NCBI GenBank assembly: GCA_009602735.1
Contig: WELA01003378.1
Coordinates: 65,712 to 129,711, forward strand
DNA length: 64,000 bases
From: Mesotaenium endlicherianum
Taxonomy: Eukaryota
Direction: 5' to 3'
Notes under the pieces: model-generated
Database searches by the model: none
What the model saw: only the letters and a program-made list of their open reading frames with translations
Told to the model about the DNA's origin: nothing
Position numbers and translations under genes: made by a program
Shown here: one piece after another, positions 1-64,000 of the stretch
Layout of the letters: each line of letters starts with the position of its first letter
How positions within the stretch are numbered: the stretch's first letter is position 1

Positions 1-2
1 AT

Positions 3-2423
3 TTGGATAAGTTTGTGCAAGTTTTCCTGGATGATATTTTAATTTTCTCTAAAGATGAAGCTCAGCACACTGAACACTTAAAGAAAGTGCTGGACACTCT
101 GCGGAAAAATCACTTGTATGCTAAAATGAGCAAGTGTGATTTCTTTAAGGAAAGTATTGAATTCTTAGGCCACGTTGTCAGTAAAGAGGGCATCAGTGTG
201 GATCCTAAGAAAGTCCAGACCATAAGGGACTGGCCAGTACCACAGTCTGTCTCTGAAGTTAGATCCTTCCTCGGGTTGGCTAACTACTATAGGAGATTTA
301 TTGAGAATTATTCCACAAAGGCCAGTAAACTGACTGACCTTACTAAGAAAGACATCGGGTATGTGTGGGGGGAAGAGCAGCAGGCTGCCTTCCAGACCCT
401 TAAAGATGCCCTTTGTTCTGCCCCAGTGCTAGCCGTGTATGACCCCAGCAAACCGGTGCAGGTGGTTACTGATGCCTCTGATTTTGCCATGGGTGCTATT
501 TTGTTGCAGCCTGCTGACAAAACCACAAAGGATGGTAAGGTACGGCAGGAGTGGCATCCTGTGTTGTATGAGTCTATGAAATTTAATCCAGCGGAGATTA
601 ATTACTCAGTGCATGATAAAGAGCTGCTAGCTATCATTCATGTACTCAAACAGTGGAGAGCATACTTACATGGTAAAGCTTTTAAGGTGATTACAGATCA
701 TCTAGCTCTGACCCACTTTCAGAAGAAGTCCAAGCTGTCGAGGAGGGAGAACCGCTGGAGCCAGATGCTGGAGCAGTTCCAAGTCCAGATCGACTACAAA
801 CCAGGGAAGTTGAATCCTGCTGATGCACTCTCTAGAAGACCTGACTTGCAAGAAAGGAACTTTAGTCAGCATGCTGTAGATAAAGTCCTGTGTGCACTCA
901 CTTCACTAAAGGTGAAAAAGTCCTTCCTTGAACAACTTAGGAAAGCCTACCTTTCTGACCCAACATTTGAGCCCAGCCCCACTACTGGTATGTGTCGTGC
1001 TACCGCACTCGGGTATAAGCTCAAGGGAGGGGTCTGGGTGACTGAAACCACTTCAGGCAGGCTGAAGCTGGTCATTCCTAATAATTTGGAAATAAGGTCT
1101 CTCTTACTGAGTCAAGCTCATGACAGTCTCCTGGGTGGACATTTGGGGCAGGCCAAAACTGTTGGCAAACTGGCAAAACATTATCATTGGGAGGGGTTAC
1201 CCCGGGAGGTCTTGAAATATGTCAAGTCCTGTGACCAGTGTCAGAGAAATAAGTCTCGGCACACACCACCCGGAGGTCTCTTGCAACCGCTACCCATCCC
1301 AGCGGGACGCTGGGAAACTATATCCATGGACTGGGTGGTCTCACTACCAAGAACTGCCAACGGGCATGATTCAATACTGGTAGTCGTGGATAAACTGACA
1401 AAAATGGTCATTTTTATCCCCACAACTGTCAAAGTGACTGCACTCGAAACAGCGAGACAGTTTTACAACCATGTAGTATGCCAACATGGGCTCCCTTCTA
1501 ATATCATCTCAGACAGAGACTCAAAATTCACCTCTAAGTTCTGGAGAGCTTTAATGGGGTTAATGGGAGTCAAACAGCTGCTCAGCACAGCAAACCACCC
1601 TCAGACTGATGGGCAGACTGAAAGAACTAACCGAGTTCTGCAGGAGGTGCTGAGAGCATATATTAACCAAAAACAAGATAATTGGGATGACCTGTTGCCT
1701 CAAATTCAGTTTGCGGTCAACAGTGCGGTGCACGCGTCAACGGGCAAAACTCCTTTTGAACTCAGCCTGGGTAGAGTCCCTAAGTCTCCTCTAGATGTGC
1801 TAGGGGAATCTTTAACTCACCCTGAAGGGATTGACAACCCGGTCTCCCTCCAGTTAACTCAGGAGTTTGCTGACACCCTGTCAGAAGTCCAACGAAACTT
1901 GCACACGGCCCAAGAAAACCAACAAAAATACGCTAATCAACACCGTCGGGAACTGACATTTTCCAAGGGGGATTTAGTCAAACTGCATTCTCAGCACCTG
2001 TACCTCCCTGGTGTGGTCAAGAAAAAGCTTGGCCCTGTCTGGGTCGGTCCATATTCGGTGGTCCGTCGTGTCGGTCAGAATGCTTACAAACTGAACATGT
2101 CAGCTGAATACAAGGGGCACCCGGTCTTTAATGTCTCCTTCCTGGAACCGTACATCAAAGGTGATACACTGTTCACAGGTCGGTTCCCTGTCCAACCGGG
2201 ACCGGTCCCCGCTGTCCGGGACGGCGACCCTGAGGAATATGAGGTCGATGAGATTTTAGACGCTCGCTCGGTCCGTCGATCGTCTAAATATGTCATGAAA
2301 TACCTCATTCGATGGAAGGGTTACGATGCCTCTGGGGACACTTGGGAGTTTAAGGACCACTTGACCAATGCCAAAGGGGCGTTGACACGGTTCCACCTTC
2401 GGGCCGCTGGAGTCCCTCCATAA
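3..2423 (+). CDS. pol: Pol polyprotein, partial (RT FLDD, RNase H, integrase HHCC and catalytic core, GPY, chromodomain)
   Basis: [57 protein letters not shown]. Confidence 0.97.
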
Positions 2424-2666
2424 CTGTCATTTCAGTTGACACGGGAAGGTGACAGGCGGTCCTGTCTCCATTTAAGTTGGAGGGGAAAATATATGACAGT
2501 TAGTGAGCGAGAGCGATAAAAACACACTCATACGTTTATGTGTAGCGCATCGCAACTACGTCAACTTTTAGCAATCATCCTGTAAGGTAAACAGCAGCGA
2601 AGCCACTATACTAAATACTAACATACTTCCTGCAATCCCTATGACAAAGGTCCATATCCTACTAAC

Positions 2667-4367
2667 TTGTGCCCTGGTTACATGTGCAGGATGGCGCCCA
2701 CCACACAAAAGGAGGACAGAAAGCGCAAGGCAGAAGAAGCCAGGAGGACAATGGAGCAATACCAGAAGGAGCTGGCGGCGACGTCCCTCACCAGGAGAGA
2801 ACAAGAAAGGGTCCGCAAACAACAAGAGGCGGCAGAAGAGGCACAGAGGAAGAAGGATCAGGAAGCGGAAAACCTCAGGAAGGCTGAGGAGGAGAGACAG
2901 AAGAAACAGCAAGAAGAAGCGGCAGCGGCAGAAGAGGAGAAAAGAAAAAAGATTGAAGCGGACAGACAGAAGAGCTTGGCCACTTACAGGTATACTGTGG
3001 TGGGTGGCCAAAACTTCGATAACCTGAAGGAAGCATTGCTGGCAGCCCAGGAGATCAACAGGCTGGAACAGACAACACTGCTACAGAAGGAAGGAGCTAC
3101 AGCACTGGACAGGTACATCGAGACACACACCGGCGTGGTCCTTTACGAAGATTATGCTAAGATGGTGGGCTATACAGCAGAGCAGGCCCGGTATCTCGCA
3201 GATGATTCAGAGGACAAGCCGGTCCCCATACCGGGAATAGTGGGAGATCAGAGACTCATCCGGATGGTGAGCATGCGGCCCGATAGCTTTAAGGATACGG
3301 TATTCTACCTCACACTCCTGCCAGCTTACAATGAAGTTGAGAGAAGGAGCTGGGAGTACTTGGCCAGGGAAGCAGGACAGCAGATGTTCTCTCCCCACTG
3401 GTTCCCGTGTAAACTGAGGAAGGCTGAGCACGGACCCCAGTACTACCAGCAGCCAACAGACTGGAGGTGGATGACCGTCACAAATAAGAAGCAGGAGTGT
3501 GACCGAGCCCAACCGGATGACTTCCACTATGGCCTAGACGGCTATCTCATCCTACCACCTCACATTGCCCCTTGGGACCCCAGGCTGAATGGATGCCTGA
3601 GCAATATGAATGCAGAGACCAAGGAACATAGGAGGAGGGGAAGAGAGTACTTCTCTAAGGGAAAGCATGCCTTTGTCAAATGGGCAAAGAATGCAGGCCG
3701 GATAGATATCAGTAGGCTGAAGGCCAAGCAACCTCCAGCGCGCCCTAAGAAAGGGAGGTCGGTAGACTACTCCATGTCTACTAGGGAGCAGGACGACTTA
3801 GTGGACGAGACCCCTACTCTCTCCGAGGAGGAGGATGAGGAGGATGAGGAAGAAGAACAAGGCAGAGGAGAAGCATCAGCAGCAGGTACTCAGGATACCC
3901 AGGGACAGGCAGTGGCACTTCCTAAAGAACCACGATCAGGTGTGTGGAATGTGATCCCCGTTATGGCGACAACTGGACCCCGCGCTCGCTCCCCCAGCCC
4001 ACCTGCCCAAGCAGGGGAAGAAGCTGATCTGACGGTACTGGGCAGCAGACACAGACAGAAATCCCCAGAGGACAGGGGTGCCAGAAGAGGGACACGCGGG
4101 TGGGCCAGAGGTATGCCAGCCTCCCCCTCCGCTCAGGGGCATGTACCTCTAGCCAATGTATTTCAGCATCCTACTGGAATGCCTGTCTATGTGGGAATCA
4201 ACACCCAAATAGTTGAAGAGCAGGCCACCATCCTCCGTTCTCCCCGAGGGCCAACTTTAGAGCAAACAGGGTTCTTTAGAAGGCCAGCTGACAGACCTAG
4301 AGGGCTGTCCAGATCTAGGTCCAGATCTCCGTCCCCTGATCCTGAAGCCCCAGGAACCACCCCTTAA
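2667..4367 (+). CDS. Additional sense ORF of family A, 566 aa, unknown function (charged coiled-coil N-terminus, aromatic-rich core, acidic tract, RS/SP-rich tail)
   Basis: Long open frame between pol stop and PPT; homologous frame in copy A2 (26052-27751, minus); true start may be the ATG at 2691. Confidence 0.8.
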   Translation: MCPGYMCRMAPTTQKEDRKRKAEEARRTMEQYQKELAATSLTRREQERVRKQQEAAEEAQRKKDQEAENLRKAEEERQKKQQEEAAAAEEEKRKKIEADRQKSLATYRYTVVGGQNFDNLKEALLAAQEINRLEQTTLLQKEGATALDRYIETHTGVVLYEDYAKMVGYTAEQARYLADDSEDKPVPIPGIVGDQRLIRMVSMRPDSFKDTVFYLTLLPAYNEVERRSWEYLAREAGQQMFSPHWFPCKLRKAEHGPQYYQQPTDWRWMTVTNKKQECDRAQPDDFHYGLDGYLILPPHIAPWDPRLNGCLSNMNAETKEHRRRGREYFSKGKHAFVKWAKNAGRIDISRLKAKQPPARPKKGRSVDYSMSTREQDDLVDETPTLSEEEDEEDEEEEQGRGEASAAGTQDTQGQAVALPKEPRSGVWNVIPVMATTGPRARSPSPPAQAGEEADLTVLGSRHRQKSPEDRGARRGTRGWARGMPASPSAQGHVPLANVFQHPTGMPVYVGINTQIVEEQATILRSPRGPTLEQTGFFRRPADRPRGLSRSRSRSPSPDPEAPGTTP

Positions 4368-4480
4368 GGTGACAGGCTGAAAAGATAGTCAGTAAGGGAG
4401 GCTGGTCAGGGTCAGTTTCTTTATTTAAAGCTTTTGCAGTTTAATGTTGTCGAGGCGACAACAAGTTAAGTTGGAGGGAT

Positions 4481-5225
4481 TGTAATGAATCAGTATATTA
4501 GTAGATATAATATTCATTTAAATATAATAGTTAATTTAGTTCAGCCTGCTGAACTTTAGTTAGTAGTCAGTCTGCTGAACTTTAGTTAATAATCAGTCTG
4601 CTGGACTTTACATAATTATCAGTTTAATGACTCGGCCAAAAGCAGCAGGCTGAAGTCAACTTAAGTCAGCTTGCTGACACATTCTTTGACAGCCAGCTGA
4701 CTTCCGTACTCGGTAGCAGCGAACTGCCTTGATATGCATCTAAGTGCGATATGCTAGATGAATGGCCAGATGACATCCCTATGATGGATGGCTATTCGGG
4801 ATGATGGGAGATGGCGGTGGATTTGGTTAACCGAGGTCCTACCAACGTGGTTAACTCCCGGGTAGGCGGTGCCATCGCACTGACCGTTGAACAGTAAACT
4901 CATTCCATGTACATACGCTAGGCATTGCTCTCGAGTTCGGCATTCGGAAACGAGGCCAACTCTCTTGTACAGCTTACTGAGAGAGATCTGAATCCAAGGC
5001 GAGAAGCCATTGATACGCACTGTCTTCTAACCTTGCTTATGTATGAGTTTACTGATTTGCATTATTGATGCTAGTTTACTCTCATTTGACTGACGAGTAG
5101 TATTCCCTGCTAGTGTATTGTCCTTTGCCGTTTAACGAGTTAACGGAAATACCATAAAGAGTACTTGCTGATATAAAGATCTTTATTAATTGTTAATCGC
5201 CTATTTGGTAAGTCGATTCATTTCA
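4481..5225 (+). repeat. Family A 3' LTR (745 bp)
   Basis: TGTAATGAAT...ATTCATTTCA termini; homologous to 25233-25940, 32381-33101, 34422-35175 and 39210-39930. Confidence 0.95.
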
Positions 5226-6074
5226 ACAAAGGTGGTGCCGTCTGCTCCACGCGCTCAACATGCTCGACATGTTCGCCTCCTCCAGTTGCCGACTGCGACT
5301 CCATAATATAATATGCAAACTAGCCCAGCTCCAATACTAGATGAAAGGGGCCGAGTGCCCTAGTGGAAGCGTAGTGACTTACGAGGAGAAGAACTAGTTG
5401 CAATTATACTATAGAGTGCAGCGGCATATCACTAAGAAAGCTTAGGAAAAATACTCAACATTTAGAGTAGCAAGAAACTGCTCACAAATGATGTAGGATG
5501 AAAGGCCTTGTCATTACAAACCCGTAGAAATTTACAGAAGTGAAAACTGTTAAGAAACAAAGAAGTTATGCCTATTTATAATTTTCTGCCTAAGTGCTCC
5601 TCTCTAGGAGGAAGCTACGGATGTTCCTAAGTGTTCGTCAAATCGTCCCTTCCAGAATATTCGTGAGTAAGCCAGATCAGTCTCATTTGACGTGTCGGGC
5701 CGAATTGACGTCCACATACATGCATCGACATTACTAGAATATTCTATCTTAGACGCGCTAGGCTAAACCGAAACTTCTAGGTAAATCGACCTAGTCGGCA
5801 CTCCGCGTCAGCCGAACTTACGTGAAGGTTCGAGTTCATTCTAACGGCCAGATCGCTCGACGCTGTCGGTCAATCCGACGGTCGCGCTCACCGCAAATTA
5901 AGGACAGTTGTCATCCGACCTCAAAACTAATCAAACCTCGGAAATCCATAACTCTCTCAATACTTGACCAAATTCGATGAACTTTAATCACAAAAATGCA
6001 TTCTACAATACTATACAATCAAAACATACTTTCATGAAACTCAAAAATGCACTTTATAAACCTATGACCTCACA
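5226..6074 (-). mobile_element. Family B copy B1: 5' LTR (5342-6074), degenerate PBS and gag start (ATG at 5304), interrupted by A1
   Basis: Reverse complement matches about 16085-16940 (LTR, PBS variant [28 protein letters not shown]). Confidence 0.93.
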
Positions 6075-8067
6075 CTTATGATGAGGTCACTTATACTTGA
6101 TTGATGTTAATTTAGTTGCATGTGACTGCTACGTACACTCGCATCTATTGTATTCTGCTTTTGCTGTTAAATGAGTGAACGATAATACACCATGAAGATT
6201 ACTTGTTCATATAAATATTTTCGTGAAATGGTTAATCGTCGATTATGGTTAATCGTCGATTGGTTATTTCATTCATTTTAGAAATAAGTGAGACCTGCTT
6301 TTAGAAGTACTTATCTATACAGGCAAACTATTGCTCAAGTTAGCATAGCTGGTTCACAGCAATTCGGGATTACAAAAATTCAAACCAATAACATTGCAAG
6401 GCAAACAAAATTTATAACGTCCAAAGAAACGCCTCCGTGACCATCTTTACTCCCCAAGATTAATAAAAGATCTTCGTGATCTTGAATGCTTTTAATTAGC
6501 GCTACTCTCAGCTTAGCTCAATACATGAGCATCTTACTTTAAGTAATGTGGAGCCTCATCACGTTCACATTACATTTTAGGGTGTTGGTAGGACACAAGC
6601 ACCTTCCTGAATGGTAGTGCGACAATTGAAAATTGTGGAGAAACAGAAAGCCACATCATTCGAGTGGACACAGCCTCTTCATCCCTAGTCTTCATTTAAC
6701 CTTCGTTACCTTATCATATGGAGCCTAGCAATCTGCCACCAATCTCTCAAGTGTGCTAAGAGCTAAACCCACTGTGGCAAGTACACCCTAAATATTCCAA
6801 CAACTTCTTGCCACTTTCTACTTTCACTTTTGTACTTAGGCGCAGCCTAGAACGACTTGCAGGTGTCGTAATCAAGTCGCCCAGCAGTTCTTACTCACAC
6901 GCGTGAGCGCGTGTCAATTAAGGCACGTTGTCGGCTTGCTTCGACGTGTGACCTGCTCACGCGGTCAGCAGCCATGAAAAGCGACTAGCCGTGACAGAGC
7001 TCGCGTATGAGGAGGAGTCGGTCACAGATGTTTTCTGATGTATGTTAAAAGACGATGAGTTGATCGGAACACATGTCGCGGCAAAGAATAGCCGTTGCTA
7101 TCCTAAGGCGCTGGACAAGATAGTGCCCCCTCTTCCGTCTAACGTGTGTATCTGGAATCGTCACACTATGTCATGCAGTAACAGAACGACCGGTCGTGTT
7201 TAACAAGAATTGAGCGGAGGGCGCCTGGGAACCTCCCTGGAGTTAGGAGCAGTTGGAAGCTGATGAGACAAGACACGTAACACGATACACCATCTGTTAC
7301 AGCTGTGCATCTGTTAAGTTTGTTGTGGGTGGTTAAGGGAGAATGATGGTAATTACTGTTTGTCGCAAAATATACATTTTCAAGCGGTAATAGCTAGCTG
7401 TCAGACTTTGAATCCGCGGATATTGAGCCGTATCAGAAGACCTTTAATGAAGTCGACAGTTGGCGAGAAAGAATCTAGAGCTAAGCAATACTGGACCACA
7501 ATTTGATTCGGTGCATTATGAACCGTACATGAGTATACGTACTCATCACTAGACATTGATTCTCGATGTGCAGAGTTGTGACGGGTGTTTCAGACTGATG
7601 CCAGGAGAGTATTGAGGACAGATTGTCCGCCAGCAGAGCACCGTACCTAATGAAAGCTCAGCCATTGGACGTTCTATGTGAACAGCGATTGGTGGATCTC
7701 ATGTAGCCGACTATTGCAGAACCAAACGATGCCTCCTTCGACAGACACGACCGGAACTGTTCCTTATATGGTGGTTGCAGGTGTTCACCATGAACCAAAT
7801 TGCACACTCCATTCGCCGTGTTTCTCTCACACTCCGTCGGGTAGATCGAGGACTAATAAGAAGTTACACCCTAGGTCATCTCAGTAAGTCCTGCTTGTGC
7901 TTCCGAATCGATCCTGATCACTTCCGTCCTGAAGTGTCTCATACTTTTGCAAGCCAACTACCTCATAAGAAGAAGGCGAGAACTTCAGTGACCTGCATTT
8001 CCCCTCCCATTTTGAAGTTTCTGTCAGGAAGGATTATAACCACAACAGGAGTTTCATAACAGTTAAT

Positions 8068-10281
8068 ATGGTGCATCACAGTCCTCCCGCGCTGAGACTT
8101 CCTTGCGAGTGTGTGTCAAATGAAGATGTGATCAATCACAAAGTCAAGGTACATAGCTGCCCTATACTAGCCGCTCATGGACACCAAATTTCAAACTGAT
8201 CATCTCAAAAGACCCGTTTGACAGGTCCTGAAAGAGCAGGAAGTCAGGAAAGCCATTCGTGCAACTGCGTACCCGCACTTATCAATGTTATCTCTTGATC
8301 ATTTGCAGGCGGTGCCTGATGGTAACCTGGGAACCCTCGAGTACAGGCTCAACTTTTTAAACGCTGAAGGTCGTACATTATCACCCTGGCATTCAATTCC
8401 CCTCTATGCTGGTGGCGATCTCCTCAACTTTGTCTGCGAAATACCAAGAAATACTAGTGCCAAGTTTGAGGTATGAACTCCCAAACCTTCCAATCTCGCT
8501 GGCCATTCTCAGATTTTTGAGATGACGTCGACTGCCAACGTCTATTTAGTACTACTTACCTCGGTTCCTACAAGTTCTGATTATGCTGCTGTGCATAATG
8601 ACAGGTTTCTACCTCAGAGCTTGGAAATCCTATCAAGCAAGACGCTAAGAAGGGAAAACCTCGTCATTATGCCGTGAACATTCCATGGAACTATGGCATG
8701 CTTCCCCAGGTAAACTCACACACTTCACAGAGTATGGCAATGGCACTACAGATTTCTGAACACTGCTTCTTGACCACAATGGTGAAACTTCAGCTTTTGA
8801 GGAACTTATAGCCCCATGAAGAATATGAAGTTCTCCGTAAGGCTGTGGCATGTTTATACTGAAAAGTGTGGATGTGGAAGTAGTTATGGAAGTGGGGTAA
8901 TAAGACGACTTACGCTGCGTTGACGACAGGTGTTTTAGTATTTGACTTAGTGTTTTCTTGTCACTGAACTTAGATTCGGGTGGAAGCAGAACAATGTGGA
9001 AAAAGTTGTGGGTTCAGGCTTGTTTCCAATGACGTGGTCAATACAAACGCTAGACACCAAAGTACCTGTCAGGATGGCATGTGTGCATGATGGAATGCTT
9101 ATGTCTGCTACAGCCAAGTTTCTTAAATTTTGTCCTTTTTCTTTTCAGACCTGGGAGGATCCTACTCATGCTAATGAGGATTGCGAAGGCTGCTTGGGCG
9201 ACAATGATCCTGTTGATATTGTTGAGATTGGTGATAACACTGGTGCTACTGGAGAAGTATATGCAGTCAAGCCTGTGGCAGGTATGCTATTTTCCATCCT
9301 GGTAACCTTGCAAATGTATGGTACCAGCCAGGAGAATATTGCAGATGATGGATCTTGGAATGTGCTTGATAGTAAGAACCTCTGGGGGTGATGCAACTGA
9401 TACTTCAGCTGGAACTTTAGTGTGTAGCAAGTGCTTACGAGACTTCAATTGTTACTCATCTTCATCTATGCCACCTACACTCGAATACAAATTGAATATG
9501 ATAATTCTCCTGGGTTTGCAGCCTTTGCAATGATCGACGAAGGAGAACTGGACTGGAAGGTGGTTGCCATCTCTTCGAATGATCCTCGCTGCCATTTGGT
9601 CAGTAATGAAGTTGACGTGGAGAAGCATTTCCCAGGAACACTGTCAGCCATCAGGTAAGATCTTCAGTTTGCAGAGACTTACAAACATGTTGGGGAAAAG
9701 AGGCTGACTCAAATTGTCTTAGTAATCTGAGCCTTGTGTGCTTCTTTTTGTGCTCCAAGATCGGTTGATTTCTCTACCCTTATCACCAAATAGTGTTGAC
9801 ATGGTTTCTTTTGCAACTTGTTCTGTTTTGCAGGGAGTGGTTCAGAATTTACAAAACTTTTGATGGAAAGCCAGAAAACAAGTTTGCGCTGCAGGAGAAA
9901 GCCATGGGAAGAGAATATACCTTACGTATGATAGCTGAGACACATACTTTCTGGAAGGCTATGGTACAGAGAGCCCGCACCAATGCCCCTGGAGTGAAAC
10001 TTATGGTTGGTGATGTGCCAATAACTGCACCCTGCCTGGTTTCTATCGACAGCGACACAGACGAGAGCAGCTTCTTAAACTCCCCTACAGGATCTGGAAC
10101 CACTGGCGATTTCACTTCTGCCTTGGCGGAAACCGTGAAGGGTGTTCTAGAGTCTGTTGATGCTTCTGCTCCTCACGGAATGAAGAGACATCCCTCTGAA
10201 GGCAATATGAAGCACAAAGACATTGACATCGAATGTGATCACGGCAGCAAGCGCTTGGAACTATCTGTAGCAGCTGCCTAA
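8068..10281 (+). CDS. Soluble inorganic pyrophosphatase, family I, multi-exon, with C-terminal extension
   Basis: Exons SPWHSIPL..EIPR..AKFEV, NPIKQD, WNYGMLPQ|TWEDP, GDNDPVDIVEIG, MIDEGELDWK, WFRIYK..DGKPEN; GT-AG introns; start ATG inferred. Confidence 0.92.
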
Positions 10282-10971
10282 CTTGATGTCTTCAATATGT
10301 AGATTTTTTCAGGCCAATAGGCAAGTGTACAAGTGACTGAAGTAGAAACCATGTTAGCTAAAAATCAGTTCCCTTGATGTACATAATAGGGCAAGGTAAT
10401 TCACAAATAGATGGCAACCATTCTTTCACAATAAGTGTTTTGGTATTTGACCAAGACATTTGTGACCCATTTTCCTGGCTATTGCCAGAGAGCAGTATAA
10501 TAGAACACATTACTCTCTTCCATATATAACTCGTCTAAGTCACTCTTCTTTTTTATTGTGTGCCCTAGATTGGATTCTTGCGAAATACCGATACACACAA
10601 ACTGAGAGGGTTTGAAATAAAGTGAGAGTGCATTTTCTTAATGCCTTGTGCACTCGCAGTGTCGCATATTGAGAAATGGCAGCCAAATATGTCCTCGACT
10701 GATCTTTCTTCAAAAATCAACTACCATCTAAGCAGCACTTCAAAGGTGACGAGTTAAAAGACACGATGAAAAGAGTACATAAGACAATCAGAAACATCAG
10801 TTTGAAGACGAAGATTGACAATGCTCATTTTTACTGTTCACATAAAGTAAAAGAGAACAAAACCAAGGTAACACATACTGATGGACCTTGCTAAACAGGA
10901 TACTACAGTCTGTCAGCTGTGTAATAACTTCTTTCCGACAGGATTTATGCACCAAAGAATTCATGTGATAC

Positions 10972-13900
10972 TTAGCAGAAACTTTCTCCTGGAGCTGCAA
11001 TATAGTTCTTCAGCGAGAATCCATCTGGATCGTTAGGAGCTGCACCAGATCTGCCAAACATGGACCACACTCCATATTTCTCGGAGTCAAGTACTGCGCA
11101 TGACGTTGAAGAAAGAAAGAAGGGGTAATGTTCTACAGGGTCTGACTAAGACTTCTACGACGAGATGTTCAAACCCCTAGGGAGGAGATTTGCTGCTGGT
11201 GAAAGCTACTGCTTACGTCAAGTGGGGGCACCAAGCTGCAGCTAGCATCAATCCCCAGAGACACTTACCTCTTGTCAATGACCCCAAGATGCACGTGGTA
11301 TCTTCCCAGCCTCGCATCCTCCACGTACTGCACAATGCAAAAAACACACTCCCACCCACCCACCCACCCACACAACTCTGTCCATCTCCATGAGCAAGAC
11401 TACGGACCTAACCACGATACTTCCTTGCTGGTCATCAATCAGTTTGCTGATTCTCCTTGCAAAAATAAAAAGCACGCTAAGGCACATGGAGGCCCTCCCA
11501 AACAGGCAGCCGGCAGAACCATTCCGCACCTATGTGCCGCTTTATCCCCCTGCTAAACCCTGTCCTGCAGAGTTTGAAACTCCACAAAATCAAACCTCCC
11601 CTTAAACCCTGTGCTGGACTGAGAGAGGTGCAAACACGATAAATTCTTAGGAGCCTGTGGCCACTACAAGCTGTCTGTACACAATTGTACCGAGCAGCGC
11701 TGAAGACCAAGCAACCTTTAGCAGCAAAGCAAGTCACGCCCTACTGGGACAGGATGGGGCGAGTCCAACTTCACGAAGCCAGGGATATGAACATTGCAAA
11801 AATCCTACGAGAGAGGAGCCTTCAGACTGACATAACCGTCCTCTCTTCCTTGTCCAAGCAGTTTGGTGGAGTAATAAATGACGTGACGCACCTTTTCCAG
11901 CGCCACCCTGACGGCAGAGAAGGCGATGGAGTCGAAGGGAATGTCGTCGAGTTTGAAGAGCACTGTCTCCAAGGACTCCGCCCCCGGCCCGTATGCTACC
12001 TTGTCTGCAAAGCGCGCCCGGAAGACTAGGTAACTCTGCTCTGCACACCCGGCCCCAGGGGCTTGTTGCTGCATGACGTGGCGCGGCGTGGCACGGGATG
12101 GCATGGCGTAACAGCGCATTGGCGTGGTACAGAGGACACGCAGGGGACTCAGAGGTGGCCTCCGTGCGAACACATCACATGCGCATTGTACACCATCGCC
12201 CCCATGCATCGGTCTATGTGTTGCGGTGCATCGAGCAGGCAGACTGGAAGCTCATCTACTTGCACGCTGAACTTCCCCGGAGGAACTCTCCAGCACGTCC
12301 CCCTCCCCCCCGCCTTCTCCCACTTTCGAACGGCAGGAATGCAGCTTGTTGCCTTCAGGCTTCACGCTTCACGCTTCACACTGGGCTGCCTGGAGTAGCA
12401 CAAACGCGCAGTCCCACGTCCTACTGGGGCCCAGAGCGGCCAGCAGATCCTTCCAGACGCGCCGGACGGACTCTGGGGTAGCAAGCGCCGCCGCCACCAC
12501 CACCACCACCACAAGGTGACAACAATGCGGCCGTCCCGATGCAGCACGGAGCAAGTTAGCTCGAGGAGCAAGTGCACGGGACCACGCCCCACTCTGCTCC
12601 AGTACTCAGAGCAGCAGATGCCAGCAGCCGACGGTTAAACATGCCCCCCTTCAACGTGTGCATGAGCTCTTTCCACCTCTCCCTTTGTGTGTCTCCCAGC
12701 GCACCTGGCCGATGAGGGGAATGTCGAGATGGGCGTAGGGAGCCACCACGGTAACGTCGGCGTTGGCCTCCTCCCAAGTCTCGCGGATGGCGCCCTCGGG
12801 GGCGGACTCGCCCAGCTCCATGTACCCGCCCGGCAGCGTCCTGCGCATGCGCGTGCACACGCGCACATGTCCCCGACCCCTCTGTGAAGAACAACCCCAT
12901 ACACACTATACATGCCCATACAGCTCCACGCTTTACCTCCACAGGCAGAGGCTGCCTCTGAGGCATGGCCACGCTCCTTCCAGGACATGGCGGTGGAGCT
13001 CTACCACTAAGCCAAGTGGCAGAAGAGAGAAACCTCTTGTGCATAAGTCGAGTGTAAGAGGTGGCTCTTCCGGGTGGCAAGAGAAGGGCCAAGGCAAATG
13101 AGCACAGGGGCACTAGGGGGTTCGATATGCAGGCTGGGTGTCCTCATTCACCCCCCCTGCAGGAGACACACAGCCTTCCAGAAAGTGCAAGGTCTAGCTC
13201 CCCAGTACACGGCCCCTCTTGCCAAGCTGCATGCGTTCCCGCTGACAGCCCACGCACGCACGCGCACGCGCACACGCACCCGCATATGCATCCTCATTGC
13301 TCAGGGAAGGCTCAGGCACAGAGGCTCAGTCGGCATCATGCATGGCCAGATGTGAGGAAGCACCGGCGGCCGATGCATCGCATGCTGCGAGTCAAGGACG
13401 ACGCTGCCGGCCCCTGATGGACGCAACCAGGATAAGGAGGAGCATCACAGCTGGGGTGATGGGAGCTCACCAGAGCCCGGCACATGGCTCGATCCTGCGC
13501 TTGCACAGAAGCACGTGGCCATCGTGCTCCACCAGGCAGCACACCACCTGCTCATCATCAGCCTCCCCCCCGCAGCCAGCGGTGCCCTCCTCCGAATGTC
13601 ACCCCCACCAGCACCACGCTTCTGTGGAGCCCGCTGATACTTCCTGGCTGTCAGTCCCCGGTCAGAGGCTTGGTACCACAGGGAGCTCGTTGCGCCTGCA
13701 TGCTAGATGATGCCACTCCACTCCACAGCAAGTGTCGCTTGCCCATGAAGCACCACCCTCACCGCATTTTATTAAAGCCCCTGTTCAAAAACAGTCCTCT
13801 CAGTTTGCAAGCACTCAAGCAATGCAGGTAGGTGGAAGTGGCTCACAACCGCACCTGCCAGGTGTAATGAGCACCAAGCAAGGAATAAGATACACGGGGG

Positions 13901-14898
13901 GAGGGAAAGGCGGTGGGGTTGGTTGGTTTTTTTGGGGGGGGAGGGGGGAATTATGTGGGCAGGCTTCTGCTGCACGTGCGCAGAGTTTTGTGGCGTTTCA
14001 TTCCACAGAAAAACAACCGTGCAGTATTTGCTGCCTACGCAAAGTGACTGTATCAGAAGCATACCATCTTAGGATTGATGTAATGGACTCGGCTACAGTT
14101 GGTGCACACAGCCCGAGGCTCCTGCTCTCCAGCCGGCACCCTCTGCTCCACGGCGCCCCCGCAGGCTGGGCAGAAATTTATCTTGGGTGCCCAGGGCTGC
14201 TGCACATTCAGCCACACCCTCGTCGCATCTTTTGCTGCCTTCAGAACCCTCTGTCACAAATGTGTGGTCTCTAGGAACAGAGAGATGATGCTCACGTTTC
14301 AAACTTGACGAGTTTTTCTCCCACAAAACAGTTGACTAAGCCAAGGGCGCAAAACACGTGAGCACCCATCCCACTCCCCGGGCTCGAGTCTAGTCCCATC
14401 GCACAGCATTCCTTGGTCAGAGAGCAGCTCTTTCAACCGACTCAAATGTGAACAAACACAATGAGGAGAACAAACCTTGACTTTGGGCGCATATTTCCTC
14501 GCCGTAATTTCTTCTGAATCTGCCATGGAGCACTGGCAGCGGCGCACCTGCTGTTTTTGGGTGGCTAAAGGCCTCGTCTTACTCGAGACCTGCTCGAAGT
14601 TGTCTAAAGAATGCAATTTCACGAATTTGCTGCGAGAACCCTGCCCCGGTCTTCTATGGAGGTGGTCTTCCCTTCTGTGAAATTGTCGTTTGAGCACTAC
14701 TCCACAAGGACTGCCTCCCCTTACACACCGAGTAACACAAACAATGCCTTCAGACCTGAAAACAAAGCTTCCGTGATTTGTCTTCAACCCCTGATGACCA
14801 TAACTTGCTCTTGGCACAGTCTCACAGTTGCGGCATAATAGATGGGGAATTTTGACTAGTAAGCTCACGTTACCGAAAATAACCCTTGAGTAGCTCAT
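10972..14898 (-). CDS. Nudix hydrolase, NUDT23-like, zinc-ribbon N-terminus, probable transit peptide, multi-exon
   Basis: Exons [30 protein letters not shown], Nudix box [40 protein letters not shown], last exon ending ESFC-TAA. Confidence 0.88.
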
Positions 14899-16084
14899 TG
14901 AAGCACAACACCTCAGCTTCTCGGACGAAATCTGCTAGACATATATCAGACGTGACCTCAAAAGGTTCATGAGAGGGATCCCCACCTTCTTCAAGTTAAT
15001 ATCAGAGAGAAAATGACTACACAGCTTGTTTCGTCAAATAAACAATCTGGGATAGGAATTAAGAGAGCCCCACCCGGCTTCATTGCTTGACCTACATGCG
15101 AAACTGAATAGAATGCGTACAGCACAGCTATAGCTCATATAAACGACAGTGTTGTTATATAGTCGTGGCACCTTTCCTCGTGTATTATTTGTTATTTACA
15201 CTGCTGTAGTTTGCTCCCGTCCTGTACGTGTTGATCATTTTGTATGCTTGCATTGGCTCGCATGCACCTTACCCCAACGCTATGGCCGTCTCACAGTTAT
15301 TGCCGGCACGCTTGTCGTCTGCTGATATCACTTTTTATCGTCAGAATTTGTCAATCAGGTCTCAACTGGTCTCAACGGGTCTCGAGTCTCGAGTCTCGAC
15401 TCTGCTCGGCCCAATCATGGCAGTGAGGTTGAATGTCAATGAAATGCTACGACCAGCTACGACGCTGCAAAATATTGCTAACGTGGCGCACCTAATGCTT
15501 TTATCATGTCGGGACTACTATCCGTTTGACGGTGCCGCACACGCAGCGCAAGCTACGGCCACCCAGGTACGGAAAGTCAACGTTGACCCACCGACCACTT
15601 GACTGACTACGTCGCAGTCAGCGGTTATGTCGGCGTCAAGACCACTGGCAAGGGGTCAATGTCAATGTGCCCCACACCCAGCGATAGGGGAGGTTTTGAC
15701 AGCATAGACAACCGCGAGGCTAGAAGCTGGGGATCAATGATGAGCCGCCCAGCAGGTACCAAGTCAGGTCCTCTGTGACTGGCAGATTAAGCCAGGTCAA
15801 GGCCGCAATGCCCAGATAGGTTACGGCCGCCCGGTTGGGAATCTTGAGCAAGTGGCATTTGCTTGTACACGCCGCTCAGGAGTTCTTAGCCATGAGCCAA
15901 TTAGGCCTGACTACAAGCTGAGAAGCTAAGCAGCCACACGCGACAGTCACGAGGTGTGCATGCATGCCGAGTGACTACGAGTTTGAGTTGAGCATGGCTA
16001 GGCAGAAGCGACATGCAGCTAAGCTTTGTGACTAAGCACGGCATTCTCGAAAGATGACGCTGTGTGGTGCCTGCGGAAGGCACG

Positions 16085-16828
16085 TGTAAGGTCATAGGTT
16101 TATGAAGTGTATTTTTGAGTATCATGAAAGTATGTTTTGATTGTATAGTAAAGTAGAGTGCATTTTTGTGGTCATTTTGATATAAAGTTCATCGAATTTG
16201 GTCAAGTATTGAGAGAGTTATGGATTTCCGAAGTTTAATTAGTTTTGAGGTCGGTTGACGATTGTCCTTAATTCGCGGTGAGCGCGACCGTCGGATTGAC
16301 CGACAGCGTCGAGCGATCTGGCCCGTTAGAATGAACTCGAACCTTCACGTAAGTTCGGCTGACGCGGAGTGCCGACTAGGTCGATTTACCTAGAAGTTTC
16401 GGTTTAGCCTAGCGCGTCTAAGATAGAATATTCTAGTAATGTCGATGCATGTATGTGGACGTCAATTCGGCCCGACACGTCAGATTAGACTGATCTGGCT
16501 TACTCACGAATATTCTGGAAGGGACGATTTGACGAACACTTAGGAAAATCCGTAGCTTCCTCCTAGGGAGGAGCACTTAGGCAGAAAATTATAAATAGGC
16601 ATAACTTCTTTGTTTCTTATCAGTTTTCACTTCTGTAAATTTCTACGGGTTTGTAATGACAAGGCCTTTCATCCTACATCATTTGTGAGCAGTTTCCTGC
16701 TACTCAAAATGTTGAGTAATTTTCCTAAGCTTTGTTAGTGATATGCCGCTGCACTCTCTAGTATGATGGCAACTAGTTCCTTTCCTCGTGAGTCACTACG
16801 CTTCCACTAGGGCACTCTGCCCCTTTCA
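16085..16828 (+). repeat. B2 5' LTR (744 bp)
   Basis: TGTAAGG...CCTTTCA; near-identical to 21484-22226. Confidence 0.97.
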
Positions 16829-16830
16829 TC

Positions 16831-16842
16831 TGGTATCGGAGC
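16831..16842 (+). promoter_or_regulatory. Primer binding site, initiator tRNA-Met type (TGGTATCGGAGC)
   Basis: 2 nt after the LTR end; one difference from canonical TGGTATCAGAGC, compatible with a G-U pair. Confidence 0.88.
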
Positions 16843-16865
16843 AGGGCTAGTTTGCATATTATATT

Positions 16866-17897
16866 ATGGAGTCGCAGCCGGCAGCTGGAGGAGGCGAACA
16901 TGTTGAGCATGTTGAGCGCGCGGGGCAGCAGGCAGCACCAACAATGACCAGAGAGCAACAAGAGATGCAGGCGATGCTAAGACAAATGGCAAATGCAATT
17001 GGAGGAGAAGTCTACACCCAGTTTCAACAAAATATGCGCGCGGAGGTGGAGAGAATGGTGCGAGTTGTTATGGGGAACGCCGCTTCGACGAGTTCGGCAC
17101 CTGCACCTGTTGTACCACCGATTCATGTTAACCCAGTGGTGCAACCAGTTATTCCACCCGCATCAGGAGTGCGTGCACCTAAGCCTGAAGTTTATACTGG
17201 AGAGCGTGGATCGCCGCCTGTTCATCAATGGATTTTTGGAGTGAAGAAGTTTATGGAGTATTCTGCGCTCACGCCCGACAGGCAAGTCGCCTTTGTCATA
17301 ACTTTGCTGCAGAAGAGTGCTGGAGCTTGGTATGAACGAGAAGAGCAGCTGTCTGGAGTTCCTGCTACTGTTGATCAGCTATTTGAAGGCTTGAAGAGGC
17401 AATTTCAACCTATTGCACCCGAGGCTACCGCTCGAGATCTATTGGTGCGCCTTCGTCAACGAGGAAGCGTTCAAGAGTATGTATCGCGCTTCAACGAGCT
17501 GGTGCTTCAATGTCCATCCATGCACGAGTCGGAGATGATGGACAAGTTCAAGAGGGGACTCAAGCCAACTGTGGCCAAGGAAGTGGCGCTCAAGGACCCT
17601 ACCAGTCTTGGAGAAATGATGGCATTGGCAACAAGGGTCGACGCTGTGGAGTATAGTCAGAGGCAGTGGGGCAGCCACAACTTTGGAGGATATCGACACT
17701 TTGGATCTCAAGCGCCAAGCACGAGTGTTCAAGGTCCAGTACCCATGGAGTTGGGACTTGTGCAGTACCAGCGCAGGCAGCAGAATTTCAAGCCGAGAGG
17801 ACCGTGCTATAGTTGCGGCAAGCTTGGACATCTGGCTCGAGACTGTCATGTGAAGGCGAAGCAACCTCAACAGCAGGAAAAAGGAGGACGCCAGTAA
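16866..17897 (+). CDS. gag: Gag with CCHC zinc knuckle
   Basis: [44 protein letters not shown]. Confidence 0.95.
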
Positions 17898-20800
17898 GTC
17901 GTTCTGGGGTGTCTACTGGCGTGAAGACGAGAACTCACAAGGAGGTTATCCCCAGGAGCCTGCCGAGAAGCAAAGGACGAGACGTTGACAAGCCTATCAT
18001 CGTGGAAGGAGTGGTCGACGGCAACAAGGCGAAGTGTATGGTCGACAGTGGCGCAAGTGCAAACTTTGTGCACAAGAAGCTGGTGAAAGAGTGGCGAATC
18101 CCTGTGCAGAAGCATTATGAGCCTAAGGAGGCAATTTTGGCAAATGGGCAGAGACTCAAGTGTGGTGCACCTACGGAAGCTATTCACGTGGAAGTAGCGG
18201 GGCACCGGAGTAAGGAAGTTATGGAGCAGGCAGAGTTGGGTCACCATGAGGTGATATTGGGCCGACCATGGCTGAGGAAAGCCAACCCTCAAGTGCACTG
18301 GAGCACAGGACAAGTGAAAGTCCAAGGGCGTGATGGTCGAATGGAGACAGCGAAACAGGTGGAGGTAGATACGACCACAAGTAACTGTCTTCTGTCGAGC
18401 CTGCAAGTTAAGAAGCTATGCAGGGCGAATCAGGTGAAGGAGATGTACCTTGTTTCGGTGGCCCTGGCCAGGTCATCAGATGGAGCAAGCGTGAATCCTA
18501 ACAGCCTGGGCGAATGTACATCGCCGGAGGAGCAAGTAGTGGTGTCTGATCCCCTTGCTCAGAAGGAGCAGAGCCCAACTGCTCAAGAGAAGAAGCCTGC
18601 TGAGATGCCTGCCCAAATTAAGGCGCTGTTGGAGGAGTTCAAGTGCGTGTTTCCTGAGGAACTACCTACAGGATTACCTCCACAGAGAGCTATGGAGCAC
18701 AAGATTGAGTTGGAACCAGGGAGCAAGCCACCAGTGAGACCCGCCTATCGACAATCGTTTGCGGAGTTGGATGAGTTAAAGAAGCAACTGACGGAGTTAT
18801 TGGAGAAGGGATTCATCCGACCCAGCGAGTCTCCATTTGCAGCGCCAGTCTTATTTGTGAAGAAGAAGGATGGGACTATGAGGATGTGTGTCGACTACCG
18901 GGCACTCAACAAGGTCACCATCAAGAACAGGTACCCACTTCCACGAGTGGACGAGTTGATTGACAGGCTTGTCGGGGCGAAGTATTTCTCGAAGATCGAT
19001 TTGAGGAGTGGCTATCACCAGGTACGGATTGCGGAAGGAGACGTTCAGAAGACTGCTTTCAGAACTCGCTATGGTTTGTTCGAGTTCACAGTCATGCCTT
19101 TTGGATTGACTAATGCACCTGCTACATTCATGGGACTCATGAATAGTATCTTCAGACCCTACTTGGACCAGTTTGTGGTGGTATTTTTGGACGACATCCT
19201 GATCTATTCGAAGACCTTGGAAGAGCATGTGGAGCATCTGAGGAAGGTGTTGGAGGTCTTGAGAGATCAAAAGCTGTATGGGAAGATGAGCAAGTGCGAC
19301 TTCTGTCTCAAGGAGGTCGAGTTTCTTGGACACATAGTGGGAGCTGAAGGAGTCAAGGTGGAGCAGAAGAAGGTGCAAGCAGTCAGAGATTGGCCGGTAC
19401 CTGCTGATATTCATCAACTCAGGAGTTTCCTCGGCATGGCGAATTATTATCGACGTTTCATTGAAGGATTTGCCAAGGTGTGTGCACCGCTCACGGACAT
19501 GTTGAAGAAGCAGGAGAAGTGGCTATGGGGTGACAAGGAGCAGCAAGCCTTCGAGAAGATTAAGGAGCTGTTAACACAGGCACCTGTGTTGGCAATTGCC
19601 AGTCCAGAGCTTCCTTTCACCATCATCACGGACGCATCAAACTTTGCAGTGGGAGCCATTCTTCTCCAGGACCAGGGCAAAGGATTGCAGCCTGTGGCAT
19701 ATGAGAGCAGGAAGTTGAGTCCTGCTGAGCAGAACTATGCAGCACACGAGCGGGAGATGTTGGCTATTATCCAGGCTTTGAGGATTTGGCGATGTTATGT
19801 GGACGGCCGGAAGGTGTTCATCAAGACCGACCACAAGAGCTTGGAGAAGTTTATGACGCAGCCAACGTTGACACCAAGACAGGCAAGGTGGATGGAGTTT
19901 CTGCAACAGTTCGACCACAAGATTGAGTACTTACCTGGGAAGATCAACCCTGCAGACGCTTTATCCAGGAGGTGTGACCTTGCAGCTGTCTCAGTCATCA
20001 AGGAGAATATGGACTTCAAGGAGAAGCTTCAGAGAGGTTATGAGGAGGACCCAGAGTTTGCTGATGGTGGAGCAGCTGAGTCCAACTCGAGTATGCAGAA
20101 GAAGGACGGCATATGGTATTATGGTGATTCCAAGAGAGTGGTGGTACCTGACATCAAGGAGCTACGAGACTTACTACTTACGGAGCATCATGACTGCTTA
20201 TATGCTGGACACTTTGGAAGCGAGAAGACGGCAAGCGTGCTGAAGCGGGAATATTACTGGAGAAATATGGACAAGGACATCGAGGAGTGGATCAGGAGTT
20301 GCGATGCGTGCCAGAGAAACAAGACACCAAATCAAAAGAAGGGAGGTACATTGCGACCCCTGCCTATTCCAGAGTATCCTTGGGAGCAGATTGCTATGGA
20401 CTTCATCACATCGTTACCAGTCAGTGGTCAAGGGCACGATGCAGTATGGGTAGTGTCTGACAGACTCAGCAAGATGGCTCACTTCATTCCCATGAAGGAG
20501 ACTTCTACGGCAGCAGATGTGGCACGGCTATTCTTTGATCATATTTTTAGGCTACATGGGTTGCCGAAGGTGATTGTTTCAGATCGAGATCCAAGGTTTA
20601 CTAGCAACTTTTGGCGGTCATTGTTTACTTTGATGGGGACCAAGCTGAGTATGAGCACTTCCTATCACCCTCAGACAGATGGGCAGAGTGAGAGGCTCAA
20701 CAGAACTCTGCAAGAGGTGCTCAGGAGTTTCACTATGGAAGACCCTTCAGAGTGGGACAAGAAGCTACCAGGGTTGGAGTTTGCCTACAACAACAGCATG

Positions 20801-21496
20801 CAGGGATCGACCAAGCAGTCACCATTCGCTATGGTTTATGGGAGAGAAGTATATCATCCAGGGAACATCTTGTTGGAGAAGGCCAAGGAGACTCAGGTTC
20901 CTACTACACAAGCTTTTATGGAGCAGATGGCCAAGACTTGGGATATGGCGAAGACGTGTATTCGGAAGGCACAACAAGAGCAGGTCAAGCATGCTAACAA
21001 GCACAGGAGGGAAGTGACATTCCAAGTGGGCGACAAAGTACTCTTGTCCACAGAGAACCTACCTTTCACAGGCAAGAGGAAACTGCGGGCACGGTTTACA
21101 GGTCCCTTTGAAGTGCTCAAGCAGGTGAATCTAGTGACCTACAAGTTGGAACTTCCTCCAGGATGGCGTATCCATGATGTGTTCCATGTCAGTTGTCTAC
21201 GGCCATACGTTGACCCGAATGAAGGACATCCAGGACGACTACCTACACCGCCACCACCGGTCGAGATCGATGATGTATTGGAGTATGAAGTGGAGGCGAT
21301 TGTCGGCGATCGACGAGTCAAGCGAGGTCAACGAGTTGTCCAAGAGTATCTGGTCAAGTGGAAAGGCTACCATGCGGACGACAACACTTGGGAGCCAGAG
21401 GCCAACTTGACTCATTGTAAGAGTAAGTTGAGACGTTATCTGCAGAATGCGTCGAGGACGTCGCATCTTGAGAAGGGGGATGATGTAAGGTCATAG
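17813..21496 (+). CDS. pol: Pol (protease, RT, RNase H, integrase, chromodomain) in the -1 frame relative to gag; runs 13 nt into the 3' LTR
   Basis: [50 protein letters not shown]; the listed start is not a true ATG. Confidence 0.97.
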
Positions 21497-22226
21497 GTTT
21501 ATGAAGTGCATTTTTGAGTATCATGAAAGTATGTTTTGATTGTATAGTAGTGTAGAGTGCATTTTTGTGGTCATTTTGATATAAAGTTCATCGAATTTGG
21601 TCAAGTATTGAGAGAGTTATGGATTTCCGAAGTTTAATTAGTTTTGAGGTCGGTTGACGACTGTCCTTAATTCGCGGTGAGCGCGACCGTCGGATTGACC
21701 GACAGCGTCGAGCGATCTGGCCCGTTAGAATGAACTCGAACCTTCACGTAAGTTCGGCTGACGCGGAGTGCCGACTAGGTCGATTTACCTAGAAGTTTCG
21801 GTTTAGCCTAGCGCGTCTAAGATAGAATATTCTAGTAATGTCGATGCATGTATGTGGACGTCAATTCGGCCCGACACGTCAGATTAGACTAATCTGGCTT
21901 ACTCACGAATATTCTGGAGGGGACGATTTGACGAACACTTGGGAAAATCCGTAGCTTCCTCCTAGGGGGAGCACTTAGGCAGAAAATTATAAATAGGCAT
22001 AACTTCTTTGTTTCTTATCAGTTTTCACTTCTGTAAATTTCTACGGGTTTGTAATGACAAGGCCTTTCATCCTACATCATTTGTGAGCAGTTTCTTGCTA
22101 CTCAAAATGTTGAGTAATTTTCCTAAGTTTTGTTAGTGATATGCCGCTGCACTCTCTAGTATGATGGCAACTAGTTCCTTTCCTCGTGAGTCACTACGCT
22201 TCCACTAGGGCACTCTGCCCCTTTCA
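21484..22226 (+). repeat. B2 3' LTR (743 bp)
   Basis: Follows the PPT and is followed by TSD GCACG. Confidence 0.97.
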
Positions 22227-23031
22227 GCACGAATCTTGCCTGAGACATGTCATTCACTCTCACGCACTTTTGCCAAGAAGCAGAAGGAGCAGAAGGAGAA
22301 AAAGGAAGGAGAAGAAGGGCGCGAAGAAGAAGAAGGAGTTCCCAAGGCCATTGGAGAGCCGAGGCCCCACGCTTCTGCCGACGCTGAAGATTCGTCTGAG
22401 TGTATCATAGATAAGTTAGGATTGTAGGAGTTCCCAAGAGGGAATCTCACTGTTGAAAGTAGGAGAACTGCAGAATAGAATCTGCTAGAAGATTAGCACA
22501 GATTCGGCCGAACGCCACAAGTGTGGGTGAAGCAGCCTTAAAATGGTGAGTTGTGTGTTAGTTTCCAAGTTCTCAGAAGTCGCATTCGCATCTCGAAGAG
22601 AGAGAGTAGTATTGGCAAATAAAGCTCTCAGTGAAGAACTGAGTGAGCCGAGCCTGGCAGTGAAGAACAGTTAAGGCGCGGTGTTAAGTGGAGAGCTTGA
22701 CCCAGGCCAGCATAGACGTGTAGTTTCAGAGTTTTGTAAGCTGTGACTTTGTGAAAGTTAAGCGAAAGCTTGAAGGGCGATTTTCTCTGAATCTGATGTT
22801 GTATGTCAAGCTGCTTAGAGTGTGATTCTGCAAACTACAATTTGCTCGCCTGTGAACCCAAGAACCTTAAGGCTTAAAGCCTATGAGGAAGTAAGAGACT
22901 TCCGTCCTACTTCTGAGAACTTCGGTTCTGTGGTTCAGGTGAATAGAAATTCTCAAGCAAATTGGGGATTGAGGCCTGTGAGGGCTGCCGGTGCTCAACC
23001 TGGAAGGGGACCCGGAGAAATTCAACTGTAC

Positions 23032-24120
23032 ATGCGGTTGAGGAGTGGAAGACTCTACTACCCTGTGGAGCCTACGAAAGGTTTTGATTCAAGCCAGGGT
23101 CCACGAGGAAGTGAGACATCTGAGCGCACGGATAACCTGTGGAGTGAGCAACCGTTGGGAGACGAGTCTCGCCATACTGCCACGAACGGTGAGAATTCGT
23201 ATAACACGCGAGCCTTTGTACCCAACTTGGGCAGAGAGCACGACGTGTGGGGTAAAGATAGTGAGTCTTAGTCGCCATTCGAAATGACTGGTGATGATAA
23301 GGATGAAAATCCTAAGTTCAAGCTGTCTACAGAGTGTTTTAGTGGACGAACTGGTGGAAATAGTCTCACTTTCGAAGAGTTTGATGAAATCTATTGGGCT
23401 GATTTCTTTGAGAGAATCCAAAAGGATTCTTCTTACACTCAGTCAGTCGCTTTTATAAGCTTGGTTCAGTACTTGAACAAGGATGCCTTGTTGCTTTATC
23501 GCCAGTTCCGGAAGGATGAGAACCTTACCCAGGAATGGGCGTTTGACGAGCAAAAGAAGGCGAGAGATTTGAAAATCCAGAAAGAGGCTGCGAAAGCCCG
23601 CCTGTCCGCTTTGTCATCAGGAAGAGCGATACCTGCTGTGCTGTTGAGAGCGTAGACTTAGCTGCACTAATACAAGAACTAACAGATGCCATGAAGCAAC
23701 TCACCGAGGGTCAGCAGCGAGCGGCTACTTGAGATGATGATGCTGGGTTTGTCGCAGAATTGCGTAAAGTGTGTGCAGAATTGCCTGAAAAGATTGCTAA
23801 TGCTCAGGTACAAGTAACGCGCAGGGTTGCACCTTTTACAGGGCAGCATGGTGATAGTGCCACCACGGAAGCAAGCCATGCGCAAGCGTTGGCTAGTTGC
23901 CGTAGGAATATGGAGGCTGGGGATGACCAGTTAGATTCTGAGCACTGTCTGCGTCGTTTCATTAAGTTGCTTGAAGCAAAATTCCCCTGAGGATCGCAGT
24001 CTTAAGGTGCACCGTTATGTGCATTTTGTCCGTCAGAAGAACGAGACAGTGATGGAGGTCAAATCCAGATTGGTAGACCTTGCCAAGAAGGCAGGAATCG
24101 ATGAGCCTAGGATTGTAGCT
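23032..24120 (+). pseudogene. Element C gag-like gene, with stops and frameshifts
   Basis: MRLRSGR start, in frame through TAG 23269 with FSG..TFEEF segment; later gag-type motif RQKNETVMEVKSRLVDLAKK. Confidence 0.7.
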
Positions 24121-24136
24121 GACTAATTTCAGCACT

Positions 24137-24600
24137 GTGAGAGTGCAGAACAAGGATAGAGTTTTGACGTTCAACGACTGGGCCGCTCCCAATATCCTAT
24201 TGGACATTGGCGCACAGCCAGTAGTCTTGGGAAAGCGAGCTGTAAAAGCTCTAAGATTGACGGCAAGGGACCTGAAAGAAAGTCCTTTTCAGTTGAGGAC
24301 TGCATCTGGGCAGATTTCAAAGTCTAATGGAATGACCCGCAAGCCTGTGAAAATTGCAGTAAACTTGGGGAAACTTGAGGAGGCGTCACTGCTCATAGAA
24401 TGCACGGTGACATAGGCAGAGAATTATGATGTTCTCTTGGGGACAGAAGCCCTGATTCCCCTGGGTATGGTCATTGACCTGCGGAAGCAGAAGGTGACTT
24501 ACCAGTCGACAGATCGGCAGCCGACAGGAGAAATTCCCGTAAAGTTGGTTTGCTCGGGAGAGGCAAACTACGGACTGCTAGACTGTTGTGTGAATGACCG
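24137..24600 (+). pseudogene. Element C retropepsin-like aspartic protease, decayed
   Basis: ILLDIGA (DT/SGA-like), LRTASG flap, YDVLLG..L..LGMVIDL, with one in-frame TAG. Confidence 0.8.
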
Positions 24601-24855
24601 GTATCCAGACCATTATGACCTCATTATGCAACGCGAAGAGGAGGGTTACACCAGCGTCAACATGCCGACTCCCTTGGTTTGACAACCTCGGATTATGAAG
24701 CAATTGGAAGCTGTGAGTAACAGGGACCGTGGCCCGCAAGAGCTGCTGCCAGTTCCTTATCCAGTTAAGTCTGCTGCCAATTTGATGCCTGGAGTAGACC
24801 CGCTGCCGCAAGGCATTGTGAGGATGAAGGTCCTTTTCGCAGGAGAGGAGTAGTA

Positions 24856-25232
24856 GTGCTGGAGTTGTTCGCCGAACTTGGTTCTGGAACCATCTCACTG
24901 ATACAGCGAGGTATCCAGGTATCCAAAGTGCTGTATGTGGACAATGATGAGAGTGCTTTAACAGCATTTAAGGAGGTCATGGGTCAGATGCGGCAGATGT
25001 ACCATTTCAAGGCGTTGGTGCCTACTAGTTTGGTGCGTCTTCCTGAGGAAACATTCTCGATGTGAAGTTTGAGGACCTGTATGGTTACAGGATTGACTAG
25101 ATTTTTGCGGGATTCCCTTGTCAACCTTTCTCGCAAGCTGGGAACAGGAGAGGATTCAGTGACCCGCGAGCACAACACTGGGGATGGATAGTGAAAATCA
25201 TTGGTATGCTGCGGGAACGCCAGCATCTCTAC
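24856..25232 (+). pseudogene. C5-cytosine DNA methyltransferase of element C, N-terminal half (motifs I-V)
   Basis: VLELFAELG (motif I), YVDND, then after a frameshift AGFPCQPFSQAGNRRGFSDPR from 25107; ends at HLY on a family A LTR. Confidence 0.88.
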
Positions 25233-26051
25233 TGAAATGAATCGACTTACCAAATAGGCGATTAACAATTAATAAAGATCTTTATATCAGCAAGTAATCT
25301 TTATGGATTTTCCGTTAACTGATTAAAACACACTAGCAGTGGACAACACTCGTAAGTCAAATGCGAGTAAACCAGCATCAATCATGCAATCAGTAAACTC
25401 ATACATAAGCAAGGCTAGGAGACAGTGCGTATCAATGGCTTCTCGCCTTGGATTCAGATCTCTCTGAGTAAGCTGTACAAGAGAGTTGGCCTCGTTTCCA
25501 AATGCCGGACTCGAGAGCAATGCCTAGCATATGTACATGGAATGAGTTTACTGTTCAACGGCCAGTGCGATGGCACCGCTTACCCGGGAGTTAACCACGT
25601 TGGTAGAACCTCGGTTAACCAAATCCACCGCCATCTCCCATCATCCCGAATCGCCATCCATCATAGGGATGTCATCTGGCCATTCATCTAGCCTATCACA
25701 CTTAGATGCATATCGAGGCAGTTCGCTGCTACCGAGTACGGAAGTCAGCTGGCTGTCAAAGAATGTGTCGGCAAGCTGACTTAAGTTGACTTCAGCCTGC
25801 TGCTTCCGGCTGAGTGATTAAACTGCTATTAAGTATAAAGTCCAGCAGAATGACTATTTAATTAGAGTTCAGCATGCTAAACTTGATTAACTATTATATT
25901 TAAATGAATATTATATCTACCAATATATTGATTCATTACAATCCCTCCAACTTAACTTGTTGTCGCCTCAACGACATTAAACTGTAGAAATCTTAAATAA
26001 GGGAACTGAGCCTGACCAGCCTCCGCCACTGACTGCCCTTTAGCCTGTCAC

Positions 26052-27751
26052 CTAGGGGGTTGTTCCTGGGGCTCCAGAATCAGGAGACTGAGATTTGGAC
26101 CTAGATCTGGATAGCCCTCTAGGTCTGTCAGCTGGCCTTCTAATGAACCCCGTTTGTTCTAAAGGTTGACCTCGAGGAGAACGAAGGATGGTAGCCTGCT
26201 CTTCACCCACTTGGGTGTTGATCCCCACATAGACAGGCATTCCAGTAGGATGCTGAAATACATTGGCAAGAGGTACATGTCCCTGAGCAAAGGGGGAGGC
26301 GGGCATACCTCTGGCCACCCCGCGTGGCCCTCTTCTGAAACCCCTGCCATCTGGGGATTTCTGCCAGTGTCTGCTGCCAAGTACAGTCAAATCAGCTTCT
26401 TCTCCTGCTTGGGCAGGTGGGCTGGGGGAGCGAGTGCGGGGTCCAGTTGCCTCCATGACCGGGATCACGTTCCATATACCTGATCTTGGTTCCTTAGGAA
26501 GTGCCCCTGCCTGCTCCCGTGTCTCCTGAGTACCAGCTCCTGATGCTTCTCCTCTGCCTTGTTCTTCTTCCTCATCCCCCTCATCCTCCTCCTCTGAGAG
26601 AGTAGGAGTCTCGTCAACTAAGTCGTTTCGCTCTCTGGTAGACATGGAGTAGTCTACTGATCTCCCGTTCTTAGGGCGCGCTGGAGGTTGCTTGGCCTTC
26701 AGCCTGCTAATATCTATCCGGCCTGCATTCTTTGCCCATTTGACGAAGGCATGCTTTCCCTTAGAGAAGTAATCTCTTCCCCTCCTCCTGTGCTCTTTGG
26801 TCTCTGCATTCATATTGCTCAGGCAGCCATTCAGCCTGGGATCCCAAGGGGCAATGTGAGGAGGTAGGATGAGGCAGCCGTCTAGGCCATAGTGGAAGTC
26901 GTCGGGTTGGGCTCGGTCACAATCCTGCTTTTTGTTTGTGACGGTCATTCACCTCCAGCCTGTGGGCTGCTGGTAGTACTGGGGTCCATGCTCAGCTTTT
27001 CTCAGTTTACATGGGAACCAGTGGGGAGAAAACATCTGCTGTCCTGCTTCCCTGGCCAAGTACTCCCAGCTCCTTCTCTCAACTTCATTGTAAGCTGGCA
27101 ATAGTGTGAGGTAGAATACCGTATCCTTAAAGCTATCGGGCCGCAAGCTTACCATCCTGATGAGTCTCTGATCTCCCACTATTCCCGGTATTGGGACTGG
27201 CTTGTACTCAGAATCATCGGCATGATACCGGGCCTGCTCTGCTGTATAGCCCACCATCTTGGCATAATCCTCGTAGAGGACCACACCAGTGTGTCTCTCA
27301 ATGTACCTATCCAGTGCTGCAGTTCCTTCCCTCTATAGCAGTGCTGTCTGTTCCAGCTTGTTGATCTCCTGGGCTGCCAGCAATGCTTCCTTCAGGTTAT
27401 CAAAGTTTTGGCCACCCACCACAGTATACCTGTAAGTGGCCAAGCTCTTACGCCTGTCCGCTTCAGCCTTTTACCTTCTCTCCTCCTCTGCCGCTGCCGC
27501 TTCTCTCGTTGTTTCTTCTGTCTCTCCTCCTCAGCTTTCCTGAGGTTTTCCGCTTCCTGATCCTTCTTCCTCTGTGCTTCTTCTGCCGCCTCTTGTTGTT
27601 TGCGGACCCTCTCTTGTTCGATCCTGGTGAGGGACGTCGCCGTCAGATCCTTCTGGTATTGCTCCATTGTCCTCTTAGCTTCTTCTGCCTTGCGCTTCCA
27701 ATCCTCCTTTTGGGTGGTGGGAGCCATCCTGTACATGTAACCAGGGCACAA
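26052..27751 (-). pseudogene. Decayed copy of the family A extra ORF
   Basis: Three ORF fragments align to 2667-4367; in-frame stops and one frameshift. Confidence 0.9.
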
Positions 27752-28131
27752 GTTAGTAGGATATTGACCTTTGTCCTAGAAGTTGCAGGAAGGGAGTAAG
27801 TTCGTTTTAGTATGGTGTATTCGTTCCTGTTTACCTTACAGGGTGCTTGCTAGGAGTTGACGTAGTTGCGGTGCGCTAGACATAAACATATGAATGTGGT
27901 TATAGGTGTGTTAAGTGATGCATGGCTGTGCGAGGCTCTTTGTCCATTCGCTAAAGGTGCTTTATGTGGGCCAGGCTGTCCCCTCTGTCACTATGCTGAC
28001 ACTTAGGGTTCACATAACTGTCCCTAACTGTCCCTTTCTCGCTCTCGCACACTAACTGTCATATACTTTCCCCTCCAACTTAAATGGAGACAGGACCTCC
28101 TGTCACCTGCCCGTGTCAACTGAAATGACTG

Positions 28132-31100
28132 TTAGGGAGGTGCTCCAGCCGCCCGAAGGTGGAATCGTTTCAACGCCCCTTTGGCATTAGTCAAATGGTC
28201 TTTAAATTCCCAAGTGTCCCCTGAGGCATCGTAACCCTTCCATCGAATGAGGTACTTCATGACATATTTAGACGATCGACAGACCGAGCGCGCGTCTAAA
28301 ATCTCCTCAACCTCATATTCCTCATGGTCGCCGTCCCGGACAGCGGGGACCGGTCCCGGTTGGACAGGTAACCGACCCGTGAACAGTGTATCACCTTTGA
28401 TGTAGGGTTCCAGGAAGGAGACATTAGAGACCGGATGACCCTTGTATTCGGTTGACACGTTCAGTTTGTAAGCGTTCTGACCGACACGACGCACCACCGA
28501 ATATGGACCGACCCAGACAGGGCCAAGCTTTTTCTTGACCACACCAGGGAGGTACAGGTGCTGAGAATGTAGTTTGACCAAATCGCCTTTAGAAAAGGTC
28601 GGTTCGCGACGGTGCTGATTAGCGTACTTTTGTTGGTTTTCTTGGGCTCTGTGTAGGTTTTGCTGGACTTCTGACAGGGTGTCAGCAAACTCCTGAGTTA
28701 ACTGGAGAGAGACCGGATTGTCAATCCCTTTAGGGTGAGTTAAAGACTCCCCTAGGACATCTAAAGGAGACTTAGGGACTCTACCCAGGCTGAGTTCAAA
28801 AGAAGTCTTGCCCATTGACGCGTGCACCGCACTGTTGACCGCAAATTGGATTTGGGGTAACAAGTCATCCCAATTATCTTGTTATTGGTTAATATAGGCT
28901 CTCAGTACCTCTTGCAGAACTCGGTTAGTTCTCTCAGTCTGCCCATCAGTCCGAGGGTGGTTTGCTGTGCTGAGCAGCTGTGTGACTCTCATTAACCCCA
29001 TTAAAGCCCTCCAGAACTTAGAGATAAATTTTGAGTCTCTGTCTGAGATTGTATTAGAGGGTAGCCCATGTTGGCATACTACATGGTTGTAGAACTGTCG
29101 CTGTTTCGAGTGCAGTTACTTTGACGGTTGTGGGGATGAAAATGGCCATTTTTGTCAGTTTATTCACGACTACCAATATCGAATCATGCCCATTGGCAGT
29201 TCGTGGCAGTGTGACCACCCAGTCCATTGATATCGTTTCCCAGCGACCAGCTGGGATGGGCAGTGAATGTAAGAGGCTCCCCGGTGGTGTGTGCCTAGAC
29301 TTGTTCTTTTGACATTGGTCACAAGACTTAACGTATTTCAAGACCTCTCGAGGTAAATCCTCCCAATGATAATGTTTTGCCAGTTTGCCAACAGTTTTGG
29401 CCTGCCCCAAATGCCAACCCAGTAAACTGTCATGTGCTTGACTCAATAAAAGGGACCTTATTTCCAAGTTATGAGGAATGACCAGCTTCAGCCCGCCTGA
29501 AGCGGTTTCAGACACCCAGACCCCTCCCTGAAGCTTATACCCGAGTGCAGTAGCACGACACATACCAGTAGTGGGGCTGGGCTCTAATGTTGGGTCAGAA
29601 AGGTAGGCTTTCCTAAGTTGTTCAAGGAAGGACTTTTTTACTTTTAGTGAAGTGAGTGCACACAGAACTTTATCTACAGCATGCTGACTAAAGTTCCTTT
29701 CTGTCAAGTCAGGTCTTCTAGAGAGTGCATCAGCAGGATTCAACTTCCCTGGTTTGTAGTCGATCTGGACTTGGAACTGCTCCAGCATCTGGCTTCAGCG
29801 GTTCTCCCTCCTCGACAGCTTGGACTTCTTCTGAAAGTGGGTCAGAGCTAGATGATCTGTAATCACCTTAAAAGCTTTACCATGTAAGCATGCTCTCCAC
29901 TGTTTGAGAACATGAATGATAGCTAGCAGCTCTTTATCATGCACTGGCTAATTAATCTTCGCTGGATTAAATTTCATAGACTTGTACAACACAGGGTGCC
30001 AATGTTGCCGTACCTTACCATCCTTAGTGGTTTTGTCAGCAGGCTGCAACAAAATAGCATCCAGTCGGAGGCATCAGTCACCACCTGCACCGGTTTGCTG
30101 GGGTCATACACGGCTAGCACGGGGGCAGAACAAGGGGCATCTTTAAGGGTCTAGAAGGCAGCCTGCTGCTCTCCCCTCACACATACCCTATGTCTTTCTT
30201 AGTAAGATCAGTGAGTTTACTGGCCTTTGTAGAATAATTCTCAATAAATCTACTATAGTAATTAGCCAACCCGAGGAAGGATCTAACTTCAGAGACAGAC
30301 TGTGGTACTGGCCAGTCCCTTATGGTCTGGACTTTCTTAGGATCCACGCTGATACCTTCTTTGTTGACAATGTGGCCTAAGAATTCAATACTTTCTTTAA
30401 AGAAATCACACTTGCTCATTTTAGCATATAAGTGATTTTTTCTCAGAGTGGCCATCACTGTGTTCAAGTGTCCAGCGTGCTGAGCTTCATCTATAGAGAA
30501 AATTAATATATCATCCAAGAAAACTTGCACAAACTTATCCAAGTAAGGTTTGAAAATGTCATTCATAGCACCCATGAAGGTCGCAGGGGCATTAATCAGT
30601 CCAAATGGCATCACGTTGAACTCATAGTGTCCATAACGTGTGCGGAAGGCAGTCTTGTGCTCATCCCCCTCAGCAATTCTGATTTGATGATAACCACTCT
30701 TGAGATCTATCTTACTGAACACCTTAGCACCAGACAGGGTATCGAGCAAGTTCTCGATTCTGGGTAAAACATACTTGTTCCTTACTGTAATTCTGTTCCG
30801 AGCTCTGTAATCCACACACATCCGCATATTGCCATCCTTTTTCTTAACGAACAGGATGGGTGCGCCATAAAGGTAATTTATTGTGGGAAATGTAACCATT
30901 TTCCTCAAGCTCTGCGATCTGTGTTTTCAACTCCTCGCTCTTGACATAAGACAAGCCATAAGTGCGTTGCCAGGGTGGCTGACTCCCAGGTAATAAATCA
31001 ATTCTATGATCTACTTCACTCTTAGGGGGTAGTTCTGGAGGCATATGAAATACATCCGTATACTTAGCAACAACTTTTGCAGCAGTAGGGTGCTCCGGAG

Positions 31101-32380
31101 GGCTTACCTTTTTGTCCACCACTTCTTCAGGTTGAGGAGGTACCTCTCTTAGCAGCAGACAAAACATTCTGTCTTCCTTCTGGTTCCAGCTTTTGACGAA
31201 CTCCATTGCATTCAGCAACTTGCATCTTTCTGGAAGCCTCTTCTTTTCCTTCATTTGCCATCCATACAGGACAAGAGGAAAAGCACTCGTGTGTCCTCCC
31301 GGGATACTTGAGGCATCTCTAAGGAATATTTTTCTATTCCCTTGGGTGACAGTAGGCAGCCTTAGCCGCTTAACTGAGTCCTTATGGATAAAAGTATGTG
31401 ACGCCCCTCCGTCAACAAGTGCCCTAACCTTCCTACCTGCAATCATGCAATGCAGTAGGATAGGGGGGACTGTCTTTTCCTGACTTTCGCATTGTTCTCC
31501 TGACTTAGCAAAGAAATGTTGGACATCGGGTGGAACAAGAGCATCCAGAGTGTGCACTCTCTGGATGTCTATATTGCTGATGGTCTCCTTTATCTGGTTG
31601 TCAGGCATGCATAGTGAATCCATTTCAGCAAGACCCATAATACCTGCTACGAGGGCAGTTTGTGACGACTCACTATCTCTAGCATCCTCACAGCCAGTAG
31701 ACTGGAAGACCGACTGTTGTTGAATTTTAAAGGCTGGTCTTTTCTCTCGACCTTAGGGAGGTGCTTGACTGGACACTTCTCTCTGAAGTGACCTGGCTGC
31801 TGGCAATGGAAGCAAATCGATTTTGCTGAGGCTGGTCTTGGCTTAGTCCTACCACCACCTCTTCCATAGCCGCCTCGAGGGAAACCACCTCTACCTCTAG
31901 ACTGTATGGCATTATACTCATACTCATATCCATCACCCTGATCATCCTCAGCCTGGTCTCCTTCAATTGCATTGTAGGAATCGTGGGGCTTTTTGACACC
32001 AAAGCATTACTCTGGCGCTTGTGATTGAACTGCTGCTGATCCCAGGCATCAGCATCCTGGATCAAGTCAGCCAGTTTCTCATACTTCTTCTCAGCGAAAT
32101 GACCAGAGACTTCGGATTTCAAGCCATACCTGAAGTATGCTATCCTATACCGTTCTGGCAAGTCTGGCTGCTTCATCATGTTCTCCTGGAACTTTTGAGC
32201 AAACTCAGCAACTGACGTGGTCTGCTTCAGTGTTAGGGAGATCATCGCATAGATAGCTTTCTCCTGCTAATTGATGACATCAAACTTCTCATGCAACTTC
32301 TCGACAAACTCTACCCACGTAGGGTCATCGAGTTGCAGAGTCTTACGCTCCCCTTTCCAGTAAAGCCACCAGTCTGCGGC
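28132..32380 (-). pseudogene. Family A gag-pol (originally one frame), fragmented
   Basis: Gag (LKQTTSVAEFAQKF), RGG tract, CFHCQQPGHFREKC in frame with protease LVDGGA, then RT, RNaseH, integrase and chromodomain fragments. Confidence 0.92.
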
Positions 32381-33101
32381 TGAAACGAATCGACTTACCA
32401 AATAGGCGATTAACAATTGATAAAGATCTTTATATCAGCAAGTAATCTTTATGGATTTTTCGTTAACAGATTAAACGGCAAAAGGACAACACACTAGCAG
32501 TGAACGACACTCGTAAGTCAAATGTGAGTAAACCAGCATCAATCATGCAATCAGTAAACTCATACATAAGCAAGGCTAGAAGACAGTCCGTATCAATGGC
32601 TTCTCGCCTTGGATTCAGATCTCTCCCAGTAAGCTGTACAAGAGAGTTGGCCTCGTTTCCAAATGCCGAACTCGAGAGCAATGCCTAGCATATGTACATG
32701 GAATGAGTTTACTGTTCAACGGCCTGTGCGATGGCACCACCTACCCGGGGGTTAACCACGTTGGTAGGACCTCGGTTAACCAAATCCACCGCCATCTCCC
32801 ATCATCCCGAATTGCCATCCATCATAGGGATGTCATCTGGCCATTCATCTAGCATACCACACTTAGATGCATATCGAGGCAGTTCGCTGCTACCGAGTAC
32901 GGAAGTCAGCTGGCTGTCAAAGAATGTGTCAGCAAGCTGACTTAAGCTGACTTCAGCCTGCTGCTTCTGGCTGAGTCGTTAAACTGATATTAAATTATAA
33001 AGTCCAGCAAAATGATTATTAACTAGAGTTCAACAGGCTGAACTTATTTAACTGTTATATTTAAATGAATATTATATTAACCAATATACTGATTTATTAC
33101 A
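32381..33101 (-). repeat. Family A LTR (721 bp) joined directly to the interior of A2 gag, no PBS
   Basis: TG/CA termini; flank GAAAGACCATTTG identical to that of the solo LTR at 39210. Confidence 0.93.
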
Positions 33102-34421
33102 CAAATGGTCTTTCCAGACCCTCCAAAATTTCTTGAATTCTGACTGCATTTTTCAACTGTGCTGCCAATTGTATCTTGTAAATGCCCTTTGGCCTCTGGC
33201 TTTGGGCTCATCAGAACAGGTGTGGCGGGCAATCTGTCGACTGTCTCCTTCCTGCGTTCTTCAAAAATCACCTCCAGGCAAATGGTCTTTCCAGACCCTC
33301 CAGAATTTCCTGAATTCTGACTGCATTCTTCGGCCCATTTGCCAATATTGCACTAGCGTTCTTGATTTCTTGACGTTGCCGCGTCTGGGGATGGGCTGCC
33401 GTAGACCTGGTCTTGGGCCATGTTTCGTAACTCAGAAGTGGTCTCTTCCTCCCATTCCGGCATCCTCACAAATATTTGGCTGGAGCGTTCTGCAGATAAT
33501 GGGACCTCCTGTGATTTGCTTGCTGCAGCGCTCGCCAAAGGGTTTGCTTCACCAGTTGCCTGGTCTTCCATGGCTACGTCGCCCCGCAGCCTTCGCAGCT
33601 CTCTTTCCAGAGGGTCGTGTAGAGCCGTCATCCGATTATCAATTTGTGCCAGTAGGTCTTGACACCTGGTCAGCTCTGCCACTCTGGTTTCTCTGAGTGC
33701 TTCACCTTGGTCAGCCTCAGCTGCGTCCCTTTCAACACCGTATTCTTCTTGTCGCTGATGCGCTTCCCTGATAGCTCTCTGATCAGAGATTGGCACCACA
33801 TGGACTCCAATCGTTACTGGTCTCGGCCTGGGCATAGGCTTGTCAGAGAATGTCATCTGCTGCCAAGTCATGATCGTCTCCACCAACCACGTCATGGAGT
33901 GATGCCCAATCATATTGCCGAATATCTTTCCAGCGTCGTCCTGTCCCACCATCGCAACAATTTCTTGTGCAATGAAGTTGGGTACCCCCAGGCACCTTCC
34001 CTTCTCTTCAGCTGTCGCCTCTCTCCACTGAGCTTCTCTGTCGTGCGCATTCTTGACCATTCTTGGTCCTCCATTCACGAATGCGCGTGATCCTCGGTAT
34101 GCCGGTATGGCTCGTTGACGACGTACTGTGGATAGGAATCCCTCCTGATCACTGGCTTGGTTTCCACCATCAGTGCTTCTCCCACAGAAACTGCCGTTGG
34201 TGTGCGCCGCGTAATCTCCTCCATCTCCCTCAGGATTTCAATGGACATGCCGTTGGTCCAGAATAGTCTGGCCCGGTGTGAGAGTCCTCCATGCCTGGCG
34301 TCGTTGATCAATACATGATGACCCAGGGTGGAGTCGAAGACCAGCCATGGATCTCCTGGCTTCATCGGGTTGTAATTCATCCCTGGATGTACATTCTCAA
34401 TCACAAACATCGGTGGGTAGA
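33102..34421 (-). pseudogene. Inverted continuation of element C: MTase C-terminal half (motifs VI, VIII, IX, X) plus downstream charged region
   Basis: PPMFVIENV, DARHGGLSHRARLFWTN, REATAEEKGRCLGVP, KIFGNMI; starts with TSD TCTAC. Confidence 0.88.
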
Positions 34422-35175
34422 TGTAATGAATTAACATATCAATAGATATAATATTCATTTAAATATAATAGTTAATCAAGTTCAGCCTGCTGAACTCTAG
34501 TTAAATAGTCAGTCTGCTGGACTTTATATTTAATAGCAGTTTAATGACTCAACCGGAAGCAGCAGGCTGAAGTCAACTTGAGTCAGCTTGCCGACACATT
34601 CCGTAGTGATTTGAGGTATTATATATTAGTATGCTTATATTTCAATGTTTTCAAATATATTTGGAGTAGTATTGTGTGGAGTCAAGTGTGAATAGGTACT
34701 CTAGTAACTTGGTTCATGTCCTTGAACCTTCCAAGGCATTTTCGAAGTTAGAGGAAAGACCTAGAAAACTCCATGTGGCAAAAGTCAGATGTGCCATTTT
34801 TAGGTCAAAAGGACATGTGTACATTATTCTAGAAAGAGGTGGCAAGTTTTGGGATGTGTTGGGTGCCAACACATCAACATACACCTTCCTAGAAATTACT
34901 TATGTAGCAAGTATATAAACAAGAGCTAGAACATAGAAAGAGAATCCAGAATGACTCTTGTACTTGCCAAAATCCAGAAATATATTAACTTTCAAGAAGC
35001 CATCTCTCTTTCAAGAAGCTACCACTTGTGTTCAAAGATCCTTGTCTTGAATAGATAAAGTATTCTGTTTTACTAAGTACTTTATCTATCTGTTTCACTA
35101 CACATTCTGTGACAGCCAGCTGACTTCCGTACTCGGTAGCAGCGAACTGCCTCGATATGCATCTAAGTGTGATAG
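34422..35175 (+). repeat. Partial family A LTR (displaced 5' LTR of A2), carrying one insertion and truncated by another
   Basis: Shares variants (TAATCAAG, TAATAGCAG, CTTGCCGAC, GTGTGATAG) with 25233-25940; adjoins the TSD partner. Confidence 0.88.
34602..35102. mobile_element. Probable solo LTR of another family (D), 501 bp
   Basis: CGTAGTGA...TCACTACA inverted termini; 5-bp TSD CATTC (34597-34601 and 35103-35107). Confidence 0.8.
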
Positions 35176-38100
35176 TGTAATGAACCAGTCCATTATTTAT
35201 TTAATAAATTTATTATACAAATACAACCCTAAATAAGTATTGTGTCAACATACTCATATGTGCAAGTTCATATAAATGAATGTATGTCGATGTAATGCGA
35301 GTTTACTTACTTTGTCAAAAAAATCAGCTAACTGAATACTCCTAATAAACATCCCATCTCCCTCTCCCCGACTTAAATAGGTGTCCATTCGACAGCTCTA
35401 ACCACATAAGCACACCAAAAAGTGCCGACGACTCCGCATCATAGGAACCACACAGAGTGACAGTCACAGGGAATTGCGGAGGTACGAGTGGGTGGAGGAG
35501 AAGCGACAAAGGAATACCGAGAGAGGACACAAAGTGCAAACATCCAAGTAAGCAAGAAAAAAAGTCCCCCCCCCCCTAAAATAATAGTCCATTTTTCAGG
35601 ATTAGAGCAACGCCCAGAGTGGCTTAGGGAAGAGTGTACTGCCATTCGGACCCTCTCACCATAAAGCTCTATCCATGAATAACCCAATCTTAAGCCAGCG
35701 TATTACACCCCTCCATCTGGAAGTGTAGATAGCTTGCTACGAGATAAAGACAACTGGCCCCATTAGCAAGTTTCTCCAATACCAAAGAGTAGCTCAGTTA
35801 GCTGACTCTACCAACGCATGCATACAATGACTCATACCAGTCATTCCTAGCAAGACATACGCCAAAATGACAACCACCAAATAGTGAGAGTCAACAATCC
35901 AAGCGAAAAGGGAACAGAAGCAACCAACTATATCATAGTTCTGATGTTTCAGGATACTCCTTCCTTCAGGCCTTACTGCTTGAAGTTGCCCAGAGGACAG
36001 GTGGGGAAGCGTCACGTGGCAGCGTCTAGCATGCCAACTCCTCGGCCTCTCTCGACCTGTATGTCACCATTGCTTCACACTCTGCTTGTTGGTCTCCTTC
36101 TGTCAAACAGACAACAAGCCAGTGTGTAAGTTGCCTTCCATGAGCTTAGCTACGCGTGGTAAACACCACACCCTAGCTGCATCAGTCTACTCAAGATCTG
36201 ATGACTCCATCTTACATAGTTTCCAGGAGGGCGAGGCAAACATTGGGATCACATAGACTCAACCAATGACAATGGGCAAACTCAGTATAGCTCAAAACTA
36301 AGTTCCTCTCTGGAGGCACATACATGGCACCTATTGCAATTGCAGCAAGCACTTAGCAAGCCAATAACAACAGCGTGCATAAATAATTGGTTAGACTTTC
36401 GTACTGTAACCCCAAGCTAGCAAGAAGAATGTTTGTGCATCAGACTGAACAAGATCATTCAAGCCATGCATTGCGAGAACGTCTATAATGTCGATGGTCT
36501 CTTCTGTCCTTACTTAGGTGTGCAATCTATTACAATCTATTACAGCAGGGCCCATTTTACACCTGCTCTATGGTATGCTAACGGCGATCCACTACCTCTA
36601 GCACCCGGGATGCAAATTCCATGCACCTGACGCATATATAAATGCATCTTGCATGCTACCAAGCATGCGCCTCTAGCAAGCTTAGTTAGCTGCGAGGCCG
36701 GCAAAGACTTAGCACACTGCTAATATGCCCAGTTCGTCCCTGTGACGAAGACACAAACCTCCTTACACTTGACCAAGTGTACAGGTGGCATCCAAGAACA
36801 AATTGCCAACTGGACCTAAGGCAAGTAGTCAAACCCCCTCTAGTATCCACGTTGACTTTCCATACGTCAGTCAACACACCGTACTACCTAAGTCCCAATA
36901 TGCTGATCTATAGCCTGGCAACACCCAGAGCTCATTTAACTCAAGCACTCAAAGTACTCATTGTCCGCGGCTGCTCTCGGACCCTTAATAAACCATGCAA
37001 AGTAAAAGCGAGTCAAAGAAAAGCCATTGCGTCCATAAACCCAATTTCTTAATCCCTTGAACCACATTAGGTCAAATAAACCAGCAGGCTGACTTAACTT
37101 AAGTCAGCAATCACATAAGACCCGCATCCATAAACCTCAGCACACTGACTAAACCCGTCTTAAGCTTAAACCCAAGCTCCTACGATCCCATCAAGTACCA
37201 CAAAGCACCATCTAATACATAGCATTCAAGCACAAGGCCCACACCCTAAACCCTCCGAGCACAAATCAATGTGACAAACAAGAGAAGCACACAATGTCAC
37301 AGCCGCGATTGGGAGTAGGGGGTATCTGTAGGATGCCATAGTTGTTGCCGAAGCCTCTTCACATAGAAGTTGCAGCTAACTGAAGCTTGTGGACGACGTA
37401 GTGCACTTGGATCGTGGCGAGGATAACCTGTTGTTAATTCATACTTGGAAACTTAAGTTAGTAAATCATGTGTGCGCGTACTGTCTCAATGTCTCAACAC
37501 ATGTAGCCATACTCAAGCTCCCTCAACCTAACTGCCACACAAATAATGAGAGAGGTACGTATCTTGCAAAGCAACAAGCTTAAACCCGAAGGGATAGCAC
37601 AACAGACCAACAAGTCCTCTAGCACCGCTGGAGTGCACACCCCTCTCTATACTAGCCGTGGATTGCATATAACAACACACAACGACTATGATCAAGTGAG
37701 GTAAATGAGTCATATCCAGCTTGCTATGATGCAACTCCCTTGAGACTGCCCTTGATGCTTGCAGACACCTCTTCCATCAAGCCTCCACTTCAGGCTTCTC
37801 GTTGCGTGTAACTCTACACAAGAGGCTAGGAAAGTCAAGTTAGTATGCCGCATAGTACACTGAGCCAAGAGACACACTAGGTGAGCAAGTGGAAGGATCC
37901 TGGACAGGATGTGCAATGCTCTACATTCATACACTTCCCAAGCTCCACCTAGACTCATCATACCAAACAAGTAAGCCTCACACACTTACCTCATGAGACA
38001 AAGAAGACGAGCACGGACATTCAAGAAAGGACTTAGCTCCGATACCATTGAAATGCATCTTGCTTATTCAAGATAAATATATTTCAATTTAATATATAAG

Positions 38101-39073
38101 ATCAGAGATAGGTGGAAGCGTGTGAAATCAGGGAGCGATCTTCGCCCTTATAATGAATTTCGTTTACTCTTCTATAACCCTTAACTCACTTATCGTAGTG
38201 TGCCATAGTTGCACACGAATACAAGGCACAAGAAAGAGGCGAGCTTGAGGACTAGAGCTTCTCCTTTAGAAACTCATGACCTCTTGCCTACCAGGCATAC
38301 AAGCATGTATAAGCACATACACAACATCAGGGGACTGAATAGCAAAGGCGCTCTCATTCAGATGACCATAAAGTAGCTAAAACACATCCCACTGACTTAG
38401 GTGCAAAACCATTGAATTTATTTGCTGTGTGACCCCAAAATGTCAGAGGGCATAACTCTGTCAATACTGCTCCAAATTGAGAAAACTCAACGGCAACGGA
38501 TGCATCTTGACGAGACCTTTTTGAAAAAACCTAGCTCGCTCCATTTGGAGCGCAAACAAAGCAGCCATGTCAATTTCCGTGAAGGCTGGTCATTAGAACG
38601 AACCCAAAAAGTGCACACATGACTTGCCAGTAGAAATCCGACTGTAAAGCCTACTGTCCAGAATAAGGGACCACGAGATCCCAGCCTGCTATGTACCTAG
38701 TGACCACCTGGTTGACCACGGCGCAAGGTGCGCCGTTTCGTGGGAAGCCCGTTAAGTTGGGACCCACGGATCTAGGTATAACGACCATATTAATTGGTCG
38801 GTTGACTGAAGTCCTAACTGTTCAATTGACTGACGACGGCTCCGCCTACCCAGGAGTTAACCACACTGGTAGGACATCGGTTTACCGAATCTCAGTCGAC
38901 CTCCCGACTTTCAGTATACTACGGTCACATGTGCCAATCTACAAATAATAATCTAAATGAATACATCTATCCTCAGCGTACTGAAGCTAAGTACATTGAC
39001 TAATATCAAGCGAGCTTACTATATGTCAACCTACTGATATTATACCCTATATATAACTGATATATAAATCTCA
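35176..39073 (-). mobile_element. Putative non-coding LTR element(s), family E: LTR about 38049-39073, PBS 38036-38047, no recognisable ORF
   Basis: Minus strand reads ...GCATTTCA-A-TGGTATCGGAGC; LTR shares a box with the family A LTR; left edge TGTAATGAAC interrupts an A LTR; boundaries uncertain. Confidence 0.55.
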
Positions 39074-39080
39074 GCAAACT

Positions 39081-40954
39081 ACCAGGTCTATGGAAGCCCA
39101 TCCCCAGACGCGGCAACGTCAAGGTATGAAGAACGCCAGTGCAATATTGGCAAATGGGCCGAAGAATGCAGAATTCAAGAAATTTTTGAGGGTCTGGAAA
39201 GACCATTTGTGTAATGAATCAGTATATTGGTTAATATAATATTCATTTAAATATAACAGTTAAATAAGTTCAGCCTGCTGAACTCTAGTTAATAATCACT
39301 CTGCTGGACTTTATAATTTGTTATCAGTTTAACGACTCAGCCGGAAGCAGCAGGCTGAAGTCAGCTTAAGTCAGCTTGCTGACACATTCTTCGACAGCCA
39401 GCTGACTTCCGTACTCGGTAGCTGCGAACTGCCTCGATATGCATCTAAGTGTGGTATGCTAGATGAATGGCCAGATGACATCCCTATGATGGATGACGAT
39501 TCGGGATCATGGGAGATGGCGGTGGATTTGGTTAACCGAGGTCCTACCAACGTGGTTAACTCCCGGGTAGGCGGTGCCATCGCACTGGCCGTTTAACAGT
39601 AAACTCATTCCATGTACATATGCTAGGCATTGCTCTCGAGTTCGGCATTCGGAAACGAGGCCAACTCTCTTGTACGGCTTACTGAGAGAGATCTTAATCC
39701 AAGGCGAGAAGCCATTGATACGCACTGTCTTCTAACCTTGCTTATGTATGAGTTTACTGATTGCATTATTGATGCTAGTTTACTCGCATTTGACTTACGA
39801 GTGTCATTCACTGCTAGTGTGTTGTCCTTTTGCCGTTTAATCAGTTAACGAAAAATCCATAAAGATTACTTGCTGATATAAAGATCTTTATTAATTGTTA
39901 ATCGCCTATCTGGTAAGTCGATTCATTTCAATTTGCCTGGAGGTGATTTTTGAAGAACGCAGGAAGGAGACGGTCGAGAGATTGCCCCCCACACCTGTCT
40001 TGATGAGCCCAGAGCCAGAGGCCAAAGGGCAACCACAAGACACGGTTGGCAGCACAGCTGAGTCGATCACCAGGCAAATCATGGAGCAGTTGCTGGAAGC
40101 AGACGCCCCTCGACTCAAGGAAGAGAAAGTGGCGAAAGCAGCTCGCGTTCTATAGTCAGCCATCATCAACATGGCGAGGCTCAACACAGGAGGGGATGAA
40201 GAATCGGCGCCTCCTAGAACAGAGAAGCCAGAGGAGGGAGAGGATGCAAAGATGCAAGGCCTCTCAGAGTTGGAGTTGCCATCACTCAACAATGGAGGGA
40301 ACGCCAGGGAAGAAATTCCACGTTTTCCCACGCCAGAGTTGGATCTGCTTGACTTACAGGAGCTAAGGACAGACAACTGGGTAGCTGACCACCTAATGGG
40401 CCAAGCCCGGCAGACCTTTGAAGAATTAAGGTCACCAACATCTAGTACCCCTACTGCTAGTCTTCCAGTGGCAGAGCCCAAGTCAACCGCACGACCGCCG
40501 CAACGGCAGGAGGTGACTGCCTGCACTGCTAAAGTGGAGACAGTGCAAGGTAAGCCCGAGGGTCGCGCAAGCAGACCAAAGAAGGTGGCTCGTGAGGGTA
40601 ACGCATCTTTTAGGAGGATGCTATAGCGATATTTCAAGCATAAGGGGAAGGCTCAGAGAGTGGGCGTTCCGCGAGGAACCACAGCCCCACCTCCTCCGCC
40701 TCTGCGGGATATTCTGCAGAGAGAGGGAGAGGACGGCTTGATTCGCAGGGCAATGGCATTGGGCATTAGTGTGCCGCTAGGCATGAACACACCCTTGTTG
40801 CAACTATCAGATCTTAGGGTGCAGAGGTCGGAGGCACCTGCTCCCATGACACCTGCAATCATAGAATGGGAACTGATGGATCTGGGGAACACCATCAGCC
40901 GCTTGACCGCAGCAGATGATGTTTTCCTCGCACAACTAGCGGCACCTCAAAGGC
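39081..40954 (+). mobile_element. Second fragment of element C downstream region, decayed low-complexity ORF, split by a solo LTR
   Basis: 39081-39209 and 39931-40060 align to the reverse complement of about 33150-33412. Confidence 0.75.
39210..39930 (+). repeat. Family A solo LTR (721 bp) with TSD ATTTG
   Basis: ATTTG at 39205-39209 and 39931-39935; empty-site sequence visible near 33270-33295. Confidence 0.95.
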
Positions 40955-41187
40955 TGAAAGGGGCAGAGTGCCCTAGTGGAAGCGTAGTGGCTCACGAGGA
41001 ACAAAGCTAGTTGCAATTATACTCAAGAGTGCAACGGCATATCACTAAGAAAGCTTAGAAAAAATACTCAACATTTTGAGTAGCAAAAAATTGCTCACAA
41101 ATGATGGGAGATGAAAGGCCTTGTTTTTACAAACCCGTAGAAATCTACAGAAGTGAAAATTGATAAGAAGCAAAGAAGTTATGCCTA
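40955..41187 (-). repeat. Truncated family B LTR (3' 233 bp) fused to an ABC transporter exon
   Basis: Matches 5342-5574; homology ends at ...TTATGCCTA. Confidence 0.9.
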
Positions 41188-44100
41188 ACACCGCCTTCTT
41201 CTACGCCTGCATGTCGCAGGTGCTCTTCTGCTCCACCCCCTGCCTCGCTCCAGGCAGACTCCTCCCCTGGGGAGGGCAGAGATGGCTGGCAGGCTCACAC
41301 ACTTGAGGAGGGGGGAAGGGGGGGGACGGCAGGTGCTGGTGCTGGGGGTGTTCACGGGCACCGTGTTCTATCAGACAGGCGGCGGGCCCGAGCGCACCAC
41401 CATGGACCTGCGCAAGTCCCTGGCCTTTCTGGCGGCCCTGGCCATGGCGCTTGGCTCTATCTCGCAGCTGCCCTCCATCATCGCTTCTTCCTCTCGGAGC
41501 ATGCATTCACTCTCTGTCTCCCTTCCTCACAGTTGCAACACACACGCATGCATATGCGCAGTCCCCCACGCAGGCACACACGCACGCGCACACACGGAAA
41601 GACGCACTCTCTCACACACGTACGCATGCAGACATGCTCGCAGACACGCACATGAGAGGATGGGGTACTTGGAGCTGAGCCGTGAGAAGGTGGAGGATGG
41701 GAGGGGTGGCAGGTGTTCCAGAAGTAGTACGAGGCGCGCTTCTTCCGCCCCGCCGCGTACGTCCTTGCCAGCTCCCTCAGCCAGCTGCCCTTCCACTTCT
41801 GCGAGGTCAGCCGCTGGCCCGCGTGCGCCCCACATGCAGCACCGCTTGCGCGGGAGTGCGGGCTCACGAGGGAGAGCTGACCCCTGTGCACGTGGGGGAG
41901 CAGATGGTGGTGTACTCGCCGCTGGTGTACTGGCTCACGAGCTTCAGCGGCTCGCAGGCGGGCGCGCACTTTCTCATGTTCATGCTCATCATCCTCCTCA
42001 CCGTGCTCGCCAGCTCGTCCCTCGTCCGCCTCATTGCCTCCATCAGCGCCACCCCTGAGACCGGCGGCGCCCTTGCAGGTGCCACCCGTCTCGTCTTTCT
42101 TCTTCTTGACAGCTGCTCCGCTTGCCAGGCAGATGCAGCAGAAGGAGGTGGAGGGATGTGACCAAGCGATGAATGCCGGGGGGGGGGGGTTCCTGGCGAG
42201 GCAGGGCTGTGTGTTGTGACCATGCTGCTGTTCACGGGCTTCCTGATCAGCAAGAACAACATCCCCGCGTGGTGGCTGTGGATGTACTACGTGAGCCCGC
42301 TGCAGTGGTCCGTCACCGCCATCGTGGCCAACGAGTTTCTGTCCGCCCGCTACAACCAGGTGCCCCCGCTTCTTGCGCTCTTGCTCTTGCTTGCTCCTGG
42401 ATGGCTGCTGTATGCTGACCGACAAACTGAGGGAGGGCGAACAAGCAAGCAAGCAAGCCAGTGTGGGAGGTAGGGAGGAGGGGACTGAGGTGCTCATGGC
42501 GGGCGGGGATAGGGGGGGAGCGTATGTGGGGCAGGTGTGCTCGGATGCGCTCGTCCCAAGCGCATCCTATTGCCGAGGGAGGCAGGGCGTGGGCATAGGG
42601 CGCGCGTACTTGGAGTCATACGAGCTGCCCACCAGCTACGTGCGTGGGGTGTGGCTCGGCCTGGGCGTGCTGGCCGCCTACTATGCCTTCTTCCTCTCCC
42701 TCACCTACCTGGCCACATCCCGCATCCGCTTCAACGAGGTGCCACGGCCACCGCCACCACTACTACTGCATGCTCTTGTTTGTGCTCCTCCTCCCTTTCA
42801 TTTCCGACGTCAATTTGCAGTTGGGCAGTCAGTCAGTCAGTCGTCAGTGTCTGGGGCTTGTGAGAACGAGGCGCACCATCCATGGGTTGTGCGTTCTAGT
42901 ATTCCTGGCTCCTCACGCTGCCCTCCAAGTTCTCCTTCTCCAGGGAAAGGTTCCCCCGGCAGACCGGCTCCAGCCGCTCCCGGCAGTGCAGCCCCGCAAG
43001 AAGTCTCTGTACGCTCTCAAGAAGATTGGACTCAAGAGGAAGGCAAAGCAGGGGGAGGCAGCGCGTGGCATGCCTGACGAAGGGGCGGAGGAGGGGGAGG
43101 AGGAAGCACGCGAGCAGCACCACCAGGATGGCCACGACTTGGAAAATCCCCAGGGAGCGCGAGGGTTTGCCCTCCAGCAACACGAAACATAAGAGGATGC
43201 CGCAGGCCTCAGCTTTGCGCCAGCTGTTCTGTCCTTCCACGACCTTGTCTATGAGGTGCAGCCTTCCACTTAAACTGCTTGCTGCTGCCGTCATTTGTTT
43301 CCAGCCCGCCGTAGTAGTACACCCACACACAAGCGTGCAGAGGCAGGTGCAGCAGCAGCAGCGCCCTGACGCGGGGGAGAGCGTGCAGGTGGACATTGCG
43401 GGGGTGAGGGAGCCGCGCGTGCTGCTGAGCGGCGTGTCCGGCCTGGCCAAGCCCGGCTCCATGACCGCGCTCATGGGCTCCTCAGGTGCGTGAGACAAGA
43501 TATGCTGACGCTGCAGCAGCTCTGTTTCAGTCTAGCTTAGCCTAGCCTGGCTAGCCCAGCCAGAGTGGCACTGGCCTAAGGTGGCACTCGATGGGCTCAG
43601 GGGCGGGCAAGACCACGCTGCTGGACGTGCTGGCCGGCCGCAACACCATGGGCCGCGTGAGGGGCGACATTCTCATCAACGGCTTCCCCAAAGTGCGGGA
43701 CACCTTTGCCCGCATTGCCGGGTGGGTGAGCTCCCTCCCTGCCCGCCTGCCCACCTGCCCGTCTGCCATTCAGCGTGACGCCCTGTCAGTCGTGCCCATC
43801 CTGATAGCTTGTTGCGGGTGGGGAGGAGCAAGGGGTGGCAGGTATGTGGAGCAGATGGACATCCACACGCCCTACATCACGGTGCGCGAGTCTCTCGACT
43901 TCAGCGCTGCCCTGCGACTTCCCAGAGGCACGTCGGCTACCCGCCAGCATGCGTTTGTCCAAGAGGTAGGCAGGGGGTGCTCACTTACCAGCCCTTTCCA
44001 CTGCCACCAGTGCTGCTGCTGCTTGTCCCTCCGCCTCCTGGACAGGAGCGCCAACTGCACAATGCCCTGGCTGCATGGGGCCGGCAGGTGATGGACCTGC

Positions 44101-47100
44101 TGGAGCTGCACCCCATAGCCAACAAGCTGGTGGGCTTCATCGGCACCAACGGGCTGGCAGTGGAGCAGGTCAAGCGCCTCACCATCGGCGTTGAGCTGGT
44201 GCTGCCTCCATCCTGGGGGCCATTCCCGTTGCTTTCTCGTTCCTATCCCTGAGGAGGAGGAGGAGGGGGAGGAGCCTGAGGTGGTGCCCGTTGTTCTCTG
44301 CCAGGTGGGAAATCCCAGCATCCTGTTTCTGGACGAGCCTACGAGCGGACTCGACAGCCACGCCGCCCAGATCGTGATCAACGGCGTGCGCAACATCGCC
44401 AATACGGGGCGCAGCGTCATCTGTACTATCCACCAGCCCAGCCGGCGCCTGTTCCTGGCCTTCAACCAGCTGCTGCTGCTGAAGCGGGGTGGCGAGGTAG
44501 CTTACTTTGGGCCCATAGGCGATGATGCCCGCGACCTGCTGGTGGGTGCACACATCTCTCCCTCTTGCACGCTCGCTTGCTGCTACCCGTGACGCTCACT
44601 TTGCAGACTGGAGAGGGGCTGGCTCCCTGGCCGTGTTCCTGAGAATGGCCGGTTGCCTGCGTGGGGTCATGGACGGGGTGGCAGGAGTACCTGCAGGCGC
44701 TGCCGGGCGTGGGAGAGTGCCCGCGCAACAAGAACCCGGCCTCGTGTATCGCTCCATCCCACTGTACATGCTGCTGCTGCTGCTGCTGCCGCCGCCGCAG
44801 GGCCTTAGCTTCATGGCCGCTCCTCTCCTCTCCTCTTCTCTCATTGGGGAGTGAGGGGAGGGTGGCGGGGGGGCGGCAGTCATGCTGGAGATTGTGGGCG
44901 CGGGCATAGGGCATGCCCAGCGGCGTGACTTCGGGCTGCAGTACAAAAACAGCCTCCTGGCCCTCCACACCCGTGCGTATGCCTTGCACCCAATTTTCCC
45001 CTGCGCCAGGCAAGGAAGCACTCCAGAGTGGGTGGAGTACTCAAGGACACTGAGCTTGTGTGGTGGCGGGGACAGAGGAGGAGCTGGACAGGCTCAAATA
45101 CGGCAGGGGTGACTACGGGGCCGAGCCTCAGGTGCGCGGATACGCTGCCACGTGGAGCACTATGGCCTCCGTTGTCATCATGAGGCAGTACAAGACCTAT
45201 TGGCGTAACGTGTCATACAGGTAGGTTCCTAGCTGCTGCTGCTGCTGCTGCTGTTACTCCCCCCCCTGTGACACGAGGCAATTGGCTCTCTGTCATGCCT
45301 CCGCTAGCCAGCAGGGGGGCAGCATTCGCAGTAGACCGGGGACTCAATATGACTGGAGGCCCCTTCTCATGGGATGCAGCTTTGGGCGCATGATGTTCTC
45401 CGTTGTGCTGGGGCTACTGCTGGGCAGCACGTACTGGCAGGTGCTCTCTCTCACACTCTCTGCAACCGTGCCATGTCAGCTGCAGTACCACATGCACCTA
45501 TGTCCTCTCTGCTTGATGCCAGTAAGGGAGAGCATCGAAGTGCGTGTGGGTGTTTGTGCGTGCATGCTAATGTGCAGATTGAATACGTCACGGTGCCGGG
45601 GCTAGCATCGCGGAGCGGCCTCATCTACATCGCGCTCATCTTTGTGGCAATCGTCAACGCCAACGTCATCCCCCAGGCACCGCCTTCCTCCACCGCTTGA
45701 GCTGGTCGTGATGTGTGCAGGTTCGCGTGGCTCTCGAGGGTCAGGTCACGAGGCAACAGAGAGGAATTCTATGATGTTATTTGCACTGTCTTCTCACTCT
45801 CACCTCGCCCTGCGTATGTATACGGCAGGTGAATGCGGAGAGACCCGTGTACTACAGGGAGCAGGCGGGCAACATGTACTCCTCCACTCTCTACAACCTC
45901 TCCTGGGTCCTTGAGGTCAGTGGGGGCACTCCCGTGGTCTTGTGCTCACGGTCTCAAACCCTTGAAGCCACTTGGCATGCCTTCATGGATTCGTACGACC
46001 CAAAAATGGAACACAAAATGAGTGAACTACAATGAGATTGCAAAATTTGTGTCGCAGTCGTTTGGGAGGAGGCAAACTGCTCGCACGGAAGCGAAGCAAT
46101 TTAGGTCATTGGTCTGACTTGGCACATGCGCGGGCCTTGTGCTGCAGCTGCCGTACCTGTGCATCTCCACGCTGCTCTTTTGCGCCATCTGCTTCTCCAT
46201 GGCTGGGGTGGCCATGGACAGCGCGCCACTTCGTCCAGTTCTGGTTCATCTTCTTTGAGTACGCGGCCGGCATCACCTTCTTCGGCATCCTGCTGGCCAT
46301 GCTCACCCCCAATGCCGAGGTGGGGCAACCCCTTCCTTCCCCCCTCCGACCCCCCCTGCTGCTTCTTCTCTTAAACTGCCGATGCCAAGTAGCGGTCTGG
46401 GGCTTGAGTTGAGATGCTCAGCAAAGCAACCGTGCAGTGGAGTGGAGTGACTCCATGCGCTTGTTGTTAGTCGTCTTACAGCTGCACACTGCCGCCCCAT
46501 GCATGGCTGACACTGCGGGAGCTTTTTGAGGTGTCGCTGACAGACGGCAACCATTATCATTCCCGTCGTCATCACCATCTGGTACGCACTGACACTATAC
46601 TTCGCGCTTGGTGTCCTGTTCCCGCAGCCTGTTTGCAGCGTAGGTTGTCCCCTCTTTCTCTGTGCTGGAAGCCGCAGGGCTTGTATGTTTCAATTTGTCC
46701 GCAGCTTCAAGCAGAATCAAAAGACGAGTGCCCAGCTTGTGATGCTGATCAGAGGTGGTGTTGGGGCAATGCGGAGCGGGGCAGGAACATCATGTCGGGG
46801 TTCTTGATACCCAAGAGCGAGATTTCGACCTTCTGGTCGTGGCTGTACTGGCTGAATCCCACCCGATATGCACTCAATTCGCTGACAGCAATCGCATTCT
46901 ACTGCGACACCGAGGAGGGGCCCTGCAGCCCCCCGGGGTGCGAGCTCAACCCTGCGGCCTGTCCTGCGTGCGATTGTGTGCGCCTCAAGGATGCCGGTGA
47001 TGCTCTCACATGGCAGGCCATCAGGTCGTTGCGAGACCTTAAGTATGACTCCAGGTCAGGCTATATGACTATCTTGTTCCTATTCAATGTTGTGTTCAGA

Positions 47101-47148
47101 AGTTCCGCATCCCTCGCAGTCACATACATGCGATTCAACAAGCGTTGA
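41187..47148 (+). pseudogene. PDR-type ABCG transporter, 5'-truncated (TMD1-NBD2-TMD2 only), with nonsense and frameshift lesions
   Basis: [71 protein letters not shown] near 41724, TAA 43190-43192, frameshift near 46225. Confidence 0.87.
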
Positions 47149-48228
47149 CTTCTGACCAATCCCAGATGCTGGTGTATTTGATGGTGATCTCAGTTCCTGT
47201 ACCCACACTTACTGCAGAGAATTAAACTTTGCTGATAGGTCTTTTACATAGACATTGGAGCACTAGCTTAATGTCCTCATTGACAGGAGAGATAGGAGAG
47301 ATAGGTGCACATTTTAGCAACGCTTCTTACTACCGTATGTCAGTGATGTGTAGTAAAATTAGGTAAGTTTCCTAATTTGTGTAGGAACCTCTGTAGCTAA
47401 ATTTCCTAATTACGGAAGAAGTCCCTGTAGAGTACTAAATATAACAGTCTCAGGATGTTCTTTGCAATTACAAATAAAAAGTTATTGCTCACATTCATGC
47501 CACAGCAGATTCATTCATGTATTACCCTCAAGAGTACTTCATGACACATACATCACTGGCAGTGTATGAGCTCTTTATACAAGGTCTGCAAGACCTTCCA
47601 CAGTGCTGCACAATCAGTTTTCTGAAAAGCAACAGCACCTATAAAGCGACAACCGCTCACAATATTCTACAGCTACTCCACTACAGCCAGAACAGGTGGC
47701 AGCTATGACACCATTTCTCGCCTTGCGGATTTGCCAAGGGAGCGCTTCTCTGCTTCAAGGCCTAGTAACATTCTAACAGACAGGCCAGCTGGGGTACCGT
47801 GCAGTCCTCCCAGATGATGCATGCAAGCATGGCAGTCCCTCTCAAGTGGCAAGTGCAAGCACAACTCCTCCATCAGCTCACTGGCGTGGCGCAAGCACAC
47901 CCATGGCCTGCAGGCAGCCACAAAGGATGAAATGGGACTGCGGTGAGTTGCCTCGGCTCTACACCTAGCAGGCAGCATCACCCACCCACCCATCCACCCT
48001 CCCACTACACTGCACTCGTGTCATCAGTACAACACCTGGTGCGAGCACAGGTACTAGACCTTCAACATGGGAGGACCATCACCATCGCAAGAAATGGCCT
48101 GAATGGTGAAACCAGCTGGATGCGAGAGGAAGCAGTGACATTGTGCTAACACATCACTCAACCAGTGGGCACAACGTACCTGTCCAGGAACTTCACCACG
48201 TGGTCTCGACTACTTCATGTGGCTCCAT

Positions 48229-49702
48229 TTAGACTTCAATAATGTCCAGAAGTCCCTCAGTGTCAGCACCATCTCGGTGTAGGCATGCTTGACATGTCCG
48301 CTGGCCGATGCCAGCACATGCTTTGCAGGCAGTGCATGTGGAGGCAGCTCCTGCCTTGATTGCTTCCAGCTCCTTCTTCTGCAACCACCCCATGCTCCAC
48401 CTTTCCCTATCCTGCATACCAAAGCAGCGTTCAGCCACTGCACTCAGACCCACACAGCAACTGCCCTGCCCTACTATACTGAGAGGCGCAAGCGAGGATA
48501 TCTTGCTCCTCTGCAATCTATCCAGCATGACTGTCTGGAACAAAAAGAACACCGAGGCATCCTGTCTCAGTCTGCAATTACAATCTGCATGACAAACAAA
48601 GCAACGCACCACCTCTAATATAGTGCTGTCATTATTGCGACAAGATACTCACGCTCCCGCCTAACAGCACAGCTTCTCCCCATCACAACCATCCGGATGA
48701 AGTATGAATAACAAACAAGAAGTACTTTCGTCTTCACAGTTACATCTCTTAACCACTTGAGCGAGCAATAAGAGGGCAGTGGCACTAAAGCACCTTAAGG
48801 TTCTGCATGTTGACCCAGAAGCGTGCATTCTCGTCACAGGTGGCAATCATCTCAACAAACCACTCCTTGCCTTGCCTCTTTTTTGACTCAATTCTAAAAT
48901 GCCTCCATCCAAAGGTTTGCTCCAATGCGGTCCACTTGGAATCTGTTCCCCATGGCATGTGGCAATCAAAATTGCTTAATCATTCCGGTCCTGCTCCTCC
49001 CTTAGATTCGCCCTTGGTCTCGTTCTGTCAGTCAAAGGCTTAATGCTTCACATGCCATGAACGATCATCGTCGTACTTATTTCAATGACCAACAACTTAT
49101 TTCAACGACCAACATACCCCGTATCCTCTCGATGTTAACAGGGTTGCGCCTGTGGTAACCACCCTTCGAGAGAATCCCCTTTCCATGACAACACTCACAT
49201 GGCACTTGCTTCGTTCCTGCATAAGACAAGGAGCCAGTAAGGCACAATACCACAAGGGGCACAATTTAAGCACCCCCTCAACACGAGCTCATATGGATCC
49301 TCCAGAAAGTGTCTGTTGCTTGTCTCCTTGCAGCGATCCATGCGCACAATCAAAGTCATGTTTGACTCCCGCACCAACAAACATACCTCTACAAATTCGA
49401 CAAGGAAGGCGAGGGTACATCTCGGAAAGGCTTCGAGAAAATTGGTTTCCTTCCCCTTTCTCAAGTTTCAAACTTGTCTGCCGTTTGGTGAAGTCCGAAA
49501 AGCCCTGCACGTTTGCGCTTACTGAAGCACTTACTGAAGACACCGATCGAACAAATTTTCCATTGTAGCATATCCAGTTTTTCTTCAAAGGAGAAGCTAA
49601 CCTCACTTTCCTGGACGCAATTGGCTGCAACACCCGGTCAGCTAGAATAAGGGAGTGGCCTAGGAAGAGGGTCCTTGGACCAAGCGGCGCACAGATAGCC
49701 AT
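48229..49702 (-). CDS. Probable plastid-targeted protein with CxxC zinc-finger repeats flanking a Trp-rich DUF2389/TIGR02450-like domain, 4 exons
   Basis: CRICRG..CECCHGKG; SKWTALEQTFGWRHF..FWVNMQNLK|DRERWSMGW; CKAC.G.GQRTCQAC; domain name from recall. Confidence 0.72.
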
Positions 49703-51006
49703 TTACTTTCAATCATAAAATAATTTCGAGAGGAAACAGATCACGTGCCGCATGCTACATGACAATATGTGCGAAGCACTACACACTTTTAGCTTCCATA
49801 TATACGACTTGCGGTAAGATGTGTAGCAAAATACGCAATTTTGACACGAGAATGACAGAGGGACACCTGCAATCAGACTAGTGAGCCATTCGCTCACAAA
49901 AAGCACTTTCTCAAGTCCGTGTATCATGTATGTTAGGCGCTATACAAGGGACACGGAACAAGAAATTGGTAACGAGGAGTCGAGCTTGCCCGGGCCATGG
50001 TCGGGCTAGCATCATCGTCAACTCGAGAAAGTCGACAGTCGTCGGAGCTGGACGGGGCTTCTCGTGGCTTCTCGTATCGTTGTGAGGTTCAGGGAACGGT
50101 GGGTCACGGTCAGTCACGGTGGCTCACGGACCACGATGGCTCACAGCGGCTCACAGCCTCGTGGTGGCTCACGGTGAACCACGGTAAACGTTGAAATAAG
50201 AGCTGAGCTGGAGAAAAAAAATGCCTGACGGTGTGTGATCTGGCCCGATCACTGGACAACCGCTGCCAACTGATTGCTGCCGATCTGCTGCCGATCGACC
50301 TTCTGAGTCAGTTCTGAGTCCTGACCCTGGTTCGGTCCACTTTGGTCATGCACTGTTGGTTCCCCTATTGGTTGCTGTTGATAACAGAGTGTAACAGAGC
50401 AACAGTTGATGCCAGTTGATGCACAAATCGCACGCGTACCAAAACTTGAACCCTGCTTGTTTGAGCGTCATGGTCGTCAGCAGTCGTCATTATTGTTCTG
50501 ACTTCATGGATGGTGAAACGTCGGGAGTCGGGACTCGGCATATCGTTCGTCTCGTATTGGCTTTAGCGAGAGAGAACCGGAGGTTCAGGGCTTGAGGCCT
50601 CGGGTTCAAGGTATTCTGTTAATTCTGGTCGCACTGGGTCCATGCAGCGGGGTGGAGTCAATTTATTGGTACAAATTGGTACAAATGGGTGACACAACGT
50701 CACGATCCGACTCATCCGAGTGTGACTACCATTTCATCTGTACGTCTAGCCTCGGAAGTACATGCTAAGCATGGTATTCTGCTAGAGGTATTGAGAGTGC
50801 CCTTCGTCTGAGCTGACGAGTGCTGACGATTGTCGGCATGCAACAGTCTGCACTCTTGCTGTAAAGGTCGTCATATGAAGGCTTGTGTAATCTATGCGCT
50901 AGTTTTGTTTCAGTTTCCTTGTCTGATTGCGTACCTTGTTTCTTTCAGACATCATATATTGTGAATATATGTTGTGAATATATATTGTGAGCGGTTCTAG
51001 TTTTTC

Positions 51007-54000
51007 ATGGCTAGTGTAGTAAGTGCTGGATGCGGAGCGTGTCATTGTTTAGCTCTTCAACTGCAGGCTTCAGCAAAGTGCAAATCCCTTCTTTGCCCTC
51101 CCCAGTGTATGAATGCGAATTTTGATAAAAGATCATATAATTTGTTTGCTAAAATTCAAATTCAGAAGTTTAAAAAGCGTGTAGTATTGTGCAGTATGGG
51201 GGATCCCAAAACAATAGCTGTTGTAGAGGATGATCGACCTTCAAATGCTTCAGTAAGCGGCAATGGTGCAAACTTTGTCAGAACCCATCTGCGAACTCTT
51301 AGCGCCTACACGCCCATTGAGCCATTTGAGGTAAGGTCCTCATTTGAAAAAGAAGCCCCCGAAAGTGTTGTCGTTGTGTGGACATGACGCCTGCATATTA
51401 TGAGTGTGTTACACTAAGGCGCATCCCGAGTAAAGCTGATCTGGCTGAACCTTTGTGACAACTGTGGTGCAAGTACACCATTGTAGGAAAACTTCCAAAC
51501 ATTAAGCAGACTCATGTGAGGGTTTTTACCATCTCCATTATGATTTTCTTTTGAGAGCAGGTGCTCTCGGAGAGGTTGGGAAGAACACCGGAGAACATAG
51601 TGAAGCTGGATGCCAATGAGAACCCCTATGGCCCCCCTCCTGAGGTGCTTTTTTCACCTTCACCTGCGTGAGCCTCAACTATGAATTGGAATTTTTTGGA
51701 CCTGTGCTTCCTGGGTAAACACTCAGTGGGATGTCCAAGGGGGTTTGGGGGGGTGAATAGAGCAGGTTCTGGAGGCTCTTGGCAGCATGAACTTTCCTCA
51801 TATATACCCCGACCCAGAGAGCCGTCGCCTGCGTGCTGCCCTTGCTGCCGACACTGGAGTACCTAGTGAACACCTGCTTGTTGGCTGTGGGGCAGATGAA
51901 CTCATTGACCTCATTATGAGGTACTTCCTACCCTGTCCTGACCTGATGAGCTCACGCAAGCCAAACACCAGTGTCACCCCTGAATAATTGCCGGAGAGAC
52001 CCTTCTGCACAAGGAGAAAGACCTTCGCCAATCGGTTTGCAGCCTTCTCAGGAGTCTGTTTGGATTGGGGTGGGCTCTTGTGTTGCAGATGTACTCTAGA
52101 TCCCGGTGATGCCATAGTGGACTGTCCTCCCACCTTCACCATGTACGCGTTTGATGCTGCTGTCAATGCTGCCGGCGTTATCAAAGGTTCCATCTTTAAG
52201 CTTCTACCGTCGTCAGTTAAGCATGCGGTTCATGGATGGGGCTGGTTGAGGACAACGGGTCAGCTGCGCAAGGGCTGATCTCAGTTGTCAGCCAAGGTTG
52301 CGGGTCTTTGTGTTACTGAGGGCACTTGTTTATTGTGGTGAGCTCCTACAGAAGTTAGCAGAGACTGCTTGTTGGCATGAAGCTCACAGTACTTATCATG
52401 CTATTATTCCGGGTCAGCTTTACCTGATGCAACACCTACTTCGGCATAAAGTTTTGCTTTTGTATACGTTGCGTGAGTGGACTTCTACAAGGCCTTGCCC
52501 TGTGCCACCAGAGCTGCAACAGGTCCTGCTATTTGCTAGCTTAGGTCAGACTTAGAGTCTCAAGGTCTGGCCTCCAGAGCGGGTGAGACGTGATGTTGAA
52601 CGGCGGGGCATGCTTTTTCTGCTTTTCCTGCTTGGTATGCACCCACCGCCTGAGCTTCCACTGAACCTTGCTTTTCCTGAGGAGGGTAGAAGAAGAACCT
52701 GCAAGTCTCCTTTTTAATGTGTCGGTTGACTCGGACGAGACTGGGGGATGAGGTGTATGCAGTGCCACGACTTCCCTCCCTGGCTCTCGACTTGCCGGCT
52801 GTCAAGGCTGCCGTGCTGCAGCACCGCCCCAAGCTCTTGTTTGTGACATCGCCCAACAACCCCGACGGAGGGTGCGCTCCATTCCCTCCACTCCTGCTTC
52901 TGACCTGCCCCCACCTGCCTATCGCTGCTGTGCATGGTGCCCTGGAAGACATGGGGAGACACACACAGGGTGCGCTAATGTGCTCAGAAAAGGGGGTGGT
53001 GGGGGAGCCGGATACCAGGGTGATAAGTCAAGAGGAGGTGGAGGAGCTGCTGGAGCTGCCCGTCCTTGTGGTGCTGGATGAAGCCTACATCGAGTTTGCT
53101 AGCGTGCCGTCGTGCATGCCTCTGGTGATGGAGCGCAGTAATCTCATTGTGCTCCGCACCTTCAGCAAACGAGCTGGTCCGCTTCCATTCTCCTTCTTCT
53201 ATGCTGCAAGACATGATGAGCATGCAGATGGTGCAACCCACGAGGGCAAGGTCGGGCCATGATACACTTACGTCTAAGTTTAAAGAGCAGGATTAAGGAC
53301 GTCTTCTGACCAGACGCTGACAGAGCAGGATTAGCTGGATTGTAAGGTGGGTTCTGACCAGACGCTGACAGCTGCAATGGCATCATGTGGGTTGGGTGTA
53401 TCCGGGTAAGGTGTGGGCAGGCTTGGCAGGGCTGAGAGTGGGGTATGGGGCGTTTCCACTGGGGCTGGTGGACTACCTGTGGAGAGCCAAGCAACCGTAC
53501 AATGTATCGGTTGCTGCTGAGGTGGCGGCATGTGCTGCTCTCTCCAATCCTGCCTATCTTGAGGTCAGGCTTCCTCTCTTCTTCTTCTTGCCATTCTGCC
53601 CTGCTGCTGGTCGGAAGAAAGTGTTCAGTGCAAGTCTCGTGTTGGTTCTGACGCATCACTCCTCCTAGCTCCTACTAAGCTGCGATTCACCCCTTGCTAC
53701 TTGCTGCTGTCCTTCTCCGCTCCACGTGCTGCTCATAAACATGTTCTCGTACATTGTAGTAAGAGGCATGGTTTTCCAGGGGCTTGCGTTGTGCTGGAGT
53801 GATTTATCTGCTCCAGATTCAGAATAGCTTGCATATCTGATAGAAAATTGGTGTGCACGTGTGCAGCGTGTGAAGAACGCATTGATACAAGAACGTGAGC
53901 GCCTCATGGAGTTGTTGCAGACCCTCCCTTTCCTCCAGCCCTACCCCAGTCACGCCAACTTCATCTTGTGCAATGTGATTGGAGACAAGTCCGCAAAAGA

Positions 54001-54259
54001 TATCAAGGTGGGATGCTTTCTTCCACAAATTCCACTTCTTCCTTAGCATAGCAGCAATCGACTAGGAATCGAGTAATGTGATATATTGCATGAGTGTTTG
54101 ACATGATCTATGTGGTCTCCATGCTTACAGGATGCGCTTGCCCAGGAGGGCGTCATGGTGCGCCATTATAGCAAGGCAGAGTTGAGCAATTTTATCCGCA
54201 TTTCAGTAGGAAAGCCTGAACACACGGACCTCCTCATGGCTGCCCTTCAAAGGTTATGA
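51007..54259 (+). CDS. hisC: Histidinol-phosphate aminotransferase, plastid type, multi-exon
   Basis: [66 protein letters not shown]. Confidence 0.95.
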
Positions 54260-55859
54260 TCTCTTGTGGTTGTAGAGCCGACTGAAGCTAATCATGAGGA
54301 TAAATTTCTATTGGAAATGGAAATGTCAATAAGTCTTTGAGTTGGAGAAATTTATTGAGCACAGTAATGTGATATATACGTGTATGAAGCAGGTAACGCA
54401 AAGAGGTTAGGACTTTTTCTAGTTTGGGGGAATCACATGACGTTTTTCCAACTGTGAGCTGCCCTTATAAGCAACCTGTGAACACTAGGCCTATCTCTGG
54501 ATTCAAACATAACAAAGGTGTTCATGTGTTGTGTGTGGCTGGACAGGGCTGTTTTGCCTAAAGTGGTGTGCAGATTCTTGCATCTCCATTGTCATCTAAG
54601 GTACACAGTGTGTATCGTTAAAGCCAAATCATAATCCACGCATTGATCCTTAATTAGGAAAGTCAACAAAACTCTATGAGTCCAAGCCACTTTATGGAAT
54701 TTGTCCACAACCTGGTGTGGCTTTCTTGGATGCAGCAGGCCATTAAAATAACTTGCAAACTAAACCAACAAGTTTTTTTGTCTCATCTCCTACATGAATT
54801 TTAAGTCATCTATGTCCGTTGATCACTTGGCAGAAAGCTCTCCTTTGAGAGTTGTAAGGATCAATTTAGAAGGTTCTCGATGGGGAAAAGAAATGCTCAA
54901 GCTTTTGTTAAGGCAGACGACTCCAGCAAGTTCGAGTGTTGGTCCACTATCGTCACTGCCTAATGTGTTGGAGCACCCATGGAAAGAATCGAGAGCAGCT
55001 CGAGAAAGAGCAAGTCATGTGGTGTGGATTGCCGCCGACATTGTGTAAAACGTACGCAGCACGTCTTCGTAATTTATAACTATGCACACCACACGCACTG
55101 CATCACGCCATGCCACATCAGATGCCATACAAACATGCAGATGATACATGGTCACTGCATGCTGGCTCAGCGCTACCCGAACCTTTGCACGTAGCACGCA
55201 TATATGTATATATATAGCTGGAGCAGAACTGGATAAGCCAACGTGAGCTGTGTCAAATGGTTAACCGATCGATCGAAAGTTCAAACATATCCTTGGGTAT
55301 GCACCTGTAGTGTGGTGAAGCAATATGTCTTGCTCGAGTCTCGTTGGGCATAGTTTTCAGCACTACAGCACAAACTTTGTTGGTGACAGAGCACGACTAG
55401 CTTCTCCGCTCAAATGTAGCATTCTGCAAGGAAGTAAATCTAGTGCACCAAGCGTCAGGCTCACACATGTAATCAGTAAGACATGTAGTAGATTACATCT
55501 CACACTTGAAAGTGTCATCTTTAGACCAGTCAATGCGAGCTTCTTGGGTCAAAGCAGCACAAGATGGCCTTGTACGACTACTTCCCAGAAGGTAGAAACC
55601 ACACTCTTCAGGAGCTGGAAAGCAAGCTGGGTCGAAAAGGTGGAACGGTGAGTTCATGATCCTTTATATGGCGCATAAGAGCAGTACAATCACCTCTCGA
55701 CCAGTCGTTTGGATATAGTGCAGGCGCGGTGACAGGCACACATTTAGTCCTTGATGTAGACTCATCTCACTTGGCACCTTAGCAGTCTTAAATGGAGTCA
55801 GTTGAAGCTGGAATTACCTGCTCAATTGATAATAAGGAGCAAGCCTGCACTGCATCTGT

Positions 55860-58720
55860 ATGACATGTGGTCTAAATGTTGTCTATGCCAGGCATGGGGA
55901 AAGCCTCATCTTGGTGTGGATGAATGCTTGCCTGGTCCTCTTCTTCTTCGGAGCAGCTGAGGTACTTGCTGCTGATAGGATACCAGATCCAATCGCTTGT
56001 GAAGAGGTTGGGTCCTACTATGCATCGGCAGAGAGCTCGAGGGGAGCTGAGCTGAAAGCCAGGCTGCATTCTATCATCAAGGACCACCGTATCTACTCCT
56101 ATGCTCAGGTACAGCACAAGAATTATCACTTCAGTACAGGAAATGGTATTCTCTTGTTTTTTAACGAAGCGCACTTTTACAAATCTAGAGCGTGCTATGG
56201 GTGCAAAGACAGTGGAAAGCAGACATGTTGTCAAACAATGAGGCAATAAAGCTGGCCAGCGGGAACATGGGCAGGTATGGGAGGCACTGAAAGTGTTGGA
56301 CGCTGCTCCTGATGATTCATCTGCCATGTAAGTTGTTCCTCAGCACTGTAGCCTTTGGTGAGCTTTTTATGTTTCCTCAACGAGGTTTACAAATCACCAC
56401 GCGAGCTGGCCTATAGTTGTCATGAGCTTCTCCTACTCTCTTATCATAACGCATGTGCTTGGGCTGCTCCACGGGGAACAGAGTGGAGATCTACACGCGA
56501 CAAAAAGTTTCCAAGGAGTTGGCAGCCAAAGCTGAAGGATGGAACCGTGTGCTCCCTCTCTAGCGCTGCTCAATCCTGGCCCCTCCTTCTTTGCTCTCTC
56601 TCTGTGCCTGCATGTGTGGACGCGCGTGAGGCCACCCTTTTTTTCACGCCTATCTTGTCTCCATCTCCAAGTCCTCTTTGGCATCTGGCATGGTCCCGTT
56701 AAGCCCTTCGCACGCTCACACCATGTGCTGATTAAGATAACAGAGGCTTGTAGTATACAGCTGAGCTGAGTGGACACAGGAGAGGGTGGGTGCGGCATGC
56801 GTGCATGCAGGCGAGCACTTGTGGCCCCGATCATACGGCCTGGCCGACAAAACGCCCGAGTTCAGCGACCTCCACAATCTACGTCCGGCTGATGTCAATG
56901 GTGCGCCCTCCATAAGCAATCTCTTCACAGCCCCCTACTTGCACGCTTTGCATCCATCTTACATTCTTTGTTAATTACACGTTGCAGCCAGAGCTCTGTG
57001 AGCGGATGAGCTCTTGTCATGGCAACATGCGCTTGGGGGCATTCTTGCCATGATGCTGCTGCTGCTTGGCATGCTGCATGTTCATCAGACCTGCTCTCGC
57101 ATGTCCAGAAGCGGCAGGAGCAGCAGGAAGTAGACGTACATGGCTGATGTGAAGTGTGACTCAGAAAGTATGCGAGTGCGTGTGTGTAGAGCAGTAAATT
57201 CTTCGAGGGGCAACAAATACTTTGGCGAGTGCAGTCTGCCAGGCGATGCCACGTGTCTGGTGCCAGCCAATCGAGAAGCTGCTCCTGACACAGCCGCCAA
57301 TCGGGTGCTGTGGCAGCCCCCTGCTGAGGTAAGCACATCCCTCTTCCTGCCTCTGGCCCTTCTTGTAGCAGATTTTCTTGTGTCATTCAGGTGATGTGAA
57401 GCTTCCAGTGAAAGTGCATGCGAGTCTTTTACGCTAAGTCAATCTGGATGGGACTGACGTGCAGGCAAGGGGGGACATAGCGCGGGCGTTGATGTACATG
57501 GCTGTCCGCTATGAGGGCCCCCCCTCAGACTCCTCCATGGACCTCGAGCTTTCTGACTCTCCTGTTGCTGGTGAGCAACCACCTCACTCGGACTTCCCTT
57601 TTGTTGGTGTGTGGGCTCTGATCCTTCCCTGGATGCACGCCCCTTGAGCAGCAGAGGCTTGTTTGACTGAATAAGCTGTTCCTTGGTGTGTCGTGGTGGG
57701 GCATGTGGTGGTGTGAAGGGCAAGGGCGGATGGGACTTCTCTCCACGCTGATGAGGTGGCATGAGGCCGACCCACCTTCGGCATCGGAGAAGCTGCGCAA
57801 TGAGCGCGTGTGCTCCCTCTTCCAGCACAACCGCAACCCCTTCGTGGACCATCCTGAGTATGCGCCTCTCATCTGGGGCTCACCTCAGCTTGCCACGGGC
57901 GCAAGTAGCAATATCACACTACCTCCGCCTGTGCAAGGTGGAACACCGCAAGCGGCTGCCTTACCTGGGGTGAATCAGCTGCCATTGGCGTGGATCAATG
58001 AGTTGCACTATGACAACAAAGGTGTCGACCAGGCAGAGGTTAGTTGCAGTTGAGGCTTCCGCACATCATCCAAAAATTTGGTTTGTTTGCAGCGTATTTT
58101 GGCCAGCAGGAAACACCTCCCAGTACAACTGTCTCTCAGCTGCATGCTGGCGCTGAACGTGCATTTGTTGCTGGCCTCATGGAGTGCCTCCAGCACGTGC
58201 ATCCGAGAGCACCGAAGAGTGCGCTCATGTAGTGTGTGTTGCCCATGCTTGTGTGCAGTTTGTGGAGGTGGTGGTGGGACCCAAAGTTGACCCGGCTGCT
58301 CTCACCGTCTACCTCTATAATGGGAGTGATGGCAAGGTCTATAAACAGCTTCCGCTCAGCAACTTCTCAAGAGGGCAACAGACGAAGAGTGGAATGAAGG
58401 TGCTTGCAGCCTTGCTGCCGCAGGGCTCACTCCAGAATGGCCCTGCGGACGGCCTTGCATTGGTGTACAAGGATCCCTTTAGCTCCTCCACCCTACAACT
58501 CTTGCAGTTCCTGTCCTACGAAGGCTCTCTTAGGGCTAGCGATGGTCCTGCCAAAGACAGGGAGTCATTGGACATTGGAGTTGAAGAGTCGGACGACTCC
58601 TCTGTCGATGGGTCCCTTGGCCTTGTCGGCTCAGGCAGGTCATATGGTGACTTCACTTGGTCTAAGCTTGCTTCAAGCTCCTTTGGACGCCTAAATAATG
58701 GCCAGGATGTTGGCCTCTGA
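55860..58720 (+). CDS. Endonuclease I-family secreted nuclease with a C-terminal INELHYDN domain, multi-exon
   Basis: Hydrophobic signal-like N-terminus; WNREHLWPRSYG, DLHNLRPAD.|.NSSRGNK, RGDIARALMYMAVRY, QHNRNPFVDHPE. Confidence 0.9.
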
Positions 58721-59048
58721 TGTTATTGCCTATAATTACATCTATTACCACAGTGCAATTGCAGGAAGTCTTGAGCTTTCTTGCTGTTCTGAGACTTGAG
58801 AATATAGTCTTCCCCTTACACCACGCAAAGTTGGACTCACAATTCATAAGGATGCTAGTTGGCCGAGTCTCACCGCCGCAATTGTAAGAAACTGCCAGTA
58901 CGGTACCTCGAAATGAACCTCGGTGGGCTTATCACTTAACTTCTATGCAAGAGTGCACTGATTGCCAATCTCCGTGGAAGATGCAGACATGATGCTCCTC
59001 AAGTGAACTTACCATTTTAGCAAAGTCAGTGTGGCTGCCTGTGCCACA

Positions 59049-61411
59049 TCAGACCTTCACCTGAGAAGGGGCAACATGTGCGGGGACAAGAGTGAAGCCT
59101 GCAGCTTCACATGCGTGCTTTAGGTCGTCCACCTGAGCGGGACCCTGGAGGCACAGCGTCACGACCGCCCCCCCGCTGCCTGTGAACTTGGCAGCTGCAC
59201 CCACTGATCGAGCCGCCTCCACCATCTTGATGTTCATGTCGCCCAGGGCCTCATCCCCAAACATTCGCCTGCTCAACAGTTCAGGGGCAACAAAATCTTA
59301 ACCGCATGCTTAAAGCAAGTAGCGAGAAGGAAGAAGGGGGGCAGTCAGCGCGCATATGGGTGGGCAGCTTCTTATACTCGGAGCAAACAAGCCATGAATG
59401 TATCAAGGAGCCTCGCCAGAAGTTCACAAGCCGGACGTGCCGGCAATGTGAGGCTAGCTTGCAGGGGTGGCTGGGTGCTTCCTAGCAGACCTGCGAAGGT
59501 CAAAGTTGCGGTCCATGTGACGAGCTAACACGGAGTAATTCCGGGCAGCCAGAGCTTCACGGGCCTGCACTGCCAGGCTGGCAACCTCTTCCATGTCCGC
59601 TCGCACGCCCTCATCGCCCGCCAGCCATTGCCTCTTCACAGAGCTATGAACCTGCATGCATCACGCCCATTGCCCGCGTGCATCTGTGCTGTCAACGGAG
59701 TAGCACAACCTTCATGCTTGTGATGAAGGGAAGACCACAAGAAGTCTTGGGAAGAGGTGACGCAGGAGGGAGGGAGGGAGAAAGGGCACACTTTGCCGGA
59801 GTCACTGGGGTTGGTGGCGTAAATGAGGTGCAGGGGGGGCAGGCTGGAGGGATCCAGCGGCGTGTACACCCCTCCGCCTGTCCTCTCCACCACCTCCCTC
59901 TCAAAGTCCTGCCCCCCTCACCCGCCCACGTGCAGAGCATACGATAAGTTTTGCTCGCCAAAGCCTGCCTCCCCCTTGAGGACGCCCCTGCAGGCATGTG
60001 AGCCAGCCAGCAAAAAAGTGAATAGGCAGGCAGGGGGGCAGCAACCATGAAGACGAGGCCGCCGTAGACTTGAATGACGCGGTCCTGCAGGCCCGCTGTG
60101 ATGCCCAGCTCCGTCTCCGCGCTGAGAATGAGGCTGGGCCGCTCCGCCAGCGGCACCAGGTGCTCCACCTCGTAGAACCGCAGCAGGCAGCTCAGGGCCG
60201 CGCACACGATGGCACTCGAGCCTGACAGGCCTGCCTGCCACACCTTCCACGCTCTCATACAACCTTAAGGTGGCCACCTCCCTGCGTGACTGCCCCCAAA
60301 TGGAGGGAGGGCACAGCACTGCAGTGGCAAGGGTCTCCAAACTGAGGGCCAGGGTGCCTTACATTCATTGTTGCTGAGCTGCATGTGGTACTGTGGTGAA
60401 AAATGGGTGATGGCACAACCTATCCTATACTTGAGCAAATGAAGACCACGTCCTCACCCACAAGCGTTAACCACTGTCATTCCTTACGAATAGTAGAGGG
60501 AAAAGAACAAGAAGATGAGTAGAAGAAGAGTAACTGAAGGCCAGTTGGCTGATGGCACAGGTGAATGACAGGAGCACTCAGTCCTTCCATTTAACGCGGA
60601 CATTTTACTGGCGAAAGTGTCACGGCAAAGCTAATCACTGACACTATTACACATCCAACGACGAACGGGACCCAGCATATGAATACCACATATATGATCA
60701 ACGTGGAAAGGATCTATCTACCCTTTGGTGCCTTGAATTGTTATTTTGGGGACAACAGGTCAGTGAAGAGGGCAGCAAAAAACCTGGCGGGGAATGTTGG
60801 TGTCATATGACAGAGTAAAATTCTTGGAGCTCAAAGTGATGTTCTTATCAGAGCAATAAGAGTGTAGTTTGGCGCAGATGGCCATAAGAAGGCGCACACC
60901 TCCATAGTACCCTTCAGCTTTGACTCGTTCAGCCTGTTTCAGCGTGAAATTAAATGGCAGGAATTACTAAATTCTCCGTGCAAGCTCCGGCGTATGTCGT
61001 CCAAGGGACGACTACTAATATGAGTGACCTTGTCCCATATAACCTCTCTGTCCCTGGCTACATAAGCAAGTATTCCAAAGCAAGGACCTGTGTACACAAA
61101 ATCTTCCTATGGTCCCTGTTGTGGTAAGCAGTATGTGAGCTTTCTTAGTACAAGATGAGGTAATAGGGTACCCCACTTAATTGCGTACTGTCTGACAAAG
61201 AAAGAAGACGAAACTTTACCAGCAGATGGAGCGACTCAAATTCAGCGGGATCATGTAGAGGATGAGGAGTGAACCTAATCGAATCAGAAGGAACCAATGT
61301 TGCTTCGGCGTAAAAGTTTTCAAGAGAGAACGATATTGTCTTCCCATAGTAGCCATCACTGGGATTGCCAACTAGACCAACCCGTGCATAAGCTCTACAA
61401 GTAAGAGCCAT
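59049..61411 (-). CDS. Glucuronokinase-like GHMP kinase, multi-exon
   Basis: [67 protein letters not shown]. Confidence 0.9.
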
Positions 61412-62516
61412 ATCGCATCAGTCCGACTGCTCCATGACAATGCAACTCTATTTATTAGTGCTCGTCGTCATCATGTCGATGATATTTGAACGTCCAGTCA
61501 TCCAAGCTTCAATATGCACACACGACTTTGCCAAGAGGGCACTTTCCAGTTGGCCTGCTCTACCCAATAAATGCCAGGTGAACTGACGGGTACAATGCCG
61601 TCGTGCACTTTAGTCTGTGATGCACCTTCAGTGAGGCCCCTTCGCAGGCAACAGACATGAGTGCATCAAGAATTATACCAAAATATTATCCATGCAGGGC
61701 AAACTCGAGAGTCGAGAGCAGGTCGAGGTCGAGAGTCGAGAGTCTCGAGAGTCGACACAAGTGACACCCTTGCCCCACCTGACCTTCCCCAACTTTTCCC
61801 TGCATTTCCCCATCGATTTTCTGTTTGTGTCAGTTTGTGTCGACTCAGGTCCCGCATTTCAGGTGGTCCCTGGACTATCGACGACAAATCGCAGACATCA
61901 TCTATCGCCTTTTTAGACCCCGTCCATACTTTATTATATAAGGAGTTATTAAGCATTAAGTGGTAAAGGTTGGTAAAAAGTTGTTCCGAGTCCCCGCAGT
62001 ACACCTGGGCCCCCCCACCTTGTCCGCTAGCTTCGAGTAGAAGTCCCCAGAGGGCCAGAGAGACGTTGCAAACTTGCAAGTTGCAAGTGGTTGCAATCTG
62101 CAATGTGGGTGCGACTTCCGAGACCCGGCTTTCATTTCTGAACCACCATGCCCGATCAGGTTGGCAAGCTGCCGGTACCGAAACAATGCCGGGGCAGGTA
62201 CCACAATTGGTGGACCTAGCTAGCTTATCAATTCAACCATCCTGACTCCATCTTTCACTGCGGAGAGAGTAGGACCGAGCATATTGCTCGACCCCTACGA
62301 CTAAACTTAGAAGGTCTGCAGTCTGCTTGGTCTTTATGTCCTTCATACTGTGAGAATTGCACTGGGATATACTTCGCGGTATTTCTCTTGGTATCTTCGT
62401 CTCGACATCTGGTTGGGTCATTATAAGTGTAACAGGGGGCTCATCGGTGGTGAAATGAAGAAGACAGTTTAACATTTTTCCTCTAACACTCAGGTAGGGT
62501 TTGCGGTGAAGAAAAT

Positions 62517-64000
62517 ATGGGTTGTGTGCAGGGCAAGTCCGCAGATCGTGAGGAAGTGGTTGCTAAGAAAGCTCCTGAGCGTACGGACCCGAAAGTAACA
62601 CAGACAGCAAATGTAGGTAATGTTACTGATTGTAGGCCTGAAGGCGGGCAGCCTGATGGTGAAATCTTAGAGGAACCTGTGGACGCGAAGGGCATCCCTG
62701 CCAAGGTACCCCCACCCATTCCACAAGCAGCAAGCACAAAGATCAAGGGTCCGCCCGAGATATTCTCGGAGCCCCAACCTAATGGGGTCCACCGGACAGA
62801 GCCTGGTGATGCAGGCATTTCTCTACACATTGCCTACCTCACTCAAAGAGGGTACTATCCTGAAGCCCCGAACAAGCCCAATCAGGATGCCTTTTGTGTC
62901 TGCCCCCACTTTGGAAGTGACCCCGATGACCACTTCTTTGGTGTGTTCGATGGGCATGGCGAGCACGGCACTCCCTGCTCCCAGTACTGCCGAGACAAGC
63001 TGCAAGAGAACCTGTTGAAACACAAGTTGTTTGCTACGGATGTGCCGCAAGCGTTGCACACGTCATTCGTGACCACCAACTTGCAGCTACACAAGTCCTC
63101 TGTAGATGACACCATGAGTGGGACGACAGGCATCTCAATCTTCTTGCGAGGGCGCACCCTGTATGCTGCAAATGTTGGCGATTCCAGAGCAGTGCTTGCT
63201 GAAAGGCGAGGGAGTCAACTGGTGGCGGTGGACCTATCAAATGATCAGACCCCCTTCAGAGCAGACGAGTGCGCTCGCGTGAAAGCGTGCGGGGCCAGGG
63301 TACTGACGCTGGACCAGCTGGAGGGCCTCAAGAACCCCAACGTGCAGTGCTGGGGCGGGGAAGAGGACGACGATGGAGACCCGCCCCGGCTGTGGGTGCC
63401 CAATGGGATGTACCCCGGGACGGCGTTCACGCGCAGTGTGGGGGACACTGTGGCAGAGAGGATAGGGGTGACAGCTGTCCCGGAGCTGCTAGTGCTGGAC
63501 CTCACGGCGCAGCATCCCTTCTTTCTCCTTGCTAGCGACGGCGTCTTCGAGTTCCTGTCCAGTCAAGCCGTAGTGGACATGGTGAGTGTGTGTGCGTGTT
63601 GGGGGGGAGAGAGGGAGAGCACTTGCTTCCTCAGGCACCAACCAACGTATTGTTGAGGGGCTGCTGTTTGGCGCTCATTGTTTACTTAGAACTGACCTAG
63701 GTGCTGGCAAGCAAGCCTTTTTCCGCGACTGTGGGCCAGAGAATGCAAGTGATATAAGTGAATGGTGTGGCAGAAGCATGCAACGAAGAGGTGTGCCTGT
63801 GAAGGATGTGCGCGCCGTCTGCCATGAGCAGTGTAGCTCTAGACTGACTGCAGCTGTCGTGCGTAACTGCATGCACCTCGCTGTCCTTAGTCCTCTAGCA
63901 AGGGCTACCATGTGGGCTGGCTGTTGCTGCCTGCTGCTGCAGCAGGGGATTTGGTACACCAAGCTGGGTTAGCTCCTCCTCCCTGCCCTGTCAGCCTTGC
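62517..64000 (+). CDS. Protein phosphatase 2C; first exon to about 63581, continues beyond the window
   Basis: QRGYYP..NQDAF, GVFDGHG, SGTT, ANVGDSRA, AFTRSVGD, LASDGVFEF; N-terminal MGC lipidation-type motif. Confidence 0.93.

Follow-up and report, generated by a model that had tools for sequence, protein, structure and literature searches.

An accessory gene under purifying selection, bracketed by polypurine tracts, in a chromovirus of Mesotaenium endlicherianum

The window analyzed here is a stretch of 64,000 nucleotides from the genome of Mesotaenium endlicherianum, near whose 5' end a long open frame follows, in sense, the chromodomain pol of a Ty3/gypsy element, here called A1, and precedes its 3' LTR. 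Extra ORFs located after pol are described as a known class, mostly of unknown function (PMC7264820, PMC11963269, PMC6317226). The questions raised by this locus are whether the frame is a gene, how it came to lie behind pol, and what its protein may do for the element. Feature coordinates are collected in Table 1.

Table 1. Features of elements A1 and A2 and of the accessory protein (window positions, or residue numbers where stated).
Feature	Coordinates	Strand	Remarks
pol, 3' part, A1	3-2423	+	RT, RNase H, integrase, SH3, chromodomain; continues beyond the 5' end of the window
12-mer of pol 3' UTR	2446-2457	+	recurs at 4366-4377
First polypurine tract (PPT1)	2472-2485	+	13 nt identical to 3' PPT; candidate relic and/or central PPT
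Candidate relic LTR start and internal promoter/5' UTR	2486-2586	+	A2 about 135 nt longer here
Predicted 5' UTR intron	2587-2689	+	103 nt; donor AG/GTAAAC, branch CTAAC 2662, acceptor TGCAG/G
Accessory ORF	2691-4367	+	558 aa from ATG 2691
3' PPT (PPT2)	4466-4480	+	2/44 differences between A1 and A2 over 4437-4480
3' LTR, A1	4481-5225	+	TG...CA, 745 bp
Element A2	25233-33101	-	LTRs 32381-33101 and 25233-25940; both PPTs present
Decayed accessory ORF copy, A2	26052-27727	-	1 one-base gap, 3 stops
Protein regions			charged helix, residues 1-95; constrained core, ~96-345; basic patch, ~340-358; acidic tract, ~366-392
Protein C-terminal part			low-complexity R/G/S/P tail; conserved hydrophobic stretch, residues ~481-520

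The pol of A1 matched RVT_1, RT_RNaseH, Integrase_H2C2, SH3_Tf2-1 and Chromo above the Pfam cut-offs, with rve (E 4.5e-6) below its own. The order RT-RNase H-integrase with a C-terminal chromodomain is that of Ty3/gypsy chromoviruses, as the first-pass annotation had proposed, and the window also holds TG...CA LTRs, PPTs and a 5-bp target duplication at a solo LTR. The nearest database relative of this pol is 46% identical, and the closest named relatives, from Closterium, are 41% identical; in a quick tree with 35 rows (33 of 120 matches, A1 and a second chromovirus family of the window, B), A1 pol stood on a long branch by itself. The 5' end of A1 itself lies outside the window; loose ends of public runs X23, X6, X5 and X9 carry, behind the LTR, what we take to be a tRNA-Met-type PBS. 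By eye, the A1 chromodomain has Y, W and Y at what are presumably the aromatic-cage positions. A host PP2C exon has its best matches at 78% and most of its named land-plant matches at 54-74%, as befits a streptophyte host. The algal host, aromatic cage and tRNA priming are compatible with the Chlamyvir clade and not diagnostic of it. Membership in the Tcn1 clade by self-priming was considered and rejected on account of the tRNA-Met-type PBS in the A-family loose ends; in that clade, 83% of elements are described as self-priming without a tRNA PBS and 5% as using tRNA-Met (PMC6317226).

Element A2 is a second copy of the A family, without PBS and 5' gag and with a decayed pol (5 stops and 3 gaps in the 806 codons compared). 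The A2 5' LTR region (32381-33142) has its left flank in common with a solo A-family LTR at 39210-39930, which is flanked by a 5-bp duplication; because of this common flank and the missing PBS, A2 looks like the product of an LTR-LTR rearrangement. At 31715-31760 (-), the A2 gag ends in CTT TAA and the protease frame continues at +1, which we take to resemble a stop-dependent +1 frameshift site; since A2 is decayed, this may be an artefact. Other elements were seen in the window. The family B chromovirus at 16085-22226 (+) is apparently intact, with LTRs 1.2% apart, a 5-bp target duplication, overlapping gag and pol, a PPT directly after the chromodomain, no extra ORF, and a PBS at 16831 that is presumably of the tRNA-Met type; a fragment of this family (5231-6075) adjoins the A1 3' LTR. 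An LTR-like element at about 35180-38900 (-), with a PBS at 38047 and no interior ORF of 150 aa, includes 76 nt with about 80% likeness to the LTR of the A family. A repeat at 33353-34237 (-) and 40156-40950 (+) contains orphan ORFs of 294 aa and of 156 aa plus a continuation past a stop, for which no Pfam match above cut-off was found in the two parts scanned. The ORF at 33353-34237 was tried as a relative of the accessory ORF and rejected (E 0.26).

In the ORF listing of the window, the accessory frame is open from 2622 to 4367 (+), 581 codons from stop to stop. The first-pass annotation had described an ORF of 566 aa, intact in A1 and recognizable in A2. The ORF is real and its state in both copies is as claimed, the A2 homolog being about 90% identical in protein. 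The length does not stand, because it counts from a bacterial-type start, the TTG at position 2667; the alternative ATG starts at 2682 and 2691 would give 561 and 558 aa. Extension to the TTG was rejected on two grounds: A2 has a stop just upstream, and the 16 codons that precede the ATG show no synonymous change. With 558 codons in sense after pol and ahead of the 3' LTR, the ORF has the position, orientation and size (at least 250 codons) of the class termed eORF-3'F or aORF-3S.

The two copies were compared codon by codon, with gapped and stop codons left out; all values that follow come from this one pair. Over 557 aligned codons, differences at first, second and third positions numbered 26, 28 and 92, in keeping with the many third-position differences claimed earlier, and the end codons quoted for A1 and A2 were present as described. 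The ORF has a dS of 0.263 and a dN of 0.045, giving a dN/dS of 0.17 (bootstrap CI 0.12-0.24), which is not near 1; the ratio is 0.18 for residues 1-95, 0.09 for 96-345 and 0.26 for 346-558. In the off-frame controls (antisense, and two shifted frames) the ratio was 1.2-1.9, and a chance ORF or shadow frame was rejected on this comparison. At this dS about 18 stops would be expected under neutral change; 3 are seen, all in A2. We are confident that the ORF is a selected protein-coding gene under purifying selection, as the first-pass annotation had supposed. Judged by its stops (8 over 160 target sites), A2 has decayed by about 0.05, enough to account for the whole dN of 0.045; during the active life of the lineages, constraint was therefore probably stronger than 0.17. 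For pol, dS is 0.244 and dN/dS is 0.13, and the two ratios do not differ (Fisher p 0.29). Since ORF and pol agree in dS, in dN/dS and in how far they have decayed in A2, they were inherited, and evolved, as one unit. Observed/expected CpG is 0.40 in the ORF, 0.45 in pol and 0.63 in one host exon, an element-like depletion such as a long stay in a methylated element would leave.

The protein matched no described family among the resources searched (proteins, Pfam, PHROGs, PDB, ESM Atlas), and the earlier statement that its family is not a recognized one holds. When residues 90-350 were compared with 5.8 billion proteins (lengths 306-977 only), none of 3,782 candidates was homologous, and no homolog was found among 1.84 billion protein representatives. 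There was no match in PDB at E 10, only sub-threshold and unrelated matches in Pfam (E 1 and E 10) and PHROGs, and a best ESM Atlas score of 0.84, within the range of shuffled proteins. The domains known from eORFs (PMD, Transposase_28, Athila ORF-1, DUF390/601/1204/1633, SMC) gave no profile match in Pfam scans at E 1 and E 10. Searches for related loci were negative for 588 metagenome, 601 prokaryote-genome and 599 viral candidates; a scan with the integrase found two short distant loci at 33-41%, which were set aside. The missing ORF homologs partly reflect an under-sampled lineage, because pol is also without a close relative. A recently transduced host gene was rejected as the source of the ORF, given the lack of a homolog in protein databases, the high copy number and the element-like CpG depletion.

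In composition the protein is largely as first described, with a W/F/H/P-rich core and basic and acidic tracts. In residues 8-95, E/K/R/Q/A make up 82%, i+4 charge pairs number 23 and large hydrophobic residues 6, which we take to be the pattern of a charged single helix. There are no amino-acid changes between A1 and A2 in residues 201-240, the acidic region 361-400 has a net charge of -15, and NLS-like motifs occur at 71-87 and 353-356. The RSRSRSPSP tail is present in A1 and is not exactly kept in A2, which has RSRSKSQSP; the last 38 codons, with 7 amino-acid changes, are among the more variable ones. A single-sequence AlphaFold2 model was unusable (pLDDT 34.7). Because there is neither a homolog nor a usable fold, any molecular activity ascribed to the protein is a guess from composition.

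The surroundings of the ORF suggest how it may have been acquired. It is bracketed by the duplicated 12-mer and PPT, and none of 20,000 (overlapping) background windows shared a 12-mer with the pol 3' UTR. PPT1 begins 49 nt past the pol stop and is identical in A1 and A2 at all 14 positions; over the stretch 2424-2485, 3 of 62 sites differ between the copies, synonymous sites being 22% divergent. Exactly at 2485, loose ends begin in eight X24 reads and in one X6 contig; past two bases they show TG(T)GACAG-like text, the order found at a PPT-LTR junction. The same TG(T)GACAG-like text is present in A1 and A2, a few bases further on and with TA where the terminal TG would be. From this layout we infer that the ORF cassette was added behind an original PPT-LTR junction, leaving a relic LTR, on the basis of 30 letters from these eight reads and one contig; the text after PPT1 could instead be an older form of the same spacer and not an LTR. 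One X6 contig (2427-3902) runs from PPT1 into the ORF.

Central PPTs are known from Ty1, EVADE and HIV (PMC7197481), in which, as in A1, the 3' PPT is not the only polypurine tract and another lies upstream of it. PPT1 of A1 differs from these in lying in the pol 3' UTR and in resembling a former 3' PPT; it may now act as a candidate central PPT, its priming being putative. RNA folding of the two PPT regions gave z values of -1.9 and -2.2 in A1 and of -1.2 and 0.07 in A2, and because the A2 values are weak no conserved RNA structure is assigned there. The hexamer TGACAG occurs three times in the 270-nt spacer 2421-2690 (0.17 expected; the hexamer was picked post hoc) and is repeated in the loose ends at 2485. 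It recalls what we take to be a KNOX/BELL site; as a lead only, the cluster could tie expression of the ORF to the zygote stage.

The predicted intron of the 5' UTR ends one base before ATG 2691. Its branch-acceptor stretch differs between A1 and A2 at 2 of 40 sites (p 0.003 versus synonymous divergence), as against 10 of 53 in mid-intron; because both differences would be non-synonymous if read in frame, this constraint acts on nucleotides. The donor region alone (2 of 19 differences) is not significant. The same donor hexamer interrupts a host pyrophosphatase gene at 8710. A second donor consensus, G/GTAAGT, is found at 5207, near the end of the A1 3' LTR, and is kept in all four full-length LTR copies of the window; this donor could splice to the acceptor before the ATG of the ORF.

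The ORF is silent in the sampled polyA libraries. No read was placed in the ORF region 2656-4425 in any of three polyA runs carrying the label of the host species (6%, 12% and 12% of each read; 205, 315 and 194 reads placed), nor did lowering the required likeness to 80% in run X23 recover any; the spliced or subgenomic transcript that the first-pass annotation had proposed to look for was thus not seen in these runs. In X23 the neighboring host gene 8022-10400 was covered, the first five bins having a depth of about 15-30; foreign reads inflate one later bin, and of 1,973 reads 699 were at least 99% alike. At 9530-9564, about 600 X23 reads have GC-rich loose ends and come from a different pyrophosphatase gene, of a paralog or a second organism. 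Reads from pol were mostly 90-99% alike, and those of the LTR lay on both strands. Over 1240-2478, reads from diverged pol copies in runs X22-X24 appear antisense; such reads are possibly a source of double-stranded RNA against the A family.

The abundance of the family was judged from public DNA runs. In run X1, the single-copy flank 6045-10400 assembled as one contig with 0 differences at a depth of 74.6; summed contig depth was 3.6-6.4e5 for the ORF, 0.8-1.0e6 for pol and up to 2.1e6 for the LTR (43,780 contigs), sums that are inflated by overlapping contigs and give no copy number. Because of these overlaps depth is read only as high copy, hundreds or more, from which the A family would have the ORF on a large share of its copies. 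By the same summed depth, which is not a copy count, the ORF stands at about 0.4-0.7 of pol in X1 and near pol in X5, X6 and X9. On this depth the ORF does not appear to be absent from most young copies, which the first-pass annotation had named as evidence against its reading. It is also carried by older subfamilies, as two X1 pieces that cover it have 81% and 85% identity. Runs X5, X6 and X9, which bear other organism labels, contain ORF pieces 99.6-100% identical to A1, and X5 and X9 have no depth on the single-copy flank 6216-8322. The simplest and likely reading is that these runs contain trace host DNA of which only high-copy repeats assemble; horizontal transfer is possible. If it is trace host DNA, A1 is near the commonest young form.

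REM1 of Chlamydomonas reportedly has a third ORF. Gypsy-7a_cRei of the same genus is described with two ORFs in 15.4 kb (PMC9940879), and a figure legend shows an unnamed additional ORF in Tcn1-like elements (PMC2864245). The REXdb summary lists chromovirus eORFs for Tekay only (3'F, 18%); for Chlamyvir, Tcn1, Reina, Galadriel and CRM it gives none (PMC6317226). This holds at the level of a summary table, so that single algal cases may exist. The accessible part of the charophyte genome preprint (10.1101/835561) does not discuss extra ORFs, and no description of the A family or of a PPT-bracketed accessory cassette was found in literature outside subscription journals and Repbase.

The A1 ORF belongs to the known class of extra ORFs, with the PPT-bracketed cassette structure as an added feature. 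The eORF-3'F / aORF-3S of SIRE, Athila, Tekay and Retand are likewise described as lineage-restricted sense ORFs of more than 250 codons that follow pol and precede the 3' LTR, have no known domain and are present in many copies (PMC6317226, PMC7264820); the A1 ORF differs in having no transmembrane segment, no PMD, Transposase_28, Athila ORF-1 or DUF match, and flanking PPTs. Grande gene23 of maize and TRP28 of Retand are 3' accessory genes conserved like pol (PMC7264820, PMC11963269), and gene23 is described as nuclear with its own internal promoter (PMC7264820), as may hold for the A1 ORF. These genes, however, are antisense and belong to non-chromovirus Tat/Retand elements of flowering plants, and the A1 ORF has no TRP28 match. 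The 5' aORF of sunflower Tekay group 2, reported in most copies, is, like the A1 ORF, a chromovirus ORF with an NLS or NLS-like motifs, helices, long disordered parts and no Pfam match (PMC11728184); it lies upstream of gag in a seed-plant clade, and the two are set side by side by description only. VANC of the VANDAL transposons (PMC13547354) offers a functional analogy only, as an element-encoded accessory factor that counters silencing; it comes from a DNA transposon, is related to MAIN/plant-mobile-domain proteins, and no sequence likeness to the A1 ORF was found.

Our favored reading, held tentatively, is that the protein is a nuclear chromatin or nucleic-acid helper made from its own spliced subgenomic RNA, which aids expression of the element or its escape from silencing; the basis of the nuclear assignment is NLS-like motifs and composition only, and K/R motifs arise easily in charged sequence. 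The first-pass annotation had likewise proposed a nuclear factor, with anti-silencing or RNA processing as examples of what it might do. The cassette would have been inserted behind the original PPT-LTR junction, with duplication of the 3' UTR and PPT; the old LTR start would have lost its terminal TG and persisted as an internal promoter, and PPT1 may have been retained as a second plus-strand primer or cis signal. The message would lose an intron ending one base before ATG 2691, with its donor at 2587 or at the end of the 5' LTR. In the protein, the charged N-terminal helix would serve as a spacer or dimer arm, the folded core and basic patch would bind DNA or RNA, and the acidic and R/G/S/P-rich tails would contact chromatin or RNA-processing proteins, at a stage or condition outside the sampled libraries. 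A more far-reaching version, in which the former LTR became a stage-specific internal promoter and an anti-silencing protein of new fold drove expansion of the A family, is unlikely. A post-transcriptional role on the element RNA, such as export of unspliced RNA, packaging or suppression of small-RNA silencing in the manner of Rev or viral suppressors, is somewhat doubtful, and is the alternative we take most seriously. The R/G-rich and RS-rich tail, the basic patch and the aromatic core would suit it; with a donor in the LTR and an acceptor ahead of the ORF, spliced and unspliced RNA would have to be kept in balance; and a role resembling dsRNA binding has been proposed for the Tekay 5' aORFs (PMC11728184). 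However, the RS tail, a hint at RNA processing, differs in A2 and lies in the least constrained part of the protein (dN/dS 0.26), no RNA-binding Pfam family was matched even at E 10, and the protein has a single GW dipeptide.

The bracketing features also bear on whether the cassette comes from a different mobile element, a non-autonomous LTR element that nested or recombined here, and is a gene of that element, selected for its needs. An upstream LTR-like start and a PPT of its own would fit such an origin, as would the other sequence found before 4441 in one X6 contig, before 4066 in X9 and before 3330 in X5. Against this, ORF and pol share dS, dN/dS and A2 decay, a single X6 contig (2427-3902) spans PPT1 to the ORF, and the ORF has no Pfam match to gag, transposase or other mobile-element families; we regard this origin as quite unlikely. 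Selfish cargo directed at the host, whether a toxin-antidote system, a meiotic-drive factor or a host-beneficial gene, would agree with an orphan that is strongly constrained and silent in the sampled libraries, and transposon-borne drive genes are described in fungi. No catalytic motif or toxin family was found in the Pfam, PDB and PHROGs searches, however, and at high copy number a drive or addiction gene should bring little gain per copy, which makes cargo very unlikely. An env-like or movement protein for cell-to-cell spread would account for position and orientation, which are those of env-like ORFs, and for the predicted splice acceptor, since a splice acceptor is described for Bagy2 (PMC7264820). 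But the N-terminus is highly charged and no transmembrane segment or hydrophobic stretch long enough for a membrane or signal peptide was detected (maximum Kyte-Doolittle value 0.73 over 19 residues); the first-pass annotation had judged the ORF not env-like, and we too consider such a role highly improbable.

The function and origin of most extra ORFs of plant LTR retrotransposons are called unknown in print (PMC7264820, PMC11963269, PMC6317226). The A family presents a cleanly constrained orphan protein in a type of chromovirus without extra ORFs in the REXdb summary, together with visible traces of gene addition in the duplicated UTR and PPT and the LTR-like relic. Related copies seem to diverge at the PPT1 junction, which would provide a natural comparison. 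If it is true that the protein counters silencing or handles the element RNA, the A family would give an example, from outside seed plants, of a retrotransposon that has a regulatory gene of its own.

Follow-up and report, generated by a model that had tools for sequence, protein, structure and literature searches.

Retrotransposons carrying cytosine methyltransferases

DNMT-bearing retrotransposons are known from few lineages, and the available parts of the streptophyte literature name only Klebsormidium. According to the accessible portion of PMC5890265, KnitGypsy-Dnmt3 of Klebsormidium nitens contains an intronless DNMT3-related domain in Pol that is under purifying selection, and the authors proposed for this element their own hypothesis that it methylates its own cDNA. 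The KnitGypsy enzyme showed no activity in yeast, a result that they called inconclusive, and SymbioDIRS-Dnmt3 of Symbiodinium conferred de novo CG methylation in the same paper's yeast experiments (PMC5890265). Our literature search found no report of a DNMT-bearing retrotransposon for Zygnematophyceae.

The DNA analysed here (the window, 64,000 nucleotides) belongs to Mesotaenium endlicherianum, a freshwater green alga (streptophyte; class Zygnematophyceae), and this class is the sister group of land plants. The locus is a broken, dead copy of a multi-copy mobile element with a C5 methyltransferase (MTase) gene. A streptophyte alga as host agrees with the prediction from the comparison with de Mendoza (2018). 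The order read in the element is a 5' non-coding part, a gag-like frame, a protease, the MTase and a long frame; an antisense Ty3/gypsy insertion interrupts the protease and MTase gene at TCTAC, and the 3' half of the gene is inverted.

The 5' part of the element

The 5' non-coding part (22232..23031, plus strand) may start upstream of 16080, and its flank contains a young Ty3/gypsy chromovirus of an unrelated family (16085..22226, plus strand; target-site duplication GCACG; LTRs 98.8% alike). Because the non-coding part shows greater depth than the coding part in sequencing runs X1 and X2, it is possibly a terminal repeat; no second copy was found within the window. The gag-like frame (23032..24123, plus strand) begins with an ATG at 23032, contains two stops and two frameshifts, and is interrupted at 24122-24128, where at least 0.9 kb present in a contig of run X6 is deleted (212 of 1123 contig letters align). 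The retropepsin-type aspartic protease (24125..24520, plus strand) has its D-x-G at 24203 and one stop at 24413-24415. It matches three related Pfam families, all scoring just under their own cut-offs (PF13975, E 1.1e-5, 26.4 bits against a cut-off of 28.2; PF13650, E 8.6e-5; PF08284, E 9.6e-4), so that the protease expected of Ty3/Gypsy elements is present. A first-pass annotation of this DNA had placed gag-like and retropepsin remnants before the MTase. The retropepsin was upheld, whereas the gag was a by-eye motif resemblance: no gag domain was matched in Pfam, PHROGs or Atlas or by BLASTP against the neighbouring gag, and the predicted fold of the frame, with a pLDDT of 49, gave nothing either. 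The linker between protease and MTase (24521..24846, plus strand) carries a stop at 24680-24682 and a frameshift near 24830-24841, and the frame link between the two is visible only in part.

The two halves of the methyltransferase and their join

The N-terminal half of the MTase (24847..25232, plus strand) contains motif I (LELF at 24859), the catalytic Pro-Cys of motif IV (25116) and motif V, with a frameshift near 25044 and a stop at 25098-25100, and scores above the cut-off for PF00145 on 25047-25232 (E 3.7e-11, 43.5 bits; cut-off 22), as the proposal that motifs I and IV-V run up to TCTAC at 25232 had implied. The C-terminal half is inverted (33850..34416, minus strand) and contains motif VI (ENV at 34398), motif VIII (HRARLFWTN at 34278), and IX-like (34027) and X-like (33922) motifs, together with a short target-recognition region bearing a 28-nt deletion at 34100. 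By itself the C-half found no match to PF00145 among 96 fragments searched against Pfam (the single fragment matching this family was the N-half), and motifs IX-X on their own are weak (E 0.038).

The first copy of the target-site duplication TCTAC (25228..25232, plus strand) is followed by an LTR, and the second (34417..34421, minus strand) is preceded by an LTR end and followed by PPMFVIENV, exactly as had been read by eye on the minus strand from 34421. The unsplit join is carried by a contig of X6 (849 nt, depth 7.28), which was treated as a single record in two alignments from its run, length, depth and complementary coordinates: its letters 181-849 correspond to 24566-25232 and its letters 1-185 to 34237-34421, the two halves overlapping by exactly the 5-nt duplication. 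Behind 34421, loose ends agree with the reverse complement of 25198-25227 in 27 of 30 letters in X6 and 28 of 30 in X7, and run X1 likewise shows loose ends matching the join. The TCTAC copies, the LTR ends and the unsplit contig thus bear out the insertion and inversion that hide the gene.

Across the join, motifs I, IV, VI, VIII, IX and X stand in canonical order. The joined protein also forms one domain over positions 8-290 of the 314 of a DNMT3-like phage profile, which agrees with the in-frame reading RQHLY-PPMFVIENV and the order of motifs VIII-X suggested at first pass. This profile was built from 103 phage MTases selected by motif VIII, and all 15 members of a sample of the set belong to PF00145; a profile of PF00145 members therefore crosses the join. 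The joined MTase scored 59.2 bits, 45.2 bits with the selection motif masked, and the N-half alone 35.6 bits; among 422 control stretches, the best without MTase overlap reached 38.0 bits. By its sequence, the MTase is assigned to the C5 cytosine MTases (PF00145).

Inserted elements and the inversion

The element inserted in the MTase is a decayed Ty3/gypsy chromovirus (25233..33101, minus strand, antisense to the host element) containing gag knuckle, PR, RT, IN and chromo regions; its 3' LTR lies at 25233-25940 and its 5' LTR, likely recombinant, at 32381-33101 (both minus strand). Next to the LTR start, 53 nt of host DNA are duplicated (33102..33154, minus strand); the duplicate ends in ATTTG. 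A 180-nt LTR end (34422..34601, plus strand) is nearest to the 3' LTR at 25233-25940 (92.8% alike, whereas the other two LTRs reach 87.2% and 88.3%), and further LTR scraps lie at 35100-35184 and 38817-38891. Next to a duplicate of host DNA 33411-33279 that also ends in ATTTG (39081..39209, plus strand; 93%), a solo LTR of the inserted family (39210..39930, plus strand) is flanked on both sides by the target-site duplication ATTTG and is the likely inversion partner. The element also extends beyond the segment covered at first pass, at 39081-40954.

We infer that the 5' LTR of the inserted element recombined with the solo LTR at the ATTTG site, which lies in the opposite orientation, and that this event produced the inversion together with a small duplication. 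The LTR identities fit this model. The duplicated pieces share 90-96% of their letters and so are not identical. The inversion junctions are bridged by no contig among those listed.

Proposed mode of action

The explanation that we consider rather probable is that the locus is a dead member of a multi-copy element family of Mesotaenium with a protease and then a compact C5 MTase, that the element is likely of Gypsy type and akin to KnitGypsy-Dnmt3, and that its MTase would methylate the cDNA of the element itself. Protease and MTase would belong to a single Pol polyprotein continuing downstream into RT and RNase H, which would have been lost here at 40954. The polyprotein would be packaged and cut in the particle, so that the MTase would meet the cDNA during its synthesis. 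By methylating CG de novo, the enzyme would allow new copies to enter the methylated genome already marked, and such pre-marked copies may escape recognition or limit harm to the host.

Affiliation of the methyltransferase

A DNMT3-type motif VIII and a compact layout are present in the joined MTase, the motif reading HRARLFWTN in the window and HRARYFWGN in DNMT3B. In PDB searches with the 15-member phage sample, DNMT3B and DNMT3A ranked at the top (170-179 bits), and HhaI scored 125-133 bits. Two pieces of the window protein that were unused for selection gave higher scores with the DNMT3-like profile than with a HhaI-like one, which differs from it in depth: 9.7 against 1.7 bits for motif I and 5.9 against 4.0 bits for motifs IX-X. 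When window pieces were added to a bacterial profile, DNMT3A rose from 33 to 41-45 bits and HhaI fell from 173 to 137-158 bits; human DNMT2 too gained 6-8 bits in this test. The HhaI-like profile (19 matches) gave 70.1 bits for the joined protein and 63.8 for the N-half, with a mean of 60.7 and a maximum of 67.1 for 200 shuffled controls, and it backs motifs I-VI and IX-X, not VIII.

These data bear on the rather unlikely alternative that the element is of the same kind and likely does the same job, with its MTase taken up in a separate capture, out of the compact DNMT3-like enzymes of viruses or prokaryotes, and not derived from the Klebsormidium lineage. Such a capture is favoured by the catalytic loop GFPCQPFSQAG..RGFSDPR, which scores highest with HhaI-type enzymes and is nearest to prokaryotic ones, and by a quick tree of 49 rows (18 HhaI-like, 30 phage DNMT3-like and the window, with no eukaryotic DNMT3), in which the window protein lies on a 3.57-long branch outside both sets. 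Repeated independent captures are also documented in the available parts of PMC5890265 and bioRxiv 10.64898/2026.05.21.726589. However, the pattern HRARxFWxN is shared with DNMT3B, DNMT3A gains most in the profile test and the host is a streptophyte.

Searches for relatives gave weak blanks: none of 98 candidates from a C-half protein search was a family member, a 253-aa piece after the deletion had no match among 1.84 billion representatives, and the motif IV piece retrieved 19 prokaryote-type MTases alone among 86 candidates and no family member. PDB searches with C-half pieces alone returned nothing relevant, a viral scan for the MTase pattern gave 0 of 11, and the Atlas search gave no usable lead. 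A phage tblastn search with the C-half yielded 81 records (best E 0.7), which were taken as chance matches, and metagenome locus L001, the one locus from 137 pattern matches, was rejected, its match being 19 residues long and its GC-rich contig unrelated.

The long frame behind the methyltransferase

Behind the MTase, an acidic low-complexity frame (33155..33849, minus strand) contains one stop (33355-33353) and an empty ATTTG site (33279-33283), and is covered by contigs of X6, X7, X2 and X1. In X6 and X7, the loose ends that precede 33153 agree with the reverse complement of 40062-40091 in 29 of 30 letters, and the frame resumes at 39931..40954 (plus strand; 340 codons, two stops, no known domain), thus running about 530 codons past motif X until another LTR. 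Over the 655 codons read, there are three stops in this frame, against 29 and 30 in the other two. Pfam and further searches for RT, RNase H, integrase and recombinase of the MTase element found none in the window, these codons included, which agrees with the first-pass remark that no RT or integrase for it is visible.

Both the long frame, with its three stops and no known domain, and the missing RT would suit a non-autonomous family with gag, protease, MTase and a long frame but no RT of its own, copied by the enzymes of another element while supplying methylation. This alternative appears unlikely: the frame is cut at 40954 by a truncated LTR of the 16085-22226 family (40955..41187, minus strand), where the host element stops in the window, and this fragment adjoins an ABC transporter gene whose first nucleotide-binding domain seems to be missing, a hint of a local deletion. 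A bolder combination, to which we assign a small but not negligible chance, is that an abundant retroelement family of these algae, the sister group of land plants, captured a virus- or prokaryote-type compact MTase separately; this family would possibly lack RT and trade methylation for copying, and a conserved 500-residue frame would lie behind its enzyme.

Other copies, expression and base composition

The MTase element forms a multi-copy family with many divergent copies in contigs of X1, X2, X6 and X7, and its MTase is intronless. X6 and X7 carry other organism labels; as their contigs agree with the window to about 95%, at a depth near 7, no other species is claimed. From X1, 6013 contigs aligned to the 5' stretch and 847 to the 3' stretch; they fall into all four identity bands, and summed contig depth is not a copy number. 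Of the 13 breaks inside aligned stretches, ten are lacking in the greater part of the depth of one or more runs; the break near 24830 is absent in only 22% of the X1 depth, and two of the 13 are not among the matches listed. An X2 contig is identical to 24845-25133 in 288 of 289 letters, so the breaks there are not read errors. Since other copies join the MTase to protease and gag-like DNA without introns, and a PF00145-member profile spans the join, the view of the locus as a decayed member of a DNMT-bearing retrotransposon family is supported.

In the poly(A) RNA run X23 (about 6/100 read), 20 of the 30 bins had zero depth, all of them among the 21 bins that span 22968-25151, and no RNA dataset was listed as containing element sequence. 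The ratio of observed to expected CpG is 0.53-0.66 in the element, no lower than in neighbouring gypsy DNA (0.44-0.61) or genes (0.57-0.65).

The many copies would also suit an MTase acting mainly in trans, on host chromatin or rival elements and not on its own cDNA, as was raised for Symbiodinium in the available text of PMC5890265. We regard this as decidedly unlikely, because the coding part is almost silent in X23, the K. nitens methylome is described there as ordinary and plant-like, and a position within Pol favours action in the particle, as argued by the authors in the accessible part of the peer-review file (PMC5890265). A retrocopy of a host DNMT, or a chance or assembly juxtaposition with the MTase as functionless cargo, would accord with the dead copy, the FAELG reading of motif I and the unbridged inversion junctions, but is most improbable and, for the join, largely refuted by independent runs with the unsplit join and mostly unbroken frames, by the X2 contig and by duplicated pieces that are not identical.

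Counted against the preferred reading, a Gypsy-type element methylating its own cDNA, are the unseen RT, RNase H and integrase, the unconfirmed gag, the HhaI-type catalytic loop, the DNMT2 gain and the long tree branch, as well as the partly seen protease-MTase link, the near-silent X23, the CpG ratio that is not lowered and the inactivity of the KnitGypsy enzyme in yeast. The locus itself is dead, and its value is as a pointer to a family that offers another natural enzyme for the question of what retroelement MTases do.

Comparison with known systems

The compact DNMT3-like MTases of phages (IMG/VR loci L007-L126) share with the window MTase R.RLFWTN, a short target-recognition region and a short spacing between motifs VI and VIII, which is 33-34 residues in most of them and 41 here; the likeness in motif VIII is circular because the set was selected by this motif. 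The phage enzymes are stand-alone viral genes, and their clade (96 support in the quick tree) excludes the window protein.

The EpiLTRs of Cymbomonas and Euglena are likewise LTR retrotransposons with a cytosine MTase domain. According to the available part of bioRxiv 10.64898/2026.05.21.726589, which does not mention Mesotaenium, an adenine MTase and a chromodomain accompany this domain, and the sister of the EpiLTR DNMT is DNMT4. Neither an adenine MTase nor a chromodomain was found in the retained parts of the MTase element, whose 3' end and a stretch of at least 0.9 kb behind gag have been lost.

SymbioDIRS-Dnmt3 and SymbioLINE-Dnmt also place a C5 MTase on a retrotransposon, and the former is the model for the activity proposed here; as far as described in the accessible text, their hosts are dinoflagellates and their layout is that of DIRS (tyrosine recombinase) or LINE elements, whereas an aspartic protease precedes the MTase here (PMC5890265).

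KnitGypsy-Dnmt3, compared by the available part of its published description, differs in its klebsormidiophycean, not zygnematophycean, host and in its RT, RNase H, integrase and DIRS-like repeat layout, which are unseen in the truncated copy of the window, and the window MTase has a prokaryotic-looking catalytic loop and about 530 codons behind it. Both elements reside in a streptophyte alga and combine, in a multi-copy retroelement, an intronless, non-permuted, DNMT3-leaning MTase with a Gypsy-type retropepsin upstream.

Structure of the split methyltransferase gene

The first-pass annotation had described gag-like and retropepsin remnants followed by a C5 MTase gene split by an insertion and an inversion, and its motifs were confirmed on both strands by sequence inspection. 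On the plus strand, a broken frame opens with an ATG at 23032 and contains the D-x-G motif of a protease (24203), MTase motif I (24859; motifs follow the numbering used for C5 MTases) and the catalytic PC (25116) before ending at TCTAC (25228-25232). The minus strand shows, in order, the end of an LTR, TCTAC (34421-34417), PPMFVIENV, HRARLFWTN, and stretches resembling motifs IX and X. In Pfam, PF00145 matched 25047-25232 (E 3.7e-11), and three retropepsin families matched 24170-24520 (best E 1.1e-5, under the cut-off). The C-terminal half (33850-34416) by itself had no match in Pfam, NCBIfam, PHROGs or PDB, and the join therefore required a separate test.

The uninterrupted gene in other DNA

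Among the 24 runs listed in the run search, 20 contain part of 22300-25232, and none contains half of its words. Sequences of runs X1, X2, X6, and X23 were aligned on 22240-25330, and those of X6, X7, X2, and X1 on 33066-34458. A single X6 contig (849 nt, depth 7.28) is placed with letters 181-849 on 24566-25232 and letters 1-185 on 34237-34421, being taken as the same record on both stretches from its run, length, depth, and fitting coordinates. The two placements overlap by five letters, which are the target-site duplication (TSD). Behind 34421, its loose end shares 27 of 30 letters with the reverse complement of 25198-25227; the loose end of a 1662-nt X7 contig shares 28 of the 30, and a similar one is present in two X1 contigs. 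The proposed junction of the two halves at TCTAC is thus present in other DNA. The 849-nt contig also links the MTase to the linker 3' of the protease.

Copies, degradation and expression

The X1 contigs on the element (6013 for the 5' and 847 for the 3' stretch, in all identity bands) clearly indicate a family with many divergent copies, although contig depth is not equivalent to copy number. Within the compared stretches, the window copy carries 13 breaks: stops at 23269, 23730, 24413, 24680, 25098, and 33355; frameshifts near 23640, 23984, 24830, and 25044; deletions at 24122-24128 (at least 0.9 kb) and 34100 (28 nt); and a chromovirus insertion. For ten of these, most of the depth in one or more runs is free of the break; the break near 24830 is missing from only 22% of the depth (X1 only), and two were not among the matches listed. 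An X2 contig agrees with 24845-25133 in 288 of 289 letters, which shows that the breaks in this part are genuine. CpG sites of the window copy gave no sign of additional loss.

In X23, a poly(A) RNA run of which about 6% was read (103 reads placed), 20 of 21 bins over 22968-25151 were empty, and the coding part is nearly silent in this sample. The only X23 reads on the element lie in its 5' non-coding part (22344-22908), where X2 depth is approximately 20 to 100 times that of the coding part; this excess possibly reflects solo repeats or short derivatives.

Insertion, inversion and surrounding elements

The gene is interrupted by a decayed minus-strand chromovirus (RT, integrase, and chromo domains), whose LTRs occupy 25233-25940 and 32381-33101. 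A solo LTR of this family (39210-39930), oppositely oriented and flanked by ATTTG at either end, lies within a second copy of host-element DNA. Of the three LTRs, the one at 25233 is most similar to the LTR end adjoining the second TCTAC (92.8%, versus 87.2 and 88.3%), and the LTR at 32381, which carries 53 nt of the flank of the solo LTR, most resembles that solo LTR (95.8%). These likenesses fit an inversion via recombination between oppositely oriented LTRs together with a duplication, the path of which they do not fix. The host-element frame therefore picks up again at 39931, and the X6 and X7 loose ends located before 33153 agree with 40062-40091 in 29 of 30 letters. Past motif X, the frame extends over approximately 530 codons, is interrupted by 3 stops, contains no known domain, and terminates at an LTR fragment (40955). 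An AT-richer filler of 4.5 kb (34602-39080), with loose inverted repeats at 34977-35053 and 38048-38087 and no Pfam match, interrupts an LTR three times.

The inserted family has two copies (1-5226 and 25233-33101, 89-92% alike), each with an additional long frame separating pol from the 3' LTR (581 aa at 2622-4367) that has no convincing Pfam match. A young, apparently intact Ty3/gypsy chromovirus occupies 16085-22226 (LTRs alike at 734 of 743 positions; TSD GCACG; gag, 16851-17897; pol, 17813-21496, 1227 aa with PR, RT, RNase H, integrase, SH3, and chromo). An inverted piece of this family (5231-6238; 5' LTR plus ~110 nt) adjoins a diverged LTR scrap of the inserted family and represents a further LTR-linked rearrangement.

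Pieces of an ABCG/PDR-type transporter gene (41300-47150) encode the first membrane, second nucleotide-binding, and second membrane domains; the first nucleotide-binding domain was not found within the window, and the gene begins directly 3' of a truncated LTR, so a deletion may have taken away this domain together with the 3' terminus of the MTase element. Ordinary host genes lie at 8951-14253 and 52690-63656 (pyrophosphatase, Nudix hydrolase, aminotransferase, endonuclease I-like, GHMP kinase, and PP2C). A PP2C exon at 62805-63581 shows 100% identity to a protein labelled jgi/Mesen1, a code that stands for Mesotaenium endlicherianum (PMC11316218).

Affiliation of the methyltransferase

A profile of 19 HhaI-like matches aligns with motifs I-VI across the join and with IX-X of the read-through, not with VIII. 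Viral contigs scanned for a short motif yielded 125 loci, in 111 of which the motif lies in a frame; 103 of the 125, in which PC is followed by ENV and then motif VIII, encode compact C5 MTases (L007-L126). A 15-member sample had PF00145 throughout and ranked DNMT3B/3A first in PDB, above all bacterial structures. Against the viral DNMT3-like profile, the read-through scored 59.2 bits as one domain, 45.2 with the selection motif masked, and the N-terminal half 35.6. When 422 control stretches were appended to this half, the top two overlapped the MTase itself and the next reached 38.0 bits. The motif I and IX-X pieces, neither of which entered the two selections, agree better with the DNMT3-like profile than with the HhaI-like one, the two profiles differing in depth. 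Three results count against a DNMT3 affiliation: the catalytic loop comes nearest to HhaI-type enzymes, human DNMT2 likewise gains in the profile test, and a quick tree containing no eukaryotic DNMT3 rows placed the MTase on a long branch outside both sets. The enzyme appears to be DNMT3-leaning, and the tree does not assign it to a clade.

Proposed role

The contigs show that the element is multi-copy and that its protease and MTase genes lie one after the other, with frames mostly unbroken in other copies. We consider it rather probable that both are parts of one Pol polyprotein with an RT further downstream, which would be packaged and processed in the particle, where the MTase would methylate newly made cDNA at CG, after the proposal of de Mendoza et al. 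2018 (PMC5890265). A separate capture of the MTase is unlikely. The window contains no RT of the element, its sole RT-like stretches being those of the three chromovirus copies; an RT-less family is improbable. Action of the MTase in trans is more doubtful still, and an inert cargo or an artefact is very unlikely.

Comparison with known elements

In the same study, CG methylation activity was shown for SymbioDIRS-Dnmt3 of Symbiodinium, whereas no activity of the Klebsormidium enzyme was found in yeast. The present element resembles KnitGypsy-Dnmt3 of Klebsormidium nitens in host group, an intronless DNMT3-leaning domain, and a Gypsy-type protease, and is a possible member of that family. Openly licensed PubMed Central papers and bioRxiv yielded no description of this kind of element from Mesotaenium or Zygnematophyceae, and subscription literature and supplements may bear on this; the text of a 2026 preprint (bioRxiv 10.64898/2026.05.21.726589) names only 'streptophytes (Gypsy-DNMT3)'. 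Mesotaenium endlicherianum belongs to the class Zygnematophyceae, and it is well supported that the split MTase element is real and represents a known kind of element in a new algal class.
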